Source: a virus | Virus record (IMG/VR): IMGVR_UViG_3300046643_000057 | Coordinates: 1-56,389 of that record | DNA: 56,389 nucleotides | Reading direction: 5' to 3' (one strand) | Shown here: piece after piece, positions 1 through 56,389 of the stretch | Layout: every line of letters begins with the position of its first letter | Position numbering within the stretch: position 1 is the first letter of the stretch | Translations under genes and position numbers: made by a program | Notes under the pieces: model-generated | Databases searched by the model: none | Seen by the model: the letters and a program-made list of their open reading frames with translations, nothing else | What the model was told of the DNA's origin: nothing

Positions 1-127
1 GCTGTTCTGCGCCGACACTTCGGCCGGGATCGTCTCGAGCATGTCCGCGTCGGCGGCGATGCGCAACTGGATCGAACCGTCGTTCGCGAACACGTCGGCC
101 AAGTCGAGGTCCGATTGGCGCGAGTCG
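1..127. repeat. 127-bp terminal overlap, identical to 56263..56389 (circular assembly signature)
   Basis: Direct comparison: gctgttctgcgccgacac...ggcgcgagtcg occurs at both ends of the window. The copy lies inside the capsid gene, so it is not a natural genome terminus. Confidence 0.95.
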
Positions 128-591
128 ACCGTCGACAGGGCGACGGCGAAGCTCTTGGCCTGATTGATCGCAAGCACGACGCTGTTCGACGTCGGGTATT
201 GCGGGTTCAGGCCGGCGCCGATCACGTAGTCCGAGACGATCACGTCAGGGATCGTGCGAATCTTGACCTGCGCGCCGAAGCCCGCGATCTCGCCTTCGTA
301 GTCGGTCGACGCGATCTCACCGAAGACGGTGGTCTTGTAGAACTTCTCGACGAGCTTGCCCGAGTAGAGCTCGGGGTCGAAGTTCACGGTGCCGGCAGGA
401 CCGTAGTCGGGCACGCCCGACGCGCGAGGCACGCCGAGGTACGCGACCTGACCGGTGCGGCCGAGGTAGCCGAAGATCGTCTCGTTGGCCTTGTGGCCGA
501 CTTCGACGGCGAAGTCCTTCGCGGCGACGGCAACGGTGCCGAGCGCGGCGATGACGGCGAGCACGAGGCTCGACTGTGCAAATTTCTTCAC
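1..591 (-). CDS. major capsid protein, N-terminal part (the gene wraps over the contig junction and continues at 56262..55753)
   Basis: Absent from the ORF track. GTG start at 591 follows a GGAGAG SD. My translation VKKFAQSS...NFDPELYSGKLVEKFYKTTVFGEIASTDYEGEIAGFGAQVKIRTIPDV...QSDLDLADVFANDGS is in frame with ORF 55753..56364 across the overlap. The motif pattern recalls N4 gp56 / P22-type coat proteins. Confidence 0.8.
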   Translation of the reverse strand, partial: MKKFAQSSLVLAVIAALGTVAVAAKDFAVEVGHKANETIFGYLGRTGQVAYLGVPRASGVPDYGPAGTVNFDPELYSGKLVEKFYKTTVFGEIASTDYEGEIAGFGAQVKIRTIPDVIVSDYVIGAGLNPQYPTSNSVVLAINQAKSFAVALSTVDSRQSDLDLADVFANDGSIQLRIAADADMLETIPAEVSAQNS

Positions 592-629
592 GGTGTTCTC
601 TCCTGAAAGGGGTGCGTCACATCCCCGCG

Positions 630-1619
630 TCAGCGGGGTTTCGGCAGCGCCAATCGGGCTTCGAACTTCGACCGTTCCGCAGTTCCCACTTTGTTGATCG
701 ACGAACGCTTGTAGAAATCCTTGATCTCCGCTGCCGTGGGGTAACCCACGGGCTCGGAGCCATCAGGCGCTGCAGGCGCATTCGAAGCAGAGTCGCCGGG
801 TGCGGCACCAGAGCCTGAGGGGGACATCGGGGGCACCGGAGGTTTTGCGGCCGGCGCCGGTGCGATGCTCTTCTCCCAAGCCTTGAACATCCGACCGATC
901 GCTTTCACGTTCCGGTTTCGGATGTGGGCATCCAAGATGCCCTGACGCTGCACTTCGTTCTCGTCGTCCGCTTCCAAGTAGGCCAGCCAACTCGGATCGA
1001 CATCCGCAGCCGCGTAGTTCGGATACTCCACCGCAAGGGCATCGTAGAACTCTCGCTTGCTGCGTTCCGCGGCGGTCTCCGTGTCTCGGGCCTGCTGTTC
1101 ACGAAGCGGCTTCATCGCCGCCTCGATCAACTCGCCTGCCTTCGTCTCGGCTGCCACCTCGGCCGCCTTCGCCATCGTGAGGCACTGCTCCTCGCCGTAG
1201 GTCTCGATCTGAGCCGGCGAAAAGTAGCGCTTGATGTCGACGACTGGTGTCTCTGAGTTTGCCGGCGCTGCACTCTTCAGCGTCCGCACTTGCTCCGAAA
1301 GGTCGTTCACCCGCTGATGCAGTTCGCCCTGCTCTCGCTGGCGGTCCGTGCGCTCTCGTTTCAAGAGCCCGTCCGTCACTTGGAAGCGTTGCTTCCAATA
1401 TGCCGGGTCGGTGTCGCGCGGATCGCCTTGAGGCGTGGGCGGCTGTGGGTCAGTGGGTTTTGCTTCGCTGGCCGCTGGCGGTGTGTCTGCCGGTGCGTTC
1501 AGGTCTGCGGGATTGGGGTTGTCCGGTTCGGCGGGCTTGTAGCGGGCTTCGATTGCCGCACTGCGTCGCACCACTTGCCGAGGGAGCTTCAGTTCTGTTC
1601 GGGCCTGAGAAGGCTGCAT
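630..1619 (-). CDS. scaffolding protein (putative)
   Basis: 329-aa ORF immediately upstream of the capsid gene. It is charged, rich in Ala/Glu/Pro, looks coiled-coil and has low-complexity ends. Confidence 0.65.
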   Translation of the reverse strand: MQPSQARTELKLPRQVVRRSAAIEARYKPAEPDNPNPADLNAPADTPPAASEAKPTDPQPPTPQGDPRDTDPAYWKQRFQVTDGLLKRERTDRQREQGELHQRVNDLSEQVRTLKSAAPANSETPVVDIKRYFSPAQIETYGEEQCLTMAKAAEVAAETKAGELIEAAMKPLREQQARDTETAAERSKREFYDALAVEYPNYAAADVDPSWLAYLEADDENEVQRQGILDAHIRNRNVKAIGRMFKAWEKSIAPAPAAKPPVPPMSPSGSGAAPGDSASNAPAAPDGSEPVGYPTAAEIKDFYKRSSINKVGTAERSKFEARLALPKPR

Positions 1620-1686
1620 TCAAAATCTCCACGATCCGGGCTGTTGGCCGGGGTTCGCGAGGGATGCGAGAGGCGGTTCCCAAGTT

Positions 1687-1989
1687 TCAGGTGAGCGGAT
1701 CGGTAGCGAACTGGGGTGGTCGCTTGAATGGCTCACGTCGGGCGATGATCTTCGGTGTCAACACGTCGGCGAGCTCGTCTAGGGAGGCGGCTCGCCCTTG
1801 CAGTCGGTACAGGGCCTCCCCTGACACCCTCCGCAAGTCGATGTTGACAGCGTCGATCTCGCTATTGATCAGCGCCAGCAGAAGCTGCCCATCTGGCGAC
1901 TTCCCGAGTCGGCTCAGAAATTGGACCTGCGTTTCTGTGAGGCGCTGCATGTGCGCCGCATTGTGCGTGCTGTAGGACTCGTCCGTCAA
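1687..1989 (-). CDS. hypothetical protein between portal and scaffold
   Basis: 100-aa ORF. TTG start overlaps the portal stop (TTGA); an alternative ATG lies at 1950. GC3 is high. Confidence 0.55.
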   Translation of the reverse strand: MTDESYSTHNAAHMQRLTETQVQFLSRLGKSPDGQLLLALINSEIDAVNIDLRRVSGEALYRLQGRAASLDELADVLTPKIIARREPFKRPPQFATDPLT

Positions 1990-4343
1990 TACTGCGTGCG
2001 GTCAGACTGTGCTGCAGGTTGAGCAGAAGGCGCGAGCTTGGCAGGCGGCACGGCTGCCGCGGCCGGGTCGCCGGTGCTCGCCGGGTCCATCGTCTGGTCG
2101 GCGGGCAGCGTCTCGCCGGCATTGCTCTCCAAGGCCTGCACGTTCGGGATACCGCCCGGCGTGGCACCGCGGTTGATCGCGGTCTCGACAGCGAATTGCA
2201 CGATGTTGGAGATCGTCTGCGCGTTGATGGTCTGCTGTTCGCGCTGACCCTGCGCCTGCTCCTTGTTTTGCTCGATCTGCGCTTGGGACGCTGCTGCAGC
2301 CTGTGCGGCCTGCGCGGCCTGCTGACCTTGCTGCGCGATCTGGGTTTCGACTTCGTCCTCGCTCGGCACGCACTCGTCGACCGGGAGCTCCATCGCCGTT
2401 GCGACTTCGCGCACGATGTTGGCGATGTACTTCGGCCCGAGAATCTGCGTGATGACGGGCGAGGTCGTGACCATCTGCAGGAACTGCGTGCGCCGCTGCT
2501 GCGCCGATTCCTTGATGAGGATGGCTGCCGCGCCGCGCGGCACGACGATGCAATCCCCCTTGATCGACAGATCGGGGTTGTAGAGCATCTCGTTCGTGAA
2601 GGTGTCGCCGATGGTGGGCGAGATCACGTTCAGATCGATATTGGAAATCGCACGGCGCAGGCCCTTGGCCGCGTTGTTCATCAGCATCGAGAGACCGGTC
2701 GCGGTATCGGCCGAGCCGCCTGCGTTCTCGTTGCCGTAGGTGTAGCGTGGGATGCCGGTTGCGTCGTCGGCGCGAAGCTCCCACTTCTCATAGGTCGCCA
2801 TCAGGCTCGCGCTGTTGTCCTGCGCCTGCCAGAAACCCATGCCGGGGTTCACACCCTGCGTGGGGTCGGACTTCAGTTGCACGATTTTCCACGGGTAGAT
2901 TTCGAGCGTGTTCTCACCGTCCGCCATGCGGTCGGCATGCACCCAGACCATAGGGCCGGACGCCATCGACATGTTGTCGGCCAGCGCGCAGGCGATGCCG
3001 TTGCACATTTTCTGGCTGGTCGCGCACAGGTCAGGGATCGATCGGCCCCAGAAGGCGCCCGGAATCTCGTCGTAGCAGGCCTTGCGGTACGGCCGATGGT
3101 CGAGCGGATCGGGGTTCATCGCGGCGTAGAGGATGTAGCGCCCACAGACGAGCACATTCACTTCGTAGTCGCGGGTCGGTTCGATGTCCTCGCCTTTCTT
3201 GCCGTGCACACCCCACGAAAGGAGCTTCCACCCCGGCACCGACCCCCAATAGTTCAACGCGTCGATAACGCCCGGAGGCGAGAGCCACATATAGAGCGTC
3301 TCTTGCTCGAGTCGTTGGCGTTCGGCCTCGGTCCAGAGCCACCCCTCGAGGTGCCCATTCGAGTAATCCATCAGCGCCTTGTCGATCTCGTTGTCCTTGT
3401 AATCGGGCAGCCCTTTGAGATCGTGCAATTCTTCACGACGGAAGCGGATTCGTTCGATGAAGTCGCCTTGCTGGCATGTCCGGGCCGACGGCGCCGGGTA
3501 GGCGTCGAAGGGTGAGACGCGCTCATAGGACTGCGCCGGGTTGTTCGAGACTTCAGGCTTCCAGCCAGAGCCCCACGAAAGCGTCTTGTGGCGTTTGTAG
3601 ATCGGGCCCTTCAGGATCGCGGCCGGATAGGTGACGAAGTCTTCGACGAAGCCATCCATCGCGGGCTCGTAGTCGCCCTCAACGAGGCGATCGGCGATCT
3701 GCGCTTCCATGCGCTTGGCGCGCTGCGCCGCGGTCTTGCGCAGTTGCGTCTCGGTCTGGTCGCGCAGCTTGTCGCCGATCTGCGCGGCGAGGCCTCGGAA
3801 CTCGTCTTTCGAGAGCGTGCCGCCGCCTGCCTGCTGAATCTGCTGCATGGTCGCAGTTGCCTGCTGCAGCGCCTTGCCGACCACTGACTTCATGAGCTCC
3901 TTGGGCATGTCGGGCATTGGTGTGGGCTCGATCCCCCACGGTTGTTCGCCCACGGGCAGCACGATCTCGCGAATCCACGCGGAGGCTGCCCGGCACTTGG
4001 TCTCGGTGAGATCGGCCCACACGATGTTCATGCCGCCCTGATTGGCCTGCATCGCGGCGATGGCGCTCGGCGAGTAGAGCCCCCGACGTGCACGCAGGCA
4101 GTCGAGTAGCTTCAAGTCGATTTTCATCTTCGCCAGCTTGTTGCGGCCCCACGCGGCGCGGCAGTGGCTCGCGAGCGCCGAGAGGCTGCCCGTGTCGTCG
4201 ATGCTCTGTGCTTCGGGTGGTTTCTCCGCGTCACGCTGCAGTAGCTGCTGCAGGCCGAGCGCACGAACGAGAGGGTGACTCGTCGGCGCGGGGCCTTGGT
4301 TGCTGCTCGGGGATGTCGGAGAGGCGAGGCTTTGTGCGGGCAT
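1986..4343 (-). CDS. portal protein
   Basis: 785-aa ORF directly downstream of the large terminase block and upstream of scaffold and capsid. The call rests on size and position. It has a Q/A-rich C-terminal tail. Confidence 0.8.
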   Translation of the reverse strand: MPAQSLASPTSPSSNQGPAPTSHPLVRALGLQQLLQRDAEKPPEAQSIDDTGSLSALASHCRAAWGRNKLAKMKIDLKLLDCLRARRGLYSPSAIAAMQANQGGMNIVWADLTETKCRAASAWIREIVLPVGEQPWGIEPTPMPDMPKELMKSVVGKALQQATATMQQIQQAGGGTLSKDEFRGLAAQIGDKLRDQTETQLRKTAAQRAKRMEAQIADRLVEGDYEPAMDGFVEDFVTYPAAILKGPIYKRHKTLSWGSGWKPEVSNNPAQSYERVSPFDAYPAPSARTCQQGDFIERIRFRREELHDLKGLPDYKDNEIDKALMDYSNGHLEGWLWTEAERQRLEQETLYMWLSPPGVIDALNYWGSVPGWKLLSWGVHGKKGEDIEPTRDYEVNVLVCGRYILYAAMNPDPLDHRPYRKACYDEIPGAFWGRSIPDLCATSQKMCNGIACALADNMSMASGPMVWVHADRMADGENTLEIYPWKIVQLKSDPTQGVNPGMGFWQAQDNSASLMATYEKWELRADDATGIPRYTYGNENAGGSADTATGLSMLMNNAAKGLRRAISNIDLNVISPTIGDTFTNEMLYNPDLSIKGDCIVVPRGAAAILIKESAQQRRTQFLQMVTTSPVITQILGPKYIANIVREVATAMELPVDECVPSEDEVETQIAQQGQQAAQAAQAAAASQAQIEQNKEQAQGQREQQTINAQTISNIVQFAVETAINRGATPGGIPNVQALESNAGETLPADQTMDPASTGDPAAAAVPPAKLAPSAQPAAQSDRTQY

Positions 4344-4445
4344 GCGGTCGGCACCGGTGAGGCGTGACGCATGGCGCTACGGCCGCTTGCGAGGATGCGC
4401 GCGATTATGCAGCGGGTGAGGCGGAAACGACAACGCCCGCCGGGT

Positions 4446-4586
4446 TCACTGCGCCGGGCCGCGCCGCTTGGCCGCGCGTTTCTTCGCGATCAGGCGCCGC
4501 GCTAGGCGCGCTGCTTCGAGCAGCGACACGCGCTTGTCGATCTTCTGACAGGCCTGCCAGAAGTCGTAAAGCTCTTCGTTGCTCAT
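4446..4586 (-). CDS. small hypothetical protein (46 aa)
   Basis: Too short for the ORF track. ATG at 4586 overlaps the upstream stop (ATGA). Translation: MSNEELYDFWQACQKIDKRVSLLEAARLARRLIAKKRAAKRRGPAQ. Confidence 0.45.
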   Translation of the reverse strand: MSNEELYDFWQACQKIDKRVSLLEAARLARRLIAKKRAAKRRGPAQ

Positions 4587-4969
4587 GCGTTCGGGATGAC
4601 GCGTTCGGGCTCGGTGTCGGTTGCAGCGACGTGCGTCACGCCTTTATCGCTGGTCGTCCACGCGGCGATGCGCGCTTTGATGGCGCGCAGGTAGCCGAGC
4701 ATGTGACCGAACTGCGCCTGCAGTCTGTCCTGCTCGTCGTGCGCCAGCGTGTAGAACTTCTCCGCACCGATGAACTCGCCGAGCTTCTTGACCTTGTCTT
4801 CAAGGTCGTCATGCTCGACGATCACGCGGCTTTGATGGGGCTCCACGGGTTGCCCATCGGGCAGCAGGCCCGAGGGCGTGCCGATCGCGAGCGTACCGGC
4901 CCGCAGCGTTGCCTCTTGCGCTGCTGCGTGATCCGCGGCCATCGTGTTCGTGTCGTCTGAGTCGTTCAT
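4583..4969 (-). CDS. hypothetical protein
   Basis: ORF 4583..4978. I prefer ATG at 4969 because it overlaps the terL stop (ATGA). Contains a helical segment HDDLEDKVKKLGEFI...LQAQFGHMLGYLRAIKARI. Confidence 0.6.
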   Translation of the reverse strand: MNDSDDTNTMAADHAAAQEATLRAGTLAIGTPSGLLPDGQPVEPHQSRVIVEHDDLEDKVKKLGEFIGAEKFYTLAHDEQDRLQAQFGHMLGYLRAIKARIAAWTTSDKGVTHVAATDTEPERVIPNA

Positions 4970-6579
4970 CGTGTCCACACCACTTGACGGCGCGTGACCG
5001 GCCGCGCCTTTGCCGTGACGATCTTCCGATCGATCAATTCAGGGATGAAGGATAGCGCGAGCGAGTCGGCGCAGTCCGGGCTCTTGCCCCCGTTTTTCTT
5101 CATGTCCTTCTTGCTTTGAAGCTGGATGCGAAACAGCGCGTCATAGCCATAGTCGAGGCTCGTCAACTCATCGGCGAGCGCGTCGTCGTCGGGAATCTCG
5201 CCCTGCTCCAAGAAGTCGCGCATCTTCCCCCAGCACTCGGACCGCTGGTTGAAATACTGCTTGCTGTCCTTCGCCGGCTGCCCCCACATGACAGGGATCA
5301 ACGGGATCGAGAGCCCCGGCATGCGCTTCAAGGCCGAGTCGAGATCGGCGCCGTTGCCGATGGCGTCATAGACGACGCACGAACAGCCCGAGGCGTCGTG
5401 CCGATCGTGCCGCGCCCGGTCAGGATCGCCACGCAGGTATTCGAAAATCTTTCCCGCCAAGTCGGGGCCGTCGAAGCCCGAGAGCTTGACCTGCCAATGC
5501 ACCTTCAGGCCTTGGCGCAGCGTGATCACGCTGAAGTCATCCCCGAAGCGTGCAGGGTCGACTGCAAGGATTTTCTGGAACGGCGCGTAGACGTTGCCCG
5601 CGACACGGCGCCTGCGCGCGTTCGTGACGAGCTCGGGACTGATGAAGTTGGCGTAGCCCGCGCGCGGAAACTGGCCCTTGACGCGCACGCGCACGAAGTC
5701 GCTATCCTCGCCGTAGTCTTCGATCCATGCCGCGATCAAACCCTTGTTCGACAGTTTGACGTCGCGGCTGTCGACGCGGTGGTAGACGTTCCTCTTCGGC
5801 GTGCTGCAGTTCTTGAAGAACTCACCGGACGTGCGCGTCGGGTTGCCGTAGCGACACCAGACGATTTCGGTATCGGCATCGGTGAGTGCGCCGCGCGTCA
5901 CCTCCCACACCGGATCGTCGATCGAGGCTGCCTCGTCGAAGATCACGAGGATGCGTTTACCCTTGTTGTGCAGGCCCGCGAAGGCCTCGGTGTTGTTCGC
6001 CGACCAGGGCACGGCGTCGATGCGCCACGCCTTCTCACGCACGGGATCGTTCGCGATATAGATGCTCGTGGCCGTGAAAGTGAACATGCCCTTCGCGATG
6101 AAGAGGCTGTACCACTTCGAAAGCTCGGCCCACGTCTTCGTGCGTAGCTGCGTGTCGGTGTTCGCGGTCACGACACCGCGACAGTCTTCGAACGTGCTGA
6201 TCGCCCAGAGGATCAGCCACGACACTTCGGCGCTCTTGCCGATGCCGTGGCCTGAGGAAATATCCTCTTCGATCACATCGCCGAGCGTCGCGGCCCCTGC
6301 GCGCAGGCGCTGCCCGATGCGGTCGAGTTGATCGACTTGCCACTGTTCGGGGCCTTCGTTGTCTTCAAGCGCGGTGCCCGGCTCGCCCCACGGGAACGCC
6401 CATCGCACGAACCCGAGCGGGTCGTCAGCGAAGCGCGCGAGATCATCCATGATGTCGTCGAGCGCTGACCCGCGGATCGCGTCATGGCCGAGATCGGCCG
6501 GTGAGACAGGGACAGCGGCGACGATCGACGTGTAGCCTGTTGCACCGCCCGGTACGCGCGGAAGACGTGAGATCGCCAC
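4966..6579 (-). CDS. terL: terminase large subunit
   Basis: Walker A SSGHGIGKSA, Walker B KRILVIFDEA, nuclease-domain motif AVDPARFGDDFSV. The start is ambiguous: GTG at 6579 lies 1 nt after the upstream stop, and an alternative ATG lies at 6450. The track start at 6720 is unlikely. Confidence 0.9.
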   Translation of the reverse strand: MAISRLPRVPGGATGYTSIVAAVPVSPADLGHDAIRGSALDDIMDDLARFADDPLGFVRWAFPWGEPGTALEDNEGPEQWQVDQLDRIGQRLRAGAATLGDVIEEDISSGHGIGKSAEVSWLILWAISTFEDCRGVVTANTDTQLRTKTWAELSKWYSLFIAKGMFTFTATSIYIANDPVREKAWRIDAVPWSANNTEAFAGLHNKGKRILVIFDEAASIDDPVWEVTRGALTDADTEIVWCRYGNPTRTSGEFFKNCSTPKRNVYHRVDSRDVKLSNKGLIAAWIEDYGEDSDFVRVRVKGQFPRAGYANFISPELVTNARRRRVAGNVYAPFQKILAVDPARFGDDFSVITLRQGLKVHWQVKLSGFDGPDLAGKIFEYLRGDPDRARHDRHDASGCSCVVYDAIGNGADLDSALKRMPGLSIPLIPVMWGQPAKDSKQYFNQRSECWGKMRDFLEQGEIPDDDALADELTSLDYGYDALFRIQLQSKKDMKKNGGKSPDCADSLALSFIPELIDRKIVTAKARPVTRRQVVWTR

Positions 6580-6580
6580 C

Positions 6581-6865
6581 CTACAGATGCGGTCCGGTCT
6601 TCGCCACTTTCCAAGGCTTGCCTGTGAGCTTGTCGCGCAGCGTGCCGGTCGTATCCATGCTCGGGTTCGCGTCGGGGTAGCTGTAGTCGGCGACTGCCAA
6701 CTGAGCAGGCGGCGCAGCATCGATGACGCGCTGCGAGCGCATGGCGCCTACGGATTCGCTCATGGTCAGGGTCTGGCCCACGCCTGTTGCCTGATTGCGG
6801 AAGCGCTGCGCATAGGGCCGCGTCGCCTGCACGCCCGAATGGGTGCTCGTGTCACTTGCTTTCAT
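6581..6865 (-). CDS. hypothetical protein between terS and terL
   Basis: Part of ORF 6581..6961. ATG at 6865 is preceded by AAGGGGAA. Translation begins MKASDTSTHSGVQATRPYAQRF. Confidence 0.5.
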   Translation of the reverse strand: MKASDTSTHSGVQATRPYAQRFRNQATGVGQTLTMSESVGAMRSQRVIDAAPPAQLAVADYSYPDANPSMDTTGTLRDKLTGKPWKVAKTGPHL

Positions 6866-7442
6866 CGGTGTTCCCCTTGTCTGCAATGCGCTTGCGCGCG
6901 GTCTTGAGTCGATCAGCGAGGGCAGAGGCCAGCGCGTTGACGCCATCGCCTTCATCGCCAACGAGTTTGAAGTGCTTGGCGAGCGTGCCGAGCGCTGCGT
7001 CCTTGTTGAACCGTTTGATCTTTGCCGTGCGCGTCTCGATCCGCTTCACGACAGGCACCATCTCGCCTGTTGCGAGATCGAGCTCTAGCTCGGTGCTTCG
7101 TTCGAACTTCGATTCATGCTCAATGCCTGCGATGCTCGCCGCAGCGTCATCACTGAGCTCGTGAATCGGGATCAAGTGGCCTTTGTCGTCGAAGACTTGG
7201 CGGATGTCAGCGAAGGCCACGCGGCCGAGCTCAAGCATGACGCGAGCGGCTGTGATGTCGGAGGCTTTGAGCATGGCTTCGTTCAGTTCGCGCACACGCG
7301 CTGCGATCTCTGGCTTCGTGAGTAAACGCGCGCCTGCAAACTTACTCGCATATCCAGACTGAAGCGCGGCGCGCTCTGCGTGGAAACACTGCACATAGCG
7401 GCGCGCGAAAGTCTCGTGCTGTTCATTGCTGAGGCGTGGCAT
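6852..7442 (-). CDS. terS: terminase small subunit (Terminase_2/P27-like)
   Basis: MPRLSNEQHETFARRYVQCFHAERAALQSGYASKFAGARLLTKPEIAARVRELNEAM matches my recollection of the N-terminal HTH region of P27-family small terminases. Located directly upstream of terL. Confidence 0.8.
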   Translation of the reverse strand: MPRLSNEQHETFARRYVQCFHAERAALQSGYASKFAGARLLTKPEIAARVRELNEAMLKASDITAARVMLELGRVAFADIRQVFDDKGHLIPIHELSDDAAASIAGIEHESKFERSTELELDLATGEMVPVVKRIETRTAKIKRFNKDAALGTLAKHFKLVGDEGDGVNALASALADRLKTARKRIADKGNTDESK

Positions 7443-7752
7443 CGAGAGCCTGCAGCATCGGGTTGCGAGCGTGCAAAGCCGCGCGCCGCTTCTCATTCCA
7501 ATCAAGAATGATCTTCTGTATTGCAGCCACGAGACTAGGCATGTTCGTTCGCTCTAGGTCGTCAATGAGCTTCGCGTCGAGCATGTGCTGCGTGAGCGCA
7601 ATCGCGTACTCCTTGGCCGTCTCTTTGGTGTCTGGAATCGGTGCTTGCGAGCGCCACGCAACGGACTTGAATGCGCCACTCGGAAACTGCACGACGAAAC
7701 CGCCGACTGTGTCGTCGCCTGTTGCGCTTTCTGAGGGGAATAGCTTTGCCAT
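7423..7752 (-). CDS. hypothetical protein, first gene of the late operon
   Basis: ORF 7423..7779 with ATG at 7752 (MAKLFPSES...). Sits at the edge of the AT-rich divergent intergenic region. Confidence 0.55.
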   Translation of the reverse strand: MAKLFPSESATGDDTVGGFVVQFPSGAFKSVAWRSQAPIPDTKETAKEYAIALTQHMLDAKLIDDLERTNMPSLVAAIQKIILDWNEKRRAALHARNPMLQALDATPQQ

Positions 7753-7897
7753 AACCGCGACTGTATCGCAGAGCAGCAATAGTGAAAAGGTCTTGAGCGT
7801 GTTTCACATGAAACCTCGATTTCTTATCACTTTTGTTTATGAAAAAATCTTCACAACCCCTTGTGCACCATCCAGAAAACAACCGATAATTCTCTCA

Positions 7898-7915
7898 CTG
7901 TATCAAGTGATACAG
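7898..7915. promoter_or_regulatory. palindromic operator-like site O1 (CTGTATCAAGTGATACAG, perfect)
   Basis: 8-bp inverted arms with a 2-bp spacer, 44 bp upstream of the ATG at 7959. One of six related sites. Confidence 0.6.
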
Positions 7916-7958
7916 CACTACGCCCCTCGATAGGGCAAACATCAAAGGAATCTTCACC

Positions 7959-8933
7959 ATGTCACACGAACTCACCACCCGCGCAAACGGCCTCACCGAA
8001 ATGGCCTATGTCGGCGAAACGCCTTGGCACGGTCTCGGCCAAGAGCTCACCGAAGGCGCATCGATCGACGATTGGAAAACCGCTGCTGGCATGGATTGGA
8101 AAGTGCAGCGCTCCAAAGTCCGCTACTTCGCCGATGCGGCCGGCGCGCAGCAGTTCGAAATGGAGGACCGCCATGTCCTCTTGCGCAGCGACGACAAGAA
8201 GGCTCTCGGCATCGTGAGCCCTGAATTCAAGATCGTACAGCCCGGCGCCGTGCTCGAATTCTTCCGCGACCTGACCGAAGACGCAGGCATGCATTTGCAC
8301 ACTGCCGGCACGCTCTTTGGTGGTCGCAAGTTTTGGGCACTCGCCAAGGTCGCAGAAGCCACCATCCAAGGCGCCGACAAGGTCGGGGGCTACCTGCTCC
8401 TCGCCACAGCCTGCGACGGCAGCATGGCAACCGAGATTCGCGAGACGAGCATTCGGGTTGTCTGCAATAACACGCTGTCTATGGCTCGCAGCGTCGGTGC
8501 CAAGCGCGACGTGATCCGTATCACCCATCGCGAGAAGTTCAACGCCGAGTCCGTGAAGACTCGCATGCTCGACGCTGGCTCTTCGTTCGCGTCGCACATC
8601 GCACTCGCTCAGGAACTGAGCCGCAAGCGCGTCACAAACGCGATGGCTGAAGAGTTTGTCCGCAAGCTGCTTCGCCCTGACGAGGTGCTCATCGAAGGCG
8701 AAGAGGTTCGCGCACCGAAGGGTGAGGCTGATATTTTGCGTCTCTTCAAAGGTGAAGCGATCGGCTACGGGATGAGTGGTAGCGGCTCGGCGTGGACCTT
8801 GGTGAATGCCGTCACTCAATGGGTGGATCACGTCAAGGGTGGAAAGTCCGAGAGCCATCGTCTTGACTCCGCATTCTTCGGATCGGGCGACGATCTCAAA
8901 AATCGTGCCTTCGATCTCGCCTTCACGATCTGA
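7959..8933 (+). CDS. DUF932-like phage/plasmid protein
   Basis: 324 aa. Segments ...WHGLGQEL..., ...ALGIVSPEFKIVQPGAVLEFF..., ...GGRKFWALAKV... and TACDGSMATEIRETSIRVVCNNTLSMA match my memory of the DUF932 / TIGR03299 family. Confidence 0.7.
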   Translation: MSHELTTRANGLTEMAYVGETPWHGLGQELTEGASIDDWKTAAGMDWKVQRSKVRYFADAAGAQQFEMEDRHVLLRSDDKKALGIVSPEFKIVQPGAVLEFFRDLTEDAGMHLHTAGTLFGGRKFWALAKVAEATIQGADKVGGYLLLATACDGSMATEIRETSIRVVCNNTLSMARSVGAKRDVIRITHREKFNAESVKTRMLDAGSSFASHIALAQELSRKRVTNAMAEEFVRKLLRPDEVLIEGEEVRAPKGEADILRLFKGEAIGYGMSGSGSAWTLVNAVTQWVDHVKGGKSESHRLDSAFFGSGDDLKNRAFDLAFTI

Positions 8934-8940
8934 AGTAAAG

Positions 8941-8975
8941 TAGTCACCTTACATAAACTCTTTGTAAGGTGACTA
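8941..8975 (+). promoter_or_regulatory. perfect 13-bp stem hairpin covering the SD of the HNH gene
   Basis: tagtcaccttaca / tgtaaggtgacta with a 9-nt loop. The AAGGTGA SD lies in the 3-prime arm, 4 nt before the ATG at 8977. No T-run follows. Confidence 0.5.
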
Positions 8976-8976
8976 C

Positions 8977-9477
8977 ATGCCTGTATACGGTGAGACACGG
9001 GAAGACGGATTCAGGTTCAAAGGTTTCAACGGCAAGCATGAGCATTGGCTCTCGCCAGAAGCATGGGAAGCAAAGGCCGAACGCATGCGCAAGTGGCGCC
9101 GCGCGAACTACGCAGCGAACATCACGCAAGAGCGTGAGAAGGCTGCCGCGTACATGCGCGACCACCGACGCGCGCAGCCAGAGCTTCACATGCTCGTCCG
9201 GGCGAGAGCGAGGGCGAAGGCCTCAGGCCTCCCCTTCACGATCGGTTTGCTTGACGTCTTCGTGCCTGAGTTCTGTCCTGTTTTCGGCGTGCCACTCGAG
9301 ATCGGCAATGACAACCCGGACACAAGCCCGGAGCTTGACCGGATCGTGAACGCTCTCGGCTACGTGCCGGGTAACGTGATCGTGATTTCCCGCCGCGCGA
9401 ATCGCCTCAAGAGCGACGCAACTCTCGCCGAAATGCAGGTACTCGCTGACTTTTATTCATCACTGCAACCGGAGTAA
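8977..9477 (+). CDS. HNH-type (endonuclease VII-like) homing endonuclease
   Basis: C-terminal segment PELDRIVNALGYVPGNVIVISRRANRLKSDA is typical of free-standing phage HNH endonucleases. Confidence 0.7.
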   Translation: MPVYGETREDGFRFKGFNGKHEHWLSPEAWEAKAERMRKWRRANYAANITQEREKAAAYMRDHRRAQPELHMLVRARARAKASGLPFTIGLLDVFVPEFCPVFGVPLEIGNDNPDTSPELDRIVNALGYVPGNVIVISRRANRLKSDATLAEMQVLADFYSSLQPE

Positions 9478-9482
9478 CTTCC

Positions 9483-9650
9483 ATGCAAGTCATTTTTCTT
9501 TCTCTCTGGCTCTACCTCGGAATCCACGCATCGATCGGCGAGGCCATCGCGCCTCCGGCCGCGATCGCCGAAGAGGCAATCGACGACAGCGCCGACGATT
9601 GGACCGAGTTCGATCTGTCGACCCCGGACGTGGGCGAGGTGCAACCATGA
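9483..9650 (+). CDS. small hypothetical membrane/secreted protein (55 aa)
   Basis: Not in the track. Translation: MQVIFLSLWLYLGIHASIGEAIAPP...DVGEVQP. Its stop overlaps the next ATG (ATGA). Confidence 0.35.
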   Translation: MQVIFLSLWLYLGIHASIGEAIAPPAAIAEEAIDDSADDWTEFDLSTPDVGEVQP

Positions 9651-9823
9651 TCCCCCACACAACCCCCGGCGCGGGTCCGATCGCGCCTCCGCGGCCCCGT
9701 CTCGGCCGTCTGGACATCCTCGCCGCGATGCATCGCGAAGAGATCGAGGCCACGACATGGCAAGCCTACTTCGCGGACCCGACCTGCCTTTGCTGGCTGC
9801 CTCTGCGTGAGGTGGCATCGTGA
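9647..9823 (+). CDS. small hypothetical protein (58 aa)
   Basis: Internal ATG of ORF 9599..9823, coupled to neighbours on both sides. Confidence 0.35.
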   Translation: MIPHTTPGAGPIAPPRPRLGRLDILAAMHREEIEATTWQAYFADPTCLCWLPLREVAS

Positions 9824-9936
9824 GAGACCGCATCGGCGCTGTCCTGGCCTACGGCCTGACCCTCTTCAACCTCTGGATTTGGGCGCAAGCCTTGATCCGC
9901 ATCGCGGAGATCATCCATGCGTCGACCACCCGCTGA
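9820..9936 (+). CDS. tiny membrane protein (38 aa)
   Basis: GTG overlaps the upstream stop. Translation VRDRIGAVLAYGLTLFNLWIWAQALIRIAEIIHASTTR contains one TM segment. Confidence 0.3.
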   Translation: MRDRIGAVLAYGLTLFNLWIWAQALIRIAEIIHASTTR

Positions 9937-10030
9937 CTTCTGTTTCATCTGCGAGGTGGTGCTCGGCGCCACTGTCGCGCTCATCGTGGCATCGCTCGGC
10001 GCGCTTGTCATGGTGTTCGTCCACCACTAG
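9917..10030 (+). CDS. tiny membrane protein (37 aa)
   Basis: Translation MRRPPADFCFICEVVLGATVALIVASLGALVMVFVHH contains one TM segment. Confidence 0.3.
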   Translation: MRRPPADFCFICEVVLGATVALIVASLGALVMVFVHH

Positions 10031-10040
10031 GAGACCCAAA

Positions 10041-10259
10041 ATGCAAACCCTCCCTTCTGAACGCCAGATCGTCTCAGGACGCACGTTTTCGAGCACCTTC
10101 GGCCCCGACTACTTTTACGCCGTCGAGCGCCTCCGCAGGCGCGCCAACCGGTGGGACAAATTGGGGTGGATCGCCTCGTTTTTGCTCTTCTGTGGAATTT
10201 TTTGCATCGTCCGATGGCCCGCGCTTTTGGGTTTCCTCGGCGCCATTGCGAAGCGTTGA
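10041..10259 (+). CDS. small membrane protein (72 aa)
   Basis: GGAGA SD lies 7 nt upstream of the ATG. C-terminal TM segment WIASFLLFCGIFCIVRWPALLGFLGAI. Internal to ORF 9807..10259. Confidence 0.45.
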   Translation: MQTLPSERQIVSGRTFSSTFGPDYFYAVERLRRRANRWDKLGWIASFLLFCGIFCIVRWPALLGFLGAIAKR

Positions 10260-10392
10260 CTAACTTAGCCTGCACCCTCTGCCCCCTCTTGCAGTGCGTT
10301 TTTCCTATAAGCGTTCCACAGATAGAAAAAGACAATTCATAGAGTCGATATAGGAAAATTGCCCTACATGAGGGGGCAGAGGGTGCAGTTAG
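10260..10392. repeat. nested inverted repeat at the convergence of two operons
   Basis: Outer perfect 19-bp arms at 10270-10288 and 10370-10388 (ctgcaccctctgccccctc / gagggggcagagggtgcag). Inner perfect 10-bp arms at 10300-10309 and 10349-10358 (ttttcctata / tataggaaaa). AT-rich 39-nt centre. Confidence 0.85.
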
Positions 10393-10407
10393 GGGTGGGT
10401 AAACCCT

Positions 10408-13155
10408 CTATTCGGGCAAAAGGCGTAGTCCGTGCACCAAACGCAATTTTTTACGACGGCCTTCACCAAGCGAGGCCTGCGACTCCCGAACCTCGCTCCC
10501 CGGCACCACTCGCAACACTTCATCCATAAAACGAGATTTGGAAATAGCGAAAACCCCGGCGTCCTTGCACCACCTCACGTACTCCGGATAGAGGCCTGCA
10601 TTCGACCCGAGCGACGCGTCCGTGAGAGCTTCGCGGAAGTCATATCCGATTTCGCAGCACTCCCCGACGAACTGCCCCACGCGGTCCTGCTCGCGCTTGT
10701 AGGCGTCGCCTGCAGCACGCACCACGGCCGGCGCCTGCAGCCCTGTCTGCGCCCATTCGATCGCACCCCGCACGCGCCACGCGAGAATCCCCTCTAGCTC
10801 GCTCTGCAGCCTCGCGCCCACACTCATGTCCTTCACCTTGTCCGCAAGACCCGCAGCGACCGCCTCCGTGCTTCCGAAGGTCACGCCATAGGGCACGAGC
10901 AGCACGCGGCGCCAGATGCCGTGATCCTGACCCTTGATCTGCGGCTTGTGGTTCGTGAGCAGTTGCAGCTTGTGCACGGGGCGGAACTCGAAAAAGTCCT
11001 CGCGCATGTGACGCGCCATGAGCTTGTCGCCGCCCGTCGCCTGTTTGATGAAGTCCTCGCGCAGCACGACGTTTTCGCCATGCTCGTGTGCTGTCACCAT
11101 GCGGCGGCCGAAGAGCGAAGCTATCTCGGTAGGGTGCCGGTCGCTCTTCGACGCAGCCATGAGCCCGGGAGCGGCCGTGGTGCCGTATTCGCCCTGCGTG
11201 TCCGCGAGTAGATCGATGATCGTGCTCTTGCCGTTCGATCCGCCACCCCAATGCACCGCGAAGCACTGCTCGCGCGTGTCCCCGGTGAGGCAGTAGCCCG
11301 CCCATCGCTGCAGGAACGCGGCGACTTCGCGCTTCCCCGCGTCCAACCCATCCTCGCCGGTGATCTCGGCCACGACACGCGACCACGTCGGCGCCTGCGC
11401 ATCGGCCTTGTACCGCAGCGGCACGATCTTGGTGATGTAGTCGGCGGGGTCGTGGCGTCGGACCTTGCCTGTCCGCAGGTCGACAACACCGTTCAGGCAA
11501 TTGAGCGCCCACGGGTCGCGATCCAGACTCTCGGCGTCGACGGTGAGCATCTTGCGAGCCAGACCGATCGCAGCCTCGATCGCGCCCTTCATTTCGCTTT
11601 TGAGCGCCCACTTACCGAGCGCCTCCGCGATCGCGCCGAGCTTGGTCGCCTCGGCCTGATCGCCGCGCGCCTCCGCATCTGCGGCCCTGGCTTCGTGAGT
11701 CTTCTTCTCGCCGCGGATGATCTCGGACAAGCGGCACCCGTAGCGGTAGACGTCGGCCTCGTCGGCGACCCACCGCTTGCCGTCCCAGACGTGCCACTTG
11801 CCGGCCGCCACGAGCACGAGCGCGCCGAAACTATCCTTCAGACGCTGCGCGTTCGCTTGGTCCGTCGTGAGGTAGTGCGCCTCCGGAATGCCGCGCCGCT
11901 TGACCGCTGGCAGCTTCACGTCCGGGGGTGGTGGCAGATGCGAGACAAGGGCCATCGATCCGCCGAGCGTGGCGTCGATCGCGGCCGGTGAGGTGAGATC
12001 CGATAAGGGGCTATTACCGGGCGTCATGCTTGCATCGCGAGGTGTGTAAACAGTGCCGATCAATGCCCCGCCGTCGAAGGTTTGTTCGACCCCTACATTA
12101 CCCTCGGGCGCGCCCGGGTCGACGCCGACCCACACCACGGCCGGCACGGGCGGCGCGTTGTCCTCCGCGCTGCAGTCTTCGAAACCATCGGGGATCGGCT
12201 CGTGCCATCCGTACCCCGCGGCCAATCGCTTCAACGATCCGATGCCCTTGACGTTCTCCCGGTCCGACCTGATGAAGGGCCACACGCGGTTATCGAGGAA
12301 ATCGGCATCGTATTTGCCGCTCTTCGCGCTGAAGGCGTGCGCGATCTCGAGACCATCGCCTCCGGTCTCGTGATGGATGATGAAGACGACATCACGCCAC
12401 TGGTCGTAGCCGAGCTCGTCCTTGCCTGTGTTCGGGATCGCGGCCAAGATCGATCGAAGCTCTTCGTGCCCCACGATCTCGCCGAGCCCCTTCGCGACCC
12501 GCACAGGCCTCGCCAAGCGCGGCACGGGCTCGGACAGAGGCCACGCCATGCCGAGCACGTCCTCGCGCGTCCCTGGCACCCAGTCGTCGAGCAGGGGTTC
12601 GAAGACGATCGGGACGGACAAACCCGCGAGAGGCAACACGGCCTGATTGCCGTAGCCACCCTCCGGCACTTCGTTCTGTTTGGGGAATACCTCGATCTCG
12701 CCGGCTGCGACACCGCGCGTGCCGGACTTATAACCACACGATCTAACGGCCGTGTCGAGCCACTGCCTAACGGAATAAGCGTCTTGGGGCGTCTCCCAGA
12801 GGCAATAGACGTGCAGGCCACGGCCACCACTTGAGCGGAACATCACCGGCGCACCACCGAGTAGCTCGATCGATTGCGCGACGGCGGTTGCGGCCGAGAG
12901 CATTGCGGACCATGTCGTTTCGCCTCCGTGCGAGTCGAAGTCGAGCAAACCCACCATCGTCAACGAAGAGCCCGCGGCGATCTGTGAGACGCCACGGGCG
13001 GGGCCCCCGTTCAAGTGCCGCGCGAATCGCTCGGGCGTAAGTGGTTCTTTGGTCCATGCCTGCGTCCCGTCCTGTTTCTTGATGGCTGTCACGTCCGTGC
13101 GGACGCGCGAGATCAGCGGCGCGAGAGCCGCATAGAGCGGATCGTTCGGGTTCAT
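10408..13155 (-). CDS. bifunctional primase-polymerase / D5-like SF3 helicase
   Basis: AEP motifs LLDFDSHGG and GGRGLHVY in the N-terminal third. Walker A HWGGGSNGKST and Walker B-like segment in the C-terminal third. 915 aa. Confidence 0.9.
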   Translation of the reverse strand: MNPNDPLYAALAPLISRVRTDVTAIKKQDGTQAWTKEPLTPERFARHLNGGPARGVSQIAAGSSLTMVGLLDFDSHGGETTWSAMLSAATAVAQSIELLGGAPVMFRSSGGRGLHVYCLWETPQDAYSVRQWLDTAVRSCGYKSGTRGVAAGEIEVFPKQNEVPEGGYGNQAVLPLAGLSVPIVFEPLLDDWVPGTREDVLGMAWPLSEPVPRLARPVRVAKGLGEIVGHEELRSILAAIPNTGKDELGYDQWRDVVFIIHHETGGDGLEIAHAFSAKSGKYDADFLDNRVWPFIRSDRENVKGIGSLKRLAAGYGWHEPIPDGFEDCSAEDNAPPVPAVVWVGVDPGAPEGNVGVEQTFDGGALIGTVYTPRDASMTPGNSPLSDLTSPAAIDATLGGSMALVSHLPPPPDVKLPAVKRRGIPEAHYLTTDQANAQRLKDSFGALVLVAAGKWHVWDGKRWVADEADVYRYGCRLSEIIRGEKKTHEARAADAEARGDQAEATKLGAIAEALGKWALKSEMKGAIEAAIGLARKMLTVDAESLDRDPWALNCLNGVVDLRTGKVRRHDPADYITKIVPLRYKADAQAPTWSRVVAEITGEDGLDAGKREVAAFLQRWAGYCLTGDTREQCFAVHWGGGSNGKSTIIDLLADTQGEYGTTAAPGLMAASKSDRHPTEIASLFGRRMVTAHEHGENVVLREDFIKQATGGDKLMARHMREDFFEFRPVHKLQLLTNHKPQIKGQDHGIWRRVLLVPYGVTFGSTEAVAAGLADKVKDMSVGARLQSELEGILAWRVRGAIEWAQTGLQAPAVVRAAGDAYKREQDRVGQFVGECCEIGYDFREALTDASLGSNAGLYPEYVRWCKDAGVFAISKSRFMDEVLRVVPGSEVRESQASLGEGRRKKLRLVHGLRLLPE

Positions 13156-13394
13156 CCGCGCCCCTGTTTTGCCGCTTGCGCTTTTTCCACTTCGTATTGC
13201 GCTTTGAGATCACGTGCGATGGGCACGAGCTCGGCGATTGCTTCAAACACGGGCCGTAGCATTTCGGTCTGGCGGTCGATGGCTTGAGCGATTGCCATGT
13301 TCGAAGCGACGACAGGGAAGAAAGCATGCCCTGACGAATGACTGCACATTGCTGCAGCGGCGTCACGGGCTTGGGTAATTGCGTCTTGGGACAC
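13152..13394 (-). CDS. hypothetical protein (80 aa)
   Basis: GTG start preceded by GAGGTGAT. Its stop overlaps the primase ATG. Confidence 0.55.
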   Translation of the reverse strand: MSQDAITQARDAAAAMCSHSSGHAFFPVVASNMAIAQAIDRQTEMLRPVFEAIAELVPIARDLKAQYEVEKAQAAKQGRG

Positions 13395-13414
13395 GGGGGA
13401 TCACCTCAAAAAGA

Positions 13415-13482
13415 GTCCACAAGGGAGCAGCGCCGCGCCGCCAAGCGCCCGGCCATCACCGGTGCGCCGCTCTCTTGTGGAC
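13415..13482 (-). promoter_or_regulatory. long leader hairpin upstream of the primase operon
   Basis: 14-bp arms gtccacaagggagc / gctctcttgtggac (one G-U position) enclose a GC-rich 40-nt loop, just 5-prime of the SD at about 13400. Confidence 0.45.
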
Positions 13483-13528
13483 GATGGTTTCAGATTGGCG
13501 GACGGTGAGCATACATCCGCGGGAACAC

Positions 13529-13546
13529 TTGCAGCAAGTGATACAA
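13529..13546. promoter_or_regulatory. operator-like site O6 (degenerate; minus strand reads TTGTATCACTTGCTGCAA)
   Basis: One good half-site and one 5/7 half-site. Lies between the minus-strand terminator and the primase-operon leader. A possible TTGCTG-18-TATGCT promoter overlaps it. Confidence 0.4.
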
Positions 13547-13547
13547 A

Positions 13548-13578
13548 CGAAAAAGCCCACCGTGTTTCCACAGTGGGC
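13548..13578 (-). terminator. rho-independent terminator (minus strand)
   Basis: Minus strand reads gcccactgtg-gaaa-cacggtgggc followed by TTTTTCG. Confidence 0.6.
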
Positions 13579-13728
13579 CTCCCCGAGCCTTGCACCCGAC
13601 ATACACCCCATCAATGTTGCCGCGCCCCAGAGTGCGACTAGGCTCCCGATCACCGATCTCTTGCGCGGGAAGCGATCAGGCCTCTATCCTGTCGGGCTTG
13701 TTTTCACGCACGAGGCCAGTCGCGCGCT

Positions 13729-13941
13729 TCATGTGGAGCGCCCCGCTCGCTCACTCCACGACCATGTCACGGTGCCGTCGACAAGGTCGGGAGCAGACAC
13801 GGTGAGGCTACCCCATTCGACAGCTTCCGGGTAGACCACGCCGATGACGGGCACGCCGCTTTGTTTCAGCAGGGCGAGCGCGTTCATGCCGCGGTGAATC
13901 GGGTTCTCGAAACGAGACAGGTCTTGTGTGACGTTGATCAC
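13729..13941 (-). CDS. hypothetical protein (70 aa)
   Basis: GTG at 13941 preceded by GAGGAA. In frame with ORF 13729..14130, whose upstream part overlaps the previous gene. Confidence 0.45.
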   Translation of the reverse strand: MINVTQDLSRFENPIHRGMNALALLKQSGVPVIGVVYPEAVEWGSLTVSAPDLVDGTVTWSWSERAGRST

Positions 13942-13951
13942 GATCCGTTCC

Positions 13952-14416
13952 TCAGTCTGCTGCAGCGCGGCAATGAAACATGACGATGCCGCGCTCGTCC
14001 CGGCGTCCGCGGTTGATCTCGGCCTCGGTCCAATGCGGTGTTCCGGGCAGCTTGCAATAAGGGCAAAGCCTTGGATTGGCTGCGTCCGCCAGCGGCACAA
14101 CAGACTCCATTGCTTCTTGTGCGGCATCAAGTGCAGCCGTTCGTAGGTCGAGTAAGCGACTTCTCACACCCATCGCCTCGCTCGCCAGTTCTTTAGTGGG
14201 TCGAGCAGCGCGGAGCCACGCGAATGCGGCCCTTATGCCTTCGATGTCGCTCAACTGCACGAACTCCATCTGAGTGTCAATGTTCGGCCCCCACGACTTG
14301 AGCAACGCTTCGTGCGGGGGAGCCCAGGTGTAGAACGTGATCTTCCGATCGCCGTTCCACCATTCCATCGTTGCGCAGCCGTCTTCATCGACCCCGATAT
14401 GCGGCACCTCGTTCAT
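13952..14416 (-). CDS. hypothetical protein (154 aa)
   Basis: ATG at 14416 overlaps the upstream stop (ATGA). Translation begins MNEVPHIGVDEDGCATMEWWNGDRKITFY... Confidence 0.6.
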   Translation of the reverse strand: MNEVPHIGVDEDGCATMEWWNGDRKITFYTWAPPHEALLKSWGPNIDTQMEFVQLSDIEGIRAAFAWLRAARPTKELASEAMGVRSRLLDLRTAALDAAQEAMESVVPLADAANPRLCPYCKLPGTPHWTEAEINRGRRDERGIVMFHCRAAAD

Positions 14417-15453
14417 GACTGCTCTCCCGAAGACTTGAGAACAGCGCCCCCAAACCATTCCGAAAGCGCGAATGACGTGATCGACCTGACTTCTTCGTCT
14501 GTCGCCGCTCGCGGCTCTGCGCTGACCCATTCGTCCCCGGTTGCCCAAAACACACGCGCCGATTCGTCGTCGGTCGGTGTCTTGCGCATGAGGGTGACAG
14601 TGCCGTCCAGCGCGTCGGTTTCGTGAATCTCCGAAGGCTCTTGGCTATACGATTGACCTGCCTCGTAGAGGTCGGGAGCGAGCGCGATCAGCGACGCATC
14701 GACTGGCTCGTGTTTGAAGAAACAGCCGTAGCCGGGCTTCAACGTGGCGAACTTGTACGGCTCGCCGCGCACGTCTTCGATATAGCGGTGATTGCGGAGG
14801 CGTCCTGCGACGATGGTGGACTCAAGGCCCCATTGCAAGTGATCGTGAATCATGCTGACGTTCGGAACGCGGTAGCGAGAGTCCCAAACATGCAGGCGCG
14901 TGTTGTCGCTCAAATGAAGTCGCAGCATCCCCATGCCTTGCAGAGACCACTCGAAGGCCGTCGCGTTCTCAAGAATCGCGCGAACCAAGATGCGGCTCAA
15001 TTCTGGCCTTGAAGGGGCAGTCTCCGCAGCGGGTTGCCTCTCAGGGCTGGATGGTTCGATGGGTTCGGCGCGCCAATCGAACGCCGCCCATTCTTCTGCC
15101 AGTGCATCCGGCATGTAGCCTTTGCGGTCGGCCCGATCAAGCGCATCCATCAGGTCACCGAAGTTCTTCACCAGAACAACTGAGAATCCTTCAGGGATTG
15201 GTGCCACCGGCTCTCCAGTGATCGCCCGATCCACGCGGCCAGCCAGCATCCTCGCCAGCTCCTCTGGTGAGAGCGGCTCAAGAATCCCGTAGCTGCTCTC
15301 GCATTCCTTGTTGATGTCGAGTGCCCCCTCACTCAATGCAGTCGCAGCCTCACGCATGACGCGCTGGGCGTCGCCGCTCTTGCTTTTGAGCAGGCCGCAG
15401 TCGTCCATGATCAAGGCAAGCTCCATCAGCCTCTTGGACAGTTGTGTCGTCAT
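14413..15453 (-). CDS. hypothetical protein with C-terminal cupin-like metal-binding motifs
   Basis: 346 aa. ATG at 15453 overlaps the regulator stop. IHDHLQWGLESTIVAG resembles cupin motif 1 (HxH...E...G), and a later ...PSEIHETD supplies a possible second His. Confidence 0.6.
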   Translation of the reverse strand: MTTQLSKRLMELALIMDDCGLLKSKSGDAQRVMREAATALSEGALDINKECESSYGILEPLSPEELARMLAGRVDRAITGEPVAPIPEGFSVVLVKNFGDLMDALDRADRKGYMPDALAEEWAAFDWRAEPIEPSSPERQPAAETAPSRPELSRILVRAILENATAFEWSLQGMGMLRLHLSDNTRLHVWDSRYRVPNVSMIHDHLQWGLESTIVAGRLRNHRYIEDVRGEPYKFATLKPGYGCFFKHEPVDASLIALAPDLYEAGQSYSQEPSEIHETDALDGTVTLMRKTPTDDESARVFWATGDEWVSAEPRAATDEEVRSITSFALSEWFGGAVLKSSGEQS

Positions 15454-15740
15454 GTGAGCTTCGCTTTCATGGCGAACCGAGCGTATTCGCAACTCTGGCA
15501 GGTCGCGCTCAGGTCGGTGCGGTTAATGATCGGGATGATCTGCATCCGGCTCGCGGCTTTCTCGACCCTGATCGCGAGATCGGGGCTGATGTTGCGCCGG
15601 CCTTCCGCATACTGGCGCAATGACGCCTCGGTCGACTTGGCGAGCTTGGCGAAGCGCAGGCGTTGTTTCGGCTCAAGACCGCGCCAGAGCGCCATGAGCT
15701 TCGGGTTCGGTCGCAGCGGTCGGGGTGGTTTCTTTTGCAT
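15450..15740 (-). CDS. small HTH DNA-binding regulator (XRE/Cro-like)
   Basis: Translation MQKKPPRPLRPNPKLMALWRGLEPKQRLRFAKLAKSTEASLRQYAEGRRNISPDLAIRVEKAA. Sits at a divergent promoter region that carries two operator-like palindromes. Confidence 0.65.
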   Translation of the reverse strand: MQKKPPRPLRPNPKLMALWRGLEPKQRLRFAKLAKSTEASLRQYAEGRRNISPDLAIRVEKAASRMQIIPIINRTDLSATCQSCEYARFAMKAKLT

Positions 15741-15748
15741 GCGACGGA

Positions 15749-15766
15749 CTGTATCACTTGACGCAA
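15749..15766. promoter_or_regulatory. operator-like site O2 (CTGTATCACTTGACGCAA)
   Basis: Lies 9 bp upstream of the regulator ATG (minus strand). Overlaps a plus-strand TTGACG -35 hexamer at 15758-15763. Confidence 0.5.
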
Positions 15767-15793
15767 GGCATGCGCAACCATTACGATTCATCC

Positions 15794-15868
15794 GCGCCGG
15801 TGCTCTCACCTCCCTTACTCCCTGATCCGGCGCCTTCCGACCCGTGGTTTTGCGACCACGGGTTTTTC
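15794..15868 (+). ncRNA. candidate small RNA or leader-attenuator (about 75 nt)
   Basis: Putative promoter TTGACG(15758)-18 nt-TACGAT(15782). Hairpin gcgccgg/ccggcgc has a loop tgctctCACCTCCCttaCTCCCtgat (anti-SD-like). A terminator hairpin follows at 15841-15868. Confidence 0.3.
15841..15868 (+). terminator. rho-independent terminator-like hairpin inside the divergent region
   Basis: cccgtggt-tttgcg-accacggg followed by TTTTTCTTT. There is no plus-strand CDS upstream. Confidence 0.55.
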
Positions 15869-15880
15869 TTTCGAAAAGTG

Positions 15881-15909
15881 TTGACAAGCTCGTATCAAGT
15901 GATACACAC
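15881..15909 (+). promoter_or_regulatory. sigma70-like promoter with operator-like site O3 (TCGTATCAAGTGATACAC at 15890-15907)
   Basis: Consensus TTGACA at 15881-15886. The palindrome occupies the spacer and -10 region. Lies 36 bp upstream of the ATG at 15945. Confidence 0.55.
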
Positions 15910-15944
15910 TGACCGCTCACCTTTTCAACCAAACGGAATTCATC

Positions 15945-16277
15945 ATGTCCAAGCAAACCATCAAGCTCGCCGAGGCGCTGTTGCGCCGCAAGGAACTCCA
16001 AGGCAAGGTCGACGTCCTGAAGCAGATCAAGGACAAGGACATGTTCGAAGTCAAGGCAAGCCGCAAGAAGGTCACCGAAGACTTGGACGATGTCGTCGCG
16101 GCTGTGCCCAAGCTCACGGCCTCGCAGTTCACGGCCGAATACGATTGGCACGCCAAGCAGTTGCGCCTGATCGATGCGGCCATCCAGCAAACGAACTGGA
16201 CGGCCGAGATCACGATCGATCACGATGTGATGGCCGAGTACAGCGACCGCACGGCGGCGCCGAAGACCCCGGCCTGA
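15945..16277 (+). CDS. DIP1984/septicolysin-like family protein (short version)
   Basis: The N-terminal KLAEALLRRKELQGKVDVL and C-terminal KQLRLIDAAIQQTNWTAEI match the conserved ends of that family as I remember them. Confidence 0.6.
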   Translation: MSKQTIKLAEALLRRKELQGKVDVLKQIKDKDMFEVKASRKKVTEDLDDVVAAVPKLTASQFTAEYDWHAKQLRLIDAAIQQTNWTAEITIDHDVMAEYSDRTAAPKTPA

Positions 16278-16598
16278 CGACCTTCACGCGGGTTTGAAAA
16301 GCTGCATGCTGCGATCGGGGAAAGGCTCGCTTCCGTGCCTCTAAACGGTAAGGTGTTGCGCGACACCGCTAGCAAACTTGATCTGTATCGATTAACGGCG
16401 TGATTCGGGATTCACATTAAACGCCCGGGGAACTTCGACTAAGAGAAACGTGAACAGCGAAGCTCCGATTGACCGATTACGATCACACGAGAACCTCCGA
16501 CTGAGAGACGCGCCGACTAACCACCCCCGAGGGCGTGCAGCCCTTCAAACCCGCGAGAAGACCCTTTGAAATCCACCACGAAGAAAGCGATACACGTT

Positions 16599-17012
16599 AT
16601 GCCCAAGATCACAATCTCCGTCGAATACGACAACACCGAAGACGCGATCCTCGGTCTCTCGGCCCTCCGTGGCGGCGACAACGTCGCGAAGCCCGTCACG
16701 AAGGAAACCACCAAGCCGGGAAAGTCTGTCGAGAAGACGGACAGCCCTGCGGCTACCAAGCCCGATGCGGCGAAACCGGGCGGTGCGCCCGAGGGCGGTA
16801 CTTCGACGGCCGCATCGTCCGGTGAAGGCGGCATCAGCTATGACACGGTGACGGCCAAGATCAAGGCCGCCGTCGAGACGCATCGCCCGCAGGTCATCGA
16901 GACCCTGACGGCCTTCGAAGCGAAGAGCGGCAAGGACCTGAAGCCGAAGGACTACGCTGCGTTCCTGCAGAAGCTCGAACAGGCCACCGCGCCCGCTGAA
17001 GACCTGGGCTAA
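16599..17012 (+). CDS. hypothetical protein with low-complexity centre
   Basis: ATG at 16599 within ORF 16566..17012. A terminator follows. Confidence 0.55.
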   Translation: MPKITISVEYDNTEDAILGLSALRGGDNVAKPVTKETTKPGKSVEKTDSPAATKPDAAKPGGAPEGGTSTAASSGEGGISYDTVTAKIKAAVETHRPQVIETLTAFEAKSGKDLKPKDYAAFLQKLEQATAPAEDLG

Positions 17013-17020
17013 GAGAAGCG

Positions 17021-17043
17021 CAACCCTCGCGAGAGGGTTGTTT
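17021..17043 (+). terminator. rho-independent terminator
   Basis: caaccctc-gcga-gagggttg followed by TTTG. Confidence 0.6.
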
Positions 17044-17138
17044 GAAGAGTGACCGGGAAGCACAGGCGTGCTGTCTCGCTGACACGGGGCAAGGTGGGGG
17101 TGTCAGCTCCCATTGAGCCCGGCCACTCTTCAAACAAC
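17037..17138 (+). promoter_or_regulatory. multi-stem structured element in the 5-prime region of gene 17159
   Basis: Long-range 18-nt arms at 17037-17054 and 17121-17138 (17/18 complementary) enclose hairpins at 17059-17072 and 17078-17107. The left arm shares bases with the terminator stem and T-tract. Confidence 0.5.
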
Positions 17139-17158
17139 ACGAACGGAAAGGAACAGGA

Positions 17159-17545
17159 ATGGCGATCACCAAGCGCATTGAGAGCTACATCACGTTTTTC
17201 TTTGCTGGCAGTTTCACGGCCGACACGTCAAAACGACTCGTGCTCTCCCTCGATCCGGCCGCGATCGAATGGCCTGAGAGCGCCTACGCGGCACGCTTCA
17301 GCCAGCGCGACACGATCGACCACGAAGGTGTTGTCTTCGTCGGCAAAGAAAAGGACGTGAGCAAGCTGCTCTACCGCGCCGGCAGCCGCGTCGACTCCCT
17401 GCAAGAGATCAAGGACCGCGAAGACCCGCACGATGGAATCCTGATCTCGAACATGGAAATCAATGGGTGGCCCGCAATGATCTACACGCACTTCGGCAAC
17501 TGGCCTCAACCATTCGACGCCGAGAAGATGGAGATTCTCAAGTGA
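17159..17545 (+). CDS. hypothetical protein (128 aa)
   Basis: GGAAAGGAACAGGA SD region precedes the ATG. High GC3. Confidence 0.65.
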   Translation: MAITKRIESYITFFFAGSFTADTSKRLVLSLDPAAIEWPESAYAARFSQRDTIDHEGVVFVGKEKDVSKLLYRAGSRVDSLQEIKDREDPHDGILISNMEINGWPAMIYTHFGNWPQPFDAEKMEILK

Positions 17546-17742
17546 ACGGCGAAATCCAACTCTGGCACGCCGGCAAAAACATCGCGGCATTCCCGCCCGA
17601 GTCTTTCATGCACTTGCCACGCATCGGTGAGCACGTCGGGTTCGCGGATCGCGAGGCGAAGGTCACCGCCATCGTGCACTACACCGGTCGCGAACAACTC
17701 AACAAGCCGCATATCCGGCTCTATGTGAAGGTAGTCAAGTGA
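17542..17742 (+). CDS. hypothetical protein (66 aa)
   Basis: GTG overlaps the upstream stop (GTGA). Its stop overlaps the next GTG. Confidence 0.5.
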   Translation: MNGEIQLWHAGKNIAAFPPESFMHLPRIGEHVGFADREAKVTAIVHYTGREQLNKPHIRLYVKVVK

Positions 17743-19133
17743 GCGGACAACACGCAAGACTCTCGCCCTCGGGCAGCAAAGGCTGGCTGATGTGCGCCGG
17801 CAAGATCGCGATGGAGCAGGCCTTCCCGAACCTCCCGAACGAAGCGAGCGATAACGGCACCGCGTGCCACATCGTCGCGGCCGAGTGCCTGACCACGCAG
17901 AGCCTCGAACCCTCCGATTGGCTCAACGAGAAGGTGCGCGTCTCCGATGACAACGAGCCGCCGCGCTTCGTGATCTTCGAAGAGCGTCTCGTGACCTTCA
18001 CGACGGAATACGTCGACACGATCAAAGCCCTCACGAAGGGCAACCCGACGTTTGCGGTCGAGCGCCGCGTCGAGTTTTCTGAGTACGTCGGAGTCGATGA
18101 CCAGTTCGGCACGATCGATGCCCACTGGCTCAATCAGATGATGGAGCACGAAGACGCTTTCGAGATCGTGATTTGCGATCTGAAGACGGGCTACCACTTC
18201 GTCGACACGAGCACCCCGCAACTGAAGTTCTACGCGCTCGGCGTGCTGCGTCTCTACGACCTGACGCACGATGTCAAGCAAATTCGCCTGATGATCTTCC
18301 AACCCACGCACGGCGGTATGCGCGAGGAGGTGATCTCGGTTGCAGAGCTTCTCGAATTCGCCAAGGTTGCGCACGTCGCAGCGCAGCGCGTTGAGCGCGC
18401 GACCGAGCTCTACCCCGTGCATTTCCTGCGTGGATCGAGCCACGAGCGCGCCGGGTGGGCCGCGACGTTCCTGCACCCCGAACCCAACGAGCAGGACTGC
18501 GCGTGGTGCCGTGCGATGGCGACGTGCCCGGCCGCCACCGCAGCGCTTGAGAACGAGGTCGGTACAGGCTTCGACGTGATCGACGAGAACGCGCCCGAGG
18601 TGCTCGCCGAGATCGAGATGAGCACCGACACGCAACTTGCGACGCACATGCGGATCACGGGCTTTCTAGAGGACTGGATCACCGCTGTGCGCGCCGAAGT
18701 CGAGCGCCGTCTCCTGCTCGAGAAGCCGATCAAGTGGGGCGACGGCGAGCACGACGGGTTTGGGCTCGAGCTCGGCCGCGAGGGTCCGCGCAAGTGGAAA
18801 GACCCTGACCACGTCGAGGAACTCCTGCGCAAGACGTACCGCCTCAAGATGGAGGTTGTCTACGACATGAAGCTGATCAGCCCGACGAGCGCCGAAAAGC
18901 TCGCCAAGGTCAAGAAGCCGAAGAAGGGTGACACCACGCCGGTCGACAAGCCCGTGCTCACGGCCAATCGGTGGGCCGACATGCAGAAGTTCATCGAGCG
19001 CAGTCCACCCAAGCCGAGCGTGAAGCTCCTGGCTGCCATCAAGGAACCCTACTCGCCGGTGCAACCCGACGAGACCGCCTTCGACGTGATCGAAGAACCC
19101 AAGGCGCCGAGTGACGGCGTCGAACTCTGGTAG
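17739..19133 (+). CDS. DUF2800-type PD-(D/E)XK (Cas4-like) nuclease
   Basis: Contains RLSPSGSKGWLMCAG, ICDLKTGYHF and QLKFYALGVL, plus C-terminal Cys residues (CAWCRAMATC). Confidence 0.8.
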   Translation: MSGQHARLSPSGSKGWLMCAGKIAMEQAFPNLPNEASDNGTACHIVAAECLTTQSLEPSDWLNEKVRVSDDNEPPRFVIFEERLVTFTTEYVDTIKALTKGNPTFAVERRVEFSEYVGVDDQFGTIDAHWLNQMMEHEDAFEIVICDLKTGYHFVDTSTPQLKFYALGVLRLYDLTHDVKQIRLMIFQPTHGGMREEVISVAELLEFAKVAHVAAQRVERATELYPVHFLRGSSHERAGWAATFLHPEPNEQDCAWCRAMATCPAATAALENEVGTGFDVIDENAPEVLAEIEMSTDTQLATHMRITGFLEDWITAVRAEVERRLLLEKPIKWGDGEHDGFGLELGREGPRKWKDPDHVEELLRKTYRLKMEVVYDMKLISPTSAEKLAKVKKPKKGDTTPVDKPVLTANRWADMQKFIERSPPKPSVKLLAAIKEPYSPVQPDETAFDVIEEPKAPSDGVELW

Positions 19134-19139
19134 ACCATC

Positions 19140-19499
19140 ATGGCGATGTGCAAATTCTGCGGTGCTGCCTTCGCGTGGGGGCAAGACGGCGATCGATGGG
19201 TGCCGCTCGTGCCGCTCGGCGACGAGGCCGAACTGCCGCGCGAATTTCAAGATCACCTCGGAAACTTCCGTGCATCGCATCGCCTTGTTTGCACGAATCG
19301 TGGGGGTGCCACGGTGAAGGTCGAAAGGCTTGCGAAGGCCGTCGCTGCGGCCGACATCCTGCCGAGTGTCAAACCGAAGGTCGAGAAGCCGGAAGACCCG
19401 ATCAGTTGCCCCACAACCGTCGGTGAACACATCCTCGATATTCTCAACAAGAAGGCGCAACGACGCCGTGAAAGGAAAGAACGTGCTCAAGAAAACTGA
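19140..19499 (+). CDS. hypothetical protein with N-terminal CxxC
   Basis: 119-aa ORF beginning MAMCKFCGAAFAWGQDGDRWVPLVPLG, with a basic C-terminus. Confidence 0.6.
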   Translation: MAMCKFCGAAFAWGQDGDRWVPLVPLGDEAELPREFQDHLGNFRASHRLVCTNRGGATVKVERLAKAVAAADILPSVKPKVEKPEDPISCPTTVGEHILDILNKKAQRRRERKERAQEN

Positions 19500-19787
19500 A
19501 TTGCTCTCGCAGTTTTCGTGTCTCAACAAGGCCGCACCCGATGAACCGATCTTCGTGCTGCGCGCGCGAATGATCCGCTCTACGCCGCCACGATCCGCCT
19601 TTGGGCGGCGATGGCTCAGGACATCCACGAGCCCGAGAAGGTCGAGGACGCATACCACGCGGCCGCACTCGGTGAGAAGTGGCGCGAAGAGCGAGCGTCA
19701 ACCGAAGGCAATCGCGCGCAGCCTCGCCACCCACTCGCTCAAGACTACAGCAAACCCCTCGACACGAAGAACTACCGCCCTTTCTGA
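19483..19787 (+). pseudogene. conserved small phage gene interrupted by an apparent 1-nt frameshift near 19567-19572
   Basis: Frame 1 (GTG 19483, SD AAGGAAAG) gives ...LNKAAPDEPIFVLRAR and then Arg-rich junk. Frame 0 from 19569 gives NDPLYAATIRLWAAMAQDIHEPEKVEDAYHAAALGEKWREE... and stops at 19785-19787. Confidence 0.5.
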
Positions 19788-19849
19788 ATTCGCAAGCCCG
19801 CGGATACCCCACGAGCAGATGCTCGGAATCAACCTGAAGGAAATGAAAA

Positions 19850-20488
19850 GTGGGAACTGAAAAGCAACCCGGCGTGATCACGCTCAAGTGCGTGCGCGCC
19901 TCGTTCTTGACGCTCGGCGAACCCGAACGATTCCAAAACAAGCCCGAAAACAAACCGCGCTGGTCGGCCACAGGCTTGCTCGCCTACGCCGACGCGCAGG
20001 TCAAGACGCTCGACGCGCTGATTGAAGAGGTCGCGGCGACGAAGTGGGAAAAGAAGTGGAAGTCGATCTTGGAGAACATCCTCGTCGACCCCAAGGCTTG
20101 CTTCAAGGTCGACGGCAAGAGGAAGGACTACAACGGCTACGAAGGCATGTGGGCGCTGACCGCTCACCGCGATTCGAAGAAGGGTCGCCCTATCGTGATC
20201 GACACGGACAAGAGCCCGATCTACCTCGGCAAGAATGCCGACGCGAGCAAGGGCGAGTCGAGCAACGATCTCTATTCGAGCAAGGCCGGCCGCATCTACA
20301 GCGGGTGCTACATCAACCTGCAAATCCAAATCTGGGCGCAGGACAACGCGCAGGGCAAGGCGATTCGCGCCGAGCTCCTCGGCGTGCAACGCTTCAAGGA
20401 TGGCGACGCCTTCAGCGGCGGCGCAGCACCGGACGAGAGCGCGTTCGAGGAGATCACCGAAGGCACGGACGCCGACGATCTGACCTGA
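19850..20488 (+). CDS. DUF2815-type ssDNA-binding-like protein
   Basis: GTG start with GAAGGAAA SD. N-terminal ITLKCVRASFLTLGEPERF and an acidic C-terminal tail EEITEGTDADDLT. Sits next to the DUF2800 nuclease as in related replication modules. Confidence 0.75.
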   Translation: MGTEKQPGVITLKCVRASFLTLGEPERFQNKPENKPRWSATGLLAYADAQVKTLDALIEEVAATKWEKKWKSILENILVDPKACFKVDGKRKDYNGYEGMWALTAHRDSKKGRPIVIDTDKSPIYLGKNADASKGESSNDLYSSKAGRIYSGCYINLQIQIWAQDNAQGKAIRAELLGVQRFKDGDAFSGGAAPDESAFEEITEGTDADDLT

Positions 20489-20494
20489 TAGGCG

Positions 20495-20519
20495 AGCCCT
20501 GCGAGAGCAGGGCTTTTTG
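20495..20519 (+). terminator. rho-independent terminator
   Basis: agccctgc-gaga-gcagggct followed by TTTTT. Confidence 0.75.
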
Positions 20520-20598
20520 ACGGGGGCACCGGGCGGCCGGTAACGGGTTCCGCAGAGCAGATTTTCTGCCGGTGTCCCCTTCAAAAAGCACGAAAGGA

Positions 20599-20982
20599 AT
20601 GGAAATGAGCCCCGACGCAGAACTGCGAATGAATGTCTATCAAGAAGGCCAGCGTGCTTTCAACGCGAAGACCTATTGCCCTTACACCGATTGGCGTGCC
20701 GGGACTTGGCTCAAAGGCTATACGGCTGCGAAGGTGCACAACGAAAAGGCTTTTCGCTTCGAAGAGACACCCGTACCCATCGAGCAGCAGAACACCATGC
20801 AACTCGCCGCCGCGGCGGGCATCTATCGGCCGTGGCTCGAGCCGACACTCGGGCAACTGGTCAGGTTCAGCGATCTCATCTTGGAAGACGCTGCGTTGCA
20901 GATCGAAGCAATGAAGCCGGTTCACCACTTCGATGTTGGCGATTACGCGGCCAAGATTCGGAGCCTGAAAAGTGGCACCTGA
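20599..20982 (+). CDS. protein with Rmf/CrpP-like N-terminal motif
   Basis: EGQRAFNAKTYCPYTDWRAGTWLKGYTAA resembles the G..A....CPY......W..G core of ribosome modulation factor-like proteins. The start is at 20599 or 20605. Confidence 0.55.
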   Translation: MEMSPDAELRMNVYQEGQRAFNAKTYCPYTDWRAGTWLKGYTAAKVHNEKAFRFEETPVPIEQQNTMQLAAAAGIYRPWLEPTLGQLVRFSDLILEDAALQIEAMKPVHHFDVGDYAAKIRSLKSGT

Positions 20983-20983
20983 A

Positions 20984-21370
20984 ATGACAACGATAAGCGA
21001 GGCCATGCAGATTCGCACTGAGGTGATCAACGGCCTGAAGACGAAACTAAAGCTCGTGAACCGCGCTCAAATGCGTGCCGTGTTGGAGATCATCTGCCGC
21101 GGTGTGAACTACGGCGGATGCTCGAAAGGCGACATGATCGAGAGCCTGCCGAAGATCGCGACGGGTCGCCCGTACATGACTGATTACGGTCCCGCTGTGA
21201 CCTTGGAAAAGCTCACCGATGTTGTGCTTGAGATCGCGGAAAACGTGCGGATCGCGCAAGAGAGGCCGACCGAGCAACCGCGCTTCACGCACGATGAGTA
21301 CGTAACGCAGATCGCTCTCGTGAAAGAGAGACTTGGTTGGGGCCTACCGGACAAAGATCGTGGTCGCTAA
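20984..21370 (+). CDS. hypothetical protein (128 aa)
   Basis: ATG at 20984 within ORF 20972..21370, just after the upstream stop. Confidence 0.6.
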   Translation: MTTISEAMQIRTEVINGLKTKLKLVNRAQMRAVLEIICRGVNYGGCSKGDMIESLPKIATGRPYMTDYGPAVTLEKLTDVVLEIAENVRIAQERPTEQPRFTHDEYVTQIALVKERLGWGLPDKDRGR

Positions 21371-23708
21371 GCTCTGGCTCGATCTCGAGACCTTCAGCCC
21401 GACGCCGATCAAACACGGCACGGCGCGCTACGCCGAAGAGGCCGAGATCATGCTCGTGTCGCATGCCGTCGACGACGGCCCTGTCGGCGTAACCGACTTC
21501 ACGAACGGCGAAGACCTGCCTTTCGAAGTACAGTGCGCCGCGGCCGATCCTGACTCCGTCGTCATTTTCCAGAACGGCACGAAATTCGACTGGACCGTGA
21601 TCGCGGCGCAGTGGCCGACGTTCGCCCGCCTCGTGCCTGTGGAGCGCCGCAGAGACACAATGGTGATGGCGTACTCACACAGCCTGCCGGGTGGCTTGGA
21701 AGCCCTGTGCGACGCGCTCGGTGTGGCGCAGGACAAGAGAAAGCTCAAGACCGGCCGCGACTTCATCCGGCTCTTTTGCATGCCGCCCCCAAAGAACGTG
21801 AAGCGCGAGCGCGCGACACGTCTCACGCACCCCGTCGAGTGGGCCGCCTTCAAGGACTACGCCGGTCAAGACATCGTCGCGATGCGCGAATGCTGGAAAC
21901 GCTGCCCCCACTGGAATTACCCTGACCTTGCGCCTAACGGCGAAGAGTGGATGAAGGGCATGCACGGCAAGGCCAAGCAGTTGATCCTCGAGGCGCTCGA
22001 CGCCAAGATCAACACCCGCGGCATCTGCATGGACTTGGAGCTCGCCGAGGCCGCGGTGCGCGTGAGCGAGATCGCCAAGAAAGGCCTCGCGGTTCAGACC
22101 AAGGCCATGACGGACGGCGACGTCGGCGCGGCCACGCAACGCGACGAAATGCTCAAGCACATTCTCGAGGCCTATGGCGTCGATCTGCCGGACATGCAGA
22201 AGGACACGATCGAACGCCGCATTGCCGACGAGAGCCTGCCGGAAGAGCTTCGCGAACTGCTGCGCGTGCGGCTCGAATCGACGACAACGAGCGTCGCGAA
22301 ATACACCACGCTCCTGCGCGCCGTCAACAGCGATGGGCGCCTGCGCGGCACGCAGCAATTCCGCGGCGCGGCGCGCACGGGCCGTGTCGGGCATCGGCTC
22401 TTTCAACCCGGCAACATGCCGCGGCCCGACATGCCGTGGAAGGAAATCTATTGGGCGATCGAGCTTCTGAAGCGCGACACGGTGCACCTCGTCTACGCCA
22501 ACATCATGCGGGTCTGCAGCAACGCGATCCGCGGCACGATCATCGCCGGCCCTGGCAAGAAACTCGTGGTCGCTGACTTGGCGAACATCGAGGGGCGGTT
22601 CGCCGCGTGGTTGGCCGGCGAGGAATGGAAGCTGCAAGCCTTCCGCGACTACGACACGTTCGAAGGTGTCGACGAAAAAGGCAAGCCCAAACGCAAGGGT
22701 CACGATCTCTACATCCTGGCCTACGCATCGAGTTTCAATGTCCCGCCCGAGAGCATCGACAAGAGCACGATCGAAGGCTACGCGATGCGCCAGATCGGCA
22801 AGGTGCAAGAGTTGATGTTTCAGTATGGCGGAGGTGTCGGTGCGTGGATCACCGGAGCCGCGACCTACGGCATCGACTTGAATGCGATGACCGAGCAGGT
22901 CTACGACACGGTACCGAAGTGGGCGATCGACGAGGCCTCGGGTTATCTTGAGTATCTCTACAAAGGGCCGCGCGAGCGCTACGAGGCCCGGCTTGAGAAG
23001 ATCGCCGAAGATGGCACGACACCCGATCCGGTCGACGCGGTCAAGGCTGCGGCTGCGATCTATGAGGCCGCCAAGCTCAAGTTGCGCTACGGCCTGACCG
23101 AGAAGGTCTTCATCACATGCGACGCGATCAAGCGTCTTTGGCGCAAGGCTCACCCCGAGATCAGCAGCTACTGGAAAGAGCTTGAGAACATGATCCGGGC
23201 TGCGATCGAGAACCCCGGCCAACGCTTCACCGCACGCAAGCTCGTCATCCAACGCGATGGTGCGTGGCTGCGCGTCCGGCTGCCGAGCGGCCGCGCGCTC
23301 TGCTACCCCTCACCGAAGTGGGATCACGTCATTCCGGCCGAGATCGATCTCGCCACGGGCAGGGTGCTCAGGCCTGCGAAGCGTTTCGACGGCTTCAGCT
23401 ACATGGGCATTCACCCGTATTCGCGTAAGTGGACGCGCATCGGCTCCTACGGCGGCAAGGTTTTCGAGAACGTGACGCAAGCCGGATCGTGCGATCAGTT
23501 GCTTGAGTGCGGGCCGTTGATCGAAGAGGCCGGGTTCGAACTCGTGCTGTCGGTGCATGACGAATGGGTCAGCGAAGCGGACGTGAGCCGCGACGACTTG
23601 GACGACGAGTTGCTCGGCTCGCTCATGTGCAGCAATCTCGGATGGAATGAAGGGTTGCCGCTCGCGGCTGCTGGGTACTCCGGATTCCGTTATAGAAAGG
23701 ATGACTGA
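21333..23708 (+). CDS. family A DNA polymerase with 3-prime-5-prime exonuclease domain
   Basis: Exo I LWLDLETFS. Pol motif A VVADLANIEGR, motif B RQIGKVQELMFQYGGG, motif C LSVHDEWVSE. The start is at 21333 or at GTG 21360. Confidence 0.9.
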   Translation: MVGAYRTKIVVAKLWLDLETFSPTPIKHGTARYAEEAEIMLVSHAVDDGPVGVTDFTNGEDLPFEVQCAAADPDSVVIFQNGTKFDWTVIAAQWPTFARLVPVERRRDTMVMAYSHSLPGGLEALCDALGVAQDKRKLKTGRDFIRLFCMPPPKNVKRERATRLTHPVEWAAFKDYAGQDIVAMRECWKRCPHWNYPDLAPNGEEWMKGMHGKAKQLILEALDAKINTRGICMDLELAEAAVRVSEIAKKGLAVQTKAMTDGDVGAATQRDEMLKHILEAYGVDLPDMQKDTIERRIADESLPEELRELLRVRLESTTTSVAKYTTLLRAVNSDGRLRGTQQFRGAARTGRVGHRLFQPGNMPRPDMPWKEIYWAIELLKRDTVHLVYANIMRVCSNAIRGTIIAGPGKKLVVADLANIEGRFAAWLAGEEWKLQAFRDYDTFEGVDEKGKPKRKGHDLYILAYASSFNVPPESIDKSTIEGYAMRQIGKVQELMFQYGGGVGAWITGAATYGIDLNAMTEQVYDTVPKWAIDEASGYLEYLYKGPRERYEARLEKIAEDGTTPDPVDAVKAAAAIYEAAKLKLRYGLTEKVFITCDAIKRLWRKAHPEISSYWKELENMIRAAIENPGQRFTARKLVIQRDGAWLRVRLPSGRALCYPSPKWDHVIPAEIDLATGRVLRPAKRFDGFSYMGIHPYSRKWTRIGSYGGKVFENVTQAGSCDQLLECGPLIEEAGFELVLSVHDEWVSEADVSRDDLDDELLGSLMCSNLGWNEGLPLAAAGYSGFRYRKDD

Positions 23709-23950
23709 TGGCTAACGACCGCTGCAAAGACGTGCAGTATATTTTCTCGACTCAACTCGGGAAAAACGTACCGAACAATCTTGAGCACAGCAAAATGGCG
23801 TTGCTCATGGACCTGCGTGATGAGTTGAAACTCAACAACGAGTTGCAATACCGCGTTCTCGCGGTGCTTGAGCGCCCCAACACCACGAAGATTCCGCACA
23901 TCCTCGCGCGCATCGACCGTCGGCTCGCCAAGAAAATGCCGTTGAAATGA
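23708..23950 (+). CDS. hypothetical protein (80 aa, low GC)
   Basis: ATG overlaps the polymerase stop. Local GC is about 48-50%. Confidence 0.55.
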   Translation: MANDRCKDVQYIFSTQLGKNVPNNLEHSKMALLMDLRDELKLNNELQYRVLAVLERPNTTKIPHILARIDRRLAKKMPLK

Positions 23951-24159
23951 GCATCTTCGAATACATCCCTGATCCGTGGGACTTGGAAGAGGACGAGCGA
24001 GAGCCGCGCAACGTGCCTCGTTGCAGGTCTTGCGGATCGACCGATGTGCGCTGGCGTCAGCAAACCGGCAAGTGGGTGCTCTTTAGCTTGCAGCCGGGTG
24101 TTGAGCACTCTTGCCCGGGCGTGACGGATGACTCGGGTTTCGACGTGGTGTCGGAATGA
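23947..24159 (+). CDS. small zinc-ribbon-like protein (70 aa)
   Basis: CRSCGS ... HSCPG Cys/His pairs. ATGA coupling on both sides. Confidence 0.55.
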   Translation: MSIFEYIPDPWDLEEDEREPRNVPRCRSCGSTDVRWRQQTGKWVLFSLQPGVEHSCPGVTDDSGFDVVSE

Positions 24160-24467
24160 GCACCGCGATTGAAATCCGCTTGAAGATGATCGCGGCTCGC
24201 GTACTCGAGTCGCCTGCACGCAAGCGATGGGAAGCGCACTTCGAAGAGATTCACCGGCGAGCGCTGATGATCATTTTGTGGCGCGTCTACTGTCTTGAGA
24301 TCGTAGATCAAGGACAGCGCCTGCTCACGATGCACGAGCACGACTTCGAATTCGTCGATGATTCTTTCAGCCACGAGTACGGAACTGAACAGATTTTCTA
24401 CTTCCAATGCGCGTGCGGTGAGACACGCGAATGCGAGCCGGGAGATTTTCACGAATTCGACGATTGA
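24156..24467 (+). CDS. hypothetical protein (103 aa)
   Basis: Coupled ORF with a C-terminal CACGETREC segment. Confidence 0.55.
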   Translation: MSTAIEIRLKMIAARVLESPARKRWEAHFEEIHRRALMIILWRVYCLEIVDQGQRLLTMHEHDFEFVDDSFSHEYGTEQIFYFQCACGETRECEPGDFHEFDD

Positions 24468-24493
24468 CTCTGTATCACTTGATACGTTAGGAT
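24464..24493 (+). promoter_or_regulatory. sigma70-like promoter with operator-like site O4 (CTGTATCACTTGATACGT at 24470-24487)
   Basis: TTGACT at 24464-24469, an 18-nt spacer filled by the palindrome, and TAGGAT at 24488-24493. The ATG at 24500 follows. Confidence 0.6.
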
Positions 24494-24499
24494 GACGAC

Positions 24500-25171
24500 A
24501 TGCTGATCGACACATGCTCATGGGATCACCCCGGCGCCGATGCCTACACAGGTTCGGCGACTGCCGCGATCTACGCGATGGCGCCCGACATTCCGGTCCG
24601 CGTCAAGCGCGTGTTCGCCGAGAGGGCCGAGCGTCACGAGGTCGACGACGTGGTCTACATCGACCGCGATTCGATCCGCGGCAAGTACGCCTACGAGCCC
24701 GAGATCAGTTTCATGGCGTTCGGCAGCAAGGGCCGAATCTGCGCCAACGTCACCCGCAACAAGTGGAGCCCCGACCATGTCGAATCGGCGATCGTCATCT
24801 GCGAGCAAGGGTGGTGCGTGGCCCGGCCCTCTGTTTGCAACAACTGGTCCCTCGTCACTCGACACGAGCCTGCCGGCCCTGCGGCCCCTCCGGTCGCTCT
24901 TCTCGCACCTCCTGAAGCCTTCGGCCCTCCTGCGTCCGAAGTCGGAGCACCCGGGCCTACCCCCTTGCTTCTGCGCGACGTGCCGCTCGAGGCGCAGCCG
25001 GGAGAAGGTGACGGACCATCCGCGCCTCTCGTGCGCGGACCTGTGTTTCTGTCCGGTCTGCCTGTTCTTGTCGAGCCCGTGACGCCGGTCCCTGAGCCCA
25101 CGGTGCTCTGGCTGATGATCGTGGGTCTCGTCGCAATCGCATGGAAAGTGGGCAAGCGCTATGACCGATGA
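24500..25171 (+). CDS. PEP-CTERM sorting-domain protein (MHFG-family-like)
   Basis: The C-terminus VPEPTVLWLMIVGLVAIAWKVGKRYDR has a PEP motif, a TM helix and a basic cluster. The N-terminal domain CSWDHPGADAYTG...ISFMAFGSKGRICANVTRNKW...CEQGWCVARPSVCNN resembles the MHFG family as I recall it. Confidence 0.75.
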   Translation: MLIDTCSWDHPGADAYTGSATAAIYAMAPDIPVRVKRVFAERAERHEVDDVVYIDRDSIRGKYAYEPEISFMAFGSKGRICANVTRNKWSPDHVESAIVICEQGWCVARPSVCNNWSLVTRHEPAGPAAPPVALLAPPEAFGPPASEVGAPGPTPLLLRDVPLEAQPGEGDGPSAPLVRGPVFLSGLPVLVEPVTPVPEPTVLWLMIVGLVAIAWKVGKRYDR

Positions 25172-25424
25172 CGACAAGATCAAGGCCGCGCGCAAGGCGC
25201 TCCGCAAGATCGCGAACATGAGCGAAGGCGTCGTGAAGACGACCGCACTCGATGCCCTCACGATCCTCGGCCATCGCGAGAAGTTCCGGCAGACCACCGC
25301 GCTCGACCGCCGCCATGTCCTCGAGCGCACCGACCTATCGGTGATCGAGGTCGCAGCAATGCTCGGTCTGAGCGAGAACGTGGTGCGCAAGATTCGGTCG
25401 GACGCTTGGGGACGGCGTCTGTGA
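25161..25424 (+). CDS. small HTH protein
   Basis: C-terminal LSVIEVAAMLGLSENVVRKIRSD is helix-turn-helix-like. Confidence 0.6.
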   Translation: MTDDDKIKAARKALRKIANMSEGVVKTTALDALTILGHREKFRQTTALDRRHVLERTDLSVIEVAAMLGLSENVVRKIRSDAWGRRL

Positions 25425-25810
25425 AGCTCTACGCGACCTTGTGGGATCGGCTCTGCGCGAACATCGTGATCGACGAGCTCGGCTGCTGGATTTGGATCGG
25501 GCCGACACGGCGCCACGGTGGCGGCGATCGGCCGATGATCACGATGCGCGTAGCCGGTGGCGGTCGTGCGACGCAGCCGAAGAACTACAACGCCGCGCGC
25601 ATCATGTGCGAGCAGGTCCACGGCCCCGCGCCGGGGCCAGAGTACGACGCGTCTCATCTGTGCGAGGACGAGTGGTTGTGCATCTGCCCTGATCATGTGA
25701 TTTGGGAGACGAAGAAAGAGAACGCGGCGCGGCTCACGGCCAAGCGCCGGCTCGAGGCTTTCTGCGACCCGTTCGTGCGCGGCGTGGTGACGACTGTCTG
25801 CCCGTTCTAG
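25421..25810 (+). CDS. HNH endonuclease
   Basis: GTG overlaps the upstream stop. Contains GCWIWIG...SHLCEDEWLCICPDHVIWETKKEN (His-Me finger pattern). Confidence 0.7.
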   Translation: MKLYATLWDRLCANIVIDELGCWIWIGPTRRHGGGDRPMITMRVAGGGRATQPKNYNAARIMCEQVHGPAPGPEYDASHLCEDEWLCICPDHVIWETKKENAARLTAKRRLEAFCDPFVRGVVTTVCPF

Positions 25811-25811
25811 C

Positions 25812-26156
25812 ATGAGCGTCGTCTGCTATTTCCGGCCCGGCACGAAGGCGAAGATCATGGCCGGCGAGTGGGTGCATTGGGTTTTCGGCCACAAGTCGCG
25901 AGCGCACTACCTCTATGCCTGCGTGATGAGTTATCCACCGTGGGTCGACAAGGTCGATTTGCTGATGCTCAAAGCGTGGGCCGACGCGATGAGTGCTTTC
26001 CACGGCGAGCGCTACGTGCTCGATCACATCGTGCCAGTGACGCACGACCGCGTCAGCGGTCTCGGTGTGCCTTGGAATTTTCAGGTCATTCACTGGCGTG
26101 TGAACGGTGCGAAGGGCAACAAGTGGGAGCCGGATCAAATGGAGTTGTTCGCATGA
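25812..26156 (+). CDS. HNH endonuclease (second, unrelated copy)
   Basis: Contains YVLDHIVPVTHDRVSGLGVPWNFQVIHWRVNGAKGNKW (H-N-H spacing). Confidence 0.7.
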   Translation: MSVVCYFRPGTKAKIMAGEWVHWVFGHKSRAHYLYACVMSYPPWVDKVDLLMLKAWADAMSAFHGERYVLDHIVPVTHDRVSGLGVPWNFQVIHWRVNGAKGNKWEPDQMELFA

Positions 26157-26476
26157 CGAAGACAATCAAAGAAGGCGACATCCGCAAGGCGCTCAAGGCG
26201 CGAGTCGAAGTCTACGGCGGCGAGATTCGCGCTGTGTCCTGGCTCGGTCGTAGCAACGCGCCGGACGTGCTTGCGCTCTTTCCGACTGATTCGCGCTACT
26301 ACCAGAAGATCGGTGCGTTCCCCCCGTACATGCACCCCTTCGTCGAGACAAAACGACCCGGCAAAGCCGCGACCGAAGCGCAGGCCCGCGAGCATGAGCG
26401 CATGCGTGAGGCCGGGTGTGTGGTGCTCGTAATCACAACGATCGAGGAACTGGACGCATGGCTGCCGCCGCTGTGA
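26153..26476 (+). CDS. VRR-NUC domain nuclease
   Basis: ATG at 26153 within ORF 25868..26476. Contains PDVLALFP...PFVETKRPGKAATEAQAREHERMREAGCVVLVI (D...ExK core). Confidence 0.75.
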   Translation: MTKTIKEGDIRKALKARVEVYGGEIRAVSWLGRSNAPDVLALFPTDSRYYQKIGAFPPYMHPFVETKRPGKAATEAQAREHERMREAGCVVLVITTIEELDAWLPPL

Positions 26477-26682
26477 AGGCTTACGACGACCCGGAGGCTT
26501 TGCATGCTCACGGGCCTATGGAGCACAGTCTCTGCGGTCTAGCATGTGACGCATTTTCGTCCGGTGACGTTGACTATCTGCCTCGATACGCGGGCCCGAC
26601 AAACACTGTCAGTTGCGACCAATGCTTGAGCATGATCGAGCACGTTTATTCCGGTTTCACCCGAGCAGGCCGTGTCAAGTGA
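26458..26682 (+). CDS. small Cys-rich hypothetical protein (74 aa)
   Basis: ATG at 26458 within ORF 26416..26682. Contains CGLACD...CDQC. Confidence 0.45.
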   Translation: MAAAAVKAYDDPEALHAHGPMEHSLCGLACDAFSSGDVDYLPRYAGPTNTVSCDQCLSMIEHVYSGFTRAGRVK

Positions 26683-28124
26683 GCAAGCCTTTCACGCCGC
26701 GTGAGTACGGCCACCTCATCGTCGATCACATCGTCGAGCACCCGCGCTGCGCCGTGTGGGCCCCGATGGGCTTCGGGAAGACCGTCAACACGCTCACCGC
26801 GCTCGACACGCTCGACGTGATGCACGGTAGCGTCTGGCCCGCTCTCGCACTCGGTCCCCTGCGCGTCGCGCGCAAGGTCTGGTCCGAGGAGGCGCAGAAG
26901 TGGGATCACACCGCAGGCCTGCGCGTGAGCAAGGTCATCGGCACCGCAGAGGAGCGCATCGCCGCACTCCTGCGGCCGGCTGAAATTTACGCGATGAATT
27001 ATGAAAACGTCGCGTGGCTCGTGCACTACCTGAAGAGCGTTAAGCGGATGCCGTTCCGCACGATCATCAGTGACGAAGCACGGCGGCTCAAAGCCCACCG
27101 AATCAAGCAGGGCGGCGTGATGACATCGGCGCTCTCAGAGCTTGCGTGGCACTCCAAGATGAAGCAATTCATCGAGCTCACCGGCACGCCTGCACCGAAC
27201 GGGTTGAAAGACCTTTGGGGGCAAATGTGGTTCCTTGATCGAGGCACACGGCTCGGTCTCACCTACGACAGTTTCGAAAACCGTTGGTTCGCCTACAAGC
27301 GAATCCGCGACGCGATCCACGCGCACAAGACCCATATCCAGACCGTCATCCACCCGCACAGCGACCAAGAGATTCACAGTCTCGTCGCTGACCTGTGCCT
27401 GAGCCTGAAGGTCGAGGACTGGTTCGACGTGGCGCTGCCGATCTTCATTCAGATTCCGGTCGACATGCCCAAAGAGGCGCGGCGCCATTACCGGGAAATG
27501 GAGCGCGCGCTTTTCACCCAGATCGAAGGCCACGAGATCGAGGCTTTCGCGGCAGCCGCGAAGTCGCAGAAGCTCCTGCAGCTTGCCAATGGCGCTGCCT
27601 ACCTCGATCCCGATGTCGAGAGCGACGAAGACCCACGGGCGCGCGCCTACAAGGTCACGCACAACGCCAAGATCGAGGCACTCGAGAGTCTTGTCGAGGA
27701 GTCGGGCGGCATGCCGCTGCTCGTGGCCTACAACTTCAAGAGCGATCTTGCCCGGCTGCTCAAGGCCTTTCCTGATGGCCGCGCGCTCAAGAGCGAGAAG
27801 GACGAAGACGACTTCAAGGCCGGGTTGATCCCGCTTCTCTTCGTCCACCCGAAGAGCGCAGGCCACGGCATCGACGGCTTCCAAAACGTGACGAACATCG
27901 TCGTCTTCTTCGGTGAGAATTGGGACATGGAACTGCGGCAACAGGTCATCGAGCGTATCGGCCCGGTGCGCCAGATGCAGAGCGGATTCAATCGCCCGGT
28001 CTACGTCTATGACATAGTCGCTGCGGACTCGATCGACGAGGATGTGCTCGCGCGCCACGAGTCGAAGAAGTCGGTGCAGGAACTGCTGCTCGCTGCAGCG
28101 CAACGAAGGAAACGCAATGGCTGA
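26679..28124 (+). CDS. SNF2-family DEAD/H helicase
   Basis: Motif I WAPMGFGKT, motif II IISDEARRLK, C-terminal helicase motif HPKSAGHGIDGFQ. GTG at 26679 overlaps the upstream stop; the track start at 26613 is also possible. Confidence 0.9.
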   Translation: MSKPFTPREYGHLIVDHIVEHPRCAVWAPMGFGKTVNTLTALDTLDVMHGSVWPALALGPLRVARKVWSEEAQKWDHTAGLRVSKVIGTAEERIAALLRPAEIYAMNYENVAWLVHYLKSVKRMPFRTIISDEARRLKAHRIKQGGVMTSALSELAWHSKMKQFIELTGTPAPNGLKDLWGQMWFLDRGTRLGLTYDSFENRWFAYKRIRDAIHAHKTHIQTVIHPHSDQEIHSLVADLCLSLKVEDWFDVALPIFIQIPVDMPKEARRHYREMERALFTQIEGHEIEAFAAAAKSQKLLQLANGAAYLDPDVESDEDPRARAYKVTHNAKIEALESLVEESGGMPLLVAYNFKSDLARLLKAFPDGRALKSEKDEDDFKAGLIPLLFVHPKSAGHGIDGFQNVTNIVVFFGENWDMELRQQVIERIGPVRQMQSGFNRPVYVYDIVAADSIDEDVLARHESKKSVQELLLAAAQRRKRNG

Positions 28125-28341
28125 ATTTCACCTTTGGTCGAAAGACAACCTCGTGAAGTTTGCCGAGGAGGCGACCGTCGTGCTCATCCAGAAAGACGCG
28201 CGGATCGTGCAACTCGAAAAAGACCTAAAAGTTGTAAAAGAGGCTTGGCGTCAAGCGGTATCAAGTGATACAGTTCACGAATGGACAGCATCACCCCCAC
28301 ACAGTACGCAGCCGGTTTCCTCGCCTTCGCGTTCATCGTGA
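28117..28341 (+). CDS. hypothetical coiled-coil protein (74 aa)
   Basis: ATG at 28117 overlaps the helicase stop. The C-terminal part runs across operator O5 and the next gene start, so the true end is uncertain. Confidence 0.45.
   Translation: MAEFHLWSKDNLVKFAEEATVVLIQKDARIVQLEKDLKVVKEAWRQAVSSDTVHEWTASPPHSTQPVSSPSRSS
28256..28273. promoter_or_regulatory. operator-like site O5 (CGGTATCAAGTGATACAG)
   Basis: Ends 7 bp upstream of the ATG at 28281, the first gene of the GT/MTase module. A possible TTGGCG-18-TACAGT promoter overlaps it. Confidence 0.5.
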
Positions 28342-28478
28342 TTGGCCTCCTGGCTTGGGCCTGCCACAAGGCACCCGAAGCACCACCGGATGAGTTTTTC
28401 TTCAGCGACAGCGATATCGATGAGGCCTACGCCGACACGATCCCTGCCGACTTCGCAGACACACGGCCGCCACGATGA
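28281..28478 (+). CDS. small membrane protein (65 aa)
   Basis: One TM segment (YAAGFLAFAFIVIGLLAWAC) and an acidic tail. Its stop overlaps the next ATG. Confidence 0.55.
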   Translation: MDSITPTQYAAGFLAFAFIVIGLLAWACHKAPEAPPDEFFFSDSDIDEAYADTIPADFADTRPPR

Positions 28479-29059
28479 AAACCGCGATCGTGCTCGCGAG
28501 CGGGCCGAGCCTCACGATGGAGCAGGTCGATGCCGCGAAGGCGTCCGGTCACTTCACAATCGTCGTGAATTCGACCTACGAGATTTTCCCGACTGCGGAC
28601 GTTCTCTATGCAGGCGACTTCTTGTGGTGGAAGAGCAAGATCGCCGACGCGCGCAAGACCTTCAAGGGTGCGATGTGGACGCAAGACTCGAGCACCGCGG
28701 CCCGCTGGCCGGACGTGAAGCGCATGCGCGGCACGAACCGCGAAGGGCTCGGCAAAGAGGTGATCCACAACAACGGCAACAGTGGCGTGCAGGCGATCAA
28801 TCTCGCCTATCTGTGGGGTTACCGGCGCATCATCCTGCTCGGCTTCGACATGAAGCTCGGACCGAAGGGCGAGCGTCACCACCACGCCGACCACCCTCAC
28901 CCGATGGTGCAGCAGCAGACGTTTTCCGAGTGGCTGCACAAGCTCGAATTCTTCGCCAAGGACATCAAAGCTGTTGGCGTCGAAGTCATCAACTGCACGC
29001 CGGGGAGCGCGATGCGCTGCTTCGCCATGAAGCCCTGGCAGGAGGTGCTCTGTGCCTGA
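28475..29059 (+). CDS. MAF/CstII-like (DUF115, MptE-like fold) putative glycosyltransferase
   Basis: IVLASGPSL near the N-terminus and NNGNSGVQAINLAYLWGYRRIILLGFDM later match the Rossmann-like motifs I recall from PF01973 proteins (motility-associated factors, GT42 sialyltransferases). Confidence 0.6.
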   Translation: MKTAIVLASGPSLTMEQVDAAKASGHFTIVVNSTYEIFPTADVLYAGDFLWWKSKIADARKTFKGAMWTQDSSTAARWPDVKRMRGTNREGLGKEVIHNNGNSGVQAINLAYLWGYRRIILLGFDMKLGPKGERHHHADHPHPMVQQQTFSEWLHKLEFFAKDIKAVGVEVINCTPGSAMRCFAMKPWQEVLCA

Positions 29060-29306
29060 CGAAATCTTCTGCGCGGGCGGCTGCAAAAAGAGCCTACCCG
29101 ACACCAAGGCGGCCGAGGACGCCGGGTGGTCGTTCCTTCACATCACCGGCCGCTATCGTTGTGGTGAGTGCGAGCGCCGGCTGCGGTGGGCCTCGACGGT
29201 CGAAGGCTCTGCACCGCGCAACGAGCCTGACAAGCTGCCGCCCGACTCGATCGGCGCGCTCAAGGCGCTGCCTAAGCGCGAACCACTGAAGGAGAAGGTG
29301 CGATGA
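29052..29306 (+). CDS. zinc-ribbon-like small protein
   Basis: CAGGC...CGEC Cys pairs. Overlaps both neighbours. Confidence 0.5.
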   Translation: MPDEIFCAGGCKKSLPDTKAAEDAGWSFLHITGRYRCGECERRLRWASTVEGSAPRNEPDKLPPDSIGALKALPKREPLKEKVR

Positions 29307-29515
29307 ACCCTGACAACACGCTTTCGGCGATGGACCTGCTAGCTGTTCTCATCGCCAAATTCGGCGGTGAATCGATGGAAGTCACGATCACGCAGGTCGA
29401 CATCGCCAAAGCCTCGGGCTGCGTGATGTTGAACGGTGTGACGAAGGAGGGCGCTCTTGCCTTGAAACTGGTCACGCACATGCAGTTCAAAACGATGGTC
29501 CCCGACGCGCCATGA
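29303..29515 (+). CDS. hypothetical protein (70 aa)
   Basis: ATGA-coupled ORF. Confidence 0.5.
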   Translation: MNPDNTLSAMDLLAVLIAKFGGESMEVTITQVDIAKASGCVMLNGVTKEGALALKLVTHMQFKTMVPDAP

Positions 29516-29751
29516 GCAAGAGCCACAATCTCAAGACACTGCCGCGGTACTACGAGCCGGCTGCGTTGGGCTTGAAAACTTTCGAAGTTCGAAAGAACGA
29601 TCGCAATTTCAAGGTGGGTGACAGCGTCACCCTCAAAGAGTGGACCGGGGCTGTGTTCACCGGCCGAAATCTCGGAGTTTTCGAGATCACTTATATCCTT
29701 GACGACTTCGAAGGGCTCGCGCCCGGTTACGTCGTATTGGGTTTGCAATGA
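29512..29751 (+). CDS. DUF3850 / ASCH-like (PUA-fold) protein
   Basis: HNLKTLPRYYEPAALGLKTFEVRKNDRNFKVGDSVTLKEW matches the DUF3850 pattern (H.LK..P.yF..v..G.K.fEiRkNDRdf.vGD). Confidence 0.7.
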   Translation: MSKSHNLKTLPRYYEPAALGLKTFEVRKNDRNFKVGDSVTLKEWTGAVFTGRNLGVFEITYILDDFEGLAPGYVVLGLQ

Positions 29752-30497
29752 GAGCCGTTCTCCGCATCAGGAAAGAGCCTCACTACCGCCGACTTGCGTT
29801 CGAGCTCGGTCTGAAGAAAGTCGGTTTTCATCTCACCGAGATACCCCGGCCCGCTGACGCGTCCGACTGGCTCGTGCTGTGGAACCGGCAGGGCGCCGGA
29901 GAGCTCGAGGCCGATCTGTGGGAGAAGCAAGGCGGCACTGTGATCGTCTGCGAGAACGGGTATCTGCAGAAGCTCGACAAGACCTACTACGCGATCAGCG
30001 TGCACGGCCACAACGGGTCGGGGTGGTTTCCGGTCGACGACAGCGAAGAGCGATTCGAGAAGCTCGGTTTCGAATTGATGTCTTGGTCAGGCGATGGGGA
30101 CTACGACTTGATTTGCGGGCAACGCGGCATCGGCAGCCGCACGATGAAGAGCCCGCCGCAGTGGGCCGAGAAGCGCGCGAAGGAACTGCAAGCGCGCGGC
30201 AAGGCGACGAAGCTGCGCCAGCATCCCGGCAACTTCGTGCCTAAGGTGCCGCTTACGCGCGATCTCGAGGGCGCCGCGGCTTGCCATGTCTGGTCGAGCG
30301 CGGCCGGTGTGCGTGCACTCGTCGAAGGTGTTCCGGTCTATCACAGTGCGCCGCATTGGATTTGCGCCGGTGCCGGACCTGTCTCGCGCGGCATGATTCT
30401 CAACCGCATGGCGCACGGTCAATGGCACCACGAGGAGATCGCCACAGGCGAGCCCTTCGCGCGCATCATCGCCAATCGGAGCAAAGCGACATGGTAA
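29748..30497 (+). CDS. putative glycosyltransferase (GT-B-like, capsule KpsS/KpsC-like features)
   Basis: 249 aa. VIVCENGYLQKLDKTYYAISVHGHNG and a C-terminal HVWSSAAGVRALVEGVPVY nucleotide-sugar-side motif. Weak, motif-level only. Confidence 0.45.
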   Translation: MRAVLRIRKEPHYRRLAFELGLKKVGFHLTEIPRPADASDWLVLWNRQGAGELEADLWEKQGGTVIVCENGYLQKLDKTYYAISVHGHNGSGWFPVDDSEERFEKLGFELMSWSGDGDYDLICGQRGIGSRTMKSPPQWAEKRAKELQARGKATKLRQHPGNFVPKVPLTRDLEGAAACHVWSSAAGVRALVEGVPVYHSAPHWICAGAGPVSRGMILNRMAHGQWHHEEIATGEPFARIIANRSKATW

Positions 30498-31201
30498 CGA
30501 TGCACCCGGTCGCCGGCAAAGAGAAGAGCCGCATGCTCTGCCAAGCCTTCGCCGATGGCTGCCCGGCTGACGCGAAGGGTCATGTCTTCTACGGCGTCGA
30601 CAAGTCGAATCTCGATACCTTCAATCGTGTCAGGGCGAGCGGTGAGGACTGGTACTACGTCGACAACAGTTTTTTCGATAAGGTCCGCGGCCTGCAGTTT
30701 CGCGTCGCCAAGAACCGAATTCAAACGAAGGTGCACGGGCAGGCGATCGTCGACTTTTCCCGCTTCGAAAAGCTCCATATCCCGACGCGGCCGATGCGCG
30801 ATGACGATAAGGGTTGCGTGCTCATGGTCGAGCAATCCGAGAGCTTCATGCGCGAGATCGCGTGTGATCCATCTTGGTTCTACCGCACGATGAACGAGGT
30901 CAGCAAAGGCCCGTTTGCCGACCGCAAGATCAAGCTGCGCAAGTGGGATCGGAACAAGGAGAAGCAGCAGGCCACGCTCGTGAGCGACCTGCAGGGCGCC
31001 GCGCTCGTCGTGACGCACTCCTCAGCCGCCGCGGTGACCGCGTTTGCGCAGGGTGTGCCGATCATCGTCTCGCCGATGTCCTCGCTTCACGGCACGTCGG
31101 CAGCCGAAAGACTGCACACCTTCGGCGTCCTCGCAGAGAATCAGTGGTCCCCCTCACAGATGCGCAATGGAGACGCTTGGCAATGGTTCAACAAAAACTA
31201 G
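30491..31201 (+). CDS. putative glycosyltransferase, distant paralogue of 29748..30497
   Basis: 236 aa. WYYVDNSFFDKVRGLQFRVAKN and VVTHSSAAAVTAFAQGVPIIV parallel the neighbour's motifs. Confidence 0.4.
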   Translation: MVTMHPVAGKEKSRMLCQAFADGCPADAKGHVFYGVDKSNLDTFNRVRASGEDWYYVDNSFFDKVRGLQFRVAKNRIQTKVHGQAIVDFSRFEKLHIPTRPMRDDDKGCVLMVEQSESFMREIACDPSWFYRTMNEVSKGPFADRKIKLRKWDRNKEKQQATLVSDLQGAALVVTHSSAAAVTAFAQGVPIIVSPMSSLHGTSAAERLHTFGVLAENQWSPSQMRNGDAWQWFNKN

Positions 31202-31734
31202 GCTGGTTCAACACGGCCGGCAGGCCGGGCGACCGCACGCTCAAAGATCAACTCGTCGGACTCGACACCCTGATCGCCCGTGTGTCCGGCAAGACGGTGC
31301 TCGACGTCGGATGCGCCGAAGGTCTGATCTCGCTGCAACTCTTCGACGAAGGCGCCGTAGCGGTCCACGGCGTCGAGATCGTGCAGGGCCATGTCGACGT
31401 CGCCAACAAGTTGCGCGGCGATCGTGCGTGCACCTTCGAACAGGGCGACGCCGACCACTTCATGCCCAAGCGTCAATACGACATCGTGATCATGCTGGCG
31501 CTGTTGCAGAAGCTCAGGAATCCGACGATGGCTTGCCGCAAGTTCGCGGCCGCGGCGCGCGAACTGGTGGTGCTCCGCTTGCCACCGCGCGGCGATCCGC
31601 TCATGCTTGTGGATCAGCGCAGCGGCTACATCGAGCACGACATCCGTGAAGCGATGCTCGGCAGCGGCTTCGTGCTCGCTGACGTTGTCTCCGGTCACCT
31701 CGGCGAGCACATCAGCTATTGGGAACGCAAATGA
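31183..31734 (+). CDS. class I SAM-dependent methyltransferase
   Basis: Motif I VLDVGCAEGLISLQL, followed by VHGVEI and IVIMLALLQKL. Confidence 0.7.
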   Translation: MVQQKLGWFNTAGRPGDRTLKDQLVGLDTLIARVSGKTVLDVGCAEGLISLQLFDEGAVAVHGVEIVQGHVDVANKLRGDRACTFEQGDADHFMPKRQYDIVIMLALLQKLRNPTMACRKFAAAARELVVLRLPPRGDPLMLVDQRSGYIEHDIREAMLGSGFVLADVVSGHLGEHISYWERK

Positions 31735-32252
31735 ATGACCTGATCCCGCTTTACCGCGACATGGCCGCAGGCGGCGCGCAGTTCCTTGGCCTGAGCGTGC
31801 TGCAGCACAAAGAGCAGATCGGAAAGCTCTTCAAGCGGCACGACGTGCACACGCTGCTCGACTTCGGGTGCGGTGCCGGCAACGCCTACAAGACGGCCAA
31901 CAAGGTGCACCACGAATGGCGTCTGCGCCGCATCGACGTGACGCTCTACGATCCGGCCTTCCCGCAGCACGACAAGCTGCCGACGCCCGGCCGCAAGTTC
32001 GACGCGGTGATCTGCAGCGACGTGCTCGAGCATGTGCCCGAGGAGGAGACGCTTGCTTTCATCGAAGGCCTCTTCAGCCGCGCCAAGCGTCTCGTGTGGG
32101 CGAGCGTGTGCTGCAGGCCGGCGCGCAAGAGCTTCCCCGATGGCCGCAATCTGCACGTCACGATCCGTCCGTGGCAGTGGTGGGACGACACCTTCAACGA
32201 GGTTGCGCGCCGCCACCCCGACGTCACCTACGCGCTCGTCGAGACGCCCTGA
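31731..32252 (+). CDS. class I SAM-dependent methyltransferase
   Basis: Motif I LLDFGCGAGNAY, followed by FDAVICSDVLEHVPEEE. Confidence 0.7.
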   Translation: MNDLIPLYRDMAAGGAQFLGLSVLQHKEQIGKLFKRHDVHTLLDFGCGAGNAYKTANKVHHEWRLRRIDVTLYDPAFPQHDKLPTPGRKFDAVICSDVLEHVPEEETLAFIEGLFSRAKRLVWASVCCRPARKSFPDGRNLHVTIRPWQWWDDTFNEVARRHPDVTYALVETP

Positions 32253-32254
32253 TC

Positions 32255-32995
32255 GTGGGCATCGGAGATCAACTCATGGCGGCCGGCGAAGCGCGTCGTC
32301 TGCACAAAACGCACGGCCGCCCGGTGATGATCGTCGACCGCGCCGGGCGGCCGCAGAAGAGCGATCTGTGGACCGGTATTCCCTACATCACGCAGAGCCA
32401 CGTCGGCGGCCCGATGCGGTTGCTCAACTGCTCCGGCGTTCGACCCTATATCGCCGGCAAGACGTCGAGCAAATGGACGTGGCGCCACTTCAAGCCGACG
32501 CCGGCCGAGATCGTCTTCACGGCCGAGGAGCTCGTCTTCGCTGCACCGTTTCGTGACAAGGTGATGATCGAGCCCAACGTCAAGAACATCGGCCACACGA
32601 ACAAGGCGTGGTTCGGTGACCGATGGCTCGCTCTGTCCGAGACGCGGCAGGACTTCGTGCAGTGCGTCTCGGACCCATCGCAGTCACTGCCGCACAACGT
32701 GCTCAAGGTCATCACCCCGACGTTTCGCCACGCGCTTGCCATACTCTCGGTGAGCCGCGCTTTCGTCAGCACAGAGGGTGGTCTCATGCACGGCGCCGCA
32801 GCGACGCGCACGCCGGCTGTGATTCTCTGGTCCGAGTTCATCGCGCCTGAGATCACCGGCTACGAGACCATGACGAACCTGCGCCACGCCGGCAAGCCTT
32901 GCGGCAACCGCATGAATTGCCCCGGCTGCAGGACGTCGATGGAAGCGATTTCAGTCACCGAAGTGAGCGATGCGCTCGAAAGGATTCTCAAATGA
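32255..32995 (+). CDS. GT9-like (heptosyltransferase family) glycosyltransferase, short form
   Basis: GIGDQLMAAGEARRL at the N-terminus and FVSTEGGLMHGAAATRTPAVILW near the C-terminus resemble GT9 signatures. GTG at 32255 lies just after the upstream stop. Confidence 0.6.
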   Translation: MGIGDQLMAAGEARRLHKTHGRPVMIVDRAGRPQKSDLWTGIPYITQSHVGGPMRLLNCSGVRPYIAGKTSSKWTWRHFKPTPAEIVFTAEELVFAAPFRDKVMIEPNVKNIGHTNKAWFGDRWLALSETRQDFVQCVSDPSQSLPHNVLKVITPTFRHALAILSVSRAFVSTEGGLMHGAAATRTPAVILWSEFIAPEITGYETMTNLRHAGKPCGNRMNCPGCRTSMEAISVTEVSDALERILK

Positions 32996-33669
32996 AGCAA
33001 GTCGGCCCGTGGGCGTTCCCAGATAACGAACAGCACCTCATCGACTGGATGGCCGCACCCAAGGGCTACCTCGTCGTGAACGGTCGCCCGTCGTACCAAG
33101 GCAAGAAGCAACTGCGTTGCATGGACTTCGTGCCGCTGAAACGCCGTCGCGTCGCAATCGACGTGGGCGGGCACATCGGCCTGTGGTCGTTCAACCTCGC
33201 GCACTGGTTCGAGAAGGTCGAAGCATTCGAGCCGGTCGAGGTGCACCGTGATTGCTTTGAAAAGAACGTCTTCGAAGCGCCGGATTACCGCGGGTCGAGT
33301 GTCACGATGCACCCCTTCGCTCTCGGCGAGCGCGAGGACATGGTGACGATCCACACCTCGAGCACGAGCTCCGGCGACTCGTGGGTGAAGGGCAAAGGCA
33401 CGATCCCGATGAAGACGATCGATTCGTTCGGGTTCGAAAACGTCGACTTCATCAAGATCGATTGCGAAGGCTACGAGGAGTTCGTGCTGCGTGGTGGCCG
33501 AGAAACCATCGGCAAGCACGGCCCTGTTATCTGCGTCGAGCAGAAGCGCGACATGGCTTCGACGCGCTTCGGTCTGAAGCCGCTCGGCGCCGTCAAGCTG
33601 TTGATCGGCATGGGGTACAAGGTCGTCGCCGAGGTCAGTGGCGACTACATCCTCACACGCACGCCGTGA
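32992..33669 (+). CDS. FkbM-family methyltransferase
   Basis: VAIDVGGHIGLWSFNLAHWFEKVEAFEP ... VDFIKIDCEGYEEFVLRGG is the classic FkbM pattern. Confidence 0.8.
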   Translation: MKQVGPWAFPDNEQHLIDWMAAPKGYLVVNGRPSYQGKKQLRCMDFVPLKRRRVAIDVGGHIGLWSFNLAHWFEKVEAFEPVEVHRDCFEKNVFEAPDYRGSSVTMHPFALGEREDMVTIHTSSTSSGDSWVKGKGTIPMKTIDSFGFENVDFIKIDCEGYEEFVLRGGRETIGKHGPVICVEQKRDMASTRFGLKPLGAVKLLIGMGYKVVAEVSGDYILTRTP

Positions 33670-33914
33670 AGCTCTTCATCTTCGAGCCGCTGATCGATCG
33701 CACGGGCGGCGACTTCCGGCTCGAGGTCGGCGACGAGACCTATCACGCCGGGCAGCGGTGGGTCGTGCGCCCGCACACGGCGGTTTGCGGGCCGCAGGTC
33801 ACGACGGTCGATGGGTGGGTGGTGAAGACGTGGACGATCACGCGCCACGACGACCCTGAAGGTCTGCTCTATGGTTGGTTCGGTTTCAACGAAGTCAAGA
33901 GAGTCATGCAATGA
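33666..33914 (+). CDS. hypothetical protein (82 aa)
   Basis: GTG overlaps the upstream stop. Its stop overlaps the next ATG. Confidence 0.5.
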   Translation: MKLFIFEPLIDRTGGDFRLEVGDETYHAGQRWVVRPHTAVCGPQVTTVDGWVVKTWTITRHDDPEGLLYGWFGFNEVKRVMQ

Positions 33915-34615
33915 AGGTCTACGTTGGTTTCGACGAGCGCGAAGCTCAAGCTGCCGAGGTGGCCCGCAAGAGCCTCCTGCGTGTGACGCGCGGTGAGATC
34001 GAACCCGAGTTCATCTGCGCGGCCAAGCTCTACGATCACGGCCTCCTGTGGCGCGCGGCCGATCAGCGCGGGGGTCAGGACTACGATCTCGTGAGCAACG
34101 CGCCGCAGGCCACACGCTTCGCGATCTCGCGCTTTCTCACGCCGATGCTCGCGCAAAACGGCTTCGCTCTCTTCGTCGATTGCGACGTCGTCTTTCTGCG
34201 CGATCCACGCATCATGCTCAATGAGATCAAGGCCGAGCACGCGGTGAGCGTCGTTCGCCATCCGCACGCGGTCTACCCTAGCAGCGTCAAGATGGTCTAC
34301 CAGACGCAGACGCACTACCCGATGAAAAACGCATCGAGCGTGATGCTCTTCAACTGTGACCACGGCGCCAATCGCCGGCTGTCGCTCCGCGACGTGAACG
34401 AACGCCCCGGCCGCGACCTGCACCGGTTCTACTGGCTCGCCGAGAGCGAGATCGGCATGCTTGCGCCGCAATGGAACTGGCTCGTGGATGTGGAGCCTCG
34501 CCCGGTCGGCCTCGGGATCGCGCACATGACGCTCGGCGGTCCCTGGCTCGATGGTTGGCAAGGCGGTAGCTTCGATGCAGAATGGCGTTCTGCTGAAGAC
34601 TCGAGGGAGCTTTGA
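33911..34615 (+). CDS. GT8-like (GT-A fold, DxD) glycosyltransferase
   Basis: Contains KVYVGFDERE...RFAISRFLTPMLAQNGFALFVDCDVVFLRDP (DxD = DCD). Confidence 0.6.
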   Translation: MKVYVGFDEREAQAAEVARKSLLRVTRGEIEPEFICAAKLYDHGLLWRAADQRGGQDYDLVSNAPQATRFAISRFLTPMLAQNGFALFVDCDVVFLRDPRIMLNEIKAEHAVSVVRHPHAVYPSSVKMVYQTQTHYPMKNASSVMLFNCDHGANRRLSLRDVNERPGRDLHRFYWLAESEIGMLAPQWNWLVDVEPRPVGLGIAHMTLGGPWLDGWQGGSFDAEWRSAEDSREL

Positions 34616-34617
34616 TC

Positions 34618-34794
34618 ATGGCAAAGAACTGGATCGCTGGCGCAACGAAAAACAAAGGCGGCTTGCACAAGTCGCTCGGTGTGCCCGCTGGCAAGACGAT
34701 TCCGAAGGCAAAGATCGCGGCTGCCGCGAAGAAGCCCGGCAAAGTCGGCAAGCAGGCGAAGCTCGCTGAGACGCTCGAGAAAATGAAGAAGTAG
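34618..34794 (+). CDS. small basic protein (DUF3008-like)
   Basis: GAGGGAG SD lies 8 nt upstream of the ATG. Translation: MAKNWIAGATKNKGGLHKSLGVPAGKTIPKAKIAAAAKKPGKVGKQAKLAETLEKMKK. Confidence 0.55.
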   Translation: MAKNWIAGATKNKGGLHKSLGVPAGKTIPKAKIAAAAKKPGKVGKQAKLAETLEKMKK

Positions 34795-35138
34795 GTTGGC
34801 GCCCTGCGACCTGCACATGGGCAGCACAAACAACCTGCGTCGCGGAGCACGACATTAAACCGGCTGCCCTTCCGGCACCCTTCGACACGTATGAGCCTCT
34901 TCGGAGATTTTCTACCCCATGTCTTAGGGTGTTGTCGTATCATTCGCAGCAAGGCGACATGCCCTCGGAGAATGTGCCCGCTGGTCTGTACACCACGCAT
35001 CGGCTGCTGAAACCGGGATTGCCGTCTTCTGTGCAAAACGTGATCGGCGGTGTGGGGTGTCCTGCCGCAAGCTGTACGAAGCCGCGAGCCTACGGGCATG
35101 CGGAATCTCAGAGTAAGTGCCGATGACTGGCGCAAATG

Positions 35139-35166
35139 GAAAAGGCCCGCAGTTGCGGGCCTTTTG
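35139..35166. terminator. bidirectional rho-independent terminator between converging operons
   Basis: gaaaa-ggcccgc-agtt-gcgggcc-ttttg, with A/T runs on both sides. Confidence 0.8.
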
Positions 35167-35181
35167 CTTGGGTCGTGAGAC

Positions 35182-35607
35182 TCAGGTCGTAGCCGGCGTG
35201 GTCGTCACGGTGCCATCGGTCGCGACGGTCGACGTCGACCCATCCGAGAAGGTCGTGGTCACGCTGCCGTCCGGGTTCGTCACAGGCGTGCCGACGACGG
35301 TTGGCGCGCTTGGCGCAGGAGCCGGGCTCGGCGCCGGAGCGGCCGGCGTGTTGGCAGTCACCGCGGCCGCGAGCGAGGTTGCGTTCGCGGTGATGCTGTC
35401 GGCTAGAGCCTGCAGCGCGGTCGGATCGGTGCCGGCGGCAGCGATCAGGCCCGGGATCGCGTTGAGCAACGTGATCGCGGATTGGTTGACGGTGGTCTCT
35501 GCCTTGACGGCAGCAATGAGGTTGTCGAGTGCGGACATAATTTTCCCTTGAGAGTGGAGGACGACTGCCATGAAGAGCAGCAGGAGGACGGCGACTAAGA
35601 CGATCAT
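35182..35607 (-). CDS. membrane-anchored Thr/Pro-rich protein (last gene of late operon)
   Basis: ATG at 35607 overlaps the Rz stop. N-terminal TM MIVLVAVLLLLFMAVVL. C-terminus PAAPAPSPAPAPS...TTTFSDGSTSTVATDGTVTTTPATT. An alternative ATG at 35538 has an AAGGGA SD. Confidence 0.6.
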   Translation of the reverse strand: MIVLVAVLLLLFMAVVLHSQGKIMSALDNLIAAVKAETTVNQSAITLLNAIPGLIAAAGTDPTALQALADSITANATSLAAAVTANTPAAPAPSPAPAPSAPTVVGTPVTNPDGSVTTTFSDGSTSTVATDGTVTTTPATT

Positions 35608-36149
35608 GGTGATGTCGATTCTGTCACGGTCGTGGCCGGTGTCAACGCGACGTAGGAGCCGATGCAGGCTGCGAGACTGGTGTGGAGGTTGTCAGCGTAC
35701 TCTGCCAACTGGCCCGCAGTGTCGTCAACCCGGCCGAGCACGTCGACGAGCACATCAAGGGCGTCGGGGGCATTTGGGCCTGCGGTGACAAGGGCGGGAT
35801 CGCTGCGCGTTGCACGATAGCGGGCGGCGTCGGCTTTGGCGGCAACGCGCAGCCGATCACGCTCAGTGCGAGCAGCAGTGGCATCAGCCACATCCTTGAG
35901 GTGTTGAGCGGCAGCATCGTTGATGACTTTCTGTTGTGCGACTTGGCGCGCGGTTTCGAGATCACGTTCGGCTTGCACGGCCTTGGTGACGGCTTCTGCG
36001 GTGCGCTGGCCTTCCAGCGCTGCATCTTTTTGCAAGGTGCTAACTTGCAACTTGAGAACTTCAATCTTGGCGAGTAATCCGCCACCTGTGATCACCAGTA
36101 TTGCGAAAAGCGCAATGGTCGCGTAGAGCTTGAGGGGCGTGAGAATCAT
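35604..36149 (-). CDS. Rz: i-spanin (Rz-like)
   Basis: ATG at 36149 overlaps the endolysin stop. N-terminal TM LYATIALFAILVITGGGL followed by coiled-coil. Contains an embedded lipoprotein ORF. Confidence 0.75.
   Translation of the reverse strand: MILTPLKLYATIALFAILVITGGGLLAKIEVLKLQVSTLQKDAALEGQRTAEAVTKAVQAERDLETARQVAQQKVINDAAAQHLKDVADATAARTERDRLRVAAKADAARYRATRSDPALVTAGPNAPDALDVLVDVLGRVDDTAGQLAEYADNLHTSLAACIGSYVALTPATTVTESTSP
35642..35917 (-). CDS. Rz1: o-spanin (Rz1-like lipoprotein) embedded in Rz in the +1 frame
   Basis: MLPLNTSRMWLMPLLLALSVIGC has a lipobox (VIGC) followed by the Pro-rich ALPPKPTPPAIVQRAAIPPLSP. Confidence 0.65.
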   Translation of the reverse strand: MLPLNTSRMWLMPLLLALSVIGCALPPKPTPPAIVQRAAIPPLSPQAQMPPTPLMCSSTCSAGLTTLRASWQSTLTTSTPVSQPASAPTSR

Positions 36150-36619
36150 GAGAGACCTTTGAGGCAGTAGGCGCGCTCGTTGTCGCGGCGCGTGGTGAGA
36201 CCCGGGAGCGTGACGAGCGCCCCGGCGAGGTGGGACTTGTTCCAAAGCGGCAATTGATTGCACGCGTCGATCCACTGGTGATTCCAGAGGTAGCGTGCAG
36301 CCGTCGAATTCGTGCGGTCGCACGCGATCGTCGGCCCGATGTTGTAGACGGCACTCCCGAAGGCACCGAGCACGTTGTCAGGCGCGCCGGGGGCGCACTT
36401 GTCGACGGTCGCGACCGCTACGGCCACGCCATCGGTGAGAAGAGCCTGACACTCGGCGGTGCTGTAGAACTTGCCGGCGACCGGATGAGCGGTCTCGCCG
36501 AAGCAGTAGGTGGGAATGCCGACCGGGTCGGCGTAGACGTAGTGACGAAGCCCTTCGGCTGGCGCGACGAGAGCAGCCGCGACGGCGGCCGCGATACTAG
36601 CTCGATGGGGGTTGTTCAT
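36146..36619 (-). CDS. SAR endolysin, GH24 lysozyme
   Basis: Catalytic E-x8-D-x5-T in EGLRHYVYADPVGIPT. Weakly hydrophobic N-terminal ASIAAAVAAALVA (signal-arrest-release-like). Confidence 0.85.
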   Translation of the reverse strand: MNNPHRASIAAAVAAALVAPAEGLRHYVYADPVGIPTYCFGETAHPVAGKFYSTAECQALLTDGVAVAVATVDKCAPGAPDNVLGAFGSAVYNIGPTIACDRTNSTAARYLWNHQWIDACNQLPLWNKSHLAGALVTLPGLTTRRDNERAYCLKGLS

Positions 36620-36836
36620 CGCCACGTATCAGGTTCCTCTGCAGAATCAGCCGGGCGCCGGCTGATGCCATTGCAGCAAATGCTGCAAAAACCTGAAGGA
36701 TACGCGTCGGGTGCTCGGGGAGCAAGAAAGGCATGATGAAATCGAAACCGGTGAGCAGGACCGAGAGGACCGCAAACCGCACGCTCCACGAGCGTTTCGC
36801 GACCTTCTGCCACTCGTCGATCGGGATGAGCGTCAT
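36597..36836 (-). CDS. holin (two-TMD, pinholin-like)
   Basis: 79 aa with two hydrophobic segments (FAVLSVLLTGFDFIMPFLL and ILQVFAAFAAMASAGARLIL). Lies immediately upstream of the SAR endolysin. Confidence 0.65.
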   Translation of the reverse strand: MTLIPIDEWQKVAKRSWSVRFAVLSVLLTGFDFIMPFLLPEHPTRILQVFAAFAAMASAGARLILQRNLIRGDEQPPSS

Positions 36837-37195
36837 TTTTTGCTGCCTATGTCGGCCTGAGCCTTGAGCCCGACGACGACATTGTTCACGTCCTTGACGT
36901 CGGCCTTGAGGTCCTTCAGATCGGCGCGCAGCGTCTCGGACAGCGCCCTGACATCGCCGCGGTCACGCTCGGCCGTGGCGTGGATCGCGTCGATGTCGGC
37001 CTTCGTCTGCGTCTTGTCGGACTGATAGGTCGCGTAGCCCGCACTCAATGCGATGGCAAGCCCTGCCGATTGCAGCAGAGTGCCGGTCGAGACCGTGGGG
37101 TCGAAGCGAAAGAAGCGTGCGCGACGTTCGTTGTCACGGCTGCGCTTGAGCCCGTCGAGGGGCATGCGTTCCGAGTCCATGTCGTCATCCTTCAT
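36833..37195 (-). CDS. single-TMD coiled-coil membrane protein (lysis-associated?)
   Basis: TM GTLLQSAGLAIALSAGYATY followed by a charged helical tail. ATGA-coupled on both sides. Confidence 0.55.
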   Translation of the reverse strand: MKDDDMDSERMPLDGLKRSRDNERRARFFRFDPTVSTGTLLQSAGLAIALSAGYATYQSDKTQTKADIDAIHATAERDRGDVRALSETLRADLKDLKADVKDVNNVVVGLKAQADIGSKK

Positions 37196-40100
37196 GGTGC
37201 GGCGGCTCCGGGTTGTGTGCGTGGAGTGAACATAGGTCGGATCGGTACAGGCTGCTTCATCTTCGGTAGATCACCCTTTGAGGCCCTGCGCAGCGCCGAC
37301 GCCGCAAGGCCGCGCACAAGGTTGGCGTCAACGGTGTTGCTCATCGTCGTGCCGAAGTGCTCGTAGAAGAAAGCGCGAATCTCGTTGATCAACCGACGCA
37401 CAAACGGCAGATCAGGATGATTCTCGACGAGGTGCGCCGCGACTTCACGTAGGAATCTCTCGTCACCTTCGGCCAGTTTCGATGCCGTGCCTTCACCGAC
37501 ATAGTTGTGCTTGACGTGGTCCCAAGCCTCTTTGATTTCCGGCTCATTCTTGATGCTCTTCAATTCGTTGAGCATCACGTTGTAGCGCTCTTGGCCGAGC
37601 ATGCGGATCACACCGAAGTGTTCGCCGAGCTCGTGCATCAGAATGCCCGGCGCCTGATCGGCGGTCATGCGATCGACGTAGAGCGTCGCGGCGGGCCGGC
37701 GCTGCATGCCGCGGTAGACGGCCTTCACACCGCGTCGATCGCCGAACATGCCTTCATCGGCTGAGAGCGCGTACTTGAGCACACCCTCGCGCTTCAGGCC
37801 TTCGATGAGCTTGCTGCCGAACTTGGCGCGCAGGACTTCGTCCATCGCTTCGGGGCTGCCTACCGGTTTTCCTTGCGGATGGTTGGCGGGCGTTTTTTGG
37901 CCTTCGTTCGGATTGGAGGACTTGAAGACTTCTTCAGGATCGTCAGCTTGGGGGCTGGCTTTGCGGCCGTTTTCTTGCCGTACACCACCGGGCTTGTCAC
38001 CAGATTTGGGGTCAGTGCCACGCTCGCTCTCCTGCAGGACACGCGACCGCACTTCGGGGTCGGTGATGTTGCGAGCCACAAGGCCCGGATCGGCGCCGTC
38101 GCGAATGCGCGCCGCCTCTTGCTTGACGAAGTCGTCGACCTTGTCGGGATAGTTGCGCTTCCAGAGCTTCCACGCCGACGGCTCGGTCTTGCCGCTCGGC
38201 ATGATCCGACCTTCGTGCTTCGCGTTGAACGCGTCGTAGAGCGCACGGCCCACACCGGTGCCGACTTGGTCCTTGTCGACCTTGACCATGTCGACGTTCG
38301 CGTTCTCGCCGAGTTGCTTGGCTTGGCCGCGCTCGAGGTTGTCCTTGAGGTAGCCGATCTTCTTCCCGCCCTTGTGAGCTTCGAAGCCGCCCGGCACCTC
38401 GCGAATCTCTAGCTTCCCGGCACCACCGGCGTTTTCACTACCTGCGTCGGGTCGACGGGCCTCTGCAGCGCCGTTGGCCCGGGGTTCGTCGGCTGCGGCG
38501 CGAACTGCGCCAGCGGGCTCGTTTGCGCCGCGGGCCTCACCGGCGCCGGGACGAACGCCTTGCCCCCCTGCGCCGTCACCTTCGCCGGCTGAAACGCGTG
38601 CAGCCCCGTGATCCCCACCACGTGGGCCAGCGGCGCCGGCATCCCCTTGGCTGCCTTCAGCAGCGCGCTTGGTTTCATTCGCACGGGCTTCCCCTTCTTC
38701 GTTGATGCGCGCGATCTCGCGATCGAAAGCGCGCGGGCTGTTCTCGTGCTGCACTGCGGCGCGCTCAACGGCGCGCGAGTCGTGCGCGAGTGCGCGCGAC
38801 GTGTCGCGAGCGCGCTGCGCATCCTCGGCGCCGAGGTTGTAGCGCGAGCGCCATTGACGGTCGGCTTCGATCAGTTCGGGCGTGATCTCGGTCGCCTCGC
38901 CGGTCGGAATCTCCGGGCTCTCGGCGGGCTCGATCTTCTCGGGCGTGATCTCGGTCGCGTCGCCGGTAGGAATTTTCTCCGGCACCGGCGCCTTGATCTC
39001 GGGTTGGCCCTCGATCACCTTGCCGGCCGGAATCTTATCGGCGCCGCGCAGCTTGTCGGCCTGCGCGATCAAGCGCTTCTGCAGCGCCGGGTCGGTGGTC
39101 GCGCGCGCGGTGCGCTCCAACTGCTCGGCCGTGGCGTTGTCCTTCAGGCTCTGCACGCGTTTCGCCTCGGCCGCAGCTTCGGCCTTGAGGTGAGCGCGCA
39201 GGACGGCTTTCACCTCCTCGGGTGGGTTCTCGTCGAGCAAGCGTTGTGCTTCTTCGGCGCCGGGCCCGACAGGAGGGCCGCCAGAGCCTTCAGGCGGCTC
39301 GCCGCCACTACCCCCGCCGCCTTCTTGGTTCGGAGGCGTATCGGGGCCTTCCGCGCCCTGCTGGCGCCGCGCTTCGATGGCGCCGGGCTCGTTCATCGCC
39401 GCATTGGCGCGATCCGTGGCCGCAGTTTCGGCCGGCCCACCGGAAACGAGCGCGTCCGGCAGGTCAGGACGGCCGGGGACGAGCTCTTGCTCGAGCCGCG
39501 CTTTGCGGTTGCCGGTCGTGACCGGGGGCTCATCGTGCGCGGCCACGAGGCCGGGCTCGTGCCCGCCTCGAGGCGCGCCGCCACCGGCGCCGGGCGTGGT
39601 CTCCCAATCGGGCACCAGATCGCCGAGCGGGCCTGCAGGCGGCGCTGCACCACCGCCACCACTTTCAGGCGCTGCGCCGGGCGACGTCGTCGGCTCGGCG
39701 GGTGGTGGCTCGTCGCGCGGCAGTTCGCGCTTGGCGATCATGCGGCGCACGAGCTTCGGGCCAAGGGTGTTGTAGGCCAGTGCCCCGCCGTAGGTCGCCG
39801 CGGCCGCGTGCGGCTCGGCGAAGGCGCCGCCACCGAGCAGCGTGCCGTAGACGAGCGAGCGCTCGGCCGTGCCCGAGGACGTGGGTTCCTTGATGAGTTG
39901 CCCGACCTTGGCGAGATCGCCGATCGGGCCGCCCATCTGGCGGGCCATGTAATATTTTCCCTGCTTCGTCGCCGTGACGGCAGCCATCAACCCGGCCGGG
40001 CTGATCTTGCCGTCGATGGTCTTGGCGACCTGCGGCTCAACCATCTTGCCGTATGCGTACTGACGGCGGAAGTCGCGCAGCGGCTGCACGTCCTCGGGTG

Positions 40101-41463
40101 CGGCGTTGCGCTCGACACCGTCCTGAATCACGTCCTGCAGGTTGCTCAGATAGCGGCCGAGATCGTTGCCGGCGTTCGCGCGGGCTTGCGTACCGATTTG
40201 GCTGTTGAGCTCCTTCAGTGCACGGCCGCTGACCACACCGTCATCGCCCGTGACTTTGCCGAGATCGCTGAGATACGCCTCAACGATCTTCGCGTTGTCC
40301 GGCGTCGCCTTGGTCAGGTCGTCGCGGATCGAGTCGACACCCGGTGCAAGGTCTTCGGCTGGCACGGGCGTGCGATCGGTGATATCGCCGATGCCCGAGC
40401 CCGAGCGCTTCATCGCGTCATCGAAGACGTCGGGCGTGAGACGCGTCGACTTCTCGTCGGCCGGGTTGAGCAGGCTGATCACGTTGCGCGTGAAAGCTGT
40501 CTGGTTCGAAGCGTTCTTCGAATTCGACAGCGGCACGTCGGACGAAGCCTGCCCCGCCATCTTCGTGAATTTCGCGTTGTCGACGACCTGATCCGGCCGC
40601 ACATCGATCGGGTACTTGAGCTCGCTGGCGGTCTGGGCGACCTTCAAGAGCTCAGGATCGACCGGAAGCACCTTCTTCGCCGCAGCGCCCACCACATCAG
40701 CAGCAGCACCACCGGCAGCCTTCGCGAGCACCGGTGCGGCCTGCTTGGCGGCGTCGACTGCGCCGGCAGGCGCGATGCCGTGCAGCACCCCGGCCGCACC
40801 GACGAGGTTGTCCGCGGCCGGCGCGATGTACTTGTCTTGGATGTTCTCGGCGACCTGTTGCGCCTGCGGCGTGATGTTGTCGGAGCCGACATCGTGGCCG
40901 GTAGCTTGCGCGACTGCGCGAGCGCCCGCGCGTGCGAGCCCCATCGGGCCGGCAGCGACCGTGTTCGCCGAAGGCAAGAGACCCTTGACGGTCTGTGTCG
41001 CTTGTTGCGTCTCGGCGTTTTGCGCCTCCTCGAGTGTCGAGGGCACCATCTGCGGCGCAACCGATCCCGCAGGCTTTGGATTGAGCAACTGCTGATTCTT
41101 CTCGGCCGCGAGATCGTGACTCGGTGCGAGCACGCCGAGGTTCTCGCCGGCCGCGCGCACGACGCCCGCGGCCATGCCGTAGGTTGAACCCATGATGCCG
41201 GCCGCGAGGTTGAGGCCTGCCTCGATCGCGCCTGTGACCTTGTCGCCGGCCGTGGGCGGCGCGATCGGCGTCGGTGCGGCCGCGACTGGCGCGCCTTGGC
41301 GCGTCTTGTCCGCGTTCGAGCCCGGCACCGCATCGGCGCCTTGCAGCGGCGGCAAGTTGCTCGTGTCGACGGGCGCCGCCGAAGACGGGTCGAAACTACC
41401 CCCGCCTGCGGGTGCTGCCGAGGTCGGGTCGAAAGGCTTGGCGCTGGTCGGATCGAAAGCCAT
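37192..41463 (-). CDS. giant internal virion / ejection protein (1423 aa) with GNAT-like segment
   Basis: Size and position just before the lysis genes. N-terminal triple FDP(T/S)SA repeat. DKDQVGTGVGRALYDAF (about 38130-38415) resembles GNAT motif A. Confidence 0.75.
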   Translation of the reverse strand: MAFDPTSAKPFDPTSAAPAGGGSFDPSSAAPVDTSNLPPLQGADAVPGSNADKTRQGAPVAAAPTPIAPPTAGDKVTGAIEAGLNLAAGIMGSTYGMAAGVVRAAGENLGVLAPSHDLAAEKNQQLLNPKPAGSVAPQMVPSTLEEAQNAETQQATQTVKGLLPSANTVAAGPMGLARAGARAVAQATGHDVGSDNITPQAQQVAENIQDKYIAPAADNLVGAAGVLHGIAPAGAVDAAKQAAPVLAKAAGGAAADVVGAAAKKVLPVDPELLKVAQTASELKYPIDVRPDQVVDNAKFTKMAGQASSDVPLSNSKNASNQTAFTRNVISLLNPADEKSTRLTPDVFDDAMKRSGSGIGDITDRTPVPAEDLAPGVDSIRDDLTKATPDNAKIVEAYLSDLGKVTGDDGVVSGRALKELNSQIGTQARANAGNDLGRYLSNLQDVIQDGVERNAAPEDVQPLRDFRRQYAYGKMVEPQVAKTIDGKISPAGLMAAVTATKQGKYYMARQMGGPIGDLAKVGQLIKEPTSSGTAERSLVYGTLLGGGAFAEPHAAAATYGGALAYNTLGPKLVRRMIAKRELPRDEPPPAEPTTSPGAAPESGGGGAAPPAGPLGDLVPDWETTPGAGGGAPRGGHEPGLVAAHDEPPVTTGNRKARLEQELVPGRPDLPDALVSGGPAETAATDRANAAMNEPGAIEARRQQGAEGPDTPPNQEGGGGSGGEPPEGSGGPPVGPGAEEAQRLLDENPPEEVKAVLRAHLKAEAAAEAKRVQSLKDNATAEQLERTARATTDPALQKRLIAQADKLRGADKIPAGKVIEGQPEIKAPVPEKIPTGDATEITPEKIEPAESPEIPTGEATEITPELIEADRQWRSRYNLGAEDAQRARDTSRALAHDSRAVERAAVQHENSPRAFDREIARINEEGEARANETKRAAEGSQGDAGAAGPRGGDHGAARVSAGEGDGAGGQGVRPGAGEARGANEPAGAVRAAADEPRANGAAEARRPDAGSENAGGAGKLEIREVPGGFEAHKGGKKIGYLKDNLERGQAKQLGENANVDMVKVDKDQVGTGVGRALYDAFNAKHEGRIMPSGKTEPSAWKLWKRNYPDKVDDFVKQEAARIRDGADPGLVARNITDPEVRSRVLQESERGTDPKSGDKPGGVRQENGRKASPQADDPEEVFKSSNPNEGQKTPANHPQGKPVGSPEAMDEVLRAKFGSKLIEGLKREGVLKYALSADEGMFGDRRGVKAVYRGMQRRPAATLYVDRMTADQAPGILMHELGEHFGVIRMLGQERYNVMLNELKSIKNEPEIKEAWDHVKHNYVGEGTASKLAEGDERFLREVAAHLVENHPDLPFVRRLINEIRAFFYEHFGTTMSNTVDANLVRGLAASALRRASKGDLPKMKQPVPIRPMFTPRTQPGAAAP

Positions 41464-43982
41464 CAGAGCGGAACCCAGTTGCCGCCCTGATATCGGGCTT
41501 TGTTGCCGTTGGCGTCTTGGTAGACCTGACCTTCAGTGAATTTGCTCGACGCTGCGCCGCCCCCACCGAGGCCGCTCGATCGTGGTTTCGATGCTTGACC
41601 ACCTGCAGCACGAAATGCTGCTTGCGCGTGTGGCGTGAGGAACGTCGAGTTGAAATCCTTCGCTCCACCACCCGACGTGTAGCCTTGTTGTAGACCAACA
41701 AGCTGCCCACCCATGAACTTCGTTGCGGTATCGATCCACCCGTTCAACTGATCCGGGCTTTGCGAATTTTTGATACCTGCCACGATCGCATCGCGGTCGG
41801 CCTGCGCGCCAGCACCACCCGTACCGATGGCCGCTTTCAACACTTCGTCGCCGACGAATTGCTTCGCCATGTCGAAGTTGGTCGGCGCCGCGGTTCCAAG
41901 TTGCGCAGAGACTTTGTTCGCCACCGAGTTGATGAGCGGAACCGAGCCATTGTTGAGCGCGCCGGCAAGCTCCTTGAGCGTTGCCAAGTGGTCGACCGAG
42001 ACATTGATCGAGCGGATCGCCTTCGCTGGCACGCCGTTACCGGTATAGGCGCGTTCGGTGCCGGTATTCACTGCGGCAGTGCTTGTGTTCATCGGCTGGC
42101 TGCCGTCGCTGCCATCAAAAACGCGCGCAGCAAGACTCACCATATTTTCGCGATGATTGTTGCGGATGCTCAAGGTCGTGGGGCTGATCGAACCATCGTG
42201 CAAGCCCTTGATCGTTGCTTGATCCGCAGGGGTTTGCGCAGCGAGCAGTTCTTGCCCACTGAGCGCGGGCTTGCCACCAGTGCCTGAGCCCGGCAGCGCC
42301 GCGCTGCCACCGACGCCTGCAGCCTTGGTCTTGGCCGGCGTGAGACCGGTCGTTTTGTCGCCTGCAGCGACACGTTTCAACGCGTCTTTCTGGCTGTCAG
42401 AAACATCGAGGTTGTCGATCGCGTCGAACTTGCTTTGAAGACCTGTTGTCGACTTACCCATGAAGGCCTGCGACGCGGCCGCGTAGTCACCATCGAATTT
42501 GTCATCGGCGAGCTTCTGAATCGCCTTGATCTTGAGCGACGTCGGGTCTTGCGACCCGGCCGGCAGGAGCGCTTTCGGGTCGCCCTTCATCGCATAGTAC
42601 GCACCGAGAAAAGAATTCTGCTTGTCGCCGAGTGCATCGAGTCCGGCCTGCAACTTGGCTTTGGCCTGAGGGGTGTTGGCCCACGACTCGAGCACGCCCA
42701 TTTGCCCCATTTTCTGCATCGCGTCGCTCATGCTGATGCCCGGATGAATCGGGTCGTTCGGGTCGGTCGAACGGTTCATCGTGATCGGCGCGTGGTACTG
42801 AACCTGCGTGCCGTCCGGGTGCTCGGCCGTGACCTGCAGCACCGGCAACAGTTTGTCGGGGTCCTGGCCGGGCGTGAGCGCAGGGGCGGGCGGCGTTGCG
42901 GGAGCCGGCGCGCTCGCCGCGGCCGGCATGATCTGACCCATGTTGCCGCCAGCATTGGCCGGTGCGAGCGCCGCACCCGGCGCGGGGCCGGTCGGCGCGA
43001 TCGTGCCGCTGCCCGCCGTCGGCGGGGGTGTCATGGGTGCAGCCCCTGCCGTGTCGGGATCAGGCACCGCGGGCGTCGTTGGCGCCGTCGGCGCCGGGCC
43101 GGCTGCAGGTGGCGCAGCATTCGGATCGGTGGGCGCCGGCTGCGCATTGGCTGCAGGAGGGGGTGTGCTGGCCGACGACATTGCCGCATTGAGCGCGGCG
43201 CCGAGTCCGACCGGTGCCTGCTGACCGGGCTGCATGCCTTGCGCCGGCGCAGGCACGAGCGCGTAGAGGCTCTTGCCGGTGATCGTCGAACCGTCCGGCG
43301 CGGTGTGGCCGATGCCCTCATTGATGTCCGGCGCCATGAGCGTGCCGGCGCCGCGCACCGCAAGGCTCGTGTTGTTCGTCTTGATACCGGCTGTCGTGTC
43401 GGCGATGCCTTGGCCGACCACCGAATTGCCGTTGTTGCTGCCATCGGTCGGGCGCAGGAAATCGCTGATCGGCCGGCGCGTCGTGGCTTGGATGAGTCGC
43501 ACCGTGTCGGTGGGGCTCAGGTCGTCCATGCTCATCTGACCCGTGGCGATGCGTGAGCTCGTGTCTTTCGCCCACTGCTGTTCTGCGGCCACCTCGGGTG
43601 CATAGCGCTTCTGCAGCAATGCGGCGCGCTGCGCCGAGAGCGCGTTGGCCTTAGCCGCGTAGTCGCTGCCTTGGTCGCCCGGAATCTTGTCGGGGCCACC
43701 GTACTGCGCCGCAAGCGCAGCGCCCGCGAGACGGTGATCGTCGATCTGCGAGTTGATGCCGGCGAGCGCACGGTCGTCGGCCGCGTTGGCGTCCTGCGTG
43801 TCCTGCCGCGAGTTGTCGCGATTGCGTTGCGAGGTGCGCTCGTCGTCGAGTTGCTGCTGACGCTTGTTCTCGAATTCGCGCTGAGTGCGTGCATCCTGTT
43901 GTGCAGTCGCGGCCAGACCCAGACGAAAGCCTGAGTCGAGACCGTCCGCTGCCGATGCGCCTACGCTTGCGAGACCCGCCAT
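41463..43982 (-). CDS. large internal virion protein candidate (839 aa)
   Basis: Long coupled ORF (TGATG with the next gene). Coiled-coil N-terminus and an Ala/Pro-rich centre. Confidence 0.7.
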   Translation of the reverse strand: MAGLASVGASAADGLDSGFRLGLAATAQQDARTQREFENKRQQQLDDERTSQRNRDNSRQDTQDANAADDRALAGINSQIDDHRLAGAALAAQYGGPDKIPGDQGSDYAAKANALSAQRAALLQKRYAPEVAAEQQWAKDTSSRIATGQMSMDDLSPTDTVRLIQATTRRPISDFLRPTDGSNNGNSVVGQGIADTTAGIKTNNTSLAVRGAGTLMAPDINEGIGHTAPDGSTITGKSLYALVPAPAQGMQPGQQAPVGLGAALNAAMSSASTPPPAANAQPAPTDPNAAPPAAGPAPTAPTTPAVPDPDTAGAAPMTPPPTAGSGTIAPTGPAPGAALAPANAGGNMGQIMPAAASAPAPATPPAPALTPGQDPDKLLPVLQVTAEHPDGTQVQYHAPITMNRSTDPNDPIHPGISMSDAMQKMGQMGVLESWANTPQAKAKLQAGLDALGDKQNSFLGAYYAMKGDPKALLPAGSQDPTSLKIKAIQKLADDKFDGDYAAASQAFMGKSTTGLQSKFDAIDNLDVSDSQKDALKRVAAGDKTTGLTPAKTKAAGVGGSAALPGSGTGGKPALSGQELLAAQTPADQATIKGLHDGSISPTTLSIRNNHRENMVSLAARVFDGSDGSQPMNTSTAAVNTGTERAYTGNGVPAKAIRSINVSVDHLATLKELAGALNNGSVPLINSVANKVSAQLGTAAPTNFDMAKQFVGDEVLKAAIGTGGAGAQADRDAIVAGIKNSQSPDQLNGWIDTATKFMGGQLVGLQQGYTSGGGAKDFNSTFLTPHAQAAFRAAGGQASKPRSSGLGGGGAASSKFTEGQVYQDANGNKARYQGGNWVPL

Positions 43983-43991
43983 GTCGATTCC

Positions 43992-44315
43992 TTAGTGACT
44001 GAAGAGGCCACCGGCGACTGCGCCGAGCAGACCGCCGATGAGCGTGCCCCACGGGCCTGCCGCAGTGCCGTACATGGCACCTGCCGCGGCGCCGCCTGCG
44101 AGCCCCCCGGCTGCACTGCCGAGCGCTTGATCGCCGGCCTTGGCCTGCGCCTTGGCGACGGTGTTTTGGTCGTTGCGCGTCGTCTCGATCTGAGCAGCCT
44201 TGCCGAGCTCCTGCGTGGCCTCTTGCTGCTGATCTTCACCGAAGGCAGCAAGCGAAGGCGAGCGCGAGCGGCTGCCGTAGGTCGCAAGTGAAGGACCGAT
44301 GCCGAATGCAGGCAT
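43992..44315 (-). CDS. small protein with C-terminal glycine-zipper membrane segment
   Basis: ATG at 44315. C-terminus GSAAGGLAGGAAAGAMYGTAAGPWGTLIGGLLGAVAGGLF. Confidence 0.55.
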   Translation of the reverse strand: MPAFGIGPSLATYGSRSRSPSLAAFGEDQQQEATQELGKAAQIETTRNDQNTVAKAQAKAGDQALGSAAGGLAGGAAAGAMYGTAAGPWGTLIGGLLGAVAGGLFSH

Positions 44316-44316
44316 G

Positions 44317-44790
44317 TCAAGCTCCCGAGGTGGGCACCGGCGAGCCGAGGATCGACTGTTGCCGTTGGGTGGTGAGATCGCGTGCGGTGTTTTGCGCGGA
44401 GACGTCGGCAAGGCCCTCTTGCAGGCCCGAGGCGCGCGTCTGCGCGGCCTGCTCATCTGGCGAGAGGTTGACGCCGAGGCCCTTCAACTGGCGTGCGGTC
44501 GAGCCCTGCTGTGCGGTGTAGGCGTCTTGCACGCCTTGGCTCGCGGTCGACATGGCGCTGCTCACAACGGTCGGATCGGTCGCGTACTTGATCAACTGGT
44601 TTTCGATCGGCACGAAGGTATTGACGTAGTTCGACCATTGCTCTTTCGTGACCGCGGCGAAGGTGTCGGCTGCGGTCGTGCTCGATCCGTCGTCACCTCC
44701 ACCGGTCCACTTCTTGAGCTCGCCATTGGCGACAGCGTCCGGGTTCAGGAACTTGTTGCCGAGGATGCCACTGAGTTGAAAGCCGGCCAT
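44317..44790 (-). CDS. hypothetical virion-module protein (157 aa)
   Basis: ATG directly after the upstream TAA. High GC3. Confidence 0.6.
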   Translation of the reverse strand: MAGFQLSGILGNKFLNPDAVANGELKKWTGGGDDGSSTTAADTFAAVTKEQWSNYVNTFVPIENQLIKYATDPTVVSSAMSTASQGVQDAYTAQQGSTARQLKGLGVNLSPDEQAAQTRASGLQEGLADVSAQNTARDLTTQRQQSILGSPVPTSGA

Positions 44791-45459
44791 TTATCGACCC
44801 CCTGCCGTGGGTAGTTGCGATGGACCGAAGCCACCGACACCCGAACCCATGCCGTAGCCGTTCGGGTCGTTGGCCGCCATGCCGCTGCCACCACCGAAGG
44901 AATTCATGCCTTGCTGCAGACCAAAGCCGATCGCAGTGCCGGCGAGTTTCGCGTCGCTGCCACGGTTGATGAGCGACGCGTTGGCGTCGCTCGCGGCCTG
45001 TTGCGAGCTCTGCGCGGCCTGCTGCGTGAGCGAAGAGCCGACCATCGCTTTCTCACCGCGGCCGAGCGACGTGAGTGCGCCGAGGCCTGAGGTGTAGGCG
45101 TCGTCGATCTGCTGTTCGGACATCATCTTGCCGAGACCGGTCGACGCGGCCGCATCGCCGGCTTGACCGGTGATCGCGAGATCAGCACGGGCCGAGCCCG
45201 GCGCGGCGCCGGCGTTCGTGAGGCCTTTCTCGAGACCGCTCTGCGCTTGGTTGAACGCGATGGCTGTGTCGGTCGAGGATTTGCCCGTTGCGAGCTTGCG
45301 CGCCGCCGAGTCCGGCTGACCCTCCTGCTCGATGGTGCTTGCGAGCTTCTGTTGCACGGGCAGCCATCGCTGCTCGTAGTCGGTCATCAGGTTTTGCGCA
45401 TGCTGCGCCTGCGCGATGTCCGCGGAGGTTTCTTTTTGCTGGCCTGCGCTAGTTCCCAT
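44791..45459 (-). CDS. Gln/Ala/Gly-rich virion-module protein (222 aa)
   Basis: ATG at 45459 (MGTSAGQQKE...). The upstream part of the track ORF overlaps the previous gene. Confidence 0.6.
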   Translation of the reverse strand: MGTSAGQQKETSADIAQAQHAQNLMTDYEQRWLPVQQKLASTIEQEGQPDSAARKLATGKSSTDTAIAFNQAQSGLEKGLTNAGAAPGSARADLAITGQAGDAAASTGLGKMMSEQQIDDAYTSGLGALTSLGRGEKAMVGSSLTQQAAQSSQQAASDANASLINRGSDAKLAGTAIGFGLQQGMNSFGGGSGMAANDPNGYGMGSGVGGFGPSQLPTAGGR

Positions 45460-45856
45460 GAACGGCTCTTTCGAATGCGGTGTAGCGGACTTTCCACTCC
45501 GGCAACAAGACTTTCGCCATGCCGGGCCTGAGGGTGTGGAAGAAAATTCGCACGGCCCCCATATCCCTTGCGATTGCGTCAAGGTGCGCGTCATTGCGCT
45601 GGATGGAGCCACCGTCACCCCACGATGCGGCCATCCGCACGAAGAGCTCGAGTTCGCCGGTTCCGTAGCGATCGGGCATCAGGCTCAAGACCATCACCCC
45701 ATCGTCTGAAATCAAGCAAAGCGCCGCGCCTTCTCGGCATCGCTGGCGCATATCGTCGCCGGCATTATCGCTAGGATCGACACCCGCGACTAGAGGCCCG
45801 ATCCGGTGCCATTCGGTGTCGATGTCGGCGAGCAGGAAAGGTGTGCCGGAAATCAC
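45449..45856 (-). CDS. hypothetical protein (135 aa)
   Basis: GTG at 45856 overlaps the upstream stop (GTGA). In frame with ORF 45449..46117. Confidence 0.5.
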   Translation of the reverse strand: MISGTPFLLADIDTEWHRIGPLVAGVDPSDNAGDDMRQRCREGAALCLISDDGVMVLSLMPDRYGTGELELFVRMAASWGDGGSIQRNDAHLDAIARDMGAVRIFFHTLRPGMAKVLLPEWKVRYTAFERAVHGN

Positions 45857-46179
45857 TGCGCTTGGGGGAAACGGGTGTTGCGCGGCAGATCGGGCTGCAA
45901 CGTCGCTGGGTCGATCACGAAGACGTAGCCGCGGATCGGGTCGTAGGCACCGTAAGCCATGACTTGCTGCCGCTGCTGGAAAGCGACCCGAAGCTGTGCA
46001 GGAGTCGCCCCGGCCCACAGTTCGATAGGGTTGATGCCGTCGCCACTGGTGGTCGGGACAACTGCATGCTTGAATTGCGGCGTGATTCGAAGCTGTGCAG
46101 GAGTCGCCCCGGACCACAGGTCGACGGGGTTGGTGCCGTCGCCGTTGGTGGTCGGGACGACGCAGCTTGCAGTTGTCAT
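45853..46179 (-). CDS. small protein made of a 33-aa tandem duplication
   Basis: VVPTTNGDGTNPVDLWSGATPAQLRI and VVPTTSGDGINPIELWAGATPAQLRV. Confidence 0.6.
   Translation of the reverse strand: MTTASCVVPTTNGDGTNPVDLWSGATPAQLRITPQFKHAVVPTTSGDGINPIELWAGATPAQLRVAFQQRQQVMAYGAYDPIRGYVFVIDPATLQPDLPRNTRFPQAQ
45989..46162. repeat. 99-bp-period direct duplication (two copies of about 75 bp)
   Basis: Both copies start with the identical cgaagctgtgcaggagtcgccccgg, then differ at 7 positions. Confidence 0.9.
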
Positions 46180-46180
46180 G

Positions 46181-47101
46181 TCAGATCGTCAAAAAGTAGG
46201 TTCCAAGACTTGATCCTCCTGCACGCACAGCGGTGTAGGACGTGCCGGCGAGTGTCCACGTCAGAAGATCGCCGTTATTGAGTTGGAGCGGTCCTTGGAA
46301 ACAATCTTTGAGCAGTCCTTTAAATGCCGATGAAGCCCGACCAATAAGCATGCACCGGGAGACGTAATAGAAACCTTTGTAAACGTCGATGGCTGAGGTT
46401 ACGAGAGTCCAAGAACACAACACACCCCCGTTGCACCCTACTGAAAAGTTTGTAGCTCCTGATATCGCTTGCGCTGGTTCACGGGTCGCAAGTCCCGAGG
46501 CGGCGGTCGGCGAGGAAGTGATGGCCGCACCGACGCTAGCGGAACCCGTTGTGCCGATATTAACGACACAAATCGGGAAAGGGTCAACGGCAACCGTATT
46601 AAAACTATCATACAAGCCGATGTAGTAACCCATGCTTGCTGCGGTCGAATTAAGCAGACTGAAAATAATTCGATCGGCAGTCACCGACATAAAATAGCTG
46701 AATGCCGTCGTGATTGCGGCTGCGGTTTGCAAATAACCGAATGTCGTGCCGGTCGAAGGCAGCGCCTGCGCTGCGCCAGGGTTGGCGAAAACGCCGGTTG
46801 GAACCTGAGCGATGTTCGGCGGATAGTTCGACGCCAGCAGCGTGCCGGTGTTCCACGACTCCATGATCGTCATCAACAGGTTCACCGGCGCCGCAGTGGG
46901 ATAGCCGAGCGCCACATAGAAGTCGGTGCCGAATGAGTTGTTCGCTCCCGACGACTTATAGACGTTCCACGTATTCGTGCCGACGATAATTGCTGTGGAT
47001 ACTTTTGACCACCCCGTCACCGAGAGAATCAAGGTATCGAGCAATGCGAGGAAAGCCGACGCCGAATTAGCGTTGCTTGCGCTGCCAGAGGAATAGCTCA
47101 T
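46181..47101 (-). CDS. putative distal tail fiber / receptor-binding protein (low GC)
   Basis: 306 aa, Ser/Thr/Gly/Asn-rich. Follows the fiber gene with an ATGA overlap. Local GC is about 45-53% against about 62% for the genome. Confidence 0.6.
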   Translation of the reverse strand: MSYSSGSASNANSASAFLALLDTLILSVTGWSKVSTAIIVGTNTWNVYKSSGANNSFGTDFYVALGYPTAAPVNLLMTIMESWNTGTLLASNYPPNIAQVPTGVFANPGAAQALPSTGTTFGYLQTAAAITTAFSYFMSVTADRIIFSLLNSTAASMGYYIGLYDSFNTVAVDPFPICVVNIGTTGSASVGAAITSSPTAASGLATREPAQAISGATNFSVGCNGGVLCSWTLVTSAIDVYKGFYYVSRCMLIGRASSAFKGLLKDCFQGPLQLNNGDLLTWTLAGTSYTAVRAGGSSLGTYFLTI

Positions 47102-48606
47102 GCGAATTTCTCGATTCGTAGTGAAGTGAGAGTAAGAGTCACGGCAGCATTCCCGCGGTTGCGCCAGCCGATAAAAAAGTCTTGCCCTGCCGCATCATTT
47201 TCATAGTAAATCGGCAAGGTCACTTGATACGCGCCGGGTTGAATATCGATCGCTTGCAGCCAGAGCGAACCGCTGTCGGCACCGGCGCCGCGGATCACCA
47301 CGTCGATGAGCCCCGGCGCGGTCGCGGTCAAGAGGAAGAGCGACATCAAGCCGCGCGCGGCCACGCTGGCGATTGTGGTGTAGGTGAAAGCGGTTTGGTT
47401 GGCTGCCTGCGTGCCGAGGCCCACTGCTGATTTCGTCACCTTGGACGTGCCGCCGGTGCCGGCCGGCGTCGAGTAGGACACGTTCGCGCCCGGTCCGTTG
47501 CCGCCGAGGTATGTGCCGCTCGCGCCGGGGCTGATGACGGTCCACACCGTGCCGTTACGCGTGATGATTTGGCCTTGCGTCGAGCCGAGGATGTCGTCGA
47601 GGATGGCCGAGAGCGCGTTGCCGATCGGCGTGGCACTGCTTCCGCTGATGTTTGAGAGCAGCGTCTTGTCGGCGATCGGCACGAGGCCCCCACCACCCCC
47701 GCCGAGCGCTGCGATGTCGCCCGCGCGCACGAGCACGACCGCGCCACCGATCTCGACAGGCACGAGCATGTCCGAGCTCGCGCCACTCTGAAACGGGAGC
47801 AGCGAGAAGAGCTCGAGCATCGTGACCGACGTGAGTGCGGCGATGTCTCCGGCGTTCACACGCACGGCCACGCCGCCGATCACGACAGGGACTTGCGCGT
47901 TTGGGTCCACGCCGCTGCTAAAGGGTAGCGCGGCGATCTGCGACTCAAGACCTGCAAGGAACTGCAGCGCGCGGTACGTGACCGGCAGATAGTCCTCGTA
48001 GATGCTCTCGATGGCTGACGAGTAGAGCGGCGTGAGCAGCGCCGGGCCTTCAGGCGCGACAAAGAATGCAGTGGACGTCACCGCCATGCCGATGAAGAGC
48101 GCAGTTGCCTCGTAGTCGGGGTGCTGCGTGAGACCGTGGAAGGTCACATAGACGGCTCTGTTCGGCACGAACGAGGCGCCGAGTACGGTGTACTGCCCGC
48201 GGCGCTGCACGGTCACCGCGGCCCCTGCGTTGGCCGCGTTCGTGGCGATCCCGATCAGGCCGAACATGCGTGTCGGGTCGCTCGCGTCGGCTGCGCCTAC
48301 CGTGCCATCGCCGAGCGGCACGACACCTTGATTCGCGGCGATGGTCTCGCCTGCGATGTAGCTCCCGAAGTCCGTTTCTGTGGCGTTCTCGAGCGCCAGC
48401 ACGCGTGCAGCGAGCGCGGTGAGTTGCTGCTGCAGCGCGTTGATTTGGTTGAGCGCCGAGGTATTCGACTGACTCGCAGTGGCACCCGCTGATGTGAGCG
48501 CAGCTTCAGCAGCCTCGAGGCGCTGCCTGATGTTGCTGACCGCCGTTTGGAGCGCGCGCAGGTTGAGCGCGGGCGGCGTCGTGATCGATGGGGAGCCGAG
48601 GGTCAT
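47098..48606 (-). CDS. tail fiber protein
   Basis: N-terminal coiled coil (LRALQTAVSNIRQRLEAAEAALTS...LQQQLTALAARVLALE). Internal duplication LPF(S/Q)SG...VP V(V/E)IGG..V.V.AGDIAAL. Confidence 0.7.
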   Translation of the reverse strand: MTLGSPSITTPPALNLRALQTAVSNIRQRLEAAEAALTSAGATASQSNTSALNQINALQQQLTALAARVLALENATETDFGSYIAGETIAANQGVVPLGDGTVGAADASDPTRMFGLIGIATNAANAGAAVTVQRRGQYTVLGASFVPNRAVYVTFHGLTQHPDYEATALFIGMAVTSTAFFVAPEGPALLTPLYSSAIESIYEDYLPVTYRALQFLAGLESQIAALPFSSGVDPNAQVPVVIGGVAVRVNAGDIAALTSVTMLELFSLLPFQSGASSDMLVPVEIGGAVVLVRAGDIAALGGGGGGLVPIADKTLLSNISGSSATPIGNALSAILDDILGSTQGQIITRNGTVWTVISPGASGTYLGGNGPGANVSYSTPAGTGGTSKVTKSAVGLGTQAANQTAFTYTTIASVAARGLMSLFLLTATAPGLIDVVIRGAGADSGSLWLQAIDIQPGAYQVTLPIYYENDAAGQDFFIGWRNRGNAAVTLTLTSLRIEKFA

Positions 48607-50954
48607 CAGACGAGCTCGTCAACGTCGTCGGCAGCCTGAATCACACGCACGGGGTCGGTCCCGATCAACTCCATCTCGAAAGTGTTGTAGGCAGCGTCGG
48701 GTGGCGTGAGTGTGAACTCGACTTCGCCCTCGATCAGTAGCGAATCGAGCAGCACGCCATCGCCGTAGAACCGCGCCACAAGGTTTCCGACCGCCGTTGG
48801 ACCGAGTTTGACCTGTGCGATGCCGTGGAAGCTCGGGTAGGGCTCGAGCCACAGTTTCGAGCGGTACTGATACGTCATCTGGTCGGTCGGCGACCCTTCG
48901 AATTCGAAGATGGTCCGCGCGTCGACATACGGCACGATCGTGGGGCTGATCGGGAGCAGAGGGTCGTCGGGCTCGTTGACCATGTCGAGCACGAGATACA
49001 TTTTGTCTTCGACCGGGTCGACGTAGGCCGCGCTCGCGTGAAAGCCCATCTCGACAATCCCGAAGCCGTCGGCGCGCAGGTCGACCGCGTAGCAGCCACT
49101 GTTCGAACCTGATTGCCAAAACATGAAATAAATGTCGTTGTGCGCCACGCTCACGATGCTCGACGGGTCGAGTGCTTGCCACTGGCGCCGTGTGAAGACC
49201 TTCTCGGTGATGTTCTGCACTTGGCCGATGCCTTGCACGGCCATGAGGCCGTCCGGCCCGCTGAAGATCACGCCAAGTCCGGTGACATAACCGAAGCTCT
49301 GCTTGCTCGAGGCTGCGCGCGGCACTTCGAACTTGCTCATGCTGTAGTTGGCCGGGTCGTTGCCGCTGGCGACGTACAAGAAGCTCTGCGTGCCGATCAC
49401 CACCGTCGTGTCGATGTTGCCGATTCCGACGATGTCGGTGTCGGTCGAGAGCCGGTACTCGACGGGCCACGCGTGCGGAAAGTTCTGCGCACTGAAGCAG
49501 AGCTCGTTCTTGCTGAAGCCCACCATCACACCGTTCGGCAGCGCGAGAATGCCGCGCAGGTCGCTCGGTGGAAGTGCCCACGTGTCGGACTGCAGTACCT
49601 CACCGAGTTGTGTGTCGGTCAACACATCGATGTAGTCGGCTTGATCGAGCGGAATCTCGGCAACGAAGCGATACGCGGTGCCGCTGCCACCCGTGGCCGC
49701 GCGGTAGATGCGCTTGGTCTGGATGAAGTAGTCATCGCTGATGCCGGTCGGCACGCTCGTGGCCGTCGTCACCGTCACGGTGACACCGTCAGGACGCAGC
49801 ACCGTGTTGCTCGGCAAGCTCGGTGCGCTTTCTTCACCGAGGTCGTTCACGAAGGTGAAAATGTAGTTCGTCGCGATCTCGGTGATCGTCGCGTTAAGCG
49901 AGCCAGTGGCGCGCACATGCAGGTTGTCGTAGAACGTGTCTTTCTCTTCGTCGCCGGTGACGCCCATGATGGCGCAGTAGTCGCCATCGCTGAAGACGCT
50001 CGTGCCGAGGAGCGAGGCAAGCTGACCTGAGCCGTTGTAGAGCGCGGCCGTGACGGTGACGCTGTTGTCGGCGTTGACGACGCGCTGCGCGGTCAGCGTG
50101 TACCAGACGCCACGCACGAGCGCGGAGCCGACGGGCTTTTGCGTCAGGATCGACTGCGTGGCCCAATCCGAGCCCGTCAACACCGCGAGCACCGGGCTTC
50201 CGATGTCGCTGAAAACCCCCACGCGCGCGCCGACACCAAGCGTCGAGAGCGCGATGCCGATCTCCACCACGATACCGCTGCCACCTTGGCCGGGGTCGAT
50301 CATGAAATCGGTGCTGAAGAAGCTCACGGCGCTGCCGTTGATGCCGAAATTCCGATAGGCGTAGGCCGGCGAGCCGGTGGTGTTTTCGATCTGGATGCAG
50401 TAGCTCGGCGCCGGGTTGCCGTGCGTCGCGTCCTGAAACACGCGCGAGGCGAAGTTCGTGGCCGAGGTGAAGCCCGAAATCGTCCAGTTCGTGGCAAGCG
50501 TGCTGCCGTCGTCAAAGATATCGACCGTGAAGGTCGTCGGCGTTGGGTCGATCCCTACGGCCAGCGAGGGCGTCGAATCGGGCGGCGGCACGCCGAGCGG
50601 CCGCGTGACGACAGGAAATGGTTGAGGGCCGGTGGTCGCGAGCTCGAGGTTCGTGAAACGCGGCACGTCGAGGCCGGTGAGGTAGGTCCGAAACGTCGTG
50701 TCACCCGGCACCGCGCCGCGCGCAACATCGATCTGCTCGTTCCACGAGAGCCAATACTGCCCGGCCATGAGGGCGATCGTCTTCACCGGCCCAGACTGCG
50801 TCAGGGCCTCGGTGAGATCGAACTGCTTGAAGGCTGTCAGATCGCCCGTGTAGAGGCGCGCATTGGTCGCGATCTGCGCCGCACCCTCAGGCAAGAGCCG
50901 AGGCGACATCAAAGGCACCTCACCGCGGAATGACGTGATCGAGCGCAGTGTCAT
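48606..50954 (-). CDS. large tail protein (tail tubular B / nozzle-like by size and order)
   Basis: 782 aa from ATG at 50954. Preceded by a 192-aa gene, which mirrors the gp11/gp12 size pair of T7-like podoviruses. No sequence motif recognised. Confidence 0.65.
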   Translation of the reverse strand: MTLRSITSFRGEVPLMSPRLLPEGAAQIATNARLYTGDLTAFKQFDLTEALTQSGPVKTIALMAGQYWLSWNEQIDVARGAVPGDTTFRTYLTGLDVPRFTNLELATTGPQPFPVVTRPLGVPPPDSTPSLAVGIDPTPTTFTVDIFDDGSTLATNWTISGFTSATNFASRVFQDATHGNPAPSYCIQIENTTGSPAYAYRNFGINGSAVSFFSTDFMIDPGQGGSGIVVEIGIALSTLGVGARVGVFSDIGSPVLAVLTGSDWATQSILTQKPVGSALVRGVWYTLTAQRVVNADNSVTVTAALYNGSGQLASLLGTSVFSDGDYCAIMGVTGDEEKDTFYDNLHVRATGSLNATITEIATNYIFTFVNDLGEESAPSLPSNTVLRPDGVTVTVTTATSVPTGISDDYFIQTKRIYRAATGGSGTAYRFVAEIPLDQADYIDVLTDTQLGEVLQSDTWALPPSDLRGILALPNGVMVGFSKNELCFSAQNFPHAWPVEYRLSTDTDIVGIGNIDTTVVIGTQSFLYVASGNDPANYSMSKFEVPRAASSKQSFGYVTGLGVIFSGPDGLMAVQGIGQVQNITEKVFTRRQWQALDPSSIVSVAHNDIYFMFWQSGSNSGCYAVDLRADGFGIVEMGFHASAAYVDPVEDKMYLVLDMVNEPDDPLLPISPTIVPYVDARTIFEFEGSPTDQMTYQYRSKLWLEPYPSFHGIAQVKLGPTAVGNLVARFYGDGVLLDSLLIEGEVEFTLTPPDAAYNTFEMELIGTDPVRVIQAADDVDELV

Positions 50955-50956
50955 GG

Positions 50957-51535
50957 TCAGATCGCGAAGAGTTGCAACTGAAAGCGATTGTCGAGGCTCG
51001 GGCCACAGCGAATCAACTTTTCGCCGCCCGCCGAGCCGATGGGGTATTCGACGCCGTAGCGGTCGCGCTGCTGACGCCAATTGAGCGTGTCATCGGCCTT
51101 GGTGTAGGCGAAGATCACGTCCGATTGCGCGTTGTAGAAGGAGCTTGTCTTGTCGACCACGACACGGCAACTCGTGATGTCCGAGAAGTGCAGCGTTTGA
51201 TACGAGCCGCTCAGGCTGTCGAAGTAGTAGAGATACCCGCCGTCAGCCTTCATATAGCCGAAGGCGATCGCCATGTTCGTATCGAAAGCCACGCTCACCG
51301 CAAGTACGCCGTCCACCGGCAACACATAGCCGGCAACGCCGCTGAATTGGGCCTCGAGCACGATGTTCGCGCCGTCATAGAACACCGTCCACGTCTGCAC
51401 CTCGCGCCCCTGCGTGCCGTCGTTGAGCGCAATGCCTCCCGGCGCTTGCATGAAGAGCGGGTCGTACACACCGTCCAGTGGCGGCAGGAATGCCGAGACC
51501 ACTGGCGTGACAGTGAAGGTGTTCAACGGAATCAC
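50957..51535 (-). CDS. tail protein (tail tubular A-like by size and order)
   Basis: 192-aa coupled ORF. Confidence 0.55.
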   Translation of the reverse strand: MIPLNTFTVTPVVSAFLPPLDGVYDPLFMQAPGGIALNDGTQGREVQTWTVFYDGANIVLEAQFSGVAGYVLPVDGVLAVSVAFDTNMAIAFGYMKADGGYLYYFDSLSGSYQTLHFSDITSCRVVVDKTSSFYNAQSDVIFAYTKADDTLNWRQQRDRYGVEYPIGSAGGEKLIRCGPSLDNRFQLQLFAI

Positions 51536-52542
51536 ACACGGTCCCAGGAAAAACGAATGACCATCGTCATGGTCTTCGTGTTGTCCTTCGGCACTACCGC
51601 ACCACCTGACGTCGCAGCGAGGACGTACTGGTACTGCATGTTGGTGCTGAAATTCAGAGAGAAGGCACCCACACCACCCGACGCATTGCCGTCAGCCGGC
51701 AGCCACGTGTAGGTCGTGTCAAGGTACTTGTTGCCCGATGTGTAGGAGGCTGCCACGCTAGAGCCACCACTCGCTGGCGTTCCGGCCGGTGTGCTGGTGA
51801 TCGCGCCGAGCGTCTGCGTGGCATAGGTACTCGCGTTGGTGCCGAGGCCGAATCGTGAACCGTTGAGTTGCAGTGTCGAGTAGAGCCCATTGGCAAAGCT
51901 CGCGCAGTTCGAAATACGGCCGGTGTAGTTGTAGCTCGTGCCGGAGATCGAGACCGTGCCGGTGAGGTCGGTCAGAATCGGCGTGCAGGTCAACTCATAG
52001 TAGACGGTCAGTTGATCGATCGAAGTGACGGTGAGGGTCGTCGGGCTGCCGCCGCCGTCGAGGATAAGAGCACGACTCCACAGGCTGCCCCCACCACTCG
52101 CCCACCCGATGCCGATCTCGGCCATATTGCCCACCACGGCGCCTTGCGCGTAGACGTGATGAAACTGACACTGAGCAACGTAGCCGCTCGGTCCGCCGTT
52201 ATTCTGGCTGTCGAGAGTCACGTTACTCGTGGACGCAACATAGGCCTGCAGGCTCGTGTCGCTGTTCGTCGGCGTGGCGTTGCCGGTGCCGACCGAACCC
52301 CATTGGAAGAGTGAAGGGCTCGCCACAGCGAGCCGATCGAGACCGCTGTTGACGATCAGGTTTTTGAACCACCCCGTGTCGACTTCACGCTTCGTGCCTT
52401 CGTTGAGCACACACCGGAATCGCCCACTGAAGCCGACCTTGATCTCGAGCCCTGGTGGCTCTGCGGCTGATGCCGGGAGCGCGGGAAATGCCGCGAGAGG
52501 CCCGATAACTGCTGCAAGTGCCGCGATCATTGACTTGTTCAT
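51532..52542 (-). CDS. tail fiber/spike-like protein with signal-peptide-like N-terminus
   Basis: MNKSMIAALAAVIGPLAAFPALPASA-AEPP, then WFKNLIVNSGLDRLA and Ser/Thr/Gly-rich beta-type sequence. Confidence 0.6.
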   Translation of the reverse strand: MNKSMIAALAAVIGPLAAFPALPASAAEPPGLEIKVGFSGRFRCVLNEGTKREVDTGWFKNLIVNSGLDRLAVASPSLFQWGSVGTGNATPTNSDTSLQAYVASTSNVTLDSQNNGGPSGYVAQCQFHHVYAQGAVVGNMAEIGIGWASGGGSLWSRALILDGGGSPTTLTVTSIDQLTVYYELTCTPILTDLTGTVSISGTSYNYTGRISNCASFANGLYSTLQLNGSRFGLGTNASTYATQTLGAITSTPAGTPASGGSSVAASYTSGNKYLDTTYTWLPADGNASGGVGAFSLNFSTNMQYQYVLAATSGGAVVPKDNTKTMTMVIRFSWDRV

Positions 52543-53288
52543 ACGAGGGTCCCGCTTTGAAGTGAAGGAACGAAGACTTGCATCGTGTCGGGATGCGCGA
52601 GCCCGTTGGTGTAATTGATCACGATGCGAACGAGCGTGCCGCTCTGAAGGGCGGGCACGAAGACCTGCATGGTGTCCGGGTGCGGACGCGCGTCATAGAT
52701 GATGACGATCGTTTGCAGGGTGCCGCTTTCGAGCGCCGGCACGAAAACCTGCATCGTATCGGGATGCGGCCTCGCGTCATAGGTGATGAACGCGATCGTC
52801 ACCACGAGCGTGCCGCTTTCGAGCGCTGGCACCGCAATTTGCATCGGATCAACACCGAACTTGATGAGCGAGCCGTGTTCGAGAGCAGCCACACTGACCT
52901 GCATTCCATCCTGCACGAGCAGCGGATAAAGAATCGAGGTGAAGAAGGTCGACGGCGCGACGATGAGCGTGCCTTCGATGAGCGAAGGCACGTTGACGAG
53001 CATGTCGTCGACCGTCTTGGAGACCACCGCGAGCCGAACCGTGATCACGTTCTCGTGCTCGCCCACGCCGCGCGTCGCGACCAAGGGTGAGACAAAATTC
53101 ACGACGAGGACTTGATCGTCGCCGAGAGGCTCGCCGTCCTGCATCCACTGCAAGAAGCCGGGGAAGTCCGTGATGTCGGTAGGCAGCACGCCGCCACCCG
53201 TGGATGTGACTGTGAACCCCGGATCGCCCGCAGGGGCGACGGGCAAATCTCCTGTGTTCGTGTCGACAGGAGTGATACCGAAGGTCAT
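52539..53288 (-). CDS. repeat-containing virion protein
   Basis: Four to five roughly 24-aa repeats (H)PDTMQVFVPAL(E/Q)SGTL. The N-terminal domain is paralogous to the upstream 74-aa gene. Confidence 0.65.
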   Translation of the reverse strand: MTFGITPVDTNTGDLPVAPAGDPGFTVTSTGGGVLPTDITDFPGFLQWMQDGEPLGDDQVLVVNFVSPLVATRGVGEHENVITVRLAVVSKTVDDMLVNVPSLIEGTLIVAPSTFFTSILYPLLVQDGMQVSVAALEHGSLIKFGVDPMQIAVPALESGTLVVTIAFITYDARPHPDTMQVFVPALESGTLQTIVIIYDARPHPDTMQVFVPALQSGTLVRIVINYTNGLAHPDTMQVFVPSLQSGTLV

Positions 53289-53509
53289 GACGAAGCGTCG
53301 GGTGGCGGGGGTACTGCGGTGACGGTGATCGTGTTCTCGTCGGTGCCGCTCGTGCCGCGCACCGCGATCACGTAACCGACGAAATTCACCGTGTCGGCGT
53401 CAGGACCACCGAGATTCACCCCGTTGTATTGGAACTGGATGTAGCGCTTCGGTGAGTCGCCCTCTTGCGGCGCAAAAGGGCCGATAGGCATGATGCTGAA
53501 GGCGGGCAT
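53285..53509 (-). CDS. small virion-module protein (74 aa)
   Basis: NFVGYVIAVRGTSGTDENTITVTAV parallels NFVSPLVATRGVGEHENVITVRLAV in the next gene. Confidence 0.55.
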   Translation of the reverse strand: MPAFSIMPIGPFAPQEGDSPKRYIQFQYNGVNLGGPDADTVNFVGYVIAVRGTSGTDENTITVTAVPPPPDASS

Positions 53510-53518
53510 GGCATCACC

Positions 53519-54178
53519 TCACCGGATGAGAAACATTCGGGGCCGCGCGCGCTGCGAACCCGTGTTGTAGTTGCGTTGCACCTCGGCCTTGCCGTTGCTC
53601 ACGCCAGACGCAAAAATGCGATCGTTTTTCAACGCAAGGCCGGGGTTTGTCCACGGCTGATCGTTGATGTCGTAGAGGTAGGCGAGTGCACCGGCTTCGA
53701 TGTCGTTGCTGTACTTGATCAGCGGCTCGAGCGGCACGTTGACCGAGTCTTCGCTCGGCGTGACGATGGCCGTCACGGTGAGACCGAAGATGCCTTTGGG
53801 GATCGGGTCGAGCGCGAACTGGCCTTCAGGAATGTAGGCGTAGCGGATCGGTTGCGTGGTGGCCGGGTTGATCGACAGGTTCGGGTCCCAATATTCCGAG
53901 TCGCTCTTCACGATCGGCCAATATTTGATACCGTTGCCGGGATTCTGCGAGCCCTGCATCGCGTAGATGCCGATGACGTCGAGGCCCGGCGCTTGGCCGA
54001 GGCTGTACTGGCGCTGGTCGACCACCGTTGCGCCGTCGATGTTCGTGCGCAGCCACTGCGTTTGCTGGCACCACTCGCGATAGGCGCGCATGTAGGCGTG
54101 CCGAAGCGTGGGTGTCGGGCACTTGCGCACCTTCTGCGCCACGTTGGCGAGATACTGGTTCACATCGACGAAGTTCAC
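53519..54178 (-). CDS. hypothetical virion-module protein (219 aa)
   Basis: GTG at 54178 overlaps the upstream stop (GTGA). Confidence 0.55.
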   Translation of the reverse strand: MNFVDVNQYLANVAQKVRKCPTPTLRHAYMRAYREWCQQTQWLRTNIDGATVVDQRQYSLGQAPGLDVIGIYAMQGSQNPGNGIKYWPIVKSDSEYWDPNLSINPATTQPIRYAYIPEGQFALDPIPKGIFGLTVTAIVTPSEDSVNVPLEPLIKYSNDIEAGALAYLYDINDQPWTNPGLALKNDRIFASGVSNGKAEVQRNYNTGSQRARPRMFLIR

Positions 54179-54816
54179 GAGGTGGTTCCCGGTTGAGCCG
54201 CGACCTTCGGCGCGACGGCGACCTGAGCTTGCGACTTCAGGCCGAGCAGTTGGCCCCACTGCTGGCGGAACTGCGCGCCTTTCGTGAGGTCCTGCCGCTT
54301 GCTGTTCTTCTCATAGGCTTTGCCCATCACGAAGGACACGAGCGCGGTCTGATAGCTGTCCGGCACGCTCATCTCGTCGGTGTCGTAGGCGAGCTCGGGC
54401 GGCACGGCGCCGTAGAGCACCTCGATCGAGCTCGTGCCGTCACTTGGCGGAAACACGGTGAAGCGGCGCGGGTTGCGCGAGTCGGCGGTGTAGTGCTCGA
54501 TGTCGCTCTCCTGCGTGCCTTGCGGCCAGAAGCGATTCGACTCGTCGAGCAGGTCCTTGTCGACCTGCGTGATGATCCGGCCCGACGCGTTGCGCGTGAT
54601 CGAGATCAACGCGAGGCCATCGTCGGGGAGGGCCTGCAGCACGCCCGCCTTGAGCGTGATGAAGCCTTCGACGGTGTACATGTCGGGCTTGACGAAGGCC
54701 GTCGCGCGCAAGGCCTCGTTGAGAAAGCCGAGCAGATCGTCAGCCGGCCACGTCCGATGATTCTTGTCGAGCAGTTGGCTCGCCGCTTCGTCGAGGATCG
54801 TGGCCGCGAGGATCAT
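54175..54816 (-). CDS. hypothetical virion-module protein (213 aa; head-tail joining region)
   Basis: ATG at 54816 overlaps the upstream stop (ATGA). The track ORF start at 55035 is an off-frame extension. Confidence 0.55.
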   Translation of the reverse strand: MILAATILDEAASQLLDKNHRTWPADDLLGFLNEALRATAFVKPDMYTVEGFITLKAGVLQALPDDGLALISITRNASGRIITQVDKDLLDESNRFWPQGTQESDIEHYTADSRNPRRFTVFPPSDGTSSIEVLYGAVPPELAYDTDEMSVPDSYQTALVSFVMGKAYEKNSKRQDLTKGAQFRQQWGQLLGLKSQAQVAVAPKVAAQPGTTS

Positions 54817-55229
54817 GTCAAGTCTTCCGCTGGCTGCTCGGCCTTCGCCGCGGCCTCCATGACGCGTTTGCGCAGCACGGGCAGCGGTTCGGTGGTGTTG
54901 AGCACCATGCCCCACTGCTCGAGTGCAAAGACGGCCAGATCGTCGGCGGTTGCCGTGCCGACATCGAACGCATCCTGCTCGGCCATGCTGTTGACGACGC
55001 GCGGCGTGCTCTGGCGCGACTGGCCCGCGAGCCAACGCATGCGCGTCGGCAGATCGTCCTTCACCGAACCGCCATAGACGCGGTAGGCCGGGTGCTTGCG
55101 CAAGCCCGGGGTGTTGGGCATCAGCCGCCCGTCATTGATGTTGATGACGTGCGGGTTCTTCTTGTCCTGCTTTTTCTTGCTGCGGGAATTGGCCTCGGAA
55201 AGGCGCTTCTCTTGCTCGGGCGAGATCAT
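54813..55229 (-). CDS. hypothetical protein (138 aa)
   Basis: Basic N-terminus. Lies in the late operon. Confidence 0.6.
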   Translation of the reverse strand: MISPEQEKRLSEANSRSKKKQDKKNPHVININDGRLMPNTPGLRKHPAYRVYGGSVKDDLPTRMRWLAGQSRQSTPRVVNSMAEQDAFDVGTATADDLAVFALEQWGMVLNTTEPLPVLRKRVMEAAAKAEQPAEDLT

Positions 55230-55265
55230 GGATTGGTTCTCCGTTTGATCGTGGGTTGAGAGTCT

Positions 55266-55418
55266 TTACTTTTTCTTCGGAGCCATCTTCTTGACGGCGG
55301 CGAACTGCTTCTTGTCGAGGGCCTTGTCAGCCTTCGAACCCTCCTTCATGCCCTTCGGGTCCTTGTCGAACTTGGACTTTTCGAAGGCCTTCATCGTCTT
55401 GGGTTTTGCGGCTGCCAT
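55266..55418 (-). CDS. small Lys-rich protein (50 aa)
   Basis: Not in the track. GGAGAA SD precedes the ATG. Translation: MAAAKPKTMKAFEKSKFDKDPKGMKEGSKADKALDKKQFAAVKKMAPKKK. Confidence 0.45.
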   Translation of the reverse strand: MAAAKPKTMKAFEKSKFDKDPKGMKEGSKADKALDKKQFAAVKKMAPKKK

Positions 55419-55481
55419 AGGTTTCTCCGGTGGTTGAAAAACCGGCGCCGAAGTGGCGCCGGATTCGGTGTCAGCGGAGGC

Positions 55482-55682
55482 TCAAGAGCCCGCTGGCGAG
55501 GTGCCCGGCGTGAGCGCGCGCACCTTCATCTTGCCGGACTGGCCGTTGCTCTGACCCGGCCCCAGAGGGGTGTTCGGGTAGCGAGCCTTGGCCTTGCCGG
55601 ATGCCTGAGACAGTTCCTTCTGAATGGTCTCGGGCGGCACCTTGACCGGGATGTTCATCCCGTAGGGGTTGCTGGTCTTCAT
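55482..55682 (-). CDS. small protein downstream of capsid gene (66 aa)
   Basis: ORF beginning MKTSNPYGMNIPVKVPPETIQKEL... Confidence 0.5.
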   Translation of the reverse strand: MKTSNPYGMNIPVKVPPETIQKELSQASGKAKARYPNTPLGPGQSNGQSGKMKVRALTPGTSPAGS

Positions 55683-55752
55683 CGTCGTTTCTCCTTGGGA
55701 GGTTTGGGTCGTCGAACAGGATCAGGGCGTGAGCCCCGATCCTAATCCGTCA

Positions 55753-56389
55753 TCAAGGCGCCGGGTTGGCTGACTTGATGGTCACCACGGCGGTGCCGAC
55801 GTAGTTCGGGCCGATGACTTCGTAGCCGAAGACCATGAGGCCCCGGATGATGTAGCCGAAGTCGTTCGGGTTGTCGATCATCTGGCACTCGACGATCTGG
55901 CTCGCGAACGTCAGGCCGGCGCTGTGGCCGAACATGCAGTACACGGCCGGGCCGGGCGAGGTCTGCTTGAGCAGATTGCGCGACTGGTACATGGTGAAGC
56001 GATCGATCTCGCCCACCTTGCCGTTGCGGATGATCGAGACACCGTCGCCGGCCAACGACGCGATGCGAAGATCGCTCTTCTTGATCGCGGCGATGAACGC
56101 GGGGGGAGCCACGAACCACCGGCCCTCGTCCGACACGTTCTGCTCGTCGAGAACGGTGCCACAGTCGACGATGAAATCGACAATGTTGTTCTGATCGAGC
56201 ACGACCGGGTTCGACGAGTCGCCCAGGTTGATCGAATCCGAGTCGGCGCCAGCGGTGGTGCCGCTGTTCTGCGCCGACACTTCGGCCGGGATCGTCTCGA
56301 GCATGTCCGCGTCGGCGGCGATGCGCAACTGGATCGAACCGTCGTTCGCGAACACGTCGGCCAAGTCGAGGTCCGATTGGCGCGAGTCG
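55753..56389 (-). CDS. major capsid protein, C-terminal part (continues upstream via the junction into 591..128)
   Basis: ORF 55753..56364 has no real start of its own. It is in frame with the 1..591 segment, for a combined 366 aa. Confidence 0.85.
   Translation of the reverse strand, partial: DSRQSDLDLADVFANDGSIQLRIAADADMLETIPAEVSAQNSGTTAGADSDSINLGDSSNPVVLDQNNIVDFIVDCGTVLDEQNVSDEGRWFVAPPAFIAAIKKSDLRIASLAGDGVSIIRNGKVGEIDRFTMYQSRNLLKQTSPGPAVYCMFGHSAGLTFASQIVECQMIDNPNDFGYIIRGLMVFGYEVIGPNYVGTAVVTIKSANPAP
56263..56389. repeat. second copy of the 127-bp terminal overlap
   Basis: Identical to 1..127. Confidence 0.95.

Follow-up and report, generated by a model that had tools for sequence, protein, structure and literature searches.

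Six related palindromes in this phage genome are probably, at a rough probability of 0.68, operators of the phage's own 96-aa Cro/YdaS-type protein, which would act as a Cro-like shut-off of early and middle transcription. The initial annotation had proposed a dimeric HTH regulator with palindromic operators heading transcription units, and this proposal is supported by the conserved positions of the palindromes in relatives and by the link between the palindromes and the protein. From sequence we infer binding, dimerisation, the promoters with their start sites, the order in which the sites are filled, and whether regulation is negative or positive.

The phage genome

The window (the whole stretch of 56,389 nucleotides analysed) has a GC content of 62%, and its first 127 bases are identical to its last 127 bases, so that it represents a whole genome of about 56.26 kb, assembled as a circle. 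Portal and adaptor proteins of the SU10 type and a lysozyme are encoded (Pfam), as are a DUF932 protein, a DUF2800 nuclease, an Enc34-type SSB, and an SNF2 helicase (Pfam), together with a small terminase, a D5_N/AEP primase, and a methyltransferase-rich module. The family-A polymerase is about 49% identical to the polymerase of Bordetella phage BPP-1, and the best relatives of the polymerase and terminase reach 42-49% identity at most. The late genes form a single long leftward operon that begins with the ATG at 7752 and runs on across the ends of the contig; the non-coding share of the genome is 14.5% by our own gene calls.

No nucleotide-level relative was found among 50,697 phage records (megablast, two 10-kb stretches), and the Cro-like protein has no match in isolate phages (tblastn, the same records). 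Pfam searches covering some 60 of the approximately 65 called genes gave no integrase, recombinase, S24 peptidase/CI repressor, or partition gene, and no CII or YdaT was found in the genome. Prophage copies were not detected, the Cro-like protein being without a relative in 185,579 species' genomes. Apart from one sub-threshold HTH_23 candidate at 25161-25424, Pfam turned up no further HTH regulator in the genome and no MerR-family protein. The structural module is SU10-like, and the phage seems to be virulent. For positions 7000-30000, Rfam gave no match at gathering score.

Statistics and placement of the palindromes

With up to three mismatches allowed, CTGTATCANNTGATACAG has five matches in the window (0 mismatches at 7898, 1 at 28256, 2 at 24470, and 3 each at 15749 and 15890), while 0.04 matches are expected from dinucleotide shuffles and five were reached in 0 of 100 shuffles. 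The window was also scanned with a symmetrised half-site PWM, for which the site at 13529 was kept outside the training set. The six sites score 31.4, 28.2, 27.3, 25.9, 23.5, and 20.5 bits, the last of these belonging to the held-out site; the best non-site position in the window scores 10.8 bits, and the top scores of 30 shuffles have a mean of 11.0 and a maximum of 19.3 bits. By this separation the six related palindromes first reported are real. All six lie outside called genes, which at the non-coding share given above has a chance of about 1e-5, and no position in the coding regions scores above the shuffle background; the placement is therefore non-random, as had been suggested, and the motif is not equally common inside genes.

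Two features of the initial annotation held only in part. Lone half-sites CTGTATCG are indeed present at 7761 and 16383, but they are not operators: as full sites they score at most 6.0 bits, which is insignificant by the PWM, and the one at 7761 is not conserved as a half-site in relatives and amounts to a -10-like TACAGT, its sequence being CGATACAGT, at a distance of 7 nt from the ATG (7752) with which the first late gene really begins. The absence of a site from the late operon is true for the interior of the operon, but the site at 7898 lies in a spacer that the late operon shares.

The conserved core across relatives is the 14-bp GTATC-N4-GATAC. Among 25 distinct exact-core 18-mers, GTATC is present in 50 of 50 half-sites, A is preferred after the C (38 of the 50), a pyrimidine is preferred before the G of the core, and the central bases vary freely. 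The sites of the window are peculiar in their outer CT...AG and their central AAGT.

Proposed operators, putative promoters, and terminators

The features are listed in Table 1. Operator A begins 7 nt past the -10 GATAAT and would cover approximately +1 to +18 of the putative DUF932 promoter; this -10 is retained in the relatives L083 and L111, and TTGCGC-17-TAAAGT is found at that place in L050 and L082. Operator B covers the -35-like TTGCTG of the possible primase promoter, and the hairpin next to it is the top terminator-like match of the scan. Operator C overlaps the cro-like gene's own putative promoter and also the -35 of a divergent promoter, the TTGACG of which lies inside the operator; the short plus-strand transcript from this promoter would be ended by the terminator between operators C and D, which bracket the spacer 15741-15944. 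The rightward promoter at operator D would drive 15945-16277 (DIP1984/DUF6847-like) and the downstream replication genes. At operator E the -10-like TAGGAT, which could alternatively be a ribosome-binding site, stands 6 nt ahead of the ATG at 24500, where the gene of a 223-aa PEP-CTERM-motif protein (Pfam) begins; operator F overlaps a putative promoter whose -10 stands 6 nt ahead of the ATG at 28281, and heads the MptE-like/DUF3850/methyltransferase module. Two sites had been assigned to TTGAC(A/T) promoters, and such hexamers do adjoin operators D (TTGACA) and E (TTGACT). The -35/-10 spacers of the operator-bearing promoters are 16-18 nt.

Table 1. Features of the proposed regulon and proteins discussed in the text. 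All promoters are sigma-70-like consensus matches predicted from sequence.
Feature	Position	Strand	Details
Small terminase	6852-7505	-	
Putative DUF932-operon promoter	7861..7890	+	-35 TTGTGC 7861-7866; 18-nt spacer; -10 GATAAT 7885-7890
Operator A	7898..7915		perfect palindrome CTGTATCAAGTGATACAG (pattern search, PWM); divergent spacer between late operon (leftward, ATG 7752) and DUF932 operon (rightward, ATG 7959)
D5_N/AEP primase	10408-13155	-	
Possible primase-operon promoter		-	TTGCTG 13537-13532; 18 nt; TATGCT 13513-13508
Operator B	13529..13546		degenerate; minus strand TTGTATCACTTGCTGCAA; heads leftward primase operon
Intrinsic terminator	13548..13585	-	17-pair stem and T-run; directly upstream of operator B
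Cro/YdaS-type HTH protein, proposed repressor	15450..15740	-	96 aa; ATG at 15740
Putative cro-like promoter	15748..15776	-	-35-like TGCGCA 15776-15771; 17 nt; extended -10 TG-A-TACAGT (-10 15753-15748); 7 nt to ATG 15740
Operator C	15749..15766		minus strand TTGCGTCAAGTGATACAG; left half degenerate; proximal to cro-like gene
Putative short-transcript promoter	15758-15787	+	TTGACG-18-TACGAT
Intrinsic terminator	15839..15864	+	between operators C and D; fold -33 kcal/mol, z = -6.0
Putative rightward promoter	15881..15908	+	-35 TTGACA 15881-15886; 16 nt; TG-A-TACACA (-10 15903-15908)
Operator D	15890..15907		TCGTATCAAGTGATACAC; fills spacer and -10 of rightward replication-operon promoter
137-aa protein	16599-17012 region		homologues P0008-P0010
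Operator E	24470..24487		CTGTATCACTTGATACGT; whole 18-nt spacer of TTGACT (24464-24469)...TAGGAT (24488-24493)
87-aa protein	25161-25424		
Operator F	28256..28273		CGGTATCAAGTGATACAG; overlaps TTGGCG (28245-28250)-18-TG-A-TACAGT (28269-28274)

The right half-site together with one further base forms an extended -10, TGATACAGT (TG-A-TACAGT), which stands 5-10 nt ahead of the ATG of three window genes and of many genes in relatives; for the cro-like gene and ORF 28281 the distance is 6-7 nt. The geometry TAnnnT-N5-10-ATG, seen also for TAGGAT ahead of the ATG at 24500 and for the -10-like element ahead of the ATG at 7752, is repeated in about 20 related loci, and TG(A/C)TACA(G/T)T or GATACT is found 5-10 nt before the ATG in about 20 homologous cro-like loci. 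Because these elements are so close to the ATG, leaderless mRNAs are predicted from these promoters. For the cro-like gene, the right half of operator C would serve as the extended -10, 7 nt from the ATG, which implies an mRNA with no untranslated leader and means that operator and promoter would be physically fused. A classic example of a leaderless phage regulator mRNA is that of lambda cI. The additional constraint on the right half-site as a -10 element partly inflates the conservation of that half.

Conservation in metagenomic relatives

The relatives are metagenomic loci from few independent lineages, with homologues of the Cro-like protein gathered by alignment-based searches. A scan of IMG/VR viral contigs for the perfect palindrome gave 81 matches, of which one is a true relative (L050) and the rest are apparently chance. 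The proteins of L050 are 70-78% identical to those of the window, and an 18 of 18 identical copy of operator A lies between its first late gene and its DUF932 gene; the rest of the spacer has diverged and been rearranged, with an inserted small ORF, so that the palindrome stands out as an identical stretch. Variants of operator A are present at the same spot in L082, L083, L084, L085, L111, and L115, and the copy that heads the late/early divergent spacer in L111 and L115 is the counterpart of the site at 7898. The variants at this spot in other DUF932 relatives are TTGTATCGGGTGATACAG, TTGCAGCAATTGCTACAG, AGTAGCAAGTGCTACT, and GATAGCAAATGCTACC.

The counterpart of operator B is seen in L116 (7000), L123 (5461), and L291, where the order of terminator, operator, and primase is the same and a hairpin equivalent to that of the window precedes the site. 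A primase-based search gave one distant locus. Operator C has an identical 18-mer in L114 and near-identical ones in L293, L294, and L119, always 5-7 nt before the ATG. For operator D, a site adjoins a TTGAC(A/G) -35 in every relative having this control region, and the -35 of this distal operator points toward the replication operon. Two palindromes bracket the control region in every locus where the cro-like gene is first in its operon (about 20 loci); the terminator between them has a compensatory stem change in L114 and functional equivalents in L291, L293, L127, L128, L136, L138, and L165. Equivalents of operator F stand before the homologous MptE-like gene in L298 (CGGTATCAACTGATACAC plus T, 10 nt, ATG) and L295 (GATAGCACGTGATACAGT, 7 nt, ATG). 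In all, the palindrome recurs at four homologous genome positions among the relatives; the PEP-CTERM gene downstream of operator E gave no relatives in the search.

The Cro-like protein

The 96-aa protein has its recognition helix at approximately residues 38-45 (EASLRQYA) and an invariant C-terminal C81-x2-C84. The JGI annotation gives an 81-aa version, described as a YdaS/Cro-superfamily regulator, but the N-terminus MxKKP.RPNPKLLALW is conserved in homologues, which rules out the shorter start. A longer form starting from the ATG at 15791 was also rejected: all homologues begin MxKKP, and L114 has no start codon past the equivalent purine-rich tract. The AF2 model (pLDDT 80) is an XRE-type helical bundle with at least five helices, and the top PDB fold matches are to YdaS of prophage CP-933P (8c7k, 8co2) with a probability of 1.00 and a TM of 0.65-0.80, for which the Foldseek E-values are weak (0.02-0.07). 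Further fold matches are to the lambda cI N-terminal domain, ClgR, C.AhdI, and HigA. The model thus describes a small HTH protein of lambda-repressor-like fold.

At the sequence level there are weak profile matches to HigA (E = 0.005) and YdaS; the protein does not pass any Pfam or NCBIfam threshold and has no Pfam match at E <= 0.01. Members of the family have sub-threshold matches to HTH_3 and YdaS_toxin, one reaching 16.6 bits against a YdaS_toxin cut-off of 30. The family is small, with 280 cluster representatives reaching E <= 1e-3 and 37 reaching E <= 1e-10 in a set of 1.84 billion clusters; the most fitting description is an uncurated and diverged sister group of YdaS (PF15943 / COG4197). 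Assignment to the YdaS family itself would take a sequence match above threshold, which was not obtained. Of the features of Cro/CI-type systems, palindromic 14-18-bp operators over core promoter elements (the promoters being consensus predictions) are present, as are multiple operators next to the regulator gene in its divergent control region; a CI maintenance repressor with a lysogeny module was not found among the roughly 60 genes scanned.

Correspondence between operator and recognition helix

Exact GTATC-N4-GATAC is present in 13 of the 15 relatives' loci whose homologue has the helix LRQY(A/V)EGRR, with one to four copies per locus compared with an expectation of 0.0005-0.024; most relatives were retrieved via the Cro-like protein itself, so that this co-occurrence is tested one way. 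The exact core has 0 occurrences in 12 loci (about 150 kb) whose homologues carry another helix. LRQY homologues that are only 47-57% identical keep GTATC (L115, L116, L119, L120, L121, L124, and L125), while the homologue in L291 is 66% identical, has the helix SLRLNVEGRR (LRQY to LRLN), and is accompanied at the same three positions by the operators GGAGC-AAGT-GCTAC, GTATC-ACTT-GCTAC, and GTAGC-AAGT-GCTGC. Homologues with LRH or LKH helices are associated with GTAGC/GCTAC-type sites and no exact GTATC core. This accompaniment of a changed helix by changed operators points to the phage 96-aa protein as the binder and is the strongest of the arguments for it.

Some loci depart from the pattern. 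L112 and L113 have an LRQY homologue but only a half-site and a disrupted site, and L163 (LRQV) has mixed GTAGC/GATAC sites, so that the correlation of Q43 with T is not absolute. For the distant homologues, whose operators are too degenerate to call objectively, the covariation is a qualitative pattern plus L291. Given the exceptions and the few lineages, the covariation is good but not conclusive.

Alternative explanations

That a different phage protein binds the palindromes is improbable. A conserved 137-aa protein is always encoded beside the control region, divergently from it, and its homologues flank that region in L111, L112, L114, L116, L120, L122, and L291; however, it has no family or PDB match and no recognisable DNA-binding motif, its sequence suggesting a short N-terminal and a small C-terminal segment joined by a long Pro/Ala/Lys-rich linker. 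Two HTH proteins had initially been named as candidate binders, of which the one at 15450-15740 is favoured by the present data. The other, the 87-aa protein at 25161-25424, has only sub-threshold matches (HTH_23 and HTH_Tnp_ISL3), is absent from L111, L115, and L116, which keep operators, and was rejected. Neither the 137-aa nor the 87-aa protein explains the link between the operator and the recognition helix of the Cro-like protein. Binding by a host transcription factor, either LexA-like or another global regulator, would tie the early promoters to host physiology and is very improbable. The CTGTAT...ATACAG of the perfect site at 7898, with its TA-rich shoulders, resembles the ends of the gamma/beta-proteobacterial SOS box (CTGT-N8-ACAG), and sites for host factors on phage early promoters reportedly exist, such as those of Spo0A on phi29. 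The likeness to the SOS box is superficial: the spacing is CTGT-N10-ACAG, not N8, and the outer CTGT/ACAG is variable in relatives (GCGTATC..., CGGTATC...) while the inner GTATC/GATAC is invariant in 25 sites, which together rule out a LexA box. Among the 120 matches listed for the 18-mer in 185,579 species' genomes, it is not enriched in any plausible host; these matches are scattered over unrelated, mostly low-GC taxa and a Rickettsiales repeat. This lack of enrichment, the variable outer bases, and the shift of operator sequence among close phages in step with the phage protein all make a host factor unlikely.

The effect of binding can also be questioned. The initial annotation left open whether the regulator was a repressor or an activator, and the overlap of the sites with the -35, spacer, -10, or +1 favours repression. 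That the same Cro-like protein has an activating or dual sign at some promoters, turning middle genes on rather than early genes off, is unlikely. Operators E, F, and C exactly fill long 18-nt spacers or accompany weak -35 hexamers (TTGGCG, TGCGCA), as would suit activation by MerR-type or class II activators, and for both lambda CI and PaaR2, neighbouring operators serve in repression as well as in activation (PMC8630535). However, the site centres are at approximately -16 to -21 or +9 and not at -41.5 or -61.5, the extended -10 elements would make a -35 or an activator unnecessary, and the operator past the -10 of the DUF932 promoter could only hinder transcription. The protein is Cro-like and not MerR-like, and a MerR-type operator was rejected because the spacers of 16-18 nt differ from the 19-20 bp of MerR-type promoters and Pfam scans gave no MerR-family protein. 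The suggestion that no dedicated regulator exists, and that the palindrome is simply an extended -10 (TGnTACAGT) plus a -35-like TTGATA with symmetry arising from back-to-back divergent promoters, has hardly any probability. It would account for the extended -10 near the ATG described above, and the left half does give a -35 (TTGTAT, TTGACG) at some sites, but both halves are exact (the 50 of 50 GTATC) even where a gene lies in one direction only (operators E, F, and B), and the whole palindrome is downstream of the -10 at the DUF932 promoter. In addition, the fourth base changes in both halves in relatives (GTAGC...GCTAC), which is expected of dimer half-sites and not of promoter hexamers.

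Proposed mechanism

As repression by the Cro-like protein, the regulation would proceed as follows. The protein would be made early, from a probably leaderless mRNA, and as a dimer would recognise GTATC-N4-GATAC. The near-perfect operators A, D, E, and F would be filled first; these cover the +1, spacer, or -10 of the putative DUF932, replication, PEP-CTERM, and modification-module promoters, so that RNA polymerase would be blocked and these promoters turned off. The half-degenerate operators C, on the regulator's own promoter, and B, on the primase operon, would be filled later and give a delayed negative autoregulation, the primase operon probably being the continuation of the cro-like gene's transcription unit past the terminator. 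Because all operator positions are occlusive, repression is the parsimonious and likely effect of the sites. The order is suggested by site quality: the four best palindromes are on other units and the two half-degenerate ones are on the regulator's own unit, which would place the shut-off of other units before autorepression. With neither a CI partner nor lysogeny genes found, the outcome would be that early and middle transcription is shut off in time, as by Cro, in an apparently virulent phage that shows no integrase or prophage copies.

Comparison with known systems

The system is most likely a real and conserved but conventional gene switch, with a mechanism of textbook type. YdaS has been shown experimentally to be a Cro analogue and gives footprints on 18-bp palindromes overlapping PRM and PR (PMC8630535). 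Similar to the YdaS/PaaR2 system of CP-933P and to lambda Cro at OR, the proposed regulator is a small XRE-type HTH protein, with YdaS as its best structural match; as in CP-933P, 18-bp palindromic operators lie over two divergent promoters beside the regulator gene, and site quality is graded, with a weaker site on the regulator's own promoter (PMC8630535). The differences are that the searches here gave neither a CI/PaaR2 partner nor CII/YdaT, an integrase, or a prophage copy, that four further operators are spread across 20 kb, and that the operator is GTATC-N4-GATAC and not of the GTTTAGTAA repeat type found in CP-933P. Unlike YdaS, the protein has an extra C-terminal helix region with the invariant CxxC, and in sequence it falls short of the Pfam thresholds. 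In function the system would be a repressor-operator pair of the Cro/YdaS type whose regulon is dispersed, with no CI/lysogeny partner of the lambda type.

Dispersed operators of a phage-encoded regulator are also a feature of the regulons of P1 C1, phiC31 (the conserved inverted repeats of the c repressor), and L5 (the gp71 stoperators), in each of which one regulator has many copies of one short site in intergenic spacers that head early transcription units genome-wide. Those regulators serve as maintenance repressors in temperate phages, with asymmetric sites in the case of P1 and L5; the sites here are symmetric and only six, and the phage is apparently virulent.

The analysis provides a testable regulatory map for an uncultured phage lineage, comprising six proposed operators with the predicted promoters, the regulator, and a specificity-determining residue pair, and suggests that a Cro-type protein can work on its own as a global timer where no lysogeny module is present. 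The natural variants (GTATC with LRQY; GTAGC/GCTAC with LRLN, LRH, or LKH) may be of use as orthogonal repressor-operator pairs for synthetic circuits, and are a clean system for the evolution of HTH specificity.

A joint reading of these observations is offered tentatively and is itself doubtful: metagenome-only, apparently virulent SU10-like podophages would have their whole early-to-middle programme under a single CI-less Cro-type protein, with a half-site that doubles as the extended -10 of leaderless genes and a specificity re-set at least once at two recognition-helix residues. On this joint reading, the control region would also encode an operator-controlled small RNA of about 78 nt at 15794-15871 with an exposed CU-rich loop mimicking the anti-Shine-Dalgarno end of 16S rRNA; such an RNA, if real, would add a translational arm to the switch.

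Genome completeness and putative transcription starts

The first and last 127 bp of the contig are identical (1-127 = 56263-56389), which makes the window a complete genome, either circularly assembled or with terminal redundancy, with a length of about 56,262 bp; the late operon crosses the contig junction. Several operon-first genes have a -10-like TAnnnT element only 5-10 nt 5' of the ATG, often as an extended -10 (TGnTACAGT), and no Shine-Dalgarno sequence precedes these first genes in several operons of the window and its relatives. The TAnnnT-to-ATG geometry is kept in other metagenomic loci, including L111, L114, L115, L119, L120, and L295. The arrangement points to frequent use of leaderless mRNAs by phages of this lineage.

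Features of the window and contigs sharing the 18-mer
Feature	Position or contig	Strand	Setting or detail
Operon-first gene, TAnnnT near ATG	7752	-	window
Operon-first gene, TAnnnT near ATG	15740	-	window
Operon-first gene, TAnnnT near ATG	24500	+	window
Operon-first gene, TAnnnT near ATG	28281	+	window
Near-perfect hairpin, 119 nt	10270-10388		19-bp GC-rich outer stem
Candidate small RNA or attenuator	15758-15872	+	between operators C and D
Gene-free stretch, 288 nt	16278-16565		rightward early/middle region
Gene-free stretch, 456 nt	26157-26612		rightward early/middle region
Module headed by operator F	28281-34794	+	gene content
Contigs with CTGTATCANNTGATACAG	L178, L182, L186, L193, L201, L203, L209-L211, L213, L214, L216
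Further contigs with CTGTATCANNTGATACAG	L221, L222, L224, L229, L230, L234, L235

Candidate RNA elements

The candidate RNA between the palindromic operators C (15749) and D (15890) has a predicted promoter, TTGACG-18-TACGAT, with the -35 contained in operator C. The predicted transcript of about 78 nt folds at -33 kcal/mol (z = -6.0) into a GCGCCGG/CCGGCGC stem that exposes CACCUCCCUUACUCCCU in its loop and is followed by an intrinsic terminator. This loop sequence is similar to the 3' terminus of 16S rRNA that carries the anti-Shine-Dalgarno. A CU-rich tract with a terminator occurs at the same place in L114, L291, L293, L127, L128, L136, L138, and L165, and was not found in L115, L116, L120, or L124. 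Rfam returned a single weak match for the candidate, to Burkholderia anti-hemB (E = 0.076).

The larger hairpin (-68 kcal/mol, z = -12.7) is in a 757-nt gap without genes, on which the DUF932 and primase operons converge. Its Rfam match, to the MITE-derived MIR1120 family, is sub-threshold (E = 1e-5). The hairpin may act as a terminator in both directions or as an origin, or it may be a small mobile inverted-repeat element. The two long gene-free stretches have no operator or Rfam match; the shorter holds a non-significant half-site (16383) and a TTGACC hexamer.

Operator-headed units and the proposed regulator

An extra small ORF separates operator A (7898) from the DUF932 gene in L050 (~330-590), L082 (2750-2960), and L084 (2750-2960), with the position of the operator and its putative upstream promoter unchanged; the window has no such ORF in this interval. 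The operator F module encodes an MptE-like protein, DUF3850, three to four SAM-methyltransferase-like proteins (one FkbM-type), and unknowns. These genes may make up a cassette for modifying DNA or nucleotides that shares its regulator with the other operator-headed units.

The Cro-like protein (15450-15740, minus strand), the putative operator binder, has C-x2-C at residues 81-84, invariant in all aligned homologues. This motif lies within a C-terminal extension that YdaS and Cro lack. Speculatively, with two cysteines contributed by each subunit, a Zn(Cys)4 site at the subunit interface could hold the dimer together.

The exact 18-mer CTGTATCANNTGATACAG is found, among the matches listed, on many contigs of a few MAGs labelled Rickettsiales or Rickettsia typhi, where it looks like an unrelated palindromic repeat dispersed in those genomes.

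What the first reader, a model, noticed from the sequence alone, without database searches (positions are those of the whole stretch)
15741..15944. Divergent switch region with a candidate small RNA bearing an anti-SD loop
The 204 bp between the minus-strand HTH gene and the plus-strand gene at 15945 contain several elements. Operator O2 overlaps a plus-strand TTGACG-18-TACGAT promoter. A hairpin (15794-15833) has a loop that reads CACCTCCC..CTCCC, complementary to GGGAGG-type Shine-Dalgarno sequences. A clean rho-independent terminator lies at 15841-15868. A second consensus TTGACA promoter carries O3. No plus-strand CDS lies upstream of the terminator. The simplest readings are a roughly 75-nt regulatory RNA, or a leader-attenuator feeding into the second promoter's gene.
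Basis: partly seen in the sequence, partly recalled or inferred. Interest (0 to 1): 0.65.

Follow-up and report, generated by a model that had tools for sequence, protein, structure and literature searches.

The report
Conserved phage small RNA with anti-SD loop
Between two divergent early operons of an uncultured, lytic-looking phage sits a conserved, self-contained gene for a roughly 75-79-nt RNA whose open pyrimidine-rich loop always carries CCUCCC, the complement of ribosome-binding sites. It is most likely a phage regulatory RNA of a known type but a new family, with no target identified.

Summary
P1 (TTGACG-18-TACGAT) fires 7 nt upstream of a 7-bp stem with a 26-nt loop. A strong intrinsic terminator follows, then a second promoter, P2.

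Three other metagenomic phages (L003/L004, L005, L205/L206) carry the same unit. The promoter spacing, the stem starting at +1 and a compensatory stem change (C-G, U-A, U-G) are kept. Their terminators differ at 5 of 9 pairs but all still pair. Loops are 73-81% pyrimidine and always contain CCUCCC. No ORF is conserved, so a discrete small-RNA gene is well supported.

Its function is inferred. The RNA resembles CU-rich-loop sRNAs that mask Shine-Dalgarno sites, but it scores below threshold for every Rfam family. I found no conserved target within the phage.

The "switch" label needs correcting. The YdaS/Cro-like HTH protein has six operators across the genome, several driving apparently leaderless mRNAs. 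No integrase or partition gene turned up. This looks like an early-gene regulon, not a lysis-lysogeny switch.

Verdict: a new sRNA family of a known kind, moderately interesting, with expression and target untested.

The parts
15450..15740 (-). Gene for a 96-aa YdaS/Cro-like HTH regulator, first gene of the leftward early operon
   Evidence: ORF. Five homologues of 92-93 aa. AlphaFold model with pLDDT 80; best fold matches are YdaS 8c7k (TM 0.66) and the lambda cI N-terminal domain. The recognition helix co-varies with the operator in L205.
15748..15777 (-). Inferred promoter P_L of the HTH gene: -35 TTGCGC (15777-15772), 18-nt spacer, extended -10 TGaTACAGT (15756-15748), then 7 nt to the ATG. 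This implies a leaderless mRNA.
   Evidence: Read from the sequence. The same layout is present in L003 (TTGCAA-16-TACAGT-N6-ATG), L005 (TTGCAC-18-TACAGT-N6-ATG) and L205 (TTGCAG-17-TACATT-N7-ATG). No SD lies upstream. Inference; not detected by the strict scan.
15751..15764 (.). Left operator O_L, GTATCACTTGACGC: an imperfect copy (2 mismatches) of the palindrome GTATCA-NN-TGATAC. It overlaps the -10 of P_L and the -35 of P1.
15758..15787 (+). Promoter P1 of the small RNA: TTGACG, 18 nt, TACGAT
   Evidence: Conserved in L003 (TTGACA-16-TACGAT), L005 (TTGACG-18-TACAGT) and L205 (TTGCTC-18-TAGGAT). In all four, exactly 6 nt separate the -10 from the first G of the stem.
15794..15872 (+). Predicted small RNA, about 75-79 nt. 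The 5' end is inferred at G15794; the 3' end is inferred within the U-tract 15865-15872.
   Evidence: Fold of -33 kcal/mol, z = -6.0. Covariance model R1 scores 98 bits here and 76-85 bits in the homologues, with nothing else in 127 kb of related loci.
15794..15833 (+). 5' stem-loop: a 7-bp GC stem (15794-15800 / 15827-15833) closing a 26-nt loop that is 81% pyrimidine. The loop holds CACCUCCC (15807-15814) and CUCCC (15818-15822).
   Evidence: The fourth pair is C-G, U-A, U-G and U-A in the four variants. CCUCCC is present in all four loops.
15839..15872 (+). Intrinsic terminator: an 11-bp stem (15839-15849 / 15854-15864), loop UUGC, tail UUUUUCUUUC. The T-run plus GAAAAG also sits where an UP element for P2 would be.
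   Evidence: Five of 9 registered stem pairs vary among the four variants and all stay paired. The UP-element role is inference from position.
15881..15910 (+). Promoter P2 of the rightward early operon: TTGACA (15881-15886) and a -10 of TACACA/CACACT within 15903-15910. The perfect operator GTATCAAGTGATAC (15892-15905) lies between them.
15945..16277 (+). First gene after P2, a 110-aa DUF6847 protein. It is absent from this position in L003, L005 and L205, where the MPKITIS gene (window 16599-17012) comes first.
13508..13578 (-). A second unit of the same design inside the leftward operon. It has a terminator (13578-13555 plus T-run) and an operator half-site fused to the -35 (TGTATCAC-TTGCTG, 13537-13532), then an 18-nt spacer and TATGCT (13513-13508). 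It lies ahead of the 80-aa gene and the primase.
   Evidence: The same layout occurs in L205 with that phage's own operator sequence.
7900..7913 (.). Perfect operator copy upstream of the DUF932 gene at 7959
24472..24485 (.). Perfect operator copy inside a promoter: TTGACT-18-TAGGAT-N6-ATG (gene 24500; leaderless inferred)
28258..28271 (.). Perfect operator copy inside a promoter: TTGGCG-18-TGaTACAGT-N6-ATG (gene 28281; leaderless inferred)

Best explanation
Window 15794-15872 (+) is a self-contained gene for a non-coding RNA of about 75-79 nt, belonging to a small clade of uncultured podovirus-like phages.

Host sigma-70 RNA polymerase starts at P1, whose -35 is fused to the left operator. 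The transcript begins directly with a 7-bp GC stem, presents a 26-nt unstructured pyrimidine-rich loop, and ends at a strong intrinsic terminator just before P2.

P1 interdigitates with the divergent promoter of the leaderless HTH mRNA, and both are covered by the same imperfect operator. The RNA would therefore be made early, or whenever regulator levels are low to intermediate. It would be shut off by the YdaS/Cro-like regulator, probably later than the promoters that carry perfect operators.

The most likely action is in trans. The exposed CCUCCC-containing loop would pair with GGGAGG/GGAGG-type Shine-Dalgarno regions and block 30S binding, as CU-rich-loop sRNAs of Betaproteobacteria and C-rich-loop sRNAs of Staphylococcus do. 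Since no convincing phage target exists, the targets are more probably host mRNAs.

Shown: the sequence elements, the fold, and the conservation and covariation. Inferred: the transcription start and stop, regulation by the HTH protein, SD pairing and the identity of targets.

Sub-confidences: about 0.75 that a discrete sRNA gene exists, and about 0.4 that it acts by SD masking in trans.
For: - Promoter, hairpin and terminator are at the stated positions.
- Four distinct variants each fold alone into the same two-hairpin shape, with z from -4.3 to -6.5.
- Stem pair 4 changes C-G to U-A or U-G. The U-G in L005 pairs only on the plus-strand RNA.
- Terminator stems differ at 5 of 9 pairs but remain paired.
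- The spacing from -10 to stem (6 nt) is invariant, so the RNA starts with a protective 5' stem.
- Loops diverge by roughly 40-50% yet stay 73-81% pyrimidine, 26-27 nt long, and always contain CCUCCC.
- No ORF is conserved: L005 and L205 hit stops after 7-8 codons (read from the sequences).
- A P1-type promoter (operator half-site fused to the -35) also heads the primase operon, so this promoter design is used for real genes.
- In the more distant L198, the same slot, behind a P1-like promoter, holds a 32-aa ORF with its own SD. The slot is therefore a genuine transcription unit.
- Sub-threshold Rfam hits are all to CU-rich-loop, SD-targeting sRNA families: anti-hemB at 24-26 bits, RF02278 at 23 bits, ar14 at 22 bits and mmgR at 13 bits.
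- For those families, CU-rich unpaired stretches are reported to cover ribosome-binding sites (PMC5688073). For SprX, a C-rich loop pairs with an RBS (PMC4005690).
Against: - There are no expression data of any kind.
- Only four independent sequences are available, so covariation rests on few events.
- RNAduplex scans found no phage site that stands out. Start regions of phage genes average -9.6 kcal/mol against a background of -10.2.
- The one good hit in L205 (-24.9) is not reproduced at the orthologous site in the window (-14.1).
- The host is unknown, so host targets cannot be tested.
- More distant relatives (L199, L200, L203, L204, L009) manage without the element, so it is accessory.
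- The terminator's T-run could be retained simply as an UP element or insulator for P2.
Confidence: 0.5

Rival explanations
1. Cis-acting leader or attenuator. P1 transcripts are meant to read into the rightward operon. The hairpin plus terminator would be a regulated stop that a phage or host factor overrides, in the way the lambda PR'-tR' 6S transcript is extended by Q.
For: P1, the terminator and the rightward genes are co-linear. The phage reuses a terminator-then-promoter layout at 13508-13578. The conserved sequence around the 3' half of the stem, CUGAUCCGRCGCCUUC, could be a protein or RNA-polymerase contact.
Against: A full operator-controlled consensus promoter (P2) sits 9 nt past the U-tract, so the operon does not need P1. 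The terminator is strong: an 11-bp stem and a good U-tract. No alternative anti-terminator pairing is predicted, since the loop is too pyrimidine-rich to pair with anything nearby. No Q- or N-like protein was recognised among the ORFs screened.
Confidence: 0.15
2. Promoter competition and insulation. P1 exists mainly to compete with the interdigitated HTH promoter P_L for RNA polymerase. The terminator merely stops this transcription before it occludes P2, and its T-run doubles as P2's UP element. The RNA itself would be a by-product.
For: The P1 and P_L core elements interleave within 30 bp, with starts about 54 bp apart, so only one can be occupied at a time. T-rich tracts upstream of P2 persist even in relatives that lack the hairpins.
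Against: A by-product would not need a conserved 7-bp stem placed exactly at +1 with a compensatory change. Nor would it need a loop kept at 26-27 nt, pyrimidine-rich, with an invariant CCUCCC across about 40-50% sequence divergence.
Confidence: 0.15
3. Protein-binding decoy RNA. The open pyrimidine-rich loop would bind a protein rather than an mRNA. Candidates are ribosomal protein S1, Hfq or a phage RNA-binding protein.
For: The loop's composition and length are better conserved than its exact sequence. No base-pairing target was found in the phage. From general knowledge, not tested here: S1 prefers pyrimidine-rich single strands and is dispensable for leaderless mRNAs, which this phage appears to use.
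Against: The one invariant loop motif is precisely the anti-SD core CCUCCC, and all weak Rfam similarities are to base-pairing sRNAs. There is no direct evidence for any protein partner.
Confidence: 0.1
4. DNA-level element. The 7-bp inverted repeat spaced by 26 bp, together with the polypurine/polypyrimidine tract, would be a protein-binding site or part of a replication origin, not an RNA.
For: It lies in the central control region of the replication genes. A symmetric change in both half-sites (C to T with G to A) would also fit a dimeric DNA-binding protein.
Against: L005 carries T on one arm and G on the other. That breaks DNA symmetry but keeps a U-G RNA pair on the plus strand. The element is framed exactly by a promoter and a terminator on the same strand, and the minus-strand transcript does not fold better than shuffles (z = -0.8).
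Confidence: 0.05

Closest known systems
Betaproteobacterial CU-rich 'double-hairpin' sRNAs (Rfam RF02278 toxic small RNA: ncS03/05/27 of Burkholderia cenocepacia; NmsR of Neisseria) and anti-hemB (RF02837)
   Same: Short RNAs of about 60-105 nt built from a first hairpin plus a terminator hairpin. [quoted passage not shown] The closest primase relatives of this phage infect Burkholderia and Xylella.
   Different: Not homologous by covariance model: 23-26 bits against gathering scores of about 50. Encoded by a phage, under a phage operator. No copies were found in 185,579 representative genomes with a strict pattern.
SprX (RsaOR) of Staphylococcus aureus
   Same: A C-rich loop of the sRNA pairs with the ribosome-binding site of a target mRNA and blocks ribosome loading (PMC4005690).
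   Different: Unrelated sequence, Gram-positive host, longer RNA with several loops, and not placed in an early regulatory region.
Phage P1/P7 c4 RNA and P22 sar RNA (from my own knowledge, not tested here)
   Same: Phage-encoded small RNAs in immunity or regulatory regions that prevent translation by covering a ribosome-binding region. sar, like this RNA, has its own promoter and terminator and is about 69 nt.
   Different: c4 is processed from a longer transcript and targets sites in its own operon. sar is a cis-antisense RNA. Here no complementary phage site exceeds background, and no leftward promoter that would make an antisense partner was found.
Lambda PR'-tR' 6S transcript, and StxS of Stx phages (from my own knowledge)
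   Same: A short promoter-proximal transcript ended by an intrinsic terminator directly upstream of an operon. In StxS the terminated product acts as a regulatory sRNA.
   Different: Those derive from a late promoter and are extended by Q antitermination. Here a separate operator-controlled promoter (P2) follows the terminator, and no Q-like gene was recognised.
Lambda cI / PRM-PR and restriction-modification C-protein circuits (context of the unit)
   Same: An XRE/Cro-type HTH regulator, palindromic operators overlapping divergent promoters, and a leaderless mRNA for the regulator. The HTH model matches YdaS, the lambda cI N-terminal domain and C.AhdI.
   Different: Six operators are spread over the genome. 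No lysogeny genes were found. A small-RNA gene is inserted between the divergent promoters.

Membership tests
Rfam RF02837 anti-hemB (Burkholderia RNA 7) | Covariance-model score at or above the gathering score (49.5 bits) | tested here: not met
   24.3 bits in the window and 26.2 bits in L005. The first helix of the model is not formed in the alignment.
Rfam RF02278 Betaproteobacteria toxic small RNA (double-hairpin sRNAs) | Covariance-model score at or above the gathering score (50 bits) | tested here: not met
   No hit in the window at E <= 10. 23.2 bits, E = 0.14, in L003.
Trans-acting SD-masking sRNA (functional class) | Own promoter and Rho-independent terminator delimiting a short non-coding transcript | tested here: met
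   In silico only: P1 and the terminator, conserved in four variants, with no conserved ORF.
Trans-acting SD-masking sRNA (functional class) | Conserved unpaired C/U-rich motif complementary to SD sequences | tested here: met
   CCUCCC is present in the open loop of all four variants. Loops are 73-81% pyrimidine.
Trans-acting SD-masking sRNA (functional class) | Identified mRNA target whose ribosome-binding site pairs with the motif | tested here: inconclusive
   No phage start region stands out. The host genome is unknown.
Trans-acting SD-masking sRNA (functional class) | The RNA is expressed and stable in vivo | not testable with these tools
   No transcript data are available.
Cis-antisense phage RNAs (P22 sar, lambda OOP type) | A convergent transcript overlapping the sRNA gene | tested here: not met
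   No minus-strand promoter-like site lies to the right of the element. The conserved HTH promoter lies to its left and gives a leaderless mRNA. All genes to the right are on the plus strand.
P1 c4 / P4 CI type immunity RNAs | Complementary target repeats within the phage's own operon | tested here: not met
   The whole-window duplex scan returns only the RNA's own antisense as an outlier. Phage start regions do not differ from background.
Lambda-type lysis-lysogeny switch | A maintenance repressor together with lysogeny functions (integrase or partition, and an S24-type or equivalent repressor) | tested here: not met
   Pfam and PHROGs scans of 46 ORFs found replication, packaging, virion and lysis genes only. 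Not every small ORF was screened.
XRE/Cro-type HTH regulators (the adjacent gene) | Helix-turn-helix fold, with operators that match the specificity of the recognition helix | tested here: met
   Fold matches to YdaS, lambda cI N-terminal domain and C.AhdI. L205 changes QYA to LNV in helix 3, and its operators change GTATCA to GTAGCA. DNA binding itself was not tested.

The most novel reading that the evidence does not exclude
The RNA is a mimic of the 3' tail of 16S rRNA. The window and L205 loops read UCACCUCC(C)UU, the same 8 nt as the rRNA anti-SD region. An apparently virulent phage would make it in a burst at the start of infection to coat strong host Shine-Dalgarno sites. That would shift ribosomes toward its own leaderless and weak-SD early mRNAs, giving an RNA-based, sequence-generic form of translational host takeover.
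Probability: 0.08. Interest if true: 0.85.

Novelty: new variant of a known kind. Interest (0 to 1): 0.5.

Why it matters
Few small RNAs are known from phages that look strictly lytic, and almost none are placed inside the master early control region under the phage's own regulator.

If the RNA masks ribosome-binding sites, it would be an early, self-limiting tool for reprogramming host or phage translation. It sits in a phage whose key regulators appear to be translated from leaderless mRNAs. That pairing makes a testable link between sRNA action and leaderless translation.

Practically, the unit is compact (about 200 bp) and modular: an operator-controlled promoter, a 5' stem, an exchangeable loop and a terminator. 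It comes with natural variants that carry a second operator specificity.

Tried and rejected
- Known RNA family. An Rfam gathering-threshold scan of the whole window returned nothing. Permissive scans gave only sub-threshold hits.
- Relatives in phage GenBank records. There was no DNA match for the region or for 14 kb around it.
- IMG/VR. Protein-seeded and pattern scans gave only chance matches. The two DUF6847 loci, L001 and L002, have unrelated upstream regions.
- GTDB genomes. The HTH profile found no relative. A strict stem-loop pattern returned 14 hits, all lacking a CU-rich loop and a terminator.
- Small peptide gene. Rejected, because the only frame is broken in L005 and L205 and has no SD.
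- Cis-antisense to the HTH mRNA. Rejected, because the conserved HTH promoter lies between the sRNA and the ATG.
- Minus-strand RNA with GGA motifs (CsrA-sponge idea). Rejected: there is no terminator on that strand, the fold is not better than shuffles (z = -0.8), and the L005 U-G would become a C-A mismatch.
- Specific phage target. The L205 site upstream of the 82-aa/primase genes looked promising (-24.9 kcal/mol) but is not conserved in the window (-14.1) and is not unique within L205.
- SD census of phage genes. Left inconclusive because gene starts were not curated.
- Covariance-model alignment. It mis-registers the L003 and L205 terminators, so pair counts were made by hand registration instead.

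Full report
**Observation**

- P1 (TTGACG 15758-15763, 18 nt, TACGAT 15782-15787) is the only strict sigma-70-like site in 14500-17500; shuffles average 0.6.
- The hairpin is GCGCCGG 15794-15800 paired with CCGGCGC 15827-15833. It closes the 26-nt loop UGCUCUCACCUCCCUUACUCCCUGAU.
- The terminator stem is 15839-15849 / 15854-15864, followed by UUUUUCUUUC.
- TTGACA lies at 15881-15886 and the perfect palindrome GTATCAAGTGATAC at 15892-15905.
- The 79-nt RNA folds at -33 kcal/mol with z = -6.0.
- The complementary strand does not fold better than shuffles (z = -0.8).

**What the window is**

The window is a 56-kb, roughly 62% G+C, podovirus-like phage genome. It appears to be the whole contig. 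Its genes fall into three blocks:
- Packaging, virion and lysis genes lie on the minus strand.
- A leftward early operon runs from the HTH gene to a D5/AEP primase-helicase (10408-13155).
- A rightward early/middle operon encodes a DUF2800 exonuclease, an ssDNA-binding protein, a DNA polymerase A and a helicase.

No integrase, partition or S24-repressor gene was recognised among 46 ORFs screened. The nearest primases are from Burkholderia phage BcepC6B (37%) and Xylella phage Xfas53 (46%). There is no DNA match in GenBank phage records and no tRNA.

**The regulator and its sites**

The 96-aa protein belongs to a very small family, with five homologues in 5.8 billion proteins.
- Its AlphaFold model (pLDDT 80) matches YdaS/Cro, the lambda cI N-terminal domain and C-proteins.
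- The 11-mer TGTATCACTTG occurs six times in the window against 0.16 expected.
- Four of those sites are perfect 14-bp palindromes (7900, 15892, 24472, 28258). Two are imperfect copies fused to a -35 hexamer (13531, 15751).
- In the related phage L205/L206 the operators read GTAGCA..TGCTAC, and the recognition helix changes from SLRQYAEGRR to SLRLNVEGRR. This links the protein to the sites.

Three of the promoters place an extended -10 or -10 element 6-7 nt before an ATG with no SD: the HTH gene at 15740, the gene at 24500 and the gene at 28281. This arrangement is kept for the HTH gene in L003, L005 and L205. I infer leaderless mRNAs.

The HTH promoter P_L (-10 at 15748-15753, -35 at 15772-15777, minus strand) interleaves with P1. 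The two must compete for polymerase, and one operator covers both. So the region is the hub of a six-promoter early regulon, not a demonstrated lysis-lysogeny switch.

**Comparative test of the small RNA**

Contigs carrying the HTH homologues, and homologues of the first conserved rightward gene, gave three further distinct versions of the intergenic region: L003 (=L004), L005 and L205 (=L206). The following features are kept in all four:
- P1 is retained, with spacers of 16-18 nt.
- Exactly 6 nt separate the -10 hexamer from the first G of the stem, so the RNA starts with its stem.
- The seven-pair stem is kept. Its fourth pair is C-G, U-A, U-G and U-A.
- The loop is 26-27 nt, 73-81% pyrimidine, and always contains CCUCCC, despite extensive substitution elsewhere.
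- The linker CUUC is conserved.
- The terminator stems differ at five of nine registered pairs yet remain paired.
- A U-tract follows.

Each variant folds alone into the same shape, with z from -4.3 to -6.5. The U-G pair in L005 would be a C-A mismatch on the other strand, which points to a plus-strand RNA.

The only reading frame through the element is closed after 7-8 codons in L005 and L205.

A covariance model built from the four sequences finds only these copies in 127 kb of window and related loci.

Searches elsewhere gave only chance matches:
- IMG/VR.
- JGI metagenomes, seeded with the HTH protein. The eight loci found carry a different intergenic architecture.
- 185,579 GTDB genomes.

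**Evolutionary context**

More distant relatives (L199, L200, L203, L204, L009) have a roughly 100-bp gap holding only two palindromic operators and a T-rich tract. L198 carries, behind a P1-like promoter fused to the operator, a 32-aa hydrophobic ORF with a good SD in the same slot.

The slot is therefore an accessory transcription unit that different phages fill differently. The window clade fills it with a non-coding RNA.

The design 'terminator, T-run, operator-controlled promoter' recurs ahead of the primase genes (13508-13578), in both the window and L205.

**Function**

Every weak Rfam similarity is to sRNAs with CU-rich anti-SD loops: anti-hemB, the betaproteobacterial toxic/double-hairpin sRNA, ar14 and mmgR. 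All score far below their thresholds.

For the Burkholderia double-hairpin sRNAs, CU-rich unpaired stretches are reported as reverse complements of ribosome-binding sites. Over-expression of one of them slows growth (PMC5688073). For SprX, a C-rich loop blocks an RBS (PMC4005690).

By architecture and motif, the phage RNA works like these, without belonging to any of the families.

I could not find a target. The whole-window duplex scan returns only the RNA's own antisense as an outlier. Phage start regions are no better than background. A promising site in L205 is not conserved. Either the targets are host mRNAs, with the host unknown, or the RNA acts through short generic SD contacts or a protein.

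**Rivals**

- Leader or attenuator feeding P2's operon: 0.15.
- Competing promoter whose RNA is a by-product, with the terminator serving as insulator and UP element: 0.15.
- Protein decoy: 0.1.
- DNA-level element: 0.05.

The precise +1 stem, the compensated stem change and the maintained loop composition argue against the by-product and DNA readings. The strong terminator followed at once by a full promoter argues against the leader reading.

**Verdict**

A discrete sRNA gene is well supported comparatively (about 0.75). SD masking in trans is the best mechanistic guess (about 0.4). The 'switch' label should be replaced by 'hub of an early regulon with leaderless mRNAs'. This is a new RNA family of a known functional kind. 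Interest is moderate, and would be higher if the rRNA-tail-mimic reading held.

Noticed in passing
window 7900-7913, 13531-13544, 15751-15764, 15892-15905, 24472-24485, 28258-28271: The HTH operator occurs six times: the 11-mer TGTATCACTTG, against 0.16 expected. Four copies are perfect palindromes and two are imperfect copies fused to -35 hexamers. Each sits in a promoter-like context, so the small HTH protein looks like a genome-wide early/middle regulator.
   Followed up: partly
window 15740 (-), 24500 (+), 28281 (+): Three genes start 6-7 nt after a -10 element (TACAGT, TAGGAT, TACAGT) with no Shine-Dalgarno sequence. This implies leaderless mRNAs. The layout for the HTH gene is conserved in L003, L005 and L205.
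   Followed up: partly
window 16278-16600; L001 about 2340-2400; L002 about 3480-3640: A 320-nt non-coding stretch follows the DUF6847 gene and is closed by a 28-bp long-range inverted repeat (16282-16309 / 16533-16560). Its core carries repeated CCGAYTRA-like motifs and is conserved downstream of the DUF6847 homologues in two unrelated viral contigs. There is no Rfam hit. In L002 a tRNA-Ile lies inside it. It could be iterons or an origin, or an undescribed RNA.
   Followed up: partly
window 15945-16277: The DUF6847 gene, with the non-coding stretch after it, is an insertion relative to L003, L005 and L205. In those, the MPKITIS gene (window 16599-17012) directly follows P2. The junction falls within the first codons (MSKQTIK versus MPKITIS).
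   Followed up: partly
L198 about 1019 upstream (reverse-complement view): In a relative whose HTH is 52% identical, the slot between the two operators holds a 32-aa hydrophobic ORF (MRDWHDWNWPGLIAVAFLVLFWGTLARACIFS) with the SD AAGGAGAG and a T-run at its end, where the window has the sRNA.
   Followed up: no
L205 2366-2584 and 1270-1300; L206 likewise: A sister phage uses a different operator (GTAGCA..TGCTAC) and has a changed recognition helix (QYA to LNV), while keeping the same sRNA architecture. This is a natural specificity swap.
   Followed up: partly
window 13508-13578 (-): There is an intrinsic terminator inside the leftward operon, followed at once by an operator-fused promoter ahead of the 80-aa gene and the primase. 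That gene has the strong SD GAGGUGAU. L205 has the same layout.
   Followed up: partly
L205 3535-5224: The DUF2800 exonuclease is called as two pieces (205 and 276 aa) with an 82-aa ORF between them, whereas the window has one 464-aa gene. This may be an inserted mobile element or an assembly or frameshift issue.
   Followed up: no

Follow-up and report, generated by a model that had tools for sequence, protein, structure and literature searches.

A phage-associated branch of the MHFG PEP-CTERM family that appears to have mostly shed its export signal

The window analyzed here, a complete 56,389-bp JGI phage contig, carries an ORF (24500..25171, + strand) that encodes a phage-borne, diverged variant of the known MHFG PEP-CTERM family. 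The protein belongs to a phage-associated branch of this family from which, as judged from comparison of its members, the export signal has mostly been removed almost exactly at the mature N terminus, with the remaining, sorting signal and the Cys domain kept. We hold the statements on the identity and evolution of this ORF with high confidence. As to function, we favor, at a probability of roughly 40%, the reading that the product is membrane-associated and competes non-canonically in the exosortase pathway, for example as a decoy.

Results

The window phage encodes an MHFG-family PEP-CTERM protein

The ORF, a gene of the phage clade of the family, starts with ATG and encodes 223 aa followed by a stop codon. 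Its extent and its Cys-rich motifs (CSWDHPG, ISFMAFG, CEQGWC, and VCNN) were exactly those given in an earlier note on this DNA, and its C-terminal end is VPEPTVLWLMIVGLVAIAWKVGKRYDR. The same note had recognized a PEP-CTERM signal and a resemblance to the MHFG family, and HMM searches agreed on both points. The protein scored 155.7 bits against NF038119 (MHFG family PEP-CTERM; curated cutoff, 100), with residues 4-132 corresponding to model positions 2-128 of 260, and 18.0 bits against TIGR02595 (cutoff, 16) over residues 197-219; its score against Pfam PF07589 was 20.6, marginally below the gathering score of 20.7. NF038119 was matched by all of the 26 nearest homologs (26/26), and chromosomal members named MHFG by NCBI scored 172-298 bits against it. 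This model is an equivalog, implying the same function as that of its seed members. For the phage clade such functional equivalence is doubtful because the clade forms a separate branch with a different N terminus and a different genomic context. Automatic annotation will name the phage proteins "MHFG family PEP-CTERM protein" on the strength of the equivalog, which probably overstates their functional equivalence.

That the gene is phage-encoded, as had been claimed, is borne out by the other genes of the window, which include those for a portal protein, a large terminase, a primase, PolA, an internal virion protein, a tail fiber, and an Rz-like spanin. No integrase or repressor was recognized among the window ORFs scanned. 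The window PolA was nearest to those of Bordetella and Burkholderia podophages (46-49% identity), and the named cellular MHFG members all came from Burkholderiales. The earlier proposal that the gene confines the host to an exosortase-bearing lineage is therefore plausible on indirect grounds, and the gene may be usable as an indicator of host range, with Burkholderiales as the group indicated. Among 50,697 GenBank phage records, neither megablast of the 12 kb around the gene nor tblastn of the protein gave a match; the protein matched no PHROG family, and no paper on the MHFG family was found in the literature searched.

The sorting signal is kept while the linker drifts

The homolog alignment and an AlphaFold2 model divided the protein into the following parts.

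24500..24865, + strand: conserved Cys-rich N-domain, residues 1-122 (homolog alignment, AlphaFold2)
24866..25078, + strand: Pro-rich linker of low confidence, residues 123-193 (AlphaFold2, homolog comparison)
25079..25168, + strand: PEP-CTERM sorting signal, residues 194-223 (TIGR02595, AlphaFold2 helix, retention across the phage clade)

In the AlphaFold2 model, residues 1-125 formed a confident N-domain (pLDDT > 90) with an alpha/beta fold, followed by a disordered linker (pLDDT about 47-61 over most of its length) and a C-terminal helix (residues 200-222). The residues C6, C81, C101, C106, C113, W8, G18, Y65, M72, G75, and N115 were invariant in both the phage and the chromosomal clades. 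The sorting signal comprises V197-P-E-P200, the hydrophobic stretch T201-W215, and the basic tail K216-V-G-K-R-Y-D-R223, such that the helix is preceded by an acidic PE and followed by a charge of +3. Compared with other clade members, the linker was hypervariable (mean identity of 20%, versus 59% for the N-domain), and it drifts where the [V/I]PE motif, the helix, and the K/R tail are kept in essentially all phage-clade members; the sorting signal thus appears to be under selective constraint in this clade. One homolog (P0004) carried a CxxC...CxxC extension after the C-terminal helix. Another relative (L008), at one time considered a charge-reversed tail anchor, was dropped as such; its full translation has a degenerate IPAPS...RKASRR signal and then a readthrough tail.

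Foldseek searches of the AlphaFold2 model against the PDB and BFVD returned nothing at E <= 0.001; the single nominal BFVD match had a TM of 0.18, and sliding-clamp and galectin matches had E > 0.2 and a TM of about 0.1. A sequence-profile search of PDB sequences with the protein also found nothing. The fold therefore offers no functional lead.

The N terminus lacks a signal peptide, and the upstream frame cannot hold one

Signal peptides were called in all family members using a hydrophobicity heuristic. By this measure the N terminus of the window protein, MLIDTCSWDHPG, has neither a hydrophobic stretch nor a signal peptide. The reading frame is closed by a TAG three codons before the ATG, which leaves no room for a signal peptide, and a Shine-Dalgarno sequence, AGGA (24489-24492), lies 7 nt before the ATG. 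In addition, the NF038119 match begins at residue 17-21 in chromosomal members and at residue 3-4 in phage members, which indicates that the phage proteins begin at the mature N terminus of the chromosomal proteins. The cellular proteins have a hydrophobic N terminus of 18-30 aa; in the chromosomal members it is short, at 18-19 aa, and uncharged, so the export route of these members is not certain either.

A mis-called start, or a truncated and non-functional remnant of a captured host gene, could in principle produce such a protein. High-GC DNA yields many spurious ORFs and ambiguous starts, and a few relatives have aberrant C termini (the readthrough tail of L008 and the extension of P0004). 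However, the in-frame stop fixes the start, the Shine-Dalgarno sequence is at the right distance, the frames upstream of the ORF at other loci are not hydrophobic, and the truncation is precise to the mature N terminus. Moreover, at least 55 cluster representatives (50% identity) without a signal peptide, drawn from two unrelated phage types, keep the domain, the key residues, and the sorting signal. We therefore regard an artefact or a decaying passenger as extremely unlikely.

A signal peptide is present in about 97% of PEP-CTERM proteins (PMC1569441), and in the model proposed in that study, Sec export is needed to bring the PEP motif before the active site of EpsH, which lies in the periplasm. 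The earlier note had taken the protein for an exosortase substrate through which the phage hijacks the host pathway; as stated, this presumes normal export and is not supported for a protein that lacks a signal peptide and whose start is preceded so closely by an in-frame TAG. Canonical processing by Sec and then exosortase is accordingly doubtful for the window protein on the evidence of its sequence.

Loss of the signal peptide marks a phage-associated branch

We sampled 266 family members as cluster representatives at 50% identity, and a signal peptide was absent in 63 of them. In a neighbor-joining tree of the family, built without bootstrap support, a single bipartition held 55 of these 63 members together with all nine of the verified-phage proteins (9/9), whereas the verified chromosomal members, all from Burkholderiales, lay outside it (5/5). 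The agreement between this bipartition and signal-peptide absence corresponded to an MCC of 0.82. The phage clade so defined contains 64 members, 55 of which have lost the signal peptide. Good signal peptides are present in seven others, of which at least two (P0012 and P0013) are phage-borne, indicating that the exported form works in phages too.

All 15 of the phage-clade contexts examined were phage-like. They include the window, L001, L002, L012-L017, and the IMG/VR loci L004, L006, and L008, as well as the members of a blind test in which three new proteins without a signal peptide were all found in phage early regions (3/3). At the chromosomal loci L003, L009, and L010, the neighbors were ordinary cellular genes, and no neighbor conserved among these three loci was found. 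Genes for c-di-GMP functions lay near the chromosomal members at two of the three loci, too few to suggest a functional link.

The window protein departs from the family in another respect. Where the family has MH[FS]G, it reads M72-A73-F74-G75, with the namesake His replaced by Ala. This His was present in all 111 aligned sequences outside the phage clade, and the ISFMAFG motif listed in the earlier note for the MHFG-like domain carries Ala at this position. The replacement occurred in 16 of 21 sequences in the first phage-clade sample, versus 0 of 111 outside. The 25 MAFG sequences all lie within the phage clade, where they are confined to a sub-lineage. His-to-Ala replacement as a hallmark of the whole clade was rejected: among members without a signal peptide, 41 have MHFG and 19 have MAFG.

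The gene has a promoter-like site and an operator-like palindrome

The earlier note had given the gene its own operator-promoter, and as far as the DNA itself can tell, this was borne out by the following elements.

24464..24493, + strand: sigma70-like promoter, with -35 TTGACT (24464-24469), an 18-nt spacer, and -10 TAGGAT (24488-24493)
24472..24485, no strand assigned: operator-like palindrome GTATCA-CT-TGATAC (GTATCAcTTGATAC / GTATCACTTGATAC), between the -35 and -10 hexamers
7900..7913, no strand assigned: second perfect palindrome copy (GTATCAAGTGATAC), ahead of a + strand DUF932 gene (7959-8933)
15892..15905, no strand assigned: third perfect copy, 5 nt 3' of a TTGACA and ahead of a + strand ORF (15945-16277)
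28258..28271, no strand assigned: fourth perfect copy, in the gap that follows the SNF2 helicase gene, preceding + strand ORFs at 28281 and 28342

TTGACT-18-TAGGAT was the only sigma70-like match in the 2 kb from 23600 to 25600, with 0.3 expected, and we infer that it is a promoter. Its -10 hexamer overlaps the AGGA Shine-Dalgarno sequence, with only 6 nt between its end and the ATG; a transcript would therefore be leaderless or nearly so. In the window, GTATCA-NN-TGATAC occurs in four perfect and three two-mismatch copies, against 0.45 expected, and none of 100 shuffles reached seven. Each of the four perfect copies stands ahead of + strand ORFs, the one at 15892..15905 being at the start of a long + strand early/replication block. 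The homolog at L014 is preceded by TTGACC-18-TAGGAT with a one-mismatch copy of the palindrome in the same place; gene and promoter/palindrome block are conserved together there (the block at 31/35 positions), and the flank farther upstream is unalignable. The gene thus travels together with this promoter-like and palindrome block, in the manner of a moron-like accessory cassette; no terminator was found.

The gene had also been described as opening a transcription unit that runs to a glycosyltransferase/methyltransferase module. Two methyltransferase genes are present (30874-31731 and 32899-33666), but no glycosyltransferase was found. Furthermore, a palindrome copy (28258) separates the gene from the methyltransferases, which makes one uninterrupted unit improbable.

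Genomic neighbors and a possible cytoplasmic role

When all ORFs within 3 kb of the gene at 12 phage loci were compared with one another, no universal neighbor emerged. The only recurrent neighbors were an SNF2 helicase in window-like phages and DUF1376 in lambdoid phages, in which the gene lies in early operons. The position of the gene varied even among related phages, the window and L014 having it on a different side of the SNF2 gene from L004 and L016. It was nonetheless always located in early/replication regions of the phage loci, and DNA-modification genes were found beside it at L001, L012, L018, and L020 (DpdA, Vut_1, DUF4406, PAPS reductase, Mom, and N6/N4 or C5 methyltransferases).

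Such surroundings would suit a protein that acts independently of exosortase, its helix being an inherited anchor or a protein-binding element and its Cys/His-rich domain doing a cytoplasmic, possibly metal-dependent job tied to phage early functions. The absence of a signal peptide fits this idea, as do the constant early/replication location with repeated proximity to DNA-modification genes, and the five Cys and the His could form a metal site in a reducing compartment. However, a mere anchor needs neither an invariant Pro-Glu before the helix nor a preserved basic tail, and no neighboring gene is conserved across loci. The cellular relatives have hydrophobic N termini and are curated as PEP-CTERM proteins. 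An enzymatic role also finds no match in fold or defense systems: a PADLOC defense-system search had no match for the window protein or four of its neighbors. Taken together, we consider an exosortase-independent function quite improbable.

Topology of the signal-less proteins

Members without a signal peptide had practically the same net charge as those with one (-4.7 versus -4.9) and a slightly lower Lys+Arg count (15.9 versus 18.7), and their N-domain still holds about 14 Lys/Arg. This comparison, although not decisive, gives no sign of an adaptation to signal-peptide-independent translocation.

This bears on the possibility that the protein is, after all, a canonical cargo, which reaches the periplasm by some other path (for example, with the helix as a reverse signal-anchor, or by cryptic export), is cleaved at PEP, and is displayed or released, so that the envelope or matrix is remodeled or other phages are excluded. 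Consistent with this possibility, a complete PEP-CTERM signal that passes TIGR02595 appears constrained in the phage clade, and the flanks of the helix, acidic before and +3 after, favor an N-out/C-in orientation, with which the CxxC...CxxC tail of P0004 also fits. Phages carry both signal-peptide-bearing and signal-less forms, which share their conserved residues, suggesting one shared function, and the five Cys invariant in both clades fit disulfides in an exported domain. Conversely, a signal peptide is absent and could not be accommodated upstream of the start, the published model (PMC1569441) depends on Sec export, and the signal has been lost in most of the clade (55/64) without any accompanying charge adaptation when compared with members that still have it. 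The translocated part would be about 195 residues long and include a folded domain with about 14 Lys/Arg, and the helix would emerge only at termination, a situation for which there is no good precedent. We consider this reading somewhat unlikely.

Since the protein would be unable to enter Sec as usual, a non-canonical ligand is more likely than an ordinary exported cargo, and we favor a competitor of the exosortase pathway. The protein would be made early in infection, and its C-terminal helix would attach it to the inner membrane, where its conserved sorting signal may act on the host exosortase/PEP-CTERM pathway. As a competitor or decoy, it could occupy exosortase or disturb the assembly of PEP-CTERM matrix proteins; in the sub-lineage of the window, the invariant His of the family has also been lost. 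A plausible pay-off would be a change in the surface of the infected cell or in its floc matrix, with effects on dispersal, exclusion of other phages, or trapping of progeny on debris.

Several observations speak against a decoy. Canonical recognition of the helix would need an N-out/C-in orientation, which is not easily reached without a signal peptide, and a C-out tail anchor would have to push the +3 tail across the membrane, so that each simple topology appears to have a problem. The clade without a signal peptide has retained the five invariant Cys, as would be expected of disulfides in an exported domain, which argues for export, and the seven phage-clade members with good signal peptides likewise fit a decoy poorly. 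The stricter proposal that the phage MHFG proteins without a signal peptide are dedicated exosortase inhibitors or decoys, presenting a correct signal on an unprocessable protein, is in our estimate unlikely. If it were true, the display of host PEP-CTERM matrix proteins would be shut down during infection, and these proteins would represent the first phage counter-measure against the exosortase/floc-matrix system and a natural probe of exosortase substrate recognition.

Discussion

A branch that keeps the sorting signal and sheds the export signal conflicts with the accepted Sec-then-exosortase route and implies either that exosortase signals are usable from a non-Sec protein or that a host cargo has been repurposed, for instance for a cytoplasmic task or as an inhibitor or decoy. 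Both outcomes would be informative. The literature searched yielded no account of phage-encoded PEP-CTERM proteins of this signal-less MHFG kind, and the branch appears to be previously undescribed there.

PEP-CTERM/exosortase sorting is widespread in environmental Gram-negative bacteria, and the formation of flocs and biofilms, as in activated sludge, depends on it, but its mechanism is poorly understood. The window protein shares with this system (EpsH/XrtA; Haft et al. 2006, PMC1569441) the C-terminal PEP motif, TM helix, and basic cluster. It differs in having no signal peptide, which the model requires, and an exosortase gene is neither present nor expected in the phage. PepA of Zoogloea/Aquincola, an experimentally studied cargo in floc formers (PMC9850573; NF033554), has a similar setting in EPS/floc-forming Betaproteobacteria, whereas its likeness to the window protein is limited to the C-terminal signal (11 bits).

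The chromosomal MHFG proteins (NF038119) of Duganella, Pseudoduganella, Roseateles, Paucibacter, Scleromatobacter, and Mitsuaria have a Cys-rich domain with 34-47% identity to that of the window protein. They also share its five invariant Cys, W8, G18, Y65, M72, G75, and N115, and the same order of domain, Pro-rich linker, and PEP-CTERM signal. Unlike the window protein, they have a hydrophobic N terminus and the invariant His; their linkers are longer (mean of 103 aa versus 77 aa), and their neighbors are chromosomal, whereas the window protein is phage-carried and lies on a separate branch.

Phage moron membrane proteins, such as lambda Lom and Bor, P22 SieA, and T4 Imm and Sp, alter the host surface or exclude other phages, and they use ordinary signal peptides or N-terminal membrane helices. 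The window gene resembles them in being small and seemingly non-essential, in having a promoter/operator block of its own and a variable position, and in encoding a product predicted to be membrane-associated. It differs in that no relation in sequence or fold to morons was found and in that its product carries a host-type C-terminal sorting signal. Bacterial tail-anchored proteins have a single C-terminal helix and no signal peptide, and their short C-tail crosses the membrane. The window protein is similar in lacking an N-terminal signal and in having one hydrophobic helix within its last 25 residues; however, its strongly basic C-tail (+3) and the acidic PE before the helix give it the opposite charge bias, which argues against a topology with a cytoplasmic N-domain and a translocated C-tail.

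The phage gene encodes an MHFG-family PEP-CTERM protein

The ORF lies where the earlier note had placed it; the 223-aa product, starting at an ATG, contains the motifs quoted there and ends in VPEPTVLWLMIVGLVAIAWKVGKRYDR. Both family assignments, originally made by eye, were confirmed using profile HMMs: the protein scored 155.7 bits against NCBIfam NF038119 ("MHFG family PEP-CTERM protein"; curated cutoff, 100) and 18.0 bits against TIGR02595 (PEP-CTERM signal; cutoff, 16), and fell marginally under the gathering score of Pfam PF07589 (20.6 vs 20.7). By HMM, the protein is an MHFG PEP-CTERM family member with a bona fide PEP-CTERM signal. An AlphaFold2 model built from a 26-sequence alignment gave the domain layout listed below.

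Features of the MHFG gene, its product and the downstream genes
24500-25171 (+): MHFG gene
Residues 1-125: alpha/beta N-domain, confidently modeled (pLDDT above 90)
Between N-domain and C-terminal helix: Pro-rich, disordered linker
Residues 200-222: C-terminal helix
30874-31731 and 32899-33666: methyltransferase genes, class I SAM-dependent and FkbM-family

A 431-aa antisense ORF (24518-25813, -) overlaps the MHFG gene; it is one among many long spurious ORFs in the window, which arise because of the 62% G+C content. Homologues were found for the plus-strand frame rather than for this antisense frame, and it is very improbable that the MHFG ORF is an artefact or a decaying gene.

The description of the gene as phage-encoded was borne out, as the window, an entire 56,389-bp JGI contig, encodes a portal/adaptor, a large terminase, a primase-helicase, an internal virion protein, a tail fibre, a virion structural protein and an Rz-like spanin. 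It also has a replication block (DUF2800 nuclease, Enc34-type SSB, PolA, HNH and SNF2), whose PolA shares 46-49% identity with its counterparts in the Bordetella BPP-1 group and Burkholderia BcepC6B. At the DNA level, GenBank contained no close isolated phage, and neither an integrase nor a repressor was recognised among the window ORFs scanned. The gene had also been said to open a transcription unit running towards a GT/MTase module; two methyltransferase genes do lie downstream, but no glycosyltransferase was found. A class I methyltransferase gene is likewise downstream of the MHFG gene in a related fragment, L016 (L-numbers denote other loci with MHFG homologues).

A candidate promoter with an embedded palindrome precedes the gene

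The 32-nt gap 5' of the ATG contains the sole sigma70-like site within 2 kb, and a palindrome lies inside its spacer.

Candidate regulatory sites in the window
24464-24493: sigma70-like site, TTGACT-18-TAGGAT
24472-24485: palindrome GTATCACTTGATAC, inside the 18-nt spacer
7900-7913, 15892-15905, 24472-24485 and 28258-28271: perfect GTATCA-NN-TGATAC (14 bp), in intergenic gaps ahead of plus-strand ORFs
7801, 13531 and 15751: two-mismatch copies

The four perfect and three two-mismatch copies compare with 0.45 expected by chance, and the palindrome is probably the operator of some phage regulator. The copy at 15892 has a perfect TTGACA 5 nt before it. In L014, a related phage fragment with a 59% identical homologue, the MHFG gene is preceded by an equivalent block (TTGACC, a spacer containing GTATCACTTGcTAC, TAGGAT, 8 nt and ATG), 31 of whose 35 positions match the window, while the DNA farther upstream is unalignable. 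Because the block is retained where the upstream DNA is not, it moves together with the MHFG gene, and the sequence evidence, within its limits, supports an operator-promoter belonging to the gene itself, as proposed. In both phages the -10 TAGGAT overlaps an AGGA Shine-Dalgarno; in the window (24488-24502) it ends 6 nt before the ATG, so that transcripts from the candidate promoter would have little or no leader. Read-through transcripts, by contrast, would use the Shine-Dalgarno of the MHFG gene.

The phage protein begins at the mature N-terminus

The N-terminus is MLIDTCSWDHPG, without a signal peptide, a feature that the earlier note had overlooked, and an in-frame TAG lies three codons 5' of the ATG. 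Aligning the 26 nearest relatives showed classical signal peptides in some; the window protein, like most of its neighbours, starts 2-7 residues ahead of the first invariant Cys. The curated MHFG model starts at residue 17-21 in NCBI-named chromosomal members and at residue 3-4 in the phage proteins, which therefore begin at the mature N-terminus. At the other loci lacking a signal peptide, the upstream frame was closed or not hydrophobic.

Chromosomal-type members (P0026-P0133 and P0269-P0370) have hydrophobic, unusually short (18-19 aa) N-termini with zero Lys/Arg, well conserved in sequence (e.g., MSLGLQLILSTTLVAAPPG-C and MGINLIMATAMATAAAGG-C), with the first invariant Cys always directly after; stubs of 9-13 aa also occur, in a graded series. 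These N-termini do not resemble typical Sec signal peptides and, being so short and uncharged, leave even the export route of the chromosomal proteins less than certain. The chromosomal genes lie among ordinary cellular genes in Duganella (L003), Mitsuaria (L009) and Rubrivivax (L010), with no conserved neighbour across the three; all named cellular members are Burkholderiales. Cyclic-di-GMP genes adjoin the MHFG gene in Duganella (L003 4581-6798, FIST plus PAS-GGDEF) and Mitsuaria (L009 6253-7563, EAL), a faint indication that the cellular family may act in biofilms.

Most members lacking a signal peptide fall on a phage-borne branch

An exhaustive HMM search with a clade profile yielded 1,187 cluster representatives (E <= 0.001). 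When 266 sequences were sorted by N-terminus using a hydrophobicity heuristic rather than SignalP, 63 had no signal peptide, 11 had a short hydrophobic stub (9-11 aa) and 192 had a hydrophobic N-terminus. One bipartition of a neighbour-joining N-domain tree, built without support values, placed 55 of the 63 on one side (the phage clade) together with seven sequences with a signal peptide and two stubs, leaving the remaining eight opposite with 194 other sequences (MCC 0.82). All nine proteins of verified phage context fell inside the clade, and all five verified chromosomal proteins (Duganella, Pseudoduganella, Scleromatobacter and two large genomes) fell outside. Phage-like context was called from marker genes, on metagenomic contigs except for the named genomes.

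Genomic contexts of phage-clade genes
Window, L014, L016, L004: window-like PolA/SNF2 phages
L001: 62-kb phage with lysozyme and Mom
L002, L012, L013: lambdoid early regions (RecT/YqaJ, Cro/CI-like genes, NinB/NinG, lambda P, DUF1376, GpA-type terminase, portal)
L015: phage with integrase, SSB and Gp157
L017: small-ORF operon with a denV-like gene
L006, L008: two more IMG/VR contigs

In a blind test, three new proteins that lack a signal peptide and begin MIDT-C..., chosen from a later search, all proved to be encoded in phage early regions (L018, L019 and L020). Two IMG/VR "viral" contigs, L005 (342 kb) and L007 (193 kb), encode homologues whose N-termini are hydrophobic (MLLAALALSTTIST-C and MKKLFVLLLLAFASALASAAEPI-C); the contigs could represent jumbo phages or else cellular sequence carrying prophages.

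Within the phage clade, mean identity to the window protein was 59% for the N-domain, 20% for the linker and 38% for the C-terminal 30 residues. Essentially all members kept [V/I]PE followed by a hydrophobic helix of 15-20 residues and a Lys/Arg cluster; this sorting signal is therefore under constraint, signal peptide or not. The namesake His, present in 111/111 sequences outside the clade, is replaced by Ala in the window protein and 16/21 of a first clade sample. A larger sample ruled this out as a whole-clade trait, as MHFG persists in the majority of members lacking a signal peptide; the MAFG form (n = 25) occurred only within the clade, confined to a sub-lineage.

Two homologues extend beyond the sorting signal. 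The L014 protein (P0004, 585-1424) continues for ~55 residues past the PEP-CTERM helix with a CxxC...CxxC tail resembling a zinc ribbon, which would be expected to be cytoplasmic and fits a C-in helix orientation. The L008 homologue (6004-6825), which lacks a signal peptide, bears a degenerate sorting signal (IPAPS...RKASRR) and then ~100 extra residues, reflecting either a lost stop codon or an assembly error.

Possible engagement of the host exosortase

According to the founding paper of the system, a signal peptide is present in about 97% of PEP-CTERM proteins, and in its model the C-terminal helix holds the protein after Sec export, with PEP at the periplasmic face beside the EpsH active site (PMC1569441). 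That route, as published, is unavailable to the window protein, which lacks a signal peptide, and its earlier designation as an exosortase substrate is not supported in that form. Processing as canonical cargo is nevertheless a possible reading, if a doubtful one: five Cys (6, 81, 101, 106 and 113) are invariant inside the phage clade and outside alike, and a few phage-borne clade members (P0012 and P0013) have good signal peptides. N-terminal net charge was the same in members with and without a signal peptide (-4.7 vs -4.9), and the N-domain of the latter still has ~14 Lys/Arg; thus, this comparison gave no sign of adaptation to signal-peptide-independent translocation of an acidic N-tail. 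The reverse topology, that of a classical tail anchor, would oblige a +3 tail to be translocated. Every simple topology is awkward, and it is this that makes the finding puzzling.

The MHFG genes of L001, L012, L018 and L020 adjoin DNA-modification genes (DpdA, a Vut_1/YhhQ-type queuosine-precursor transporter, DUF4406, PAPS reductase, Mom, and N6/N4 or C5 methyltransferases), an arrangement that may reflect either a functional link or no more than shared placement in early accessory regions. This repeated neighbourhood hints at a cytoplasmic role unrelated to exosortase, which we consider unlikely and which would leave the conserved PE motif unexplained. We favour, with a probability of about 0.4 for the whole, a reading in which the window protein is an early-expressed phage accessory protein whose conserved sorting signal would engage the host exosortase pathway as a non-canonical ligand (competitor or decoy) and not as normal cargo.

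Comparison with known systems

Searches of PHROGs, GenBank phages, PADLOC, PDB and BFVD returned zero matches to the window protein. The literature searched contained no paper devoted to the MHFG family, nor any account of PEP-CTERM proteins encoded by phages; the sole related item mentioned, in passing, a Dehalococcoides mobile element with a PEP-CTERM domain. The protein belongs to the MHFG family by HMM, yet it lacks the signal peptide typical of MHFG and PEP-CTERM proteins, its sub-lineage lacks the typical His, and it sits on a separate, phage-borne branch.

Follow-up and report, generated by a model that had tools for sequence, protein, structure and literature searches.

Among the described systems closest to the locus presented here are those of mycobacteriophage clusters (the Corndog-like Cluster O and the Che8-like Cluster F), in which tandem glycosyltransferases likewise accompany an O-methyltransferase (PMC11600133). 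Their enzymes are cytoplasmic and use host nucleotide sugars, with 2-4 transferases of ordinary families and a Gram-positive-like host, Mycobacterium (PMC11600133). Cluster O provides a functional precedent, since its phages employ an O-methyltransferase and three glycosyltransferases to modify the proteins of capsid and tail tube (Freeman 2023, cited in PMC11600133). Our module, in contrast, holds five transferases of CstII/Maf-like, KpsC-like, GT9-like and GT8-like kinds together with three methyltransferases, and its glycan product is predicted. Flagellin glycosylation islands with Maf share an MptE-like transferase, methyltransferases (including the FkbM type) and extra glycosyltransferases, and their protein O-glycosylation is cytoplasmic, as proposed here. 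Maf proteins, however, are large and multidomain, whereas the enzyme of this phage is a 194-aa minimal domain, and neither nonulosonate synthesis genes nor a flagellin is present here. Phage DNA sugar-hypermodification clusters, finally, combine a glycosyltransferase with a C5-methyltransferase and 5mYOX, or with a ThyA homologue; they too place their transferases near replication genes and take their sugars, Kdo and heptose among them, from the host, but the base-activating enzymes on which they depend are absent from the whole of this genome, and its transferases have other folds. We tentatively propose, with a probability of roughly 0.45, that the module builds an O-methylated oligosaccharide on virion proteins, probably from host CMP-Kdo, ADP-heptose and a UDP-hexose.

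The window, that is the whole 56,389-nucleotide stretch analysed, is the complete genome of a virulent-looking 56 kb phage. ORF calls on this genome give 14 plus-strand ORFs (g1 to g14) spanning 28281-34794, which start directly downstream of an SNF2 helicase gene and are joined by overlaps of 4-19 nt at 11 junctions and by 2-nt gaps at two. The preliminary description had rightly seen this coupling, but it counted thirteen genes where its own list, like the ORFs, gives 14. Eight of the 14 (g2, g6, g7, g8, g9, g10, g11 and g13) encode enzymes, five glycosyltransferases and three methyltransferases, all of them soluble (0/8 with a TM segment by hydropathy). Scanning every larger ORF outside the module (~65, from the complete 56-kb genome) against Pfam and PHROG revealed no integrase or lysogeny function, no sugar-nucleotide synthesis genes, no flippase, polymerase, GtrA/GtrB, Wzx/Wzy or ABC transporter, and neither a C5-methyltransferase with a 5mYOX/TET enzyme nor a ThyA homologue. 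Earlier remarks that the phage has no integrase, no nucleotide-sugar synthesis genes and no base-hydroxymethylating or TET-like enzyme are thereby upheld. Scaffold genes (PKS, NRPS, precursor peptide) are absent from the window. Throughout its lineage the module lies outside the structural genes; its place would fit early-expressed or DNA-directed enzymes and counts against virion proteins as acceptor.

Other phages have the block as well. Its eight-enzyme core is syntenic in at least 10 metagenomic phage contigs (L001-L008, L012 and L013) at 33-75% aa identity, so these are not chance ORFs, and throughout the lineage the module comes after the SNF2 helicase, on the replication strand. The preliminary description needs correcting in that only these eight of the 14 genes are conserved as a unit; the others (the TM, Zn-ribbon, DUF3850 and small ORFs) are passengers particular to the lineage. 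In L013 the block is enlarged by TylF- and Methyltransf_24-type O-methyltransferases, which speaks for sugar methylation, and a weak KdoO-like dioxygenase is present, while the block of L002, alone among the relatives, contains a radical SAM/SPASM enzyme. True homologues at 26-36% identity are found in the Caulobacter jumbo phage CcrBL9, a 320-kb siphovirus, whose mutually adjacent genes gp527-gp522 correspond to g2, g6, g7, g13, g9 (gp523) and g10 and lie after the tail-fibre genes, between tail-fibre/tail genes and the endolysin, beside lysis genes. The cluster, also present in CcrSC, CcrPW, CcrColossus, BL47, C1, C2, J4 and RB23, comprises six genes against the eight here; g8 is missing from it and the FkbM gene lies ~35 kb away. 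Its genes are annotated as hypothetical and are uncharacterised, as is our module. The preliminary description knew of no characterised equivalent with this composition and we found none either, but homologous, uncharacterised versions do exist in these cultured phages.

The first core gene, g2 (28475-29059), encodes a 194-aa CstII/Maf-like transferase (MptE-like, GT42-like fold). It matches phrog_4603 'alpha-2,3-sialyltransferase' at 8.4e-43; its Pfam MptE-like match is sub-threshold, and many of its homologues carry PF01973. The top Foldseek match of the AF2 model (pLDDT 92) is CstII (2x61_B, E 9e-6, prob 1.0), with a clear lead over those that follow. Among isolates, homologues occur only in phages of Gram-negative hosts and in a Tetraselmis virus. 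In Pseudomonas phage D3 the homologue directly follows the major head protein and a methyltransferase is encoded close by, among the head-tail genes; in three alphaproteobacterial prophages it lies among terminase, portal, protease, major head and tape-measure genes, accompanied in 3/3 by a phrog_1962 glycosyltransferase.

The products of g6 (29748-30497, 249 aa) and g7 (30491-31201, 236 aa) had been recognized as paralogous GT-B-like proteins, and they do form one family, with 22% identity over a full-length alignment, 15 invariant columns across both subfamilies and 4,491 clusters at 50% identity. For g6, searches of Pfam, NCBIfam and PHROG gave nothing, and no sequence-level similarity of the pair to KpsC, WbbB or KrkA is detectable. 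The g6 model (AF2, pLDDT 94.4) nonetheless has the same unusual, heavily modified GT-B fold as KpsC (GT107), WbbB (GT99) and KrkA (GT140), its only significant PDB matches: all 28 Foldseek matches with E<1e-3 (28/28) are retaining beta-Kdo transferases. Its BFVD matches include a Tetraselmis virus 'capsule polysaccharide biosynthesis protein'. Compared with KpsC, WbbB and KrkA, the phage proteins are single-domain and ~250 aa long. The invariant Gln125 of g6 and the H158-P159 motif 33 residues downstream keep a WbbB-like spacing (Q228 to H265 in WbbB; PMC9587256). However, the Asp nucleophile of the QXXXD motif, which defines the double-displacement mechanism of these beta-Kdo transferases (PMC10148158, PMC12887879), is replaced by Gly in g6 and by Phe in g7 (Q-S-E-S-F), and at the HP position g7 has no conserved His. 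Because the Gln and His-Pro of the beta-Kdo active site are kept and the Asp is not, we infer that g6 works by single displacement (inverting) and not by the double displacement of KpsC/WbbB; judging from its residues, g7 may be non-catalytic. The sugar donors are assigned by fold analogy only and both paralogues fail the beta-Kdo nucleophile test, which weighs against the virion proposal.

Two class I SAM methyltransferases follow. The 183-aa product of g8 (31183-31734) matches Methyltransf_31/25/23/11 at 1e-9 to 6e-8, above the Pfam cut-offs, and its nearest NCBIfam matches, all below cut-off, are small-molecule/oligosaccharide O-methyltransferases (UbiG, MetW, MftM); that of g9 (31731-32252, 173 aa) matches Methyltransf_23 at 2.6e-8, above the Pfam cut-off, and phrog_24759 at 3.5e-24. 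The third methyltransferase, g11 (32992-33669, 225 aa), belongs to the FkbM family (Pfam Methyltransf_21 at 1.1e-12, 48.9 bits against a cut-off of 22.7; TIGR01444 at 1.6e-18; phrog_8156 at 8e-28). Between them, g10 (32255-32995) encodes a short GT9 (heptosyltransferase)-like transferase of 246 aa with a C-terminal Cys cluster, whose start is the GTG at 32255 rather than an upstream in-frame codon because the N-terminus MGxGDxLM is conserved. Its profile matches WaaF (1psw) at 3.3e-6 and TIGR02195 at 2.6e-6, and its orthologues pass the Pfam GT9 cut-off of 22 (44.5 bits in L013, 28.9 bits for CcrBL9 gp522). Finally, g13 (33911-34615, 234 aa), earlier called a GT8-like DxD transferase, encodes a DxD nucleotide-sugar transferase. 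The DxD assignment is sound, as D90-C-D92 and H205..G209..P211 stay invariant down to phage homologues with 30% identity, which are annotated as nucleotide-diphospho-sugar or galT-like transferases; the GT8 label is given by motif only, with no significant Pfam or PDB match and a sole PDB hint (GT8 structure 5gvv, E 0.41) aligned on the FxRFxxP...DxD stretch. The protein matches phrog_28018 at 1e-38 and has >6,200 homologues. One g13 homologue lies with an FkbM gene between the capsid and tail genes of podovirus MW202512 and another, in a cyanophage, two genes from kdsB/kdsA. Overall, profile or fold evidence bears out nearly all gene-level calls made earlier.

The accessory genes are small. 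A 65-aa protein with the sole TM segment of the module (hydropathy maximum 2.35 at residues 10-28) is encoded by g1 (28281-28478), which has no homologue in related loci. A putative four-Cys zinc-ribbon protein (g3, 29052-29306, 84 aa; CxxxC...CxxC) has no Pfam, PHROG or NCBIfam match and is absent from related loci, and the hypothetical proteins g4 (29303-29515, 70 aa) and g12 (33666-33914, 82 aa) have no Pfam or PHROG match and are not conserved there. The DUF3850/ASCH-fold protein g5 (29512-29751, 79 aa; DUF3850 at 3.8e-23, phrog_986 at 7e-33) is absent from related modules. The lysine-rich basic protein g14 (34618-34794, 58 aa; 15 K/R against 2 D/E; no Pfam or PHROG family match) is a semi-conserved passenger, with copies 59-72% identical downstream of the module in L004 and L008. 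Ahead of g1, a further plus-strand ORF of 74 aa (gA, 28117-28341) overlaps the helicase stop by 8 nt and g1 out of frame; its first ~50 aa are 51-55% conserved in L001, L005 and L007, and a PHROG profile search gave no family match.

The palindrome GTATCA-AG-TGATAC (28258-28271, the site O5 of the preliminary description) lies 9 nt upstream of g1, inside gA. It is real and enriched: GTATCA-NN-TGATAC has 4 exact copies (at 7900, 15892, 24472 and 28258), each 9-45 nt before a plus-strand start codon, and 3 degenerate ones, against 0.45 expected by chance and with at least 7 reached in 0/100 shuffles. We infer a putative regulatory role. Nevertheless, the operator gating proposed earlier is not supported, since the palindrome is part of a conserved ORF whose translation is coupled to that of the helicase, is accompanied by no sigma-70-like promoter and is kept ahead of the module in 1 of ~10 relatives (L008, the closest).

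In the proposed pathway, five soluble glycosyltransferases would add sugars in sequence in the cytoplasm and three SAM-dependent methyltransferases would O-methylate them, an assembly needing no lipid carrier, flippase or polymerase. The donors would most likely be host LPS-core precursors, namely CMP-Kdo (or another host CMP-nonulosonate), ADP-heptose and UDP-hexose, because sugar-nucleotide genes are lacking, g2 and g6/g7 have CMP-ulosonic-acid-type folds, and one transferase is GT9-like and one GT8-like. Further hints at such donors are the restriction of g2 homologues in isolates to phages of Gram-negative hosts and Tetraselmis virus, the weak KdoO-like dioxygenase of L013 and the cyanophage g13 homologue close to kdsB/kdsA. 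The Maf-like enzyme might plausibly begin the chain on Ser/Thr, with the others extending it; Maf enzymes are reported to be able to put Kdo on Ser/Thr (10.1101/2020.06.03.131540). The chain would most likely be attached to virion proteins of the phage itself, to one or to several of them. The substrate had been left open; the genes that surround homologues in distant relatives now point to virion proteins, and the absent base-activating enzyme disfavours DNA. Against this proposal, no acceptor protein was identified, and relatives do not conserve the sole Ser/Thr-rich tail in the vicinity (35182-35607). Also, to our knowledge, a glycosylated virion has been reported for no phage of a Gram-negative host.

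Alternatively, the enzymes could work on the cytoplasmic side of the inner membrane and remodel the host envelope, with lipid A-core, a capsule linker or some other glycolipid as their target. The Kdo, heptose, hexose and methyl groups added there would then alter the infected cell surface, which could exclude superinfecting phages or keep progeny off debris. The fold set mirrors LPS-core/capsule-linker enzymes (KpsC/WbbB-like, WaaF-like GT9, GT8-like), LPS-core transferases are also soluble or peripheral proteins, and two g13 homologues bear the JGI name 'lipopolysaccharide biosynthesis glycosyltransferase'; placement with early/middle genes would leave time for export. In this phage the block does begin with a small TM protein, g1, but that gene is not conserved, and flippase, GtrA/GtrB, Wzx/Wzy and ABC transporter are all lacking. 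Classical serotype conversion does not apply, as there is no integrase or lysogeny function. Given that homologous clusters in D3-like prophages and Caulobacter phages lie inside late structural operons, silent in lysogens, and that a lytic cycle probably gives new LPS little time to spread through the outer membrane, envelope remodelling seems unlikely.

Modification of a host protein (flagellin, pilin or S-layer protein) or of a metabolite, altering motility or receptor display or yielding a glycosylated natural product, is quite improbable. The best-known MptE-like enzymes are the Maf flagellin glycosyltransferases, natural-product pathways likewise include methyltransferases of the FkbM, TylF and UbiG-like kinds, and the L002 block has its radical SAM/SPASM enzyme; yet that enzyme is confined to one relative, the window holds no PKS, NRPS or precursor peptide, and the recurrent capsid/tail linkage of the homologues would be left unexplained. 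The neighbouring replication genes (helicase, PolA), beside which phage DNA glycosyltransferase clusters often sit, could also suggest that Kdo, heptose or hexose and methyl groups are put on a base of the phage DNA as protection from restriction, and phage enzymes have produced Kdo- or heptose-modified 5hmC (10.1101/2023.12.21.572611). However, the known routes all need a C5-methyltransferase with 5mYOX/TET, or a ThyA homologue giving 5hm/5ho pyrimidines (PMC13326640), none of which the Pfam and PHROG scans found in the ~65 larger ORFs outside the module. The g2/g6 folds, too, are CstII-like/KpsC-like rather than T4 beta-GT-like or JGT/TarP-like, the methyltransferases are of small-molecule/sugar type and not of DNA methyltransferase families, and homologous clusters elsewhere lie within virion operons, all of which makes DNA a very improbable substrate. 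If instead the glycan is built on virion proteins, progeny particles would carry a methylated, diversifiable glycan coat.

The module comprises 14 plus-strand ORFs (g1 to g14, 28281-34794) that follow one another with overlaps of 4-19 nt or gaps of 2 nt; the 74-aa ORF ahead of them (gA) overlaps the stop of the helicase gene. Eight of its genes encode the core enzymes: g2 is CstII/MptE-like, g6 and g7 are KpsC/WbbB-like, g8 and g9 are class I methyltransferases, g10 is GT9-like, g11 is an FkbM protein and g13 is GT8-like. Behind the helicase gene of ten related contigs (L001-L008 and L012 from IMG/VR, L013 from an NCBI metagenome) these eight genes recur with their order unchanged, at 33-75% identity, with one exception in L013, where the g9 slot is occupied by a Methyltransf_24 gene. 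In L012 the bare eight genes lie back to back; g1, g3, g4, g5 and g12 are missing from the ten contigs, and the block is absent from L011, a more distant relative that shares the helicase. What is conserved as a unit is a set of five transferase-type and three methyltransferase-type proteins, none of the eight with a transmembrane segment, the only one in the module being carried by g1.

Inserts in the related modules are mostly HNH homing endonucleases and not pathway genes. They are found within or beside the module in L004 (8815-9423), L005 (5018-5587), L008 (6526-7020) and L013 (16445-16924), and the window has an HNH gene of its own upstream of the helicase (25406-25810). The module of L013 (GCA_040384245.1, JAWVHA010001241.1) adds Methyltransf_24 and TylF O-methyltransferases, and between these lies an extra 246-aa protein with HxD...H residues (14345-15085). 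Pfam relates this protein weakly to the Kdo hydroxylase KdoO (E 6.4e-4, below the cut-off) and the PDB search gives no support, so that it would be a hint at most of Kdo as a component sugar. A radical SAM/SPASM enzyme is located between the FkbM and GT8-like genes of L002 (13958-14890; Pfam 3e-12 and 6e-10).

The unit is also found in cultured phages. Adjacent homologues of g2, g6, g7, g13, g9 and g10 occur in the Caulobacter jumbo phages CcrBL9, CcrSC, CcrPW, CcrColossus and others, and in CcrBL9 they (gp527-gp522) are sited between the tail-fibre/tail genes and the endolysin. The tail proteins encoded beside this CcrBL9 cluster showed no homology to the large structural proteins of the window. 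The module is widespread, being represented by thousands of metagenomic sequence clusters, and is a candidate phage glycan-assembly unit.

At the centre of the module are the paralogues g6 (249 aa) and g7 (236 aa), neither of which matches Pfam, NCBIfam or PHROG. Sequence-only PDB searches with g2, g6 and g13 gave nothing significant, KpsC appearing at E 0.55, and fold prediction was therefore needed; AF2 models were made for two module proteins, g2 and g6. With the g6 model (pLDDT 94), all 28 Foldseek PDB matches at E<1e-3 were the retaining beta-Kdo transferases KpsC, WbbB and KrkA, and the predicted fold corresponds to the modified GT-B of GT99/GT107/GT140. In BFVD the model matched Tetraselmis virus 'capsule polysaccharide biosynthesis' proteins and a CcrColossus protein. 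In beta-Kdo transferases the carboxylate of Kdo is bound by the Gln of a QXXXD motif, whose Asp serves as covalent nucleophile, and the His of an HP motif protonates the leaving CMP phosphate (PMC9587256, PMC10148158, PMC12887879); the Asp is absolutely conserved in the retaining enzymes (PMC10148158, PMC12887879). This nucleophile is absent from both phage proteins, g6 reading Q125-R-G-I-G and g7 Q-S-E-S-F (14 and 78 aligned family members). The g6 subfamily keeps the Gln and has an H-P that by its spacing may correspond to the HP motif, in a conserved R-x-H-P-G 33 residues past the Gln, against 37 in WbbB when counted along the sequence (PMC9587256), together with a conserved acidic E69 upstream and Gly in place of the Asp. 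From this pattern we infer that g6 may be a single-displacement variant. In the alignment of the g7 subfamily there is no conserved His at the HP position either, and with both residues lost a different chemistry or a non-catalytic role may apply. Clustered at 50% identity, the family falls into 4,491 groups, nearly all of them single-domain proteins of ~250-280 aa, and it is probably a new glycosyltransferase family; a scan of genome contigs with g6 found nothing.

The other transferases can be assigned with varying confidence. g2 (194 aa) matches phrog_4603 'alpha-2,3-sialyltransferase' at 8e-43, and the top Foldseek match of its model (pLDDT 92) is the Campylobacter sialyltransferase CstII (2x61_B, E 9.4e-6, prob 1.0, TM 0.56), the single strong match in the PDB, the next ones having E>=1e-3. 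Its score against the MptE-like family PF01973 (21.3 bits) lies under the gathering cut-off of 34.6, and PF01973 is precomputed in many homologues of 50-70% identity. g10 is likewise sub-threshold itself for Pfam GT9 (13.9 bits, cut-off 22), and its orthologues in L013 (44.5 bits) and CcrBL9 (gp522, 28.9 bits) exceed it; the family profile finds WaaF (1psw) at 3.3e-6 and TIGR02195 at 2.6e-6. The protein is short, 246 aa against the ~320-350 aa of a full two-domain GT-B GT9, and it aligns only to the C-terminal nucleotide-binding half of WaaF (residues 250-343), with an N-terminal GxGD motif present. By eye, orf12 of Pseudomonas phage D3 (275 aa) recalls g10 in its GxGD-type N-terminus and C-terminal Cys cluster; as a GT9 homologue it was rejected (hhalign probability 8%, nothing in Pfam).

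g13 is a DxD protein from a very large family (>6,200 matches). The preliminary description called it GT8-like, and its motifs are of this type: F70, R74, P78 and D90-C-D92, an F/YxRxxxP plus DxD pattern, do not vary among 16 sequences with identities as low as 31%. A significant match to go with the label was not obtained, Pfam and NCBIfam giving none and the best PDB structure being the GT8 enzyme 5gvv at E 0.41. In the cyanophage S-SCSM2R a g13 homologue lies two genes away from kdsB/kdsA (PMC12801897); the intervening ORF262 and ORF263, considered as relatives of g6/g7, proved unrelated on comparison. The methyltransferases are clear, with g8 (38.2) and g9 (34.2) above the Pfam cut-off of 27 for class I SAM enzymes, and g11 well above those for FkbM in Pfam (48.9 vs 22.7) and NCBIfam (67.5 vs 37.7). 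Among the smaller genes g5 is a DUF3850 protein and g3, g4, g12 and g14 have no family match. g14 (34618-34794, plus strand), which ends the operon and is kept after the module in L004 and L008, encodes a Lys-rich protein of 58 aa (15 K/R vs 2 D/E) that may bind nucleic acid.

An exact 127-bp direct repeat at the window ends (1-127 and 56263-56389), an assembly overlap, marks a circular assembly. The window thus represents a whole genome of ~56.26 kb, circular or circularly permuted, whose major head protein gene is split by the ends. One JGI contig and one Logan contig carry the same sequence. Besides the module, the plus strand encodes a DUF2800 nuclease, an Enc34-type SSB, a family A DNA polymerase (49% identity to that of BPP-1) and an SNF2 helicase; the minus strand carries the primase, terminase, portal, SU10-type adaptors, an internal virion protein, the major head protein and a holin-endolysin-spanin cassette. 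In this complete genome we found no sugar-nucleotide synthesis, lipid-carrier, flippase, polymerase or export function, in agreement with the preliminary description as far as nucleotide-sugar genes are concerned.

How could such a set of enzymes work? They would act one after another in the cytoplasm, drawing on host nucleotide sugars, and their acceptor would be soluble or in the course of assembly. Three CMP-ulosonic-acid-type folds, one ADP-heptose-type and one UDP-hexose GT8-like enzyme would make the host LPS-core pool the simplest donor set. Direct linkage of Kdo or Neu5Ac to Ser/Thr is reported to be within the reach of Maf-type enzymes (10.1101/2020.06.03.131540), and g2 would therefore be a plausible candidate for starting the chain on protein Ser/Thr. 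The TylF- and Methyltransf_24-type enzymes added in relatives suggest O-methylation of the sugars.

As to the acceptor, gene neighbourhoods point to virion proteins, since homologues are repeatedly placed in late virion operons. Such operons are silent in lysogens. Transferase/methyltransferase clusters lie near virion genes in CcrBL9, in D3, in the podovirus MW202512, where a g13 homologue and an FkbM gene are located between capsid and tail genes, and in three prophages; in the lineage of the window the cluster instead follows the helicase. The prophages, from Mesorhizobium, a Rhodobiaceae MAG and Nitratireductor, have their g2 homologues amid terminase, portal, protease, major head and tape-measure genes, accompanied in 3/3 of these alphaproteobacterial cases by a phrog_1962 glycosyltransferase. 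In D3 the g2 homologue is the immediate downstream neighbour of the major head protein gene, and a methyltransferase gene follows some genes later. The D3 match (L015, NC_002484.2, 4837-5555) covers both annotated orf6.5 and orf7, so the record may split this gene wrongly or contain a frameshift. Homologues of g2 are annotated pmgO/pmgP in P1-like phages and 'structural protein' in PAJU2 and Eowyn. One protein considered as a glycan acceptor, encoded after the spanin on the minus strand (35182-35607; last 30 residues 53% Ser/Thr, probable true start at an internal Met, residue 24), was rejected, its homologues in L008 and L012 having no Ser/Thr tail.

Virion glycosylation is established in mycobacteriophages and giant algal viruses, among which the chlorovirus PBCV-1 makes methylated capsid glycans with its own enzymes. 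To our knowledge it is not established for phages with Gram-negative hosts. Functionally, the nearest precedent comes from Cluster O mycobacteriophages, where an O-methyltransferase and three glycosyltransferases are reported to glycosylate capsid and tail-tube proteins (PMC11600133); the present module has other enzyme families, another size and another type of host. A bolder extension of the reading we prefer is that Gram-negative phages as different as 56-kb podoviruses and 320-kb Caulobacter jumbo phages may coat their own virions with an LPS-inner-core-like, O-methylated Kdo-heptose-hexose oligosaccharide assembled on protein from host LPS precursors. The enzymes would include a previously unrecognised inverting Kdo transferase family, g6/g7 (~4,500 clusters, no Pfam model), derived from the KpsC/WbbB fold with the nucleophile lost. 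We give this full proposal a probability of about 0.2.

Remodelling of host LPS or glycolipid would suit the enzyme repertoire and the early-strand position of the module, and it is a serious competitor, if on balance unlikely; it lacks a membrane or export component and leaves the virion-operon contexts unexplained. A simple serotype-conversion cassette, which the preliminary description had already discounted, is indeed a poor comparison, such cassettes being temperate, with an integrase and membrane parts of the Gtr/Wzy/Oac type. Pfam/PHROG scans of the ~65 larger ORFs outside the module detected no integrase or recombinase, and the enzymes are free of transmembrane segments. We consider it improbable that the module targets a host protein or a small molecule, and more improbable still that it hypermodifies DNA. 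Hypermodification would fit the adjoining replication genes, and phage enzymes can add Kdo or heptose to 5hmC (10.1101/2023.12.21.572611). However, all known routes need a base-activating enzyme, and the transferase folds differ from those of DNA-modifying systems. The scans of the same ~65 ORFs, which uphold the earlier statement that base-hydroxymethylating and TET-like enzymes are absent, found no C5-MT plus 5mYOX/TET pair, no ThyA or other thymidylate-synthase homologue, no TET/JBP dioxygenase and no DNA methyltransferase family.

Another question regards the control of the module, which had been described as operator-gated. The palindrome behind this term, GTATCA-NN-TGATAC, is real and enriched far above chance, with four exact copies (7900-7913, 15892-15905, 24472-24485, 28258-28271) and three degenerate ones (7801, 13531, 15751). 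Each exact copy lies 9-45 nt ahead of a plus-strand start codon (7959, 15945, 24500, 28281), and it is plausibly the binding site of a phage regulator; upstream of the copies there is a weak common similarity, CGAAAA..AATTC. Gating itself did not hold as a finding and becomes a hypothesis, because the 28258 copy sits inside the conserved helicase-coupled ORF gA, no sigma-70-like promoter was found near it, and among the relatives L008 alone retains the palindrome ahead of the module. An Rfam search of the block returned no structured RNA family.

Hints to the host point to Alphaproteobacteria. A DNA similarity search against known phages gave no near match, and the sole nucleotide-level likeness to isolate phages is a stretch of ~60-107 nt in g11 (33440-33546), 75-82% identical to Caulobacter jumbo phages, which may be a clue to host clade or to gene exchange. 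No tRNAs that could serve as host clues were found. The gene at 24500-25171 (plus strand), which starts 14 nt past a palindrome copy, encodes a 223-aa protein with VPEP, a hydrophobic helix and KVGKRYDR at its C-terminus, a PEP-CTERM-like exosortase sorting signal (PF07589, E 4.6e-4), and no obvious N-terminal signal peptide. Such a tail is unusual in a phage protein and may hint at an exosortase-bearing host.

Since the module is present in cultured Caulobacter phages, its function can be tested at the bench. The g6/g7 family is a natural variant of the beta-Kdo fold without the covalent-intermediate Asp, and is informative on how these enzymes work and have evolved. Should DNA or LPS be the target, the module would represent a new way of modifying it. 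If the Kdo-heptose-hexose coat is real, no earlier virion glycosylation system would be known from Gram-negative phages, and the coat would mimic the host surface at the molecular level. Finally, if the virions are glycosylated, a large unannotated family would join the glycosyltransferase catalogue, and adsorption and host range, environmental stability and the immune recognition of therapeutic phages would all be affected.
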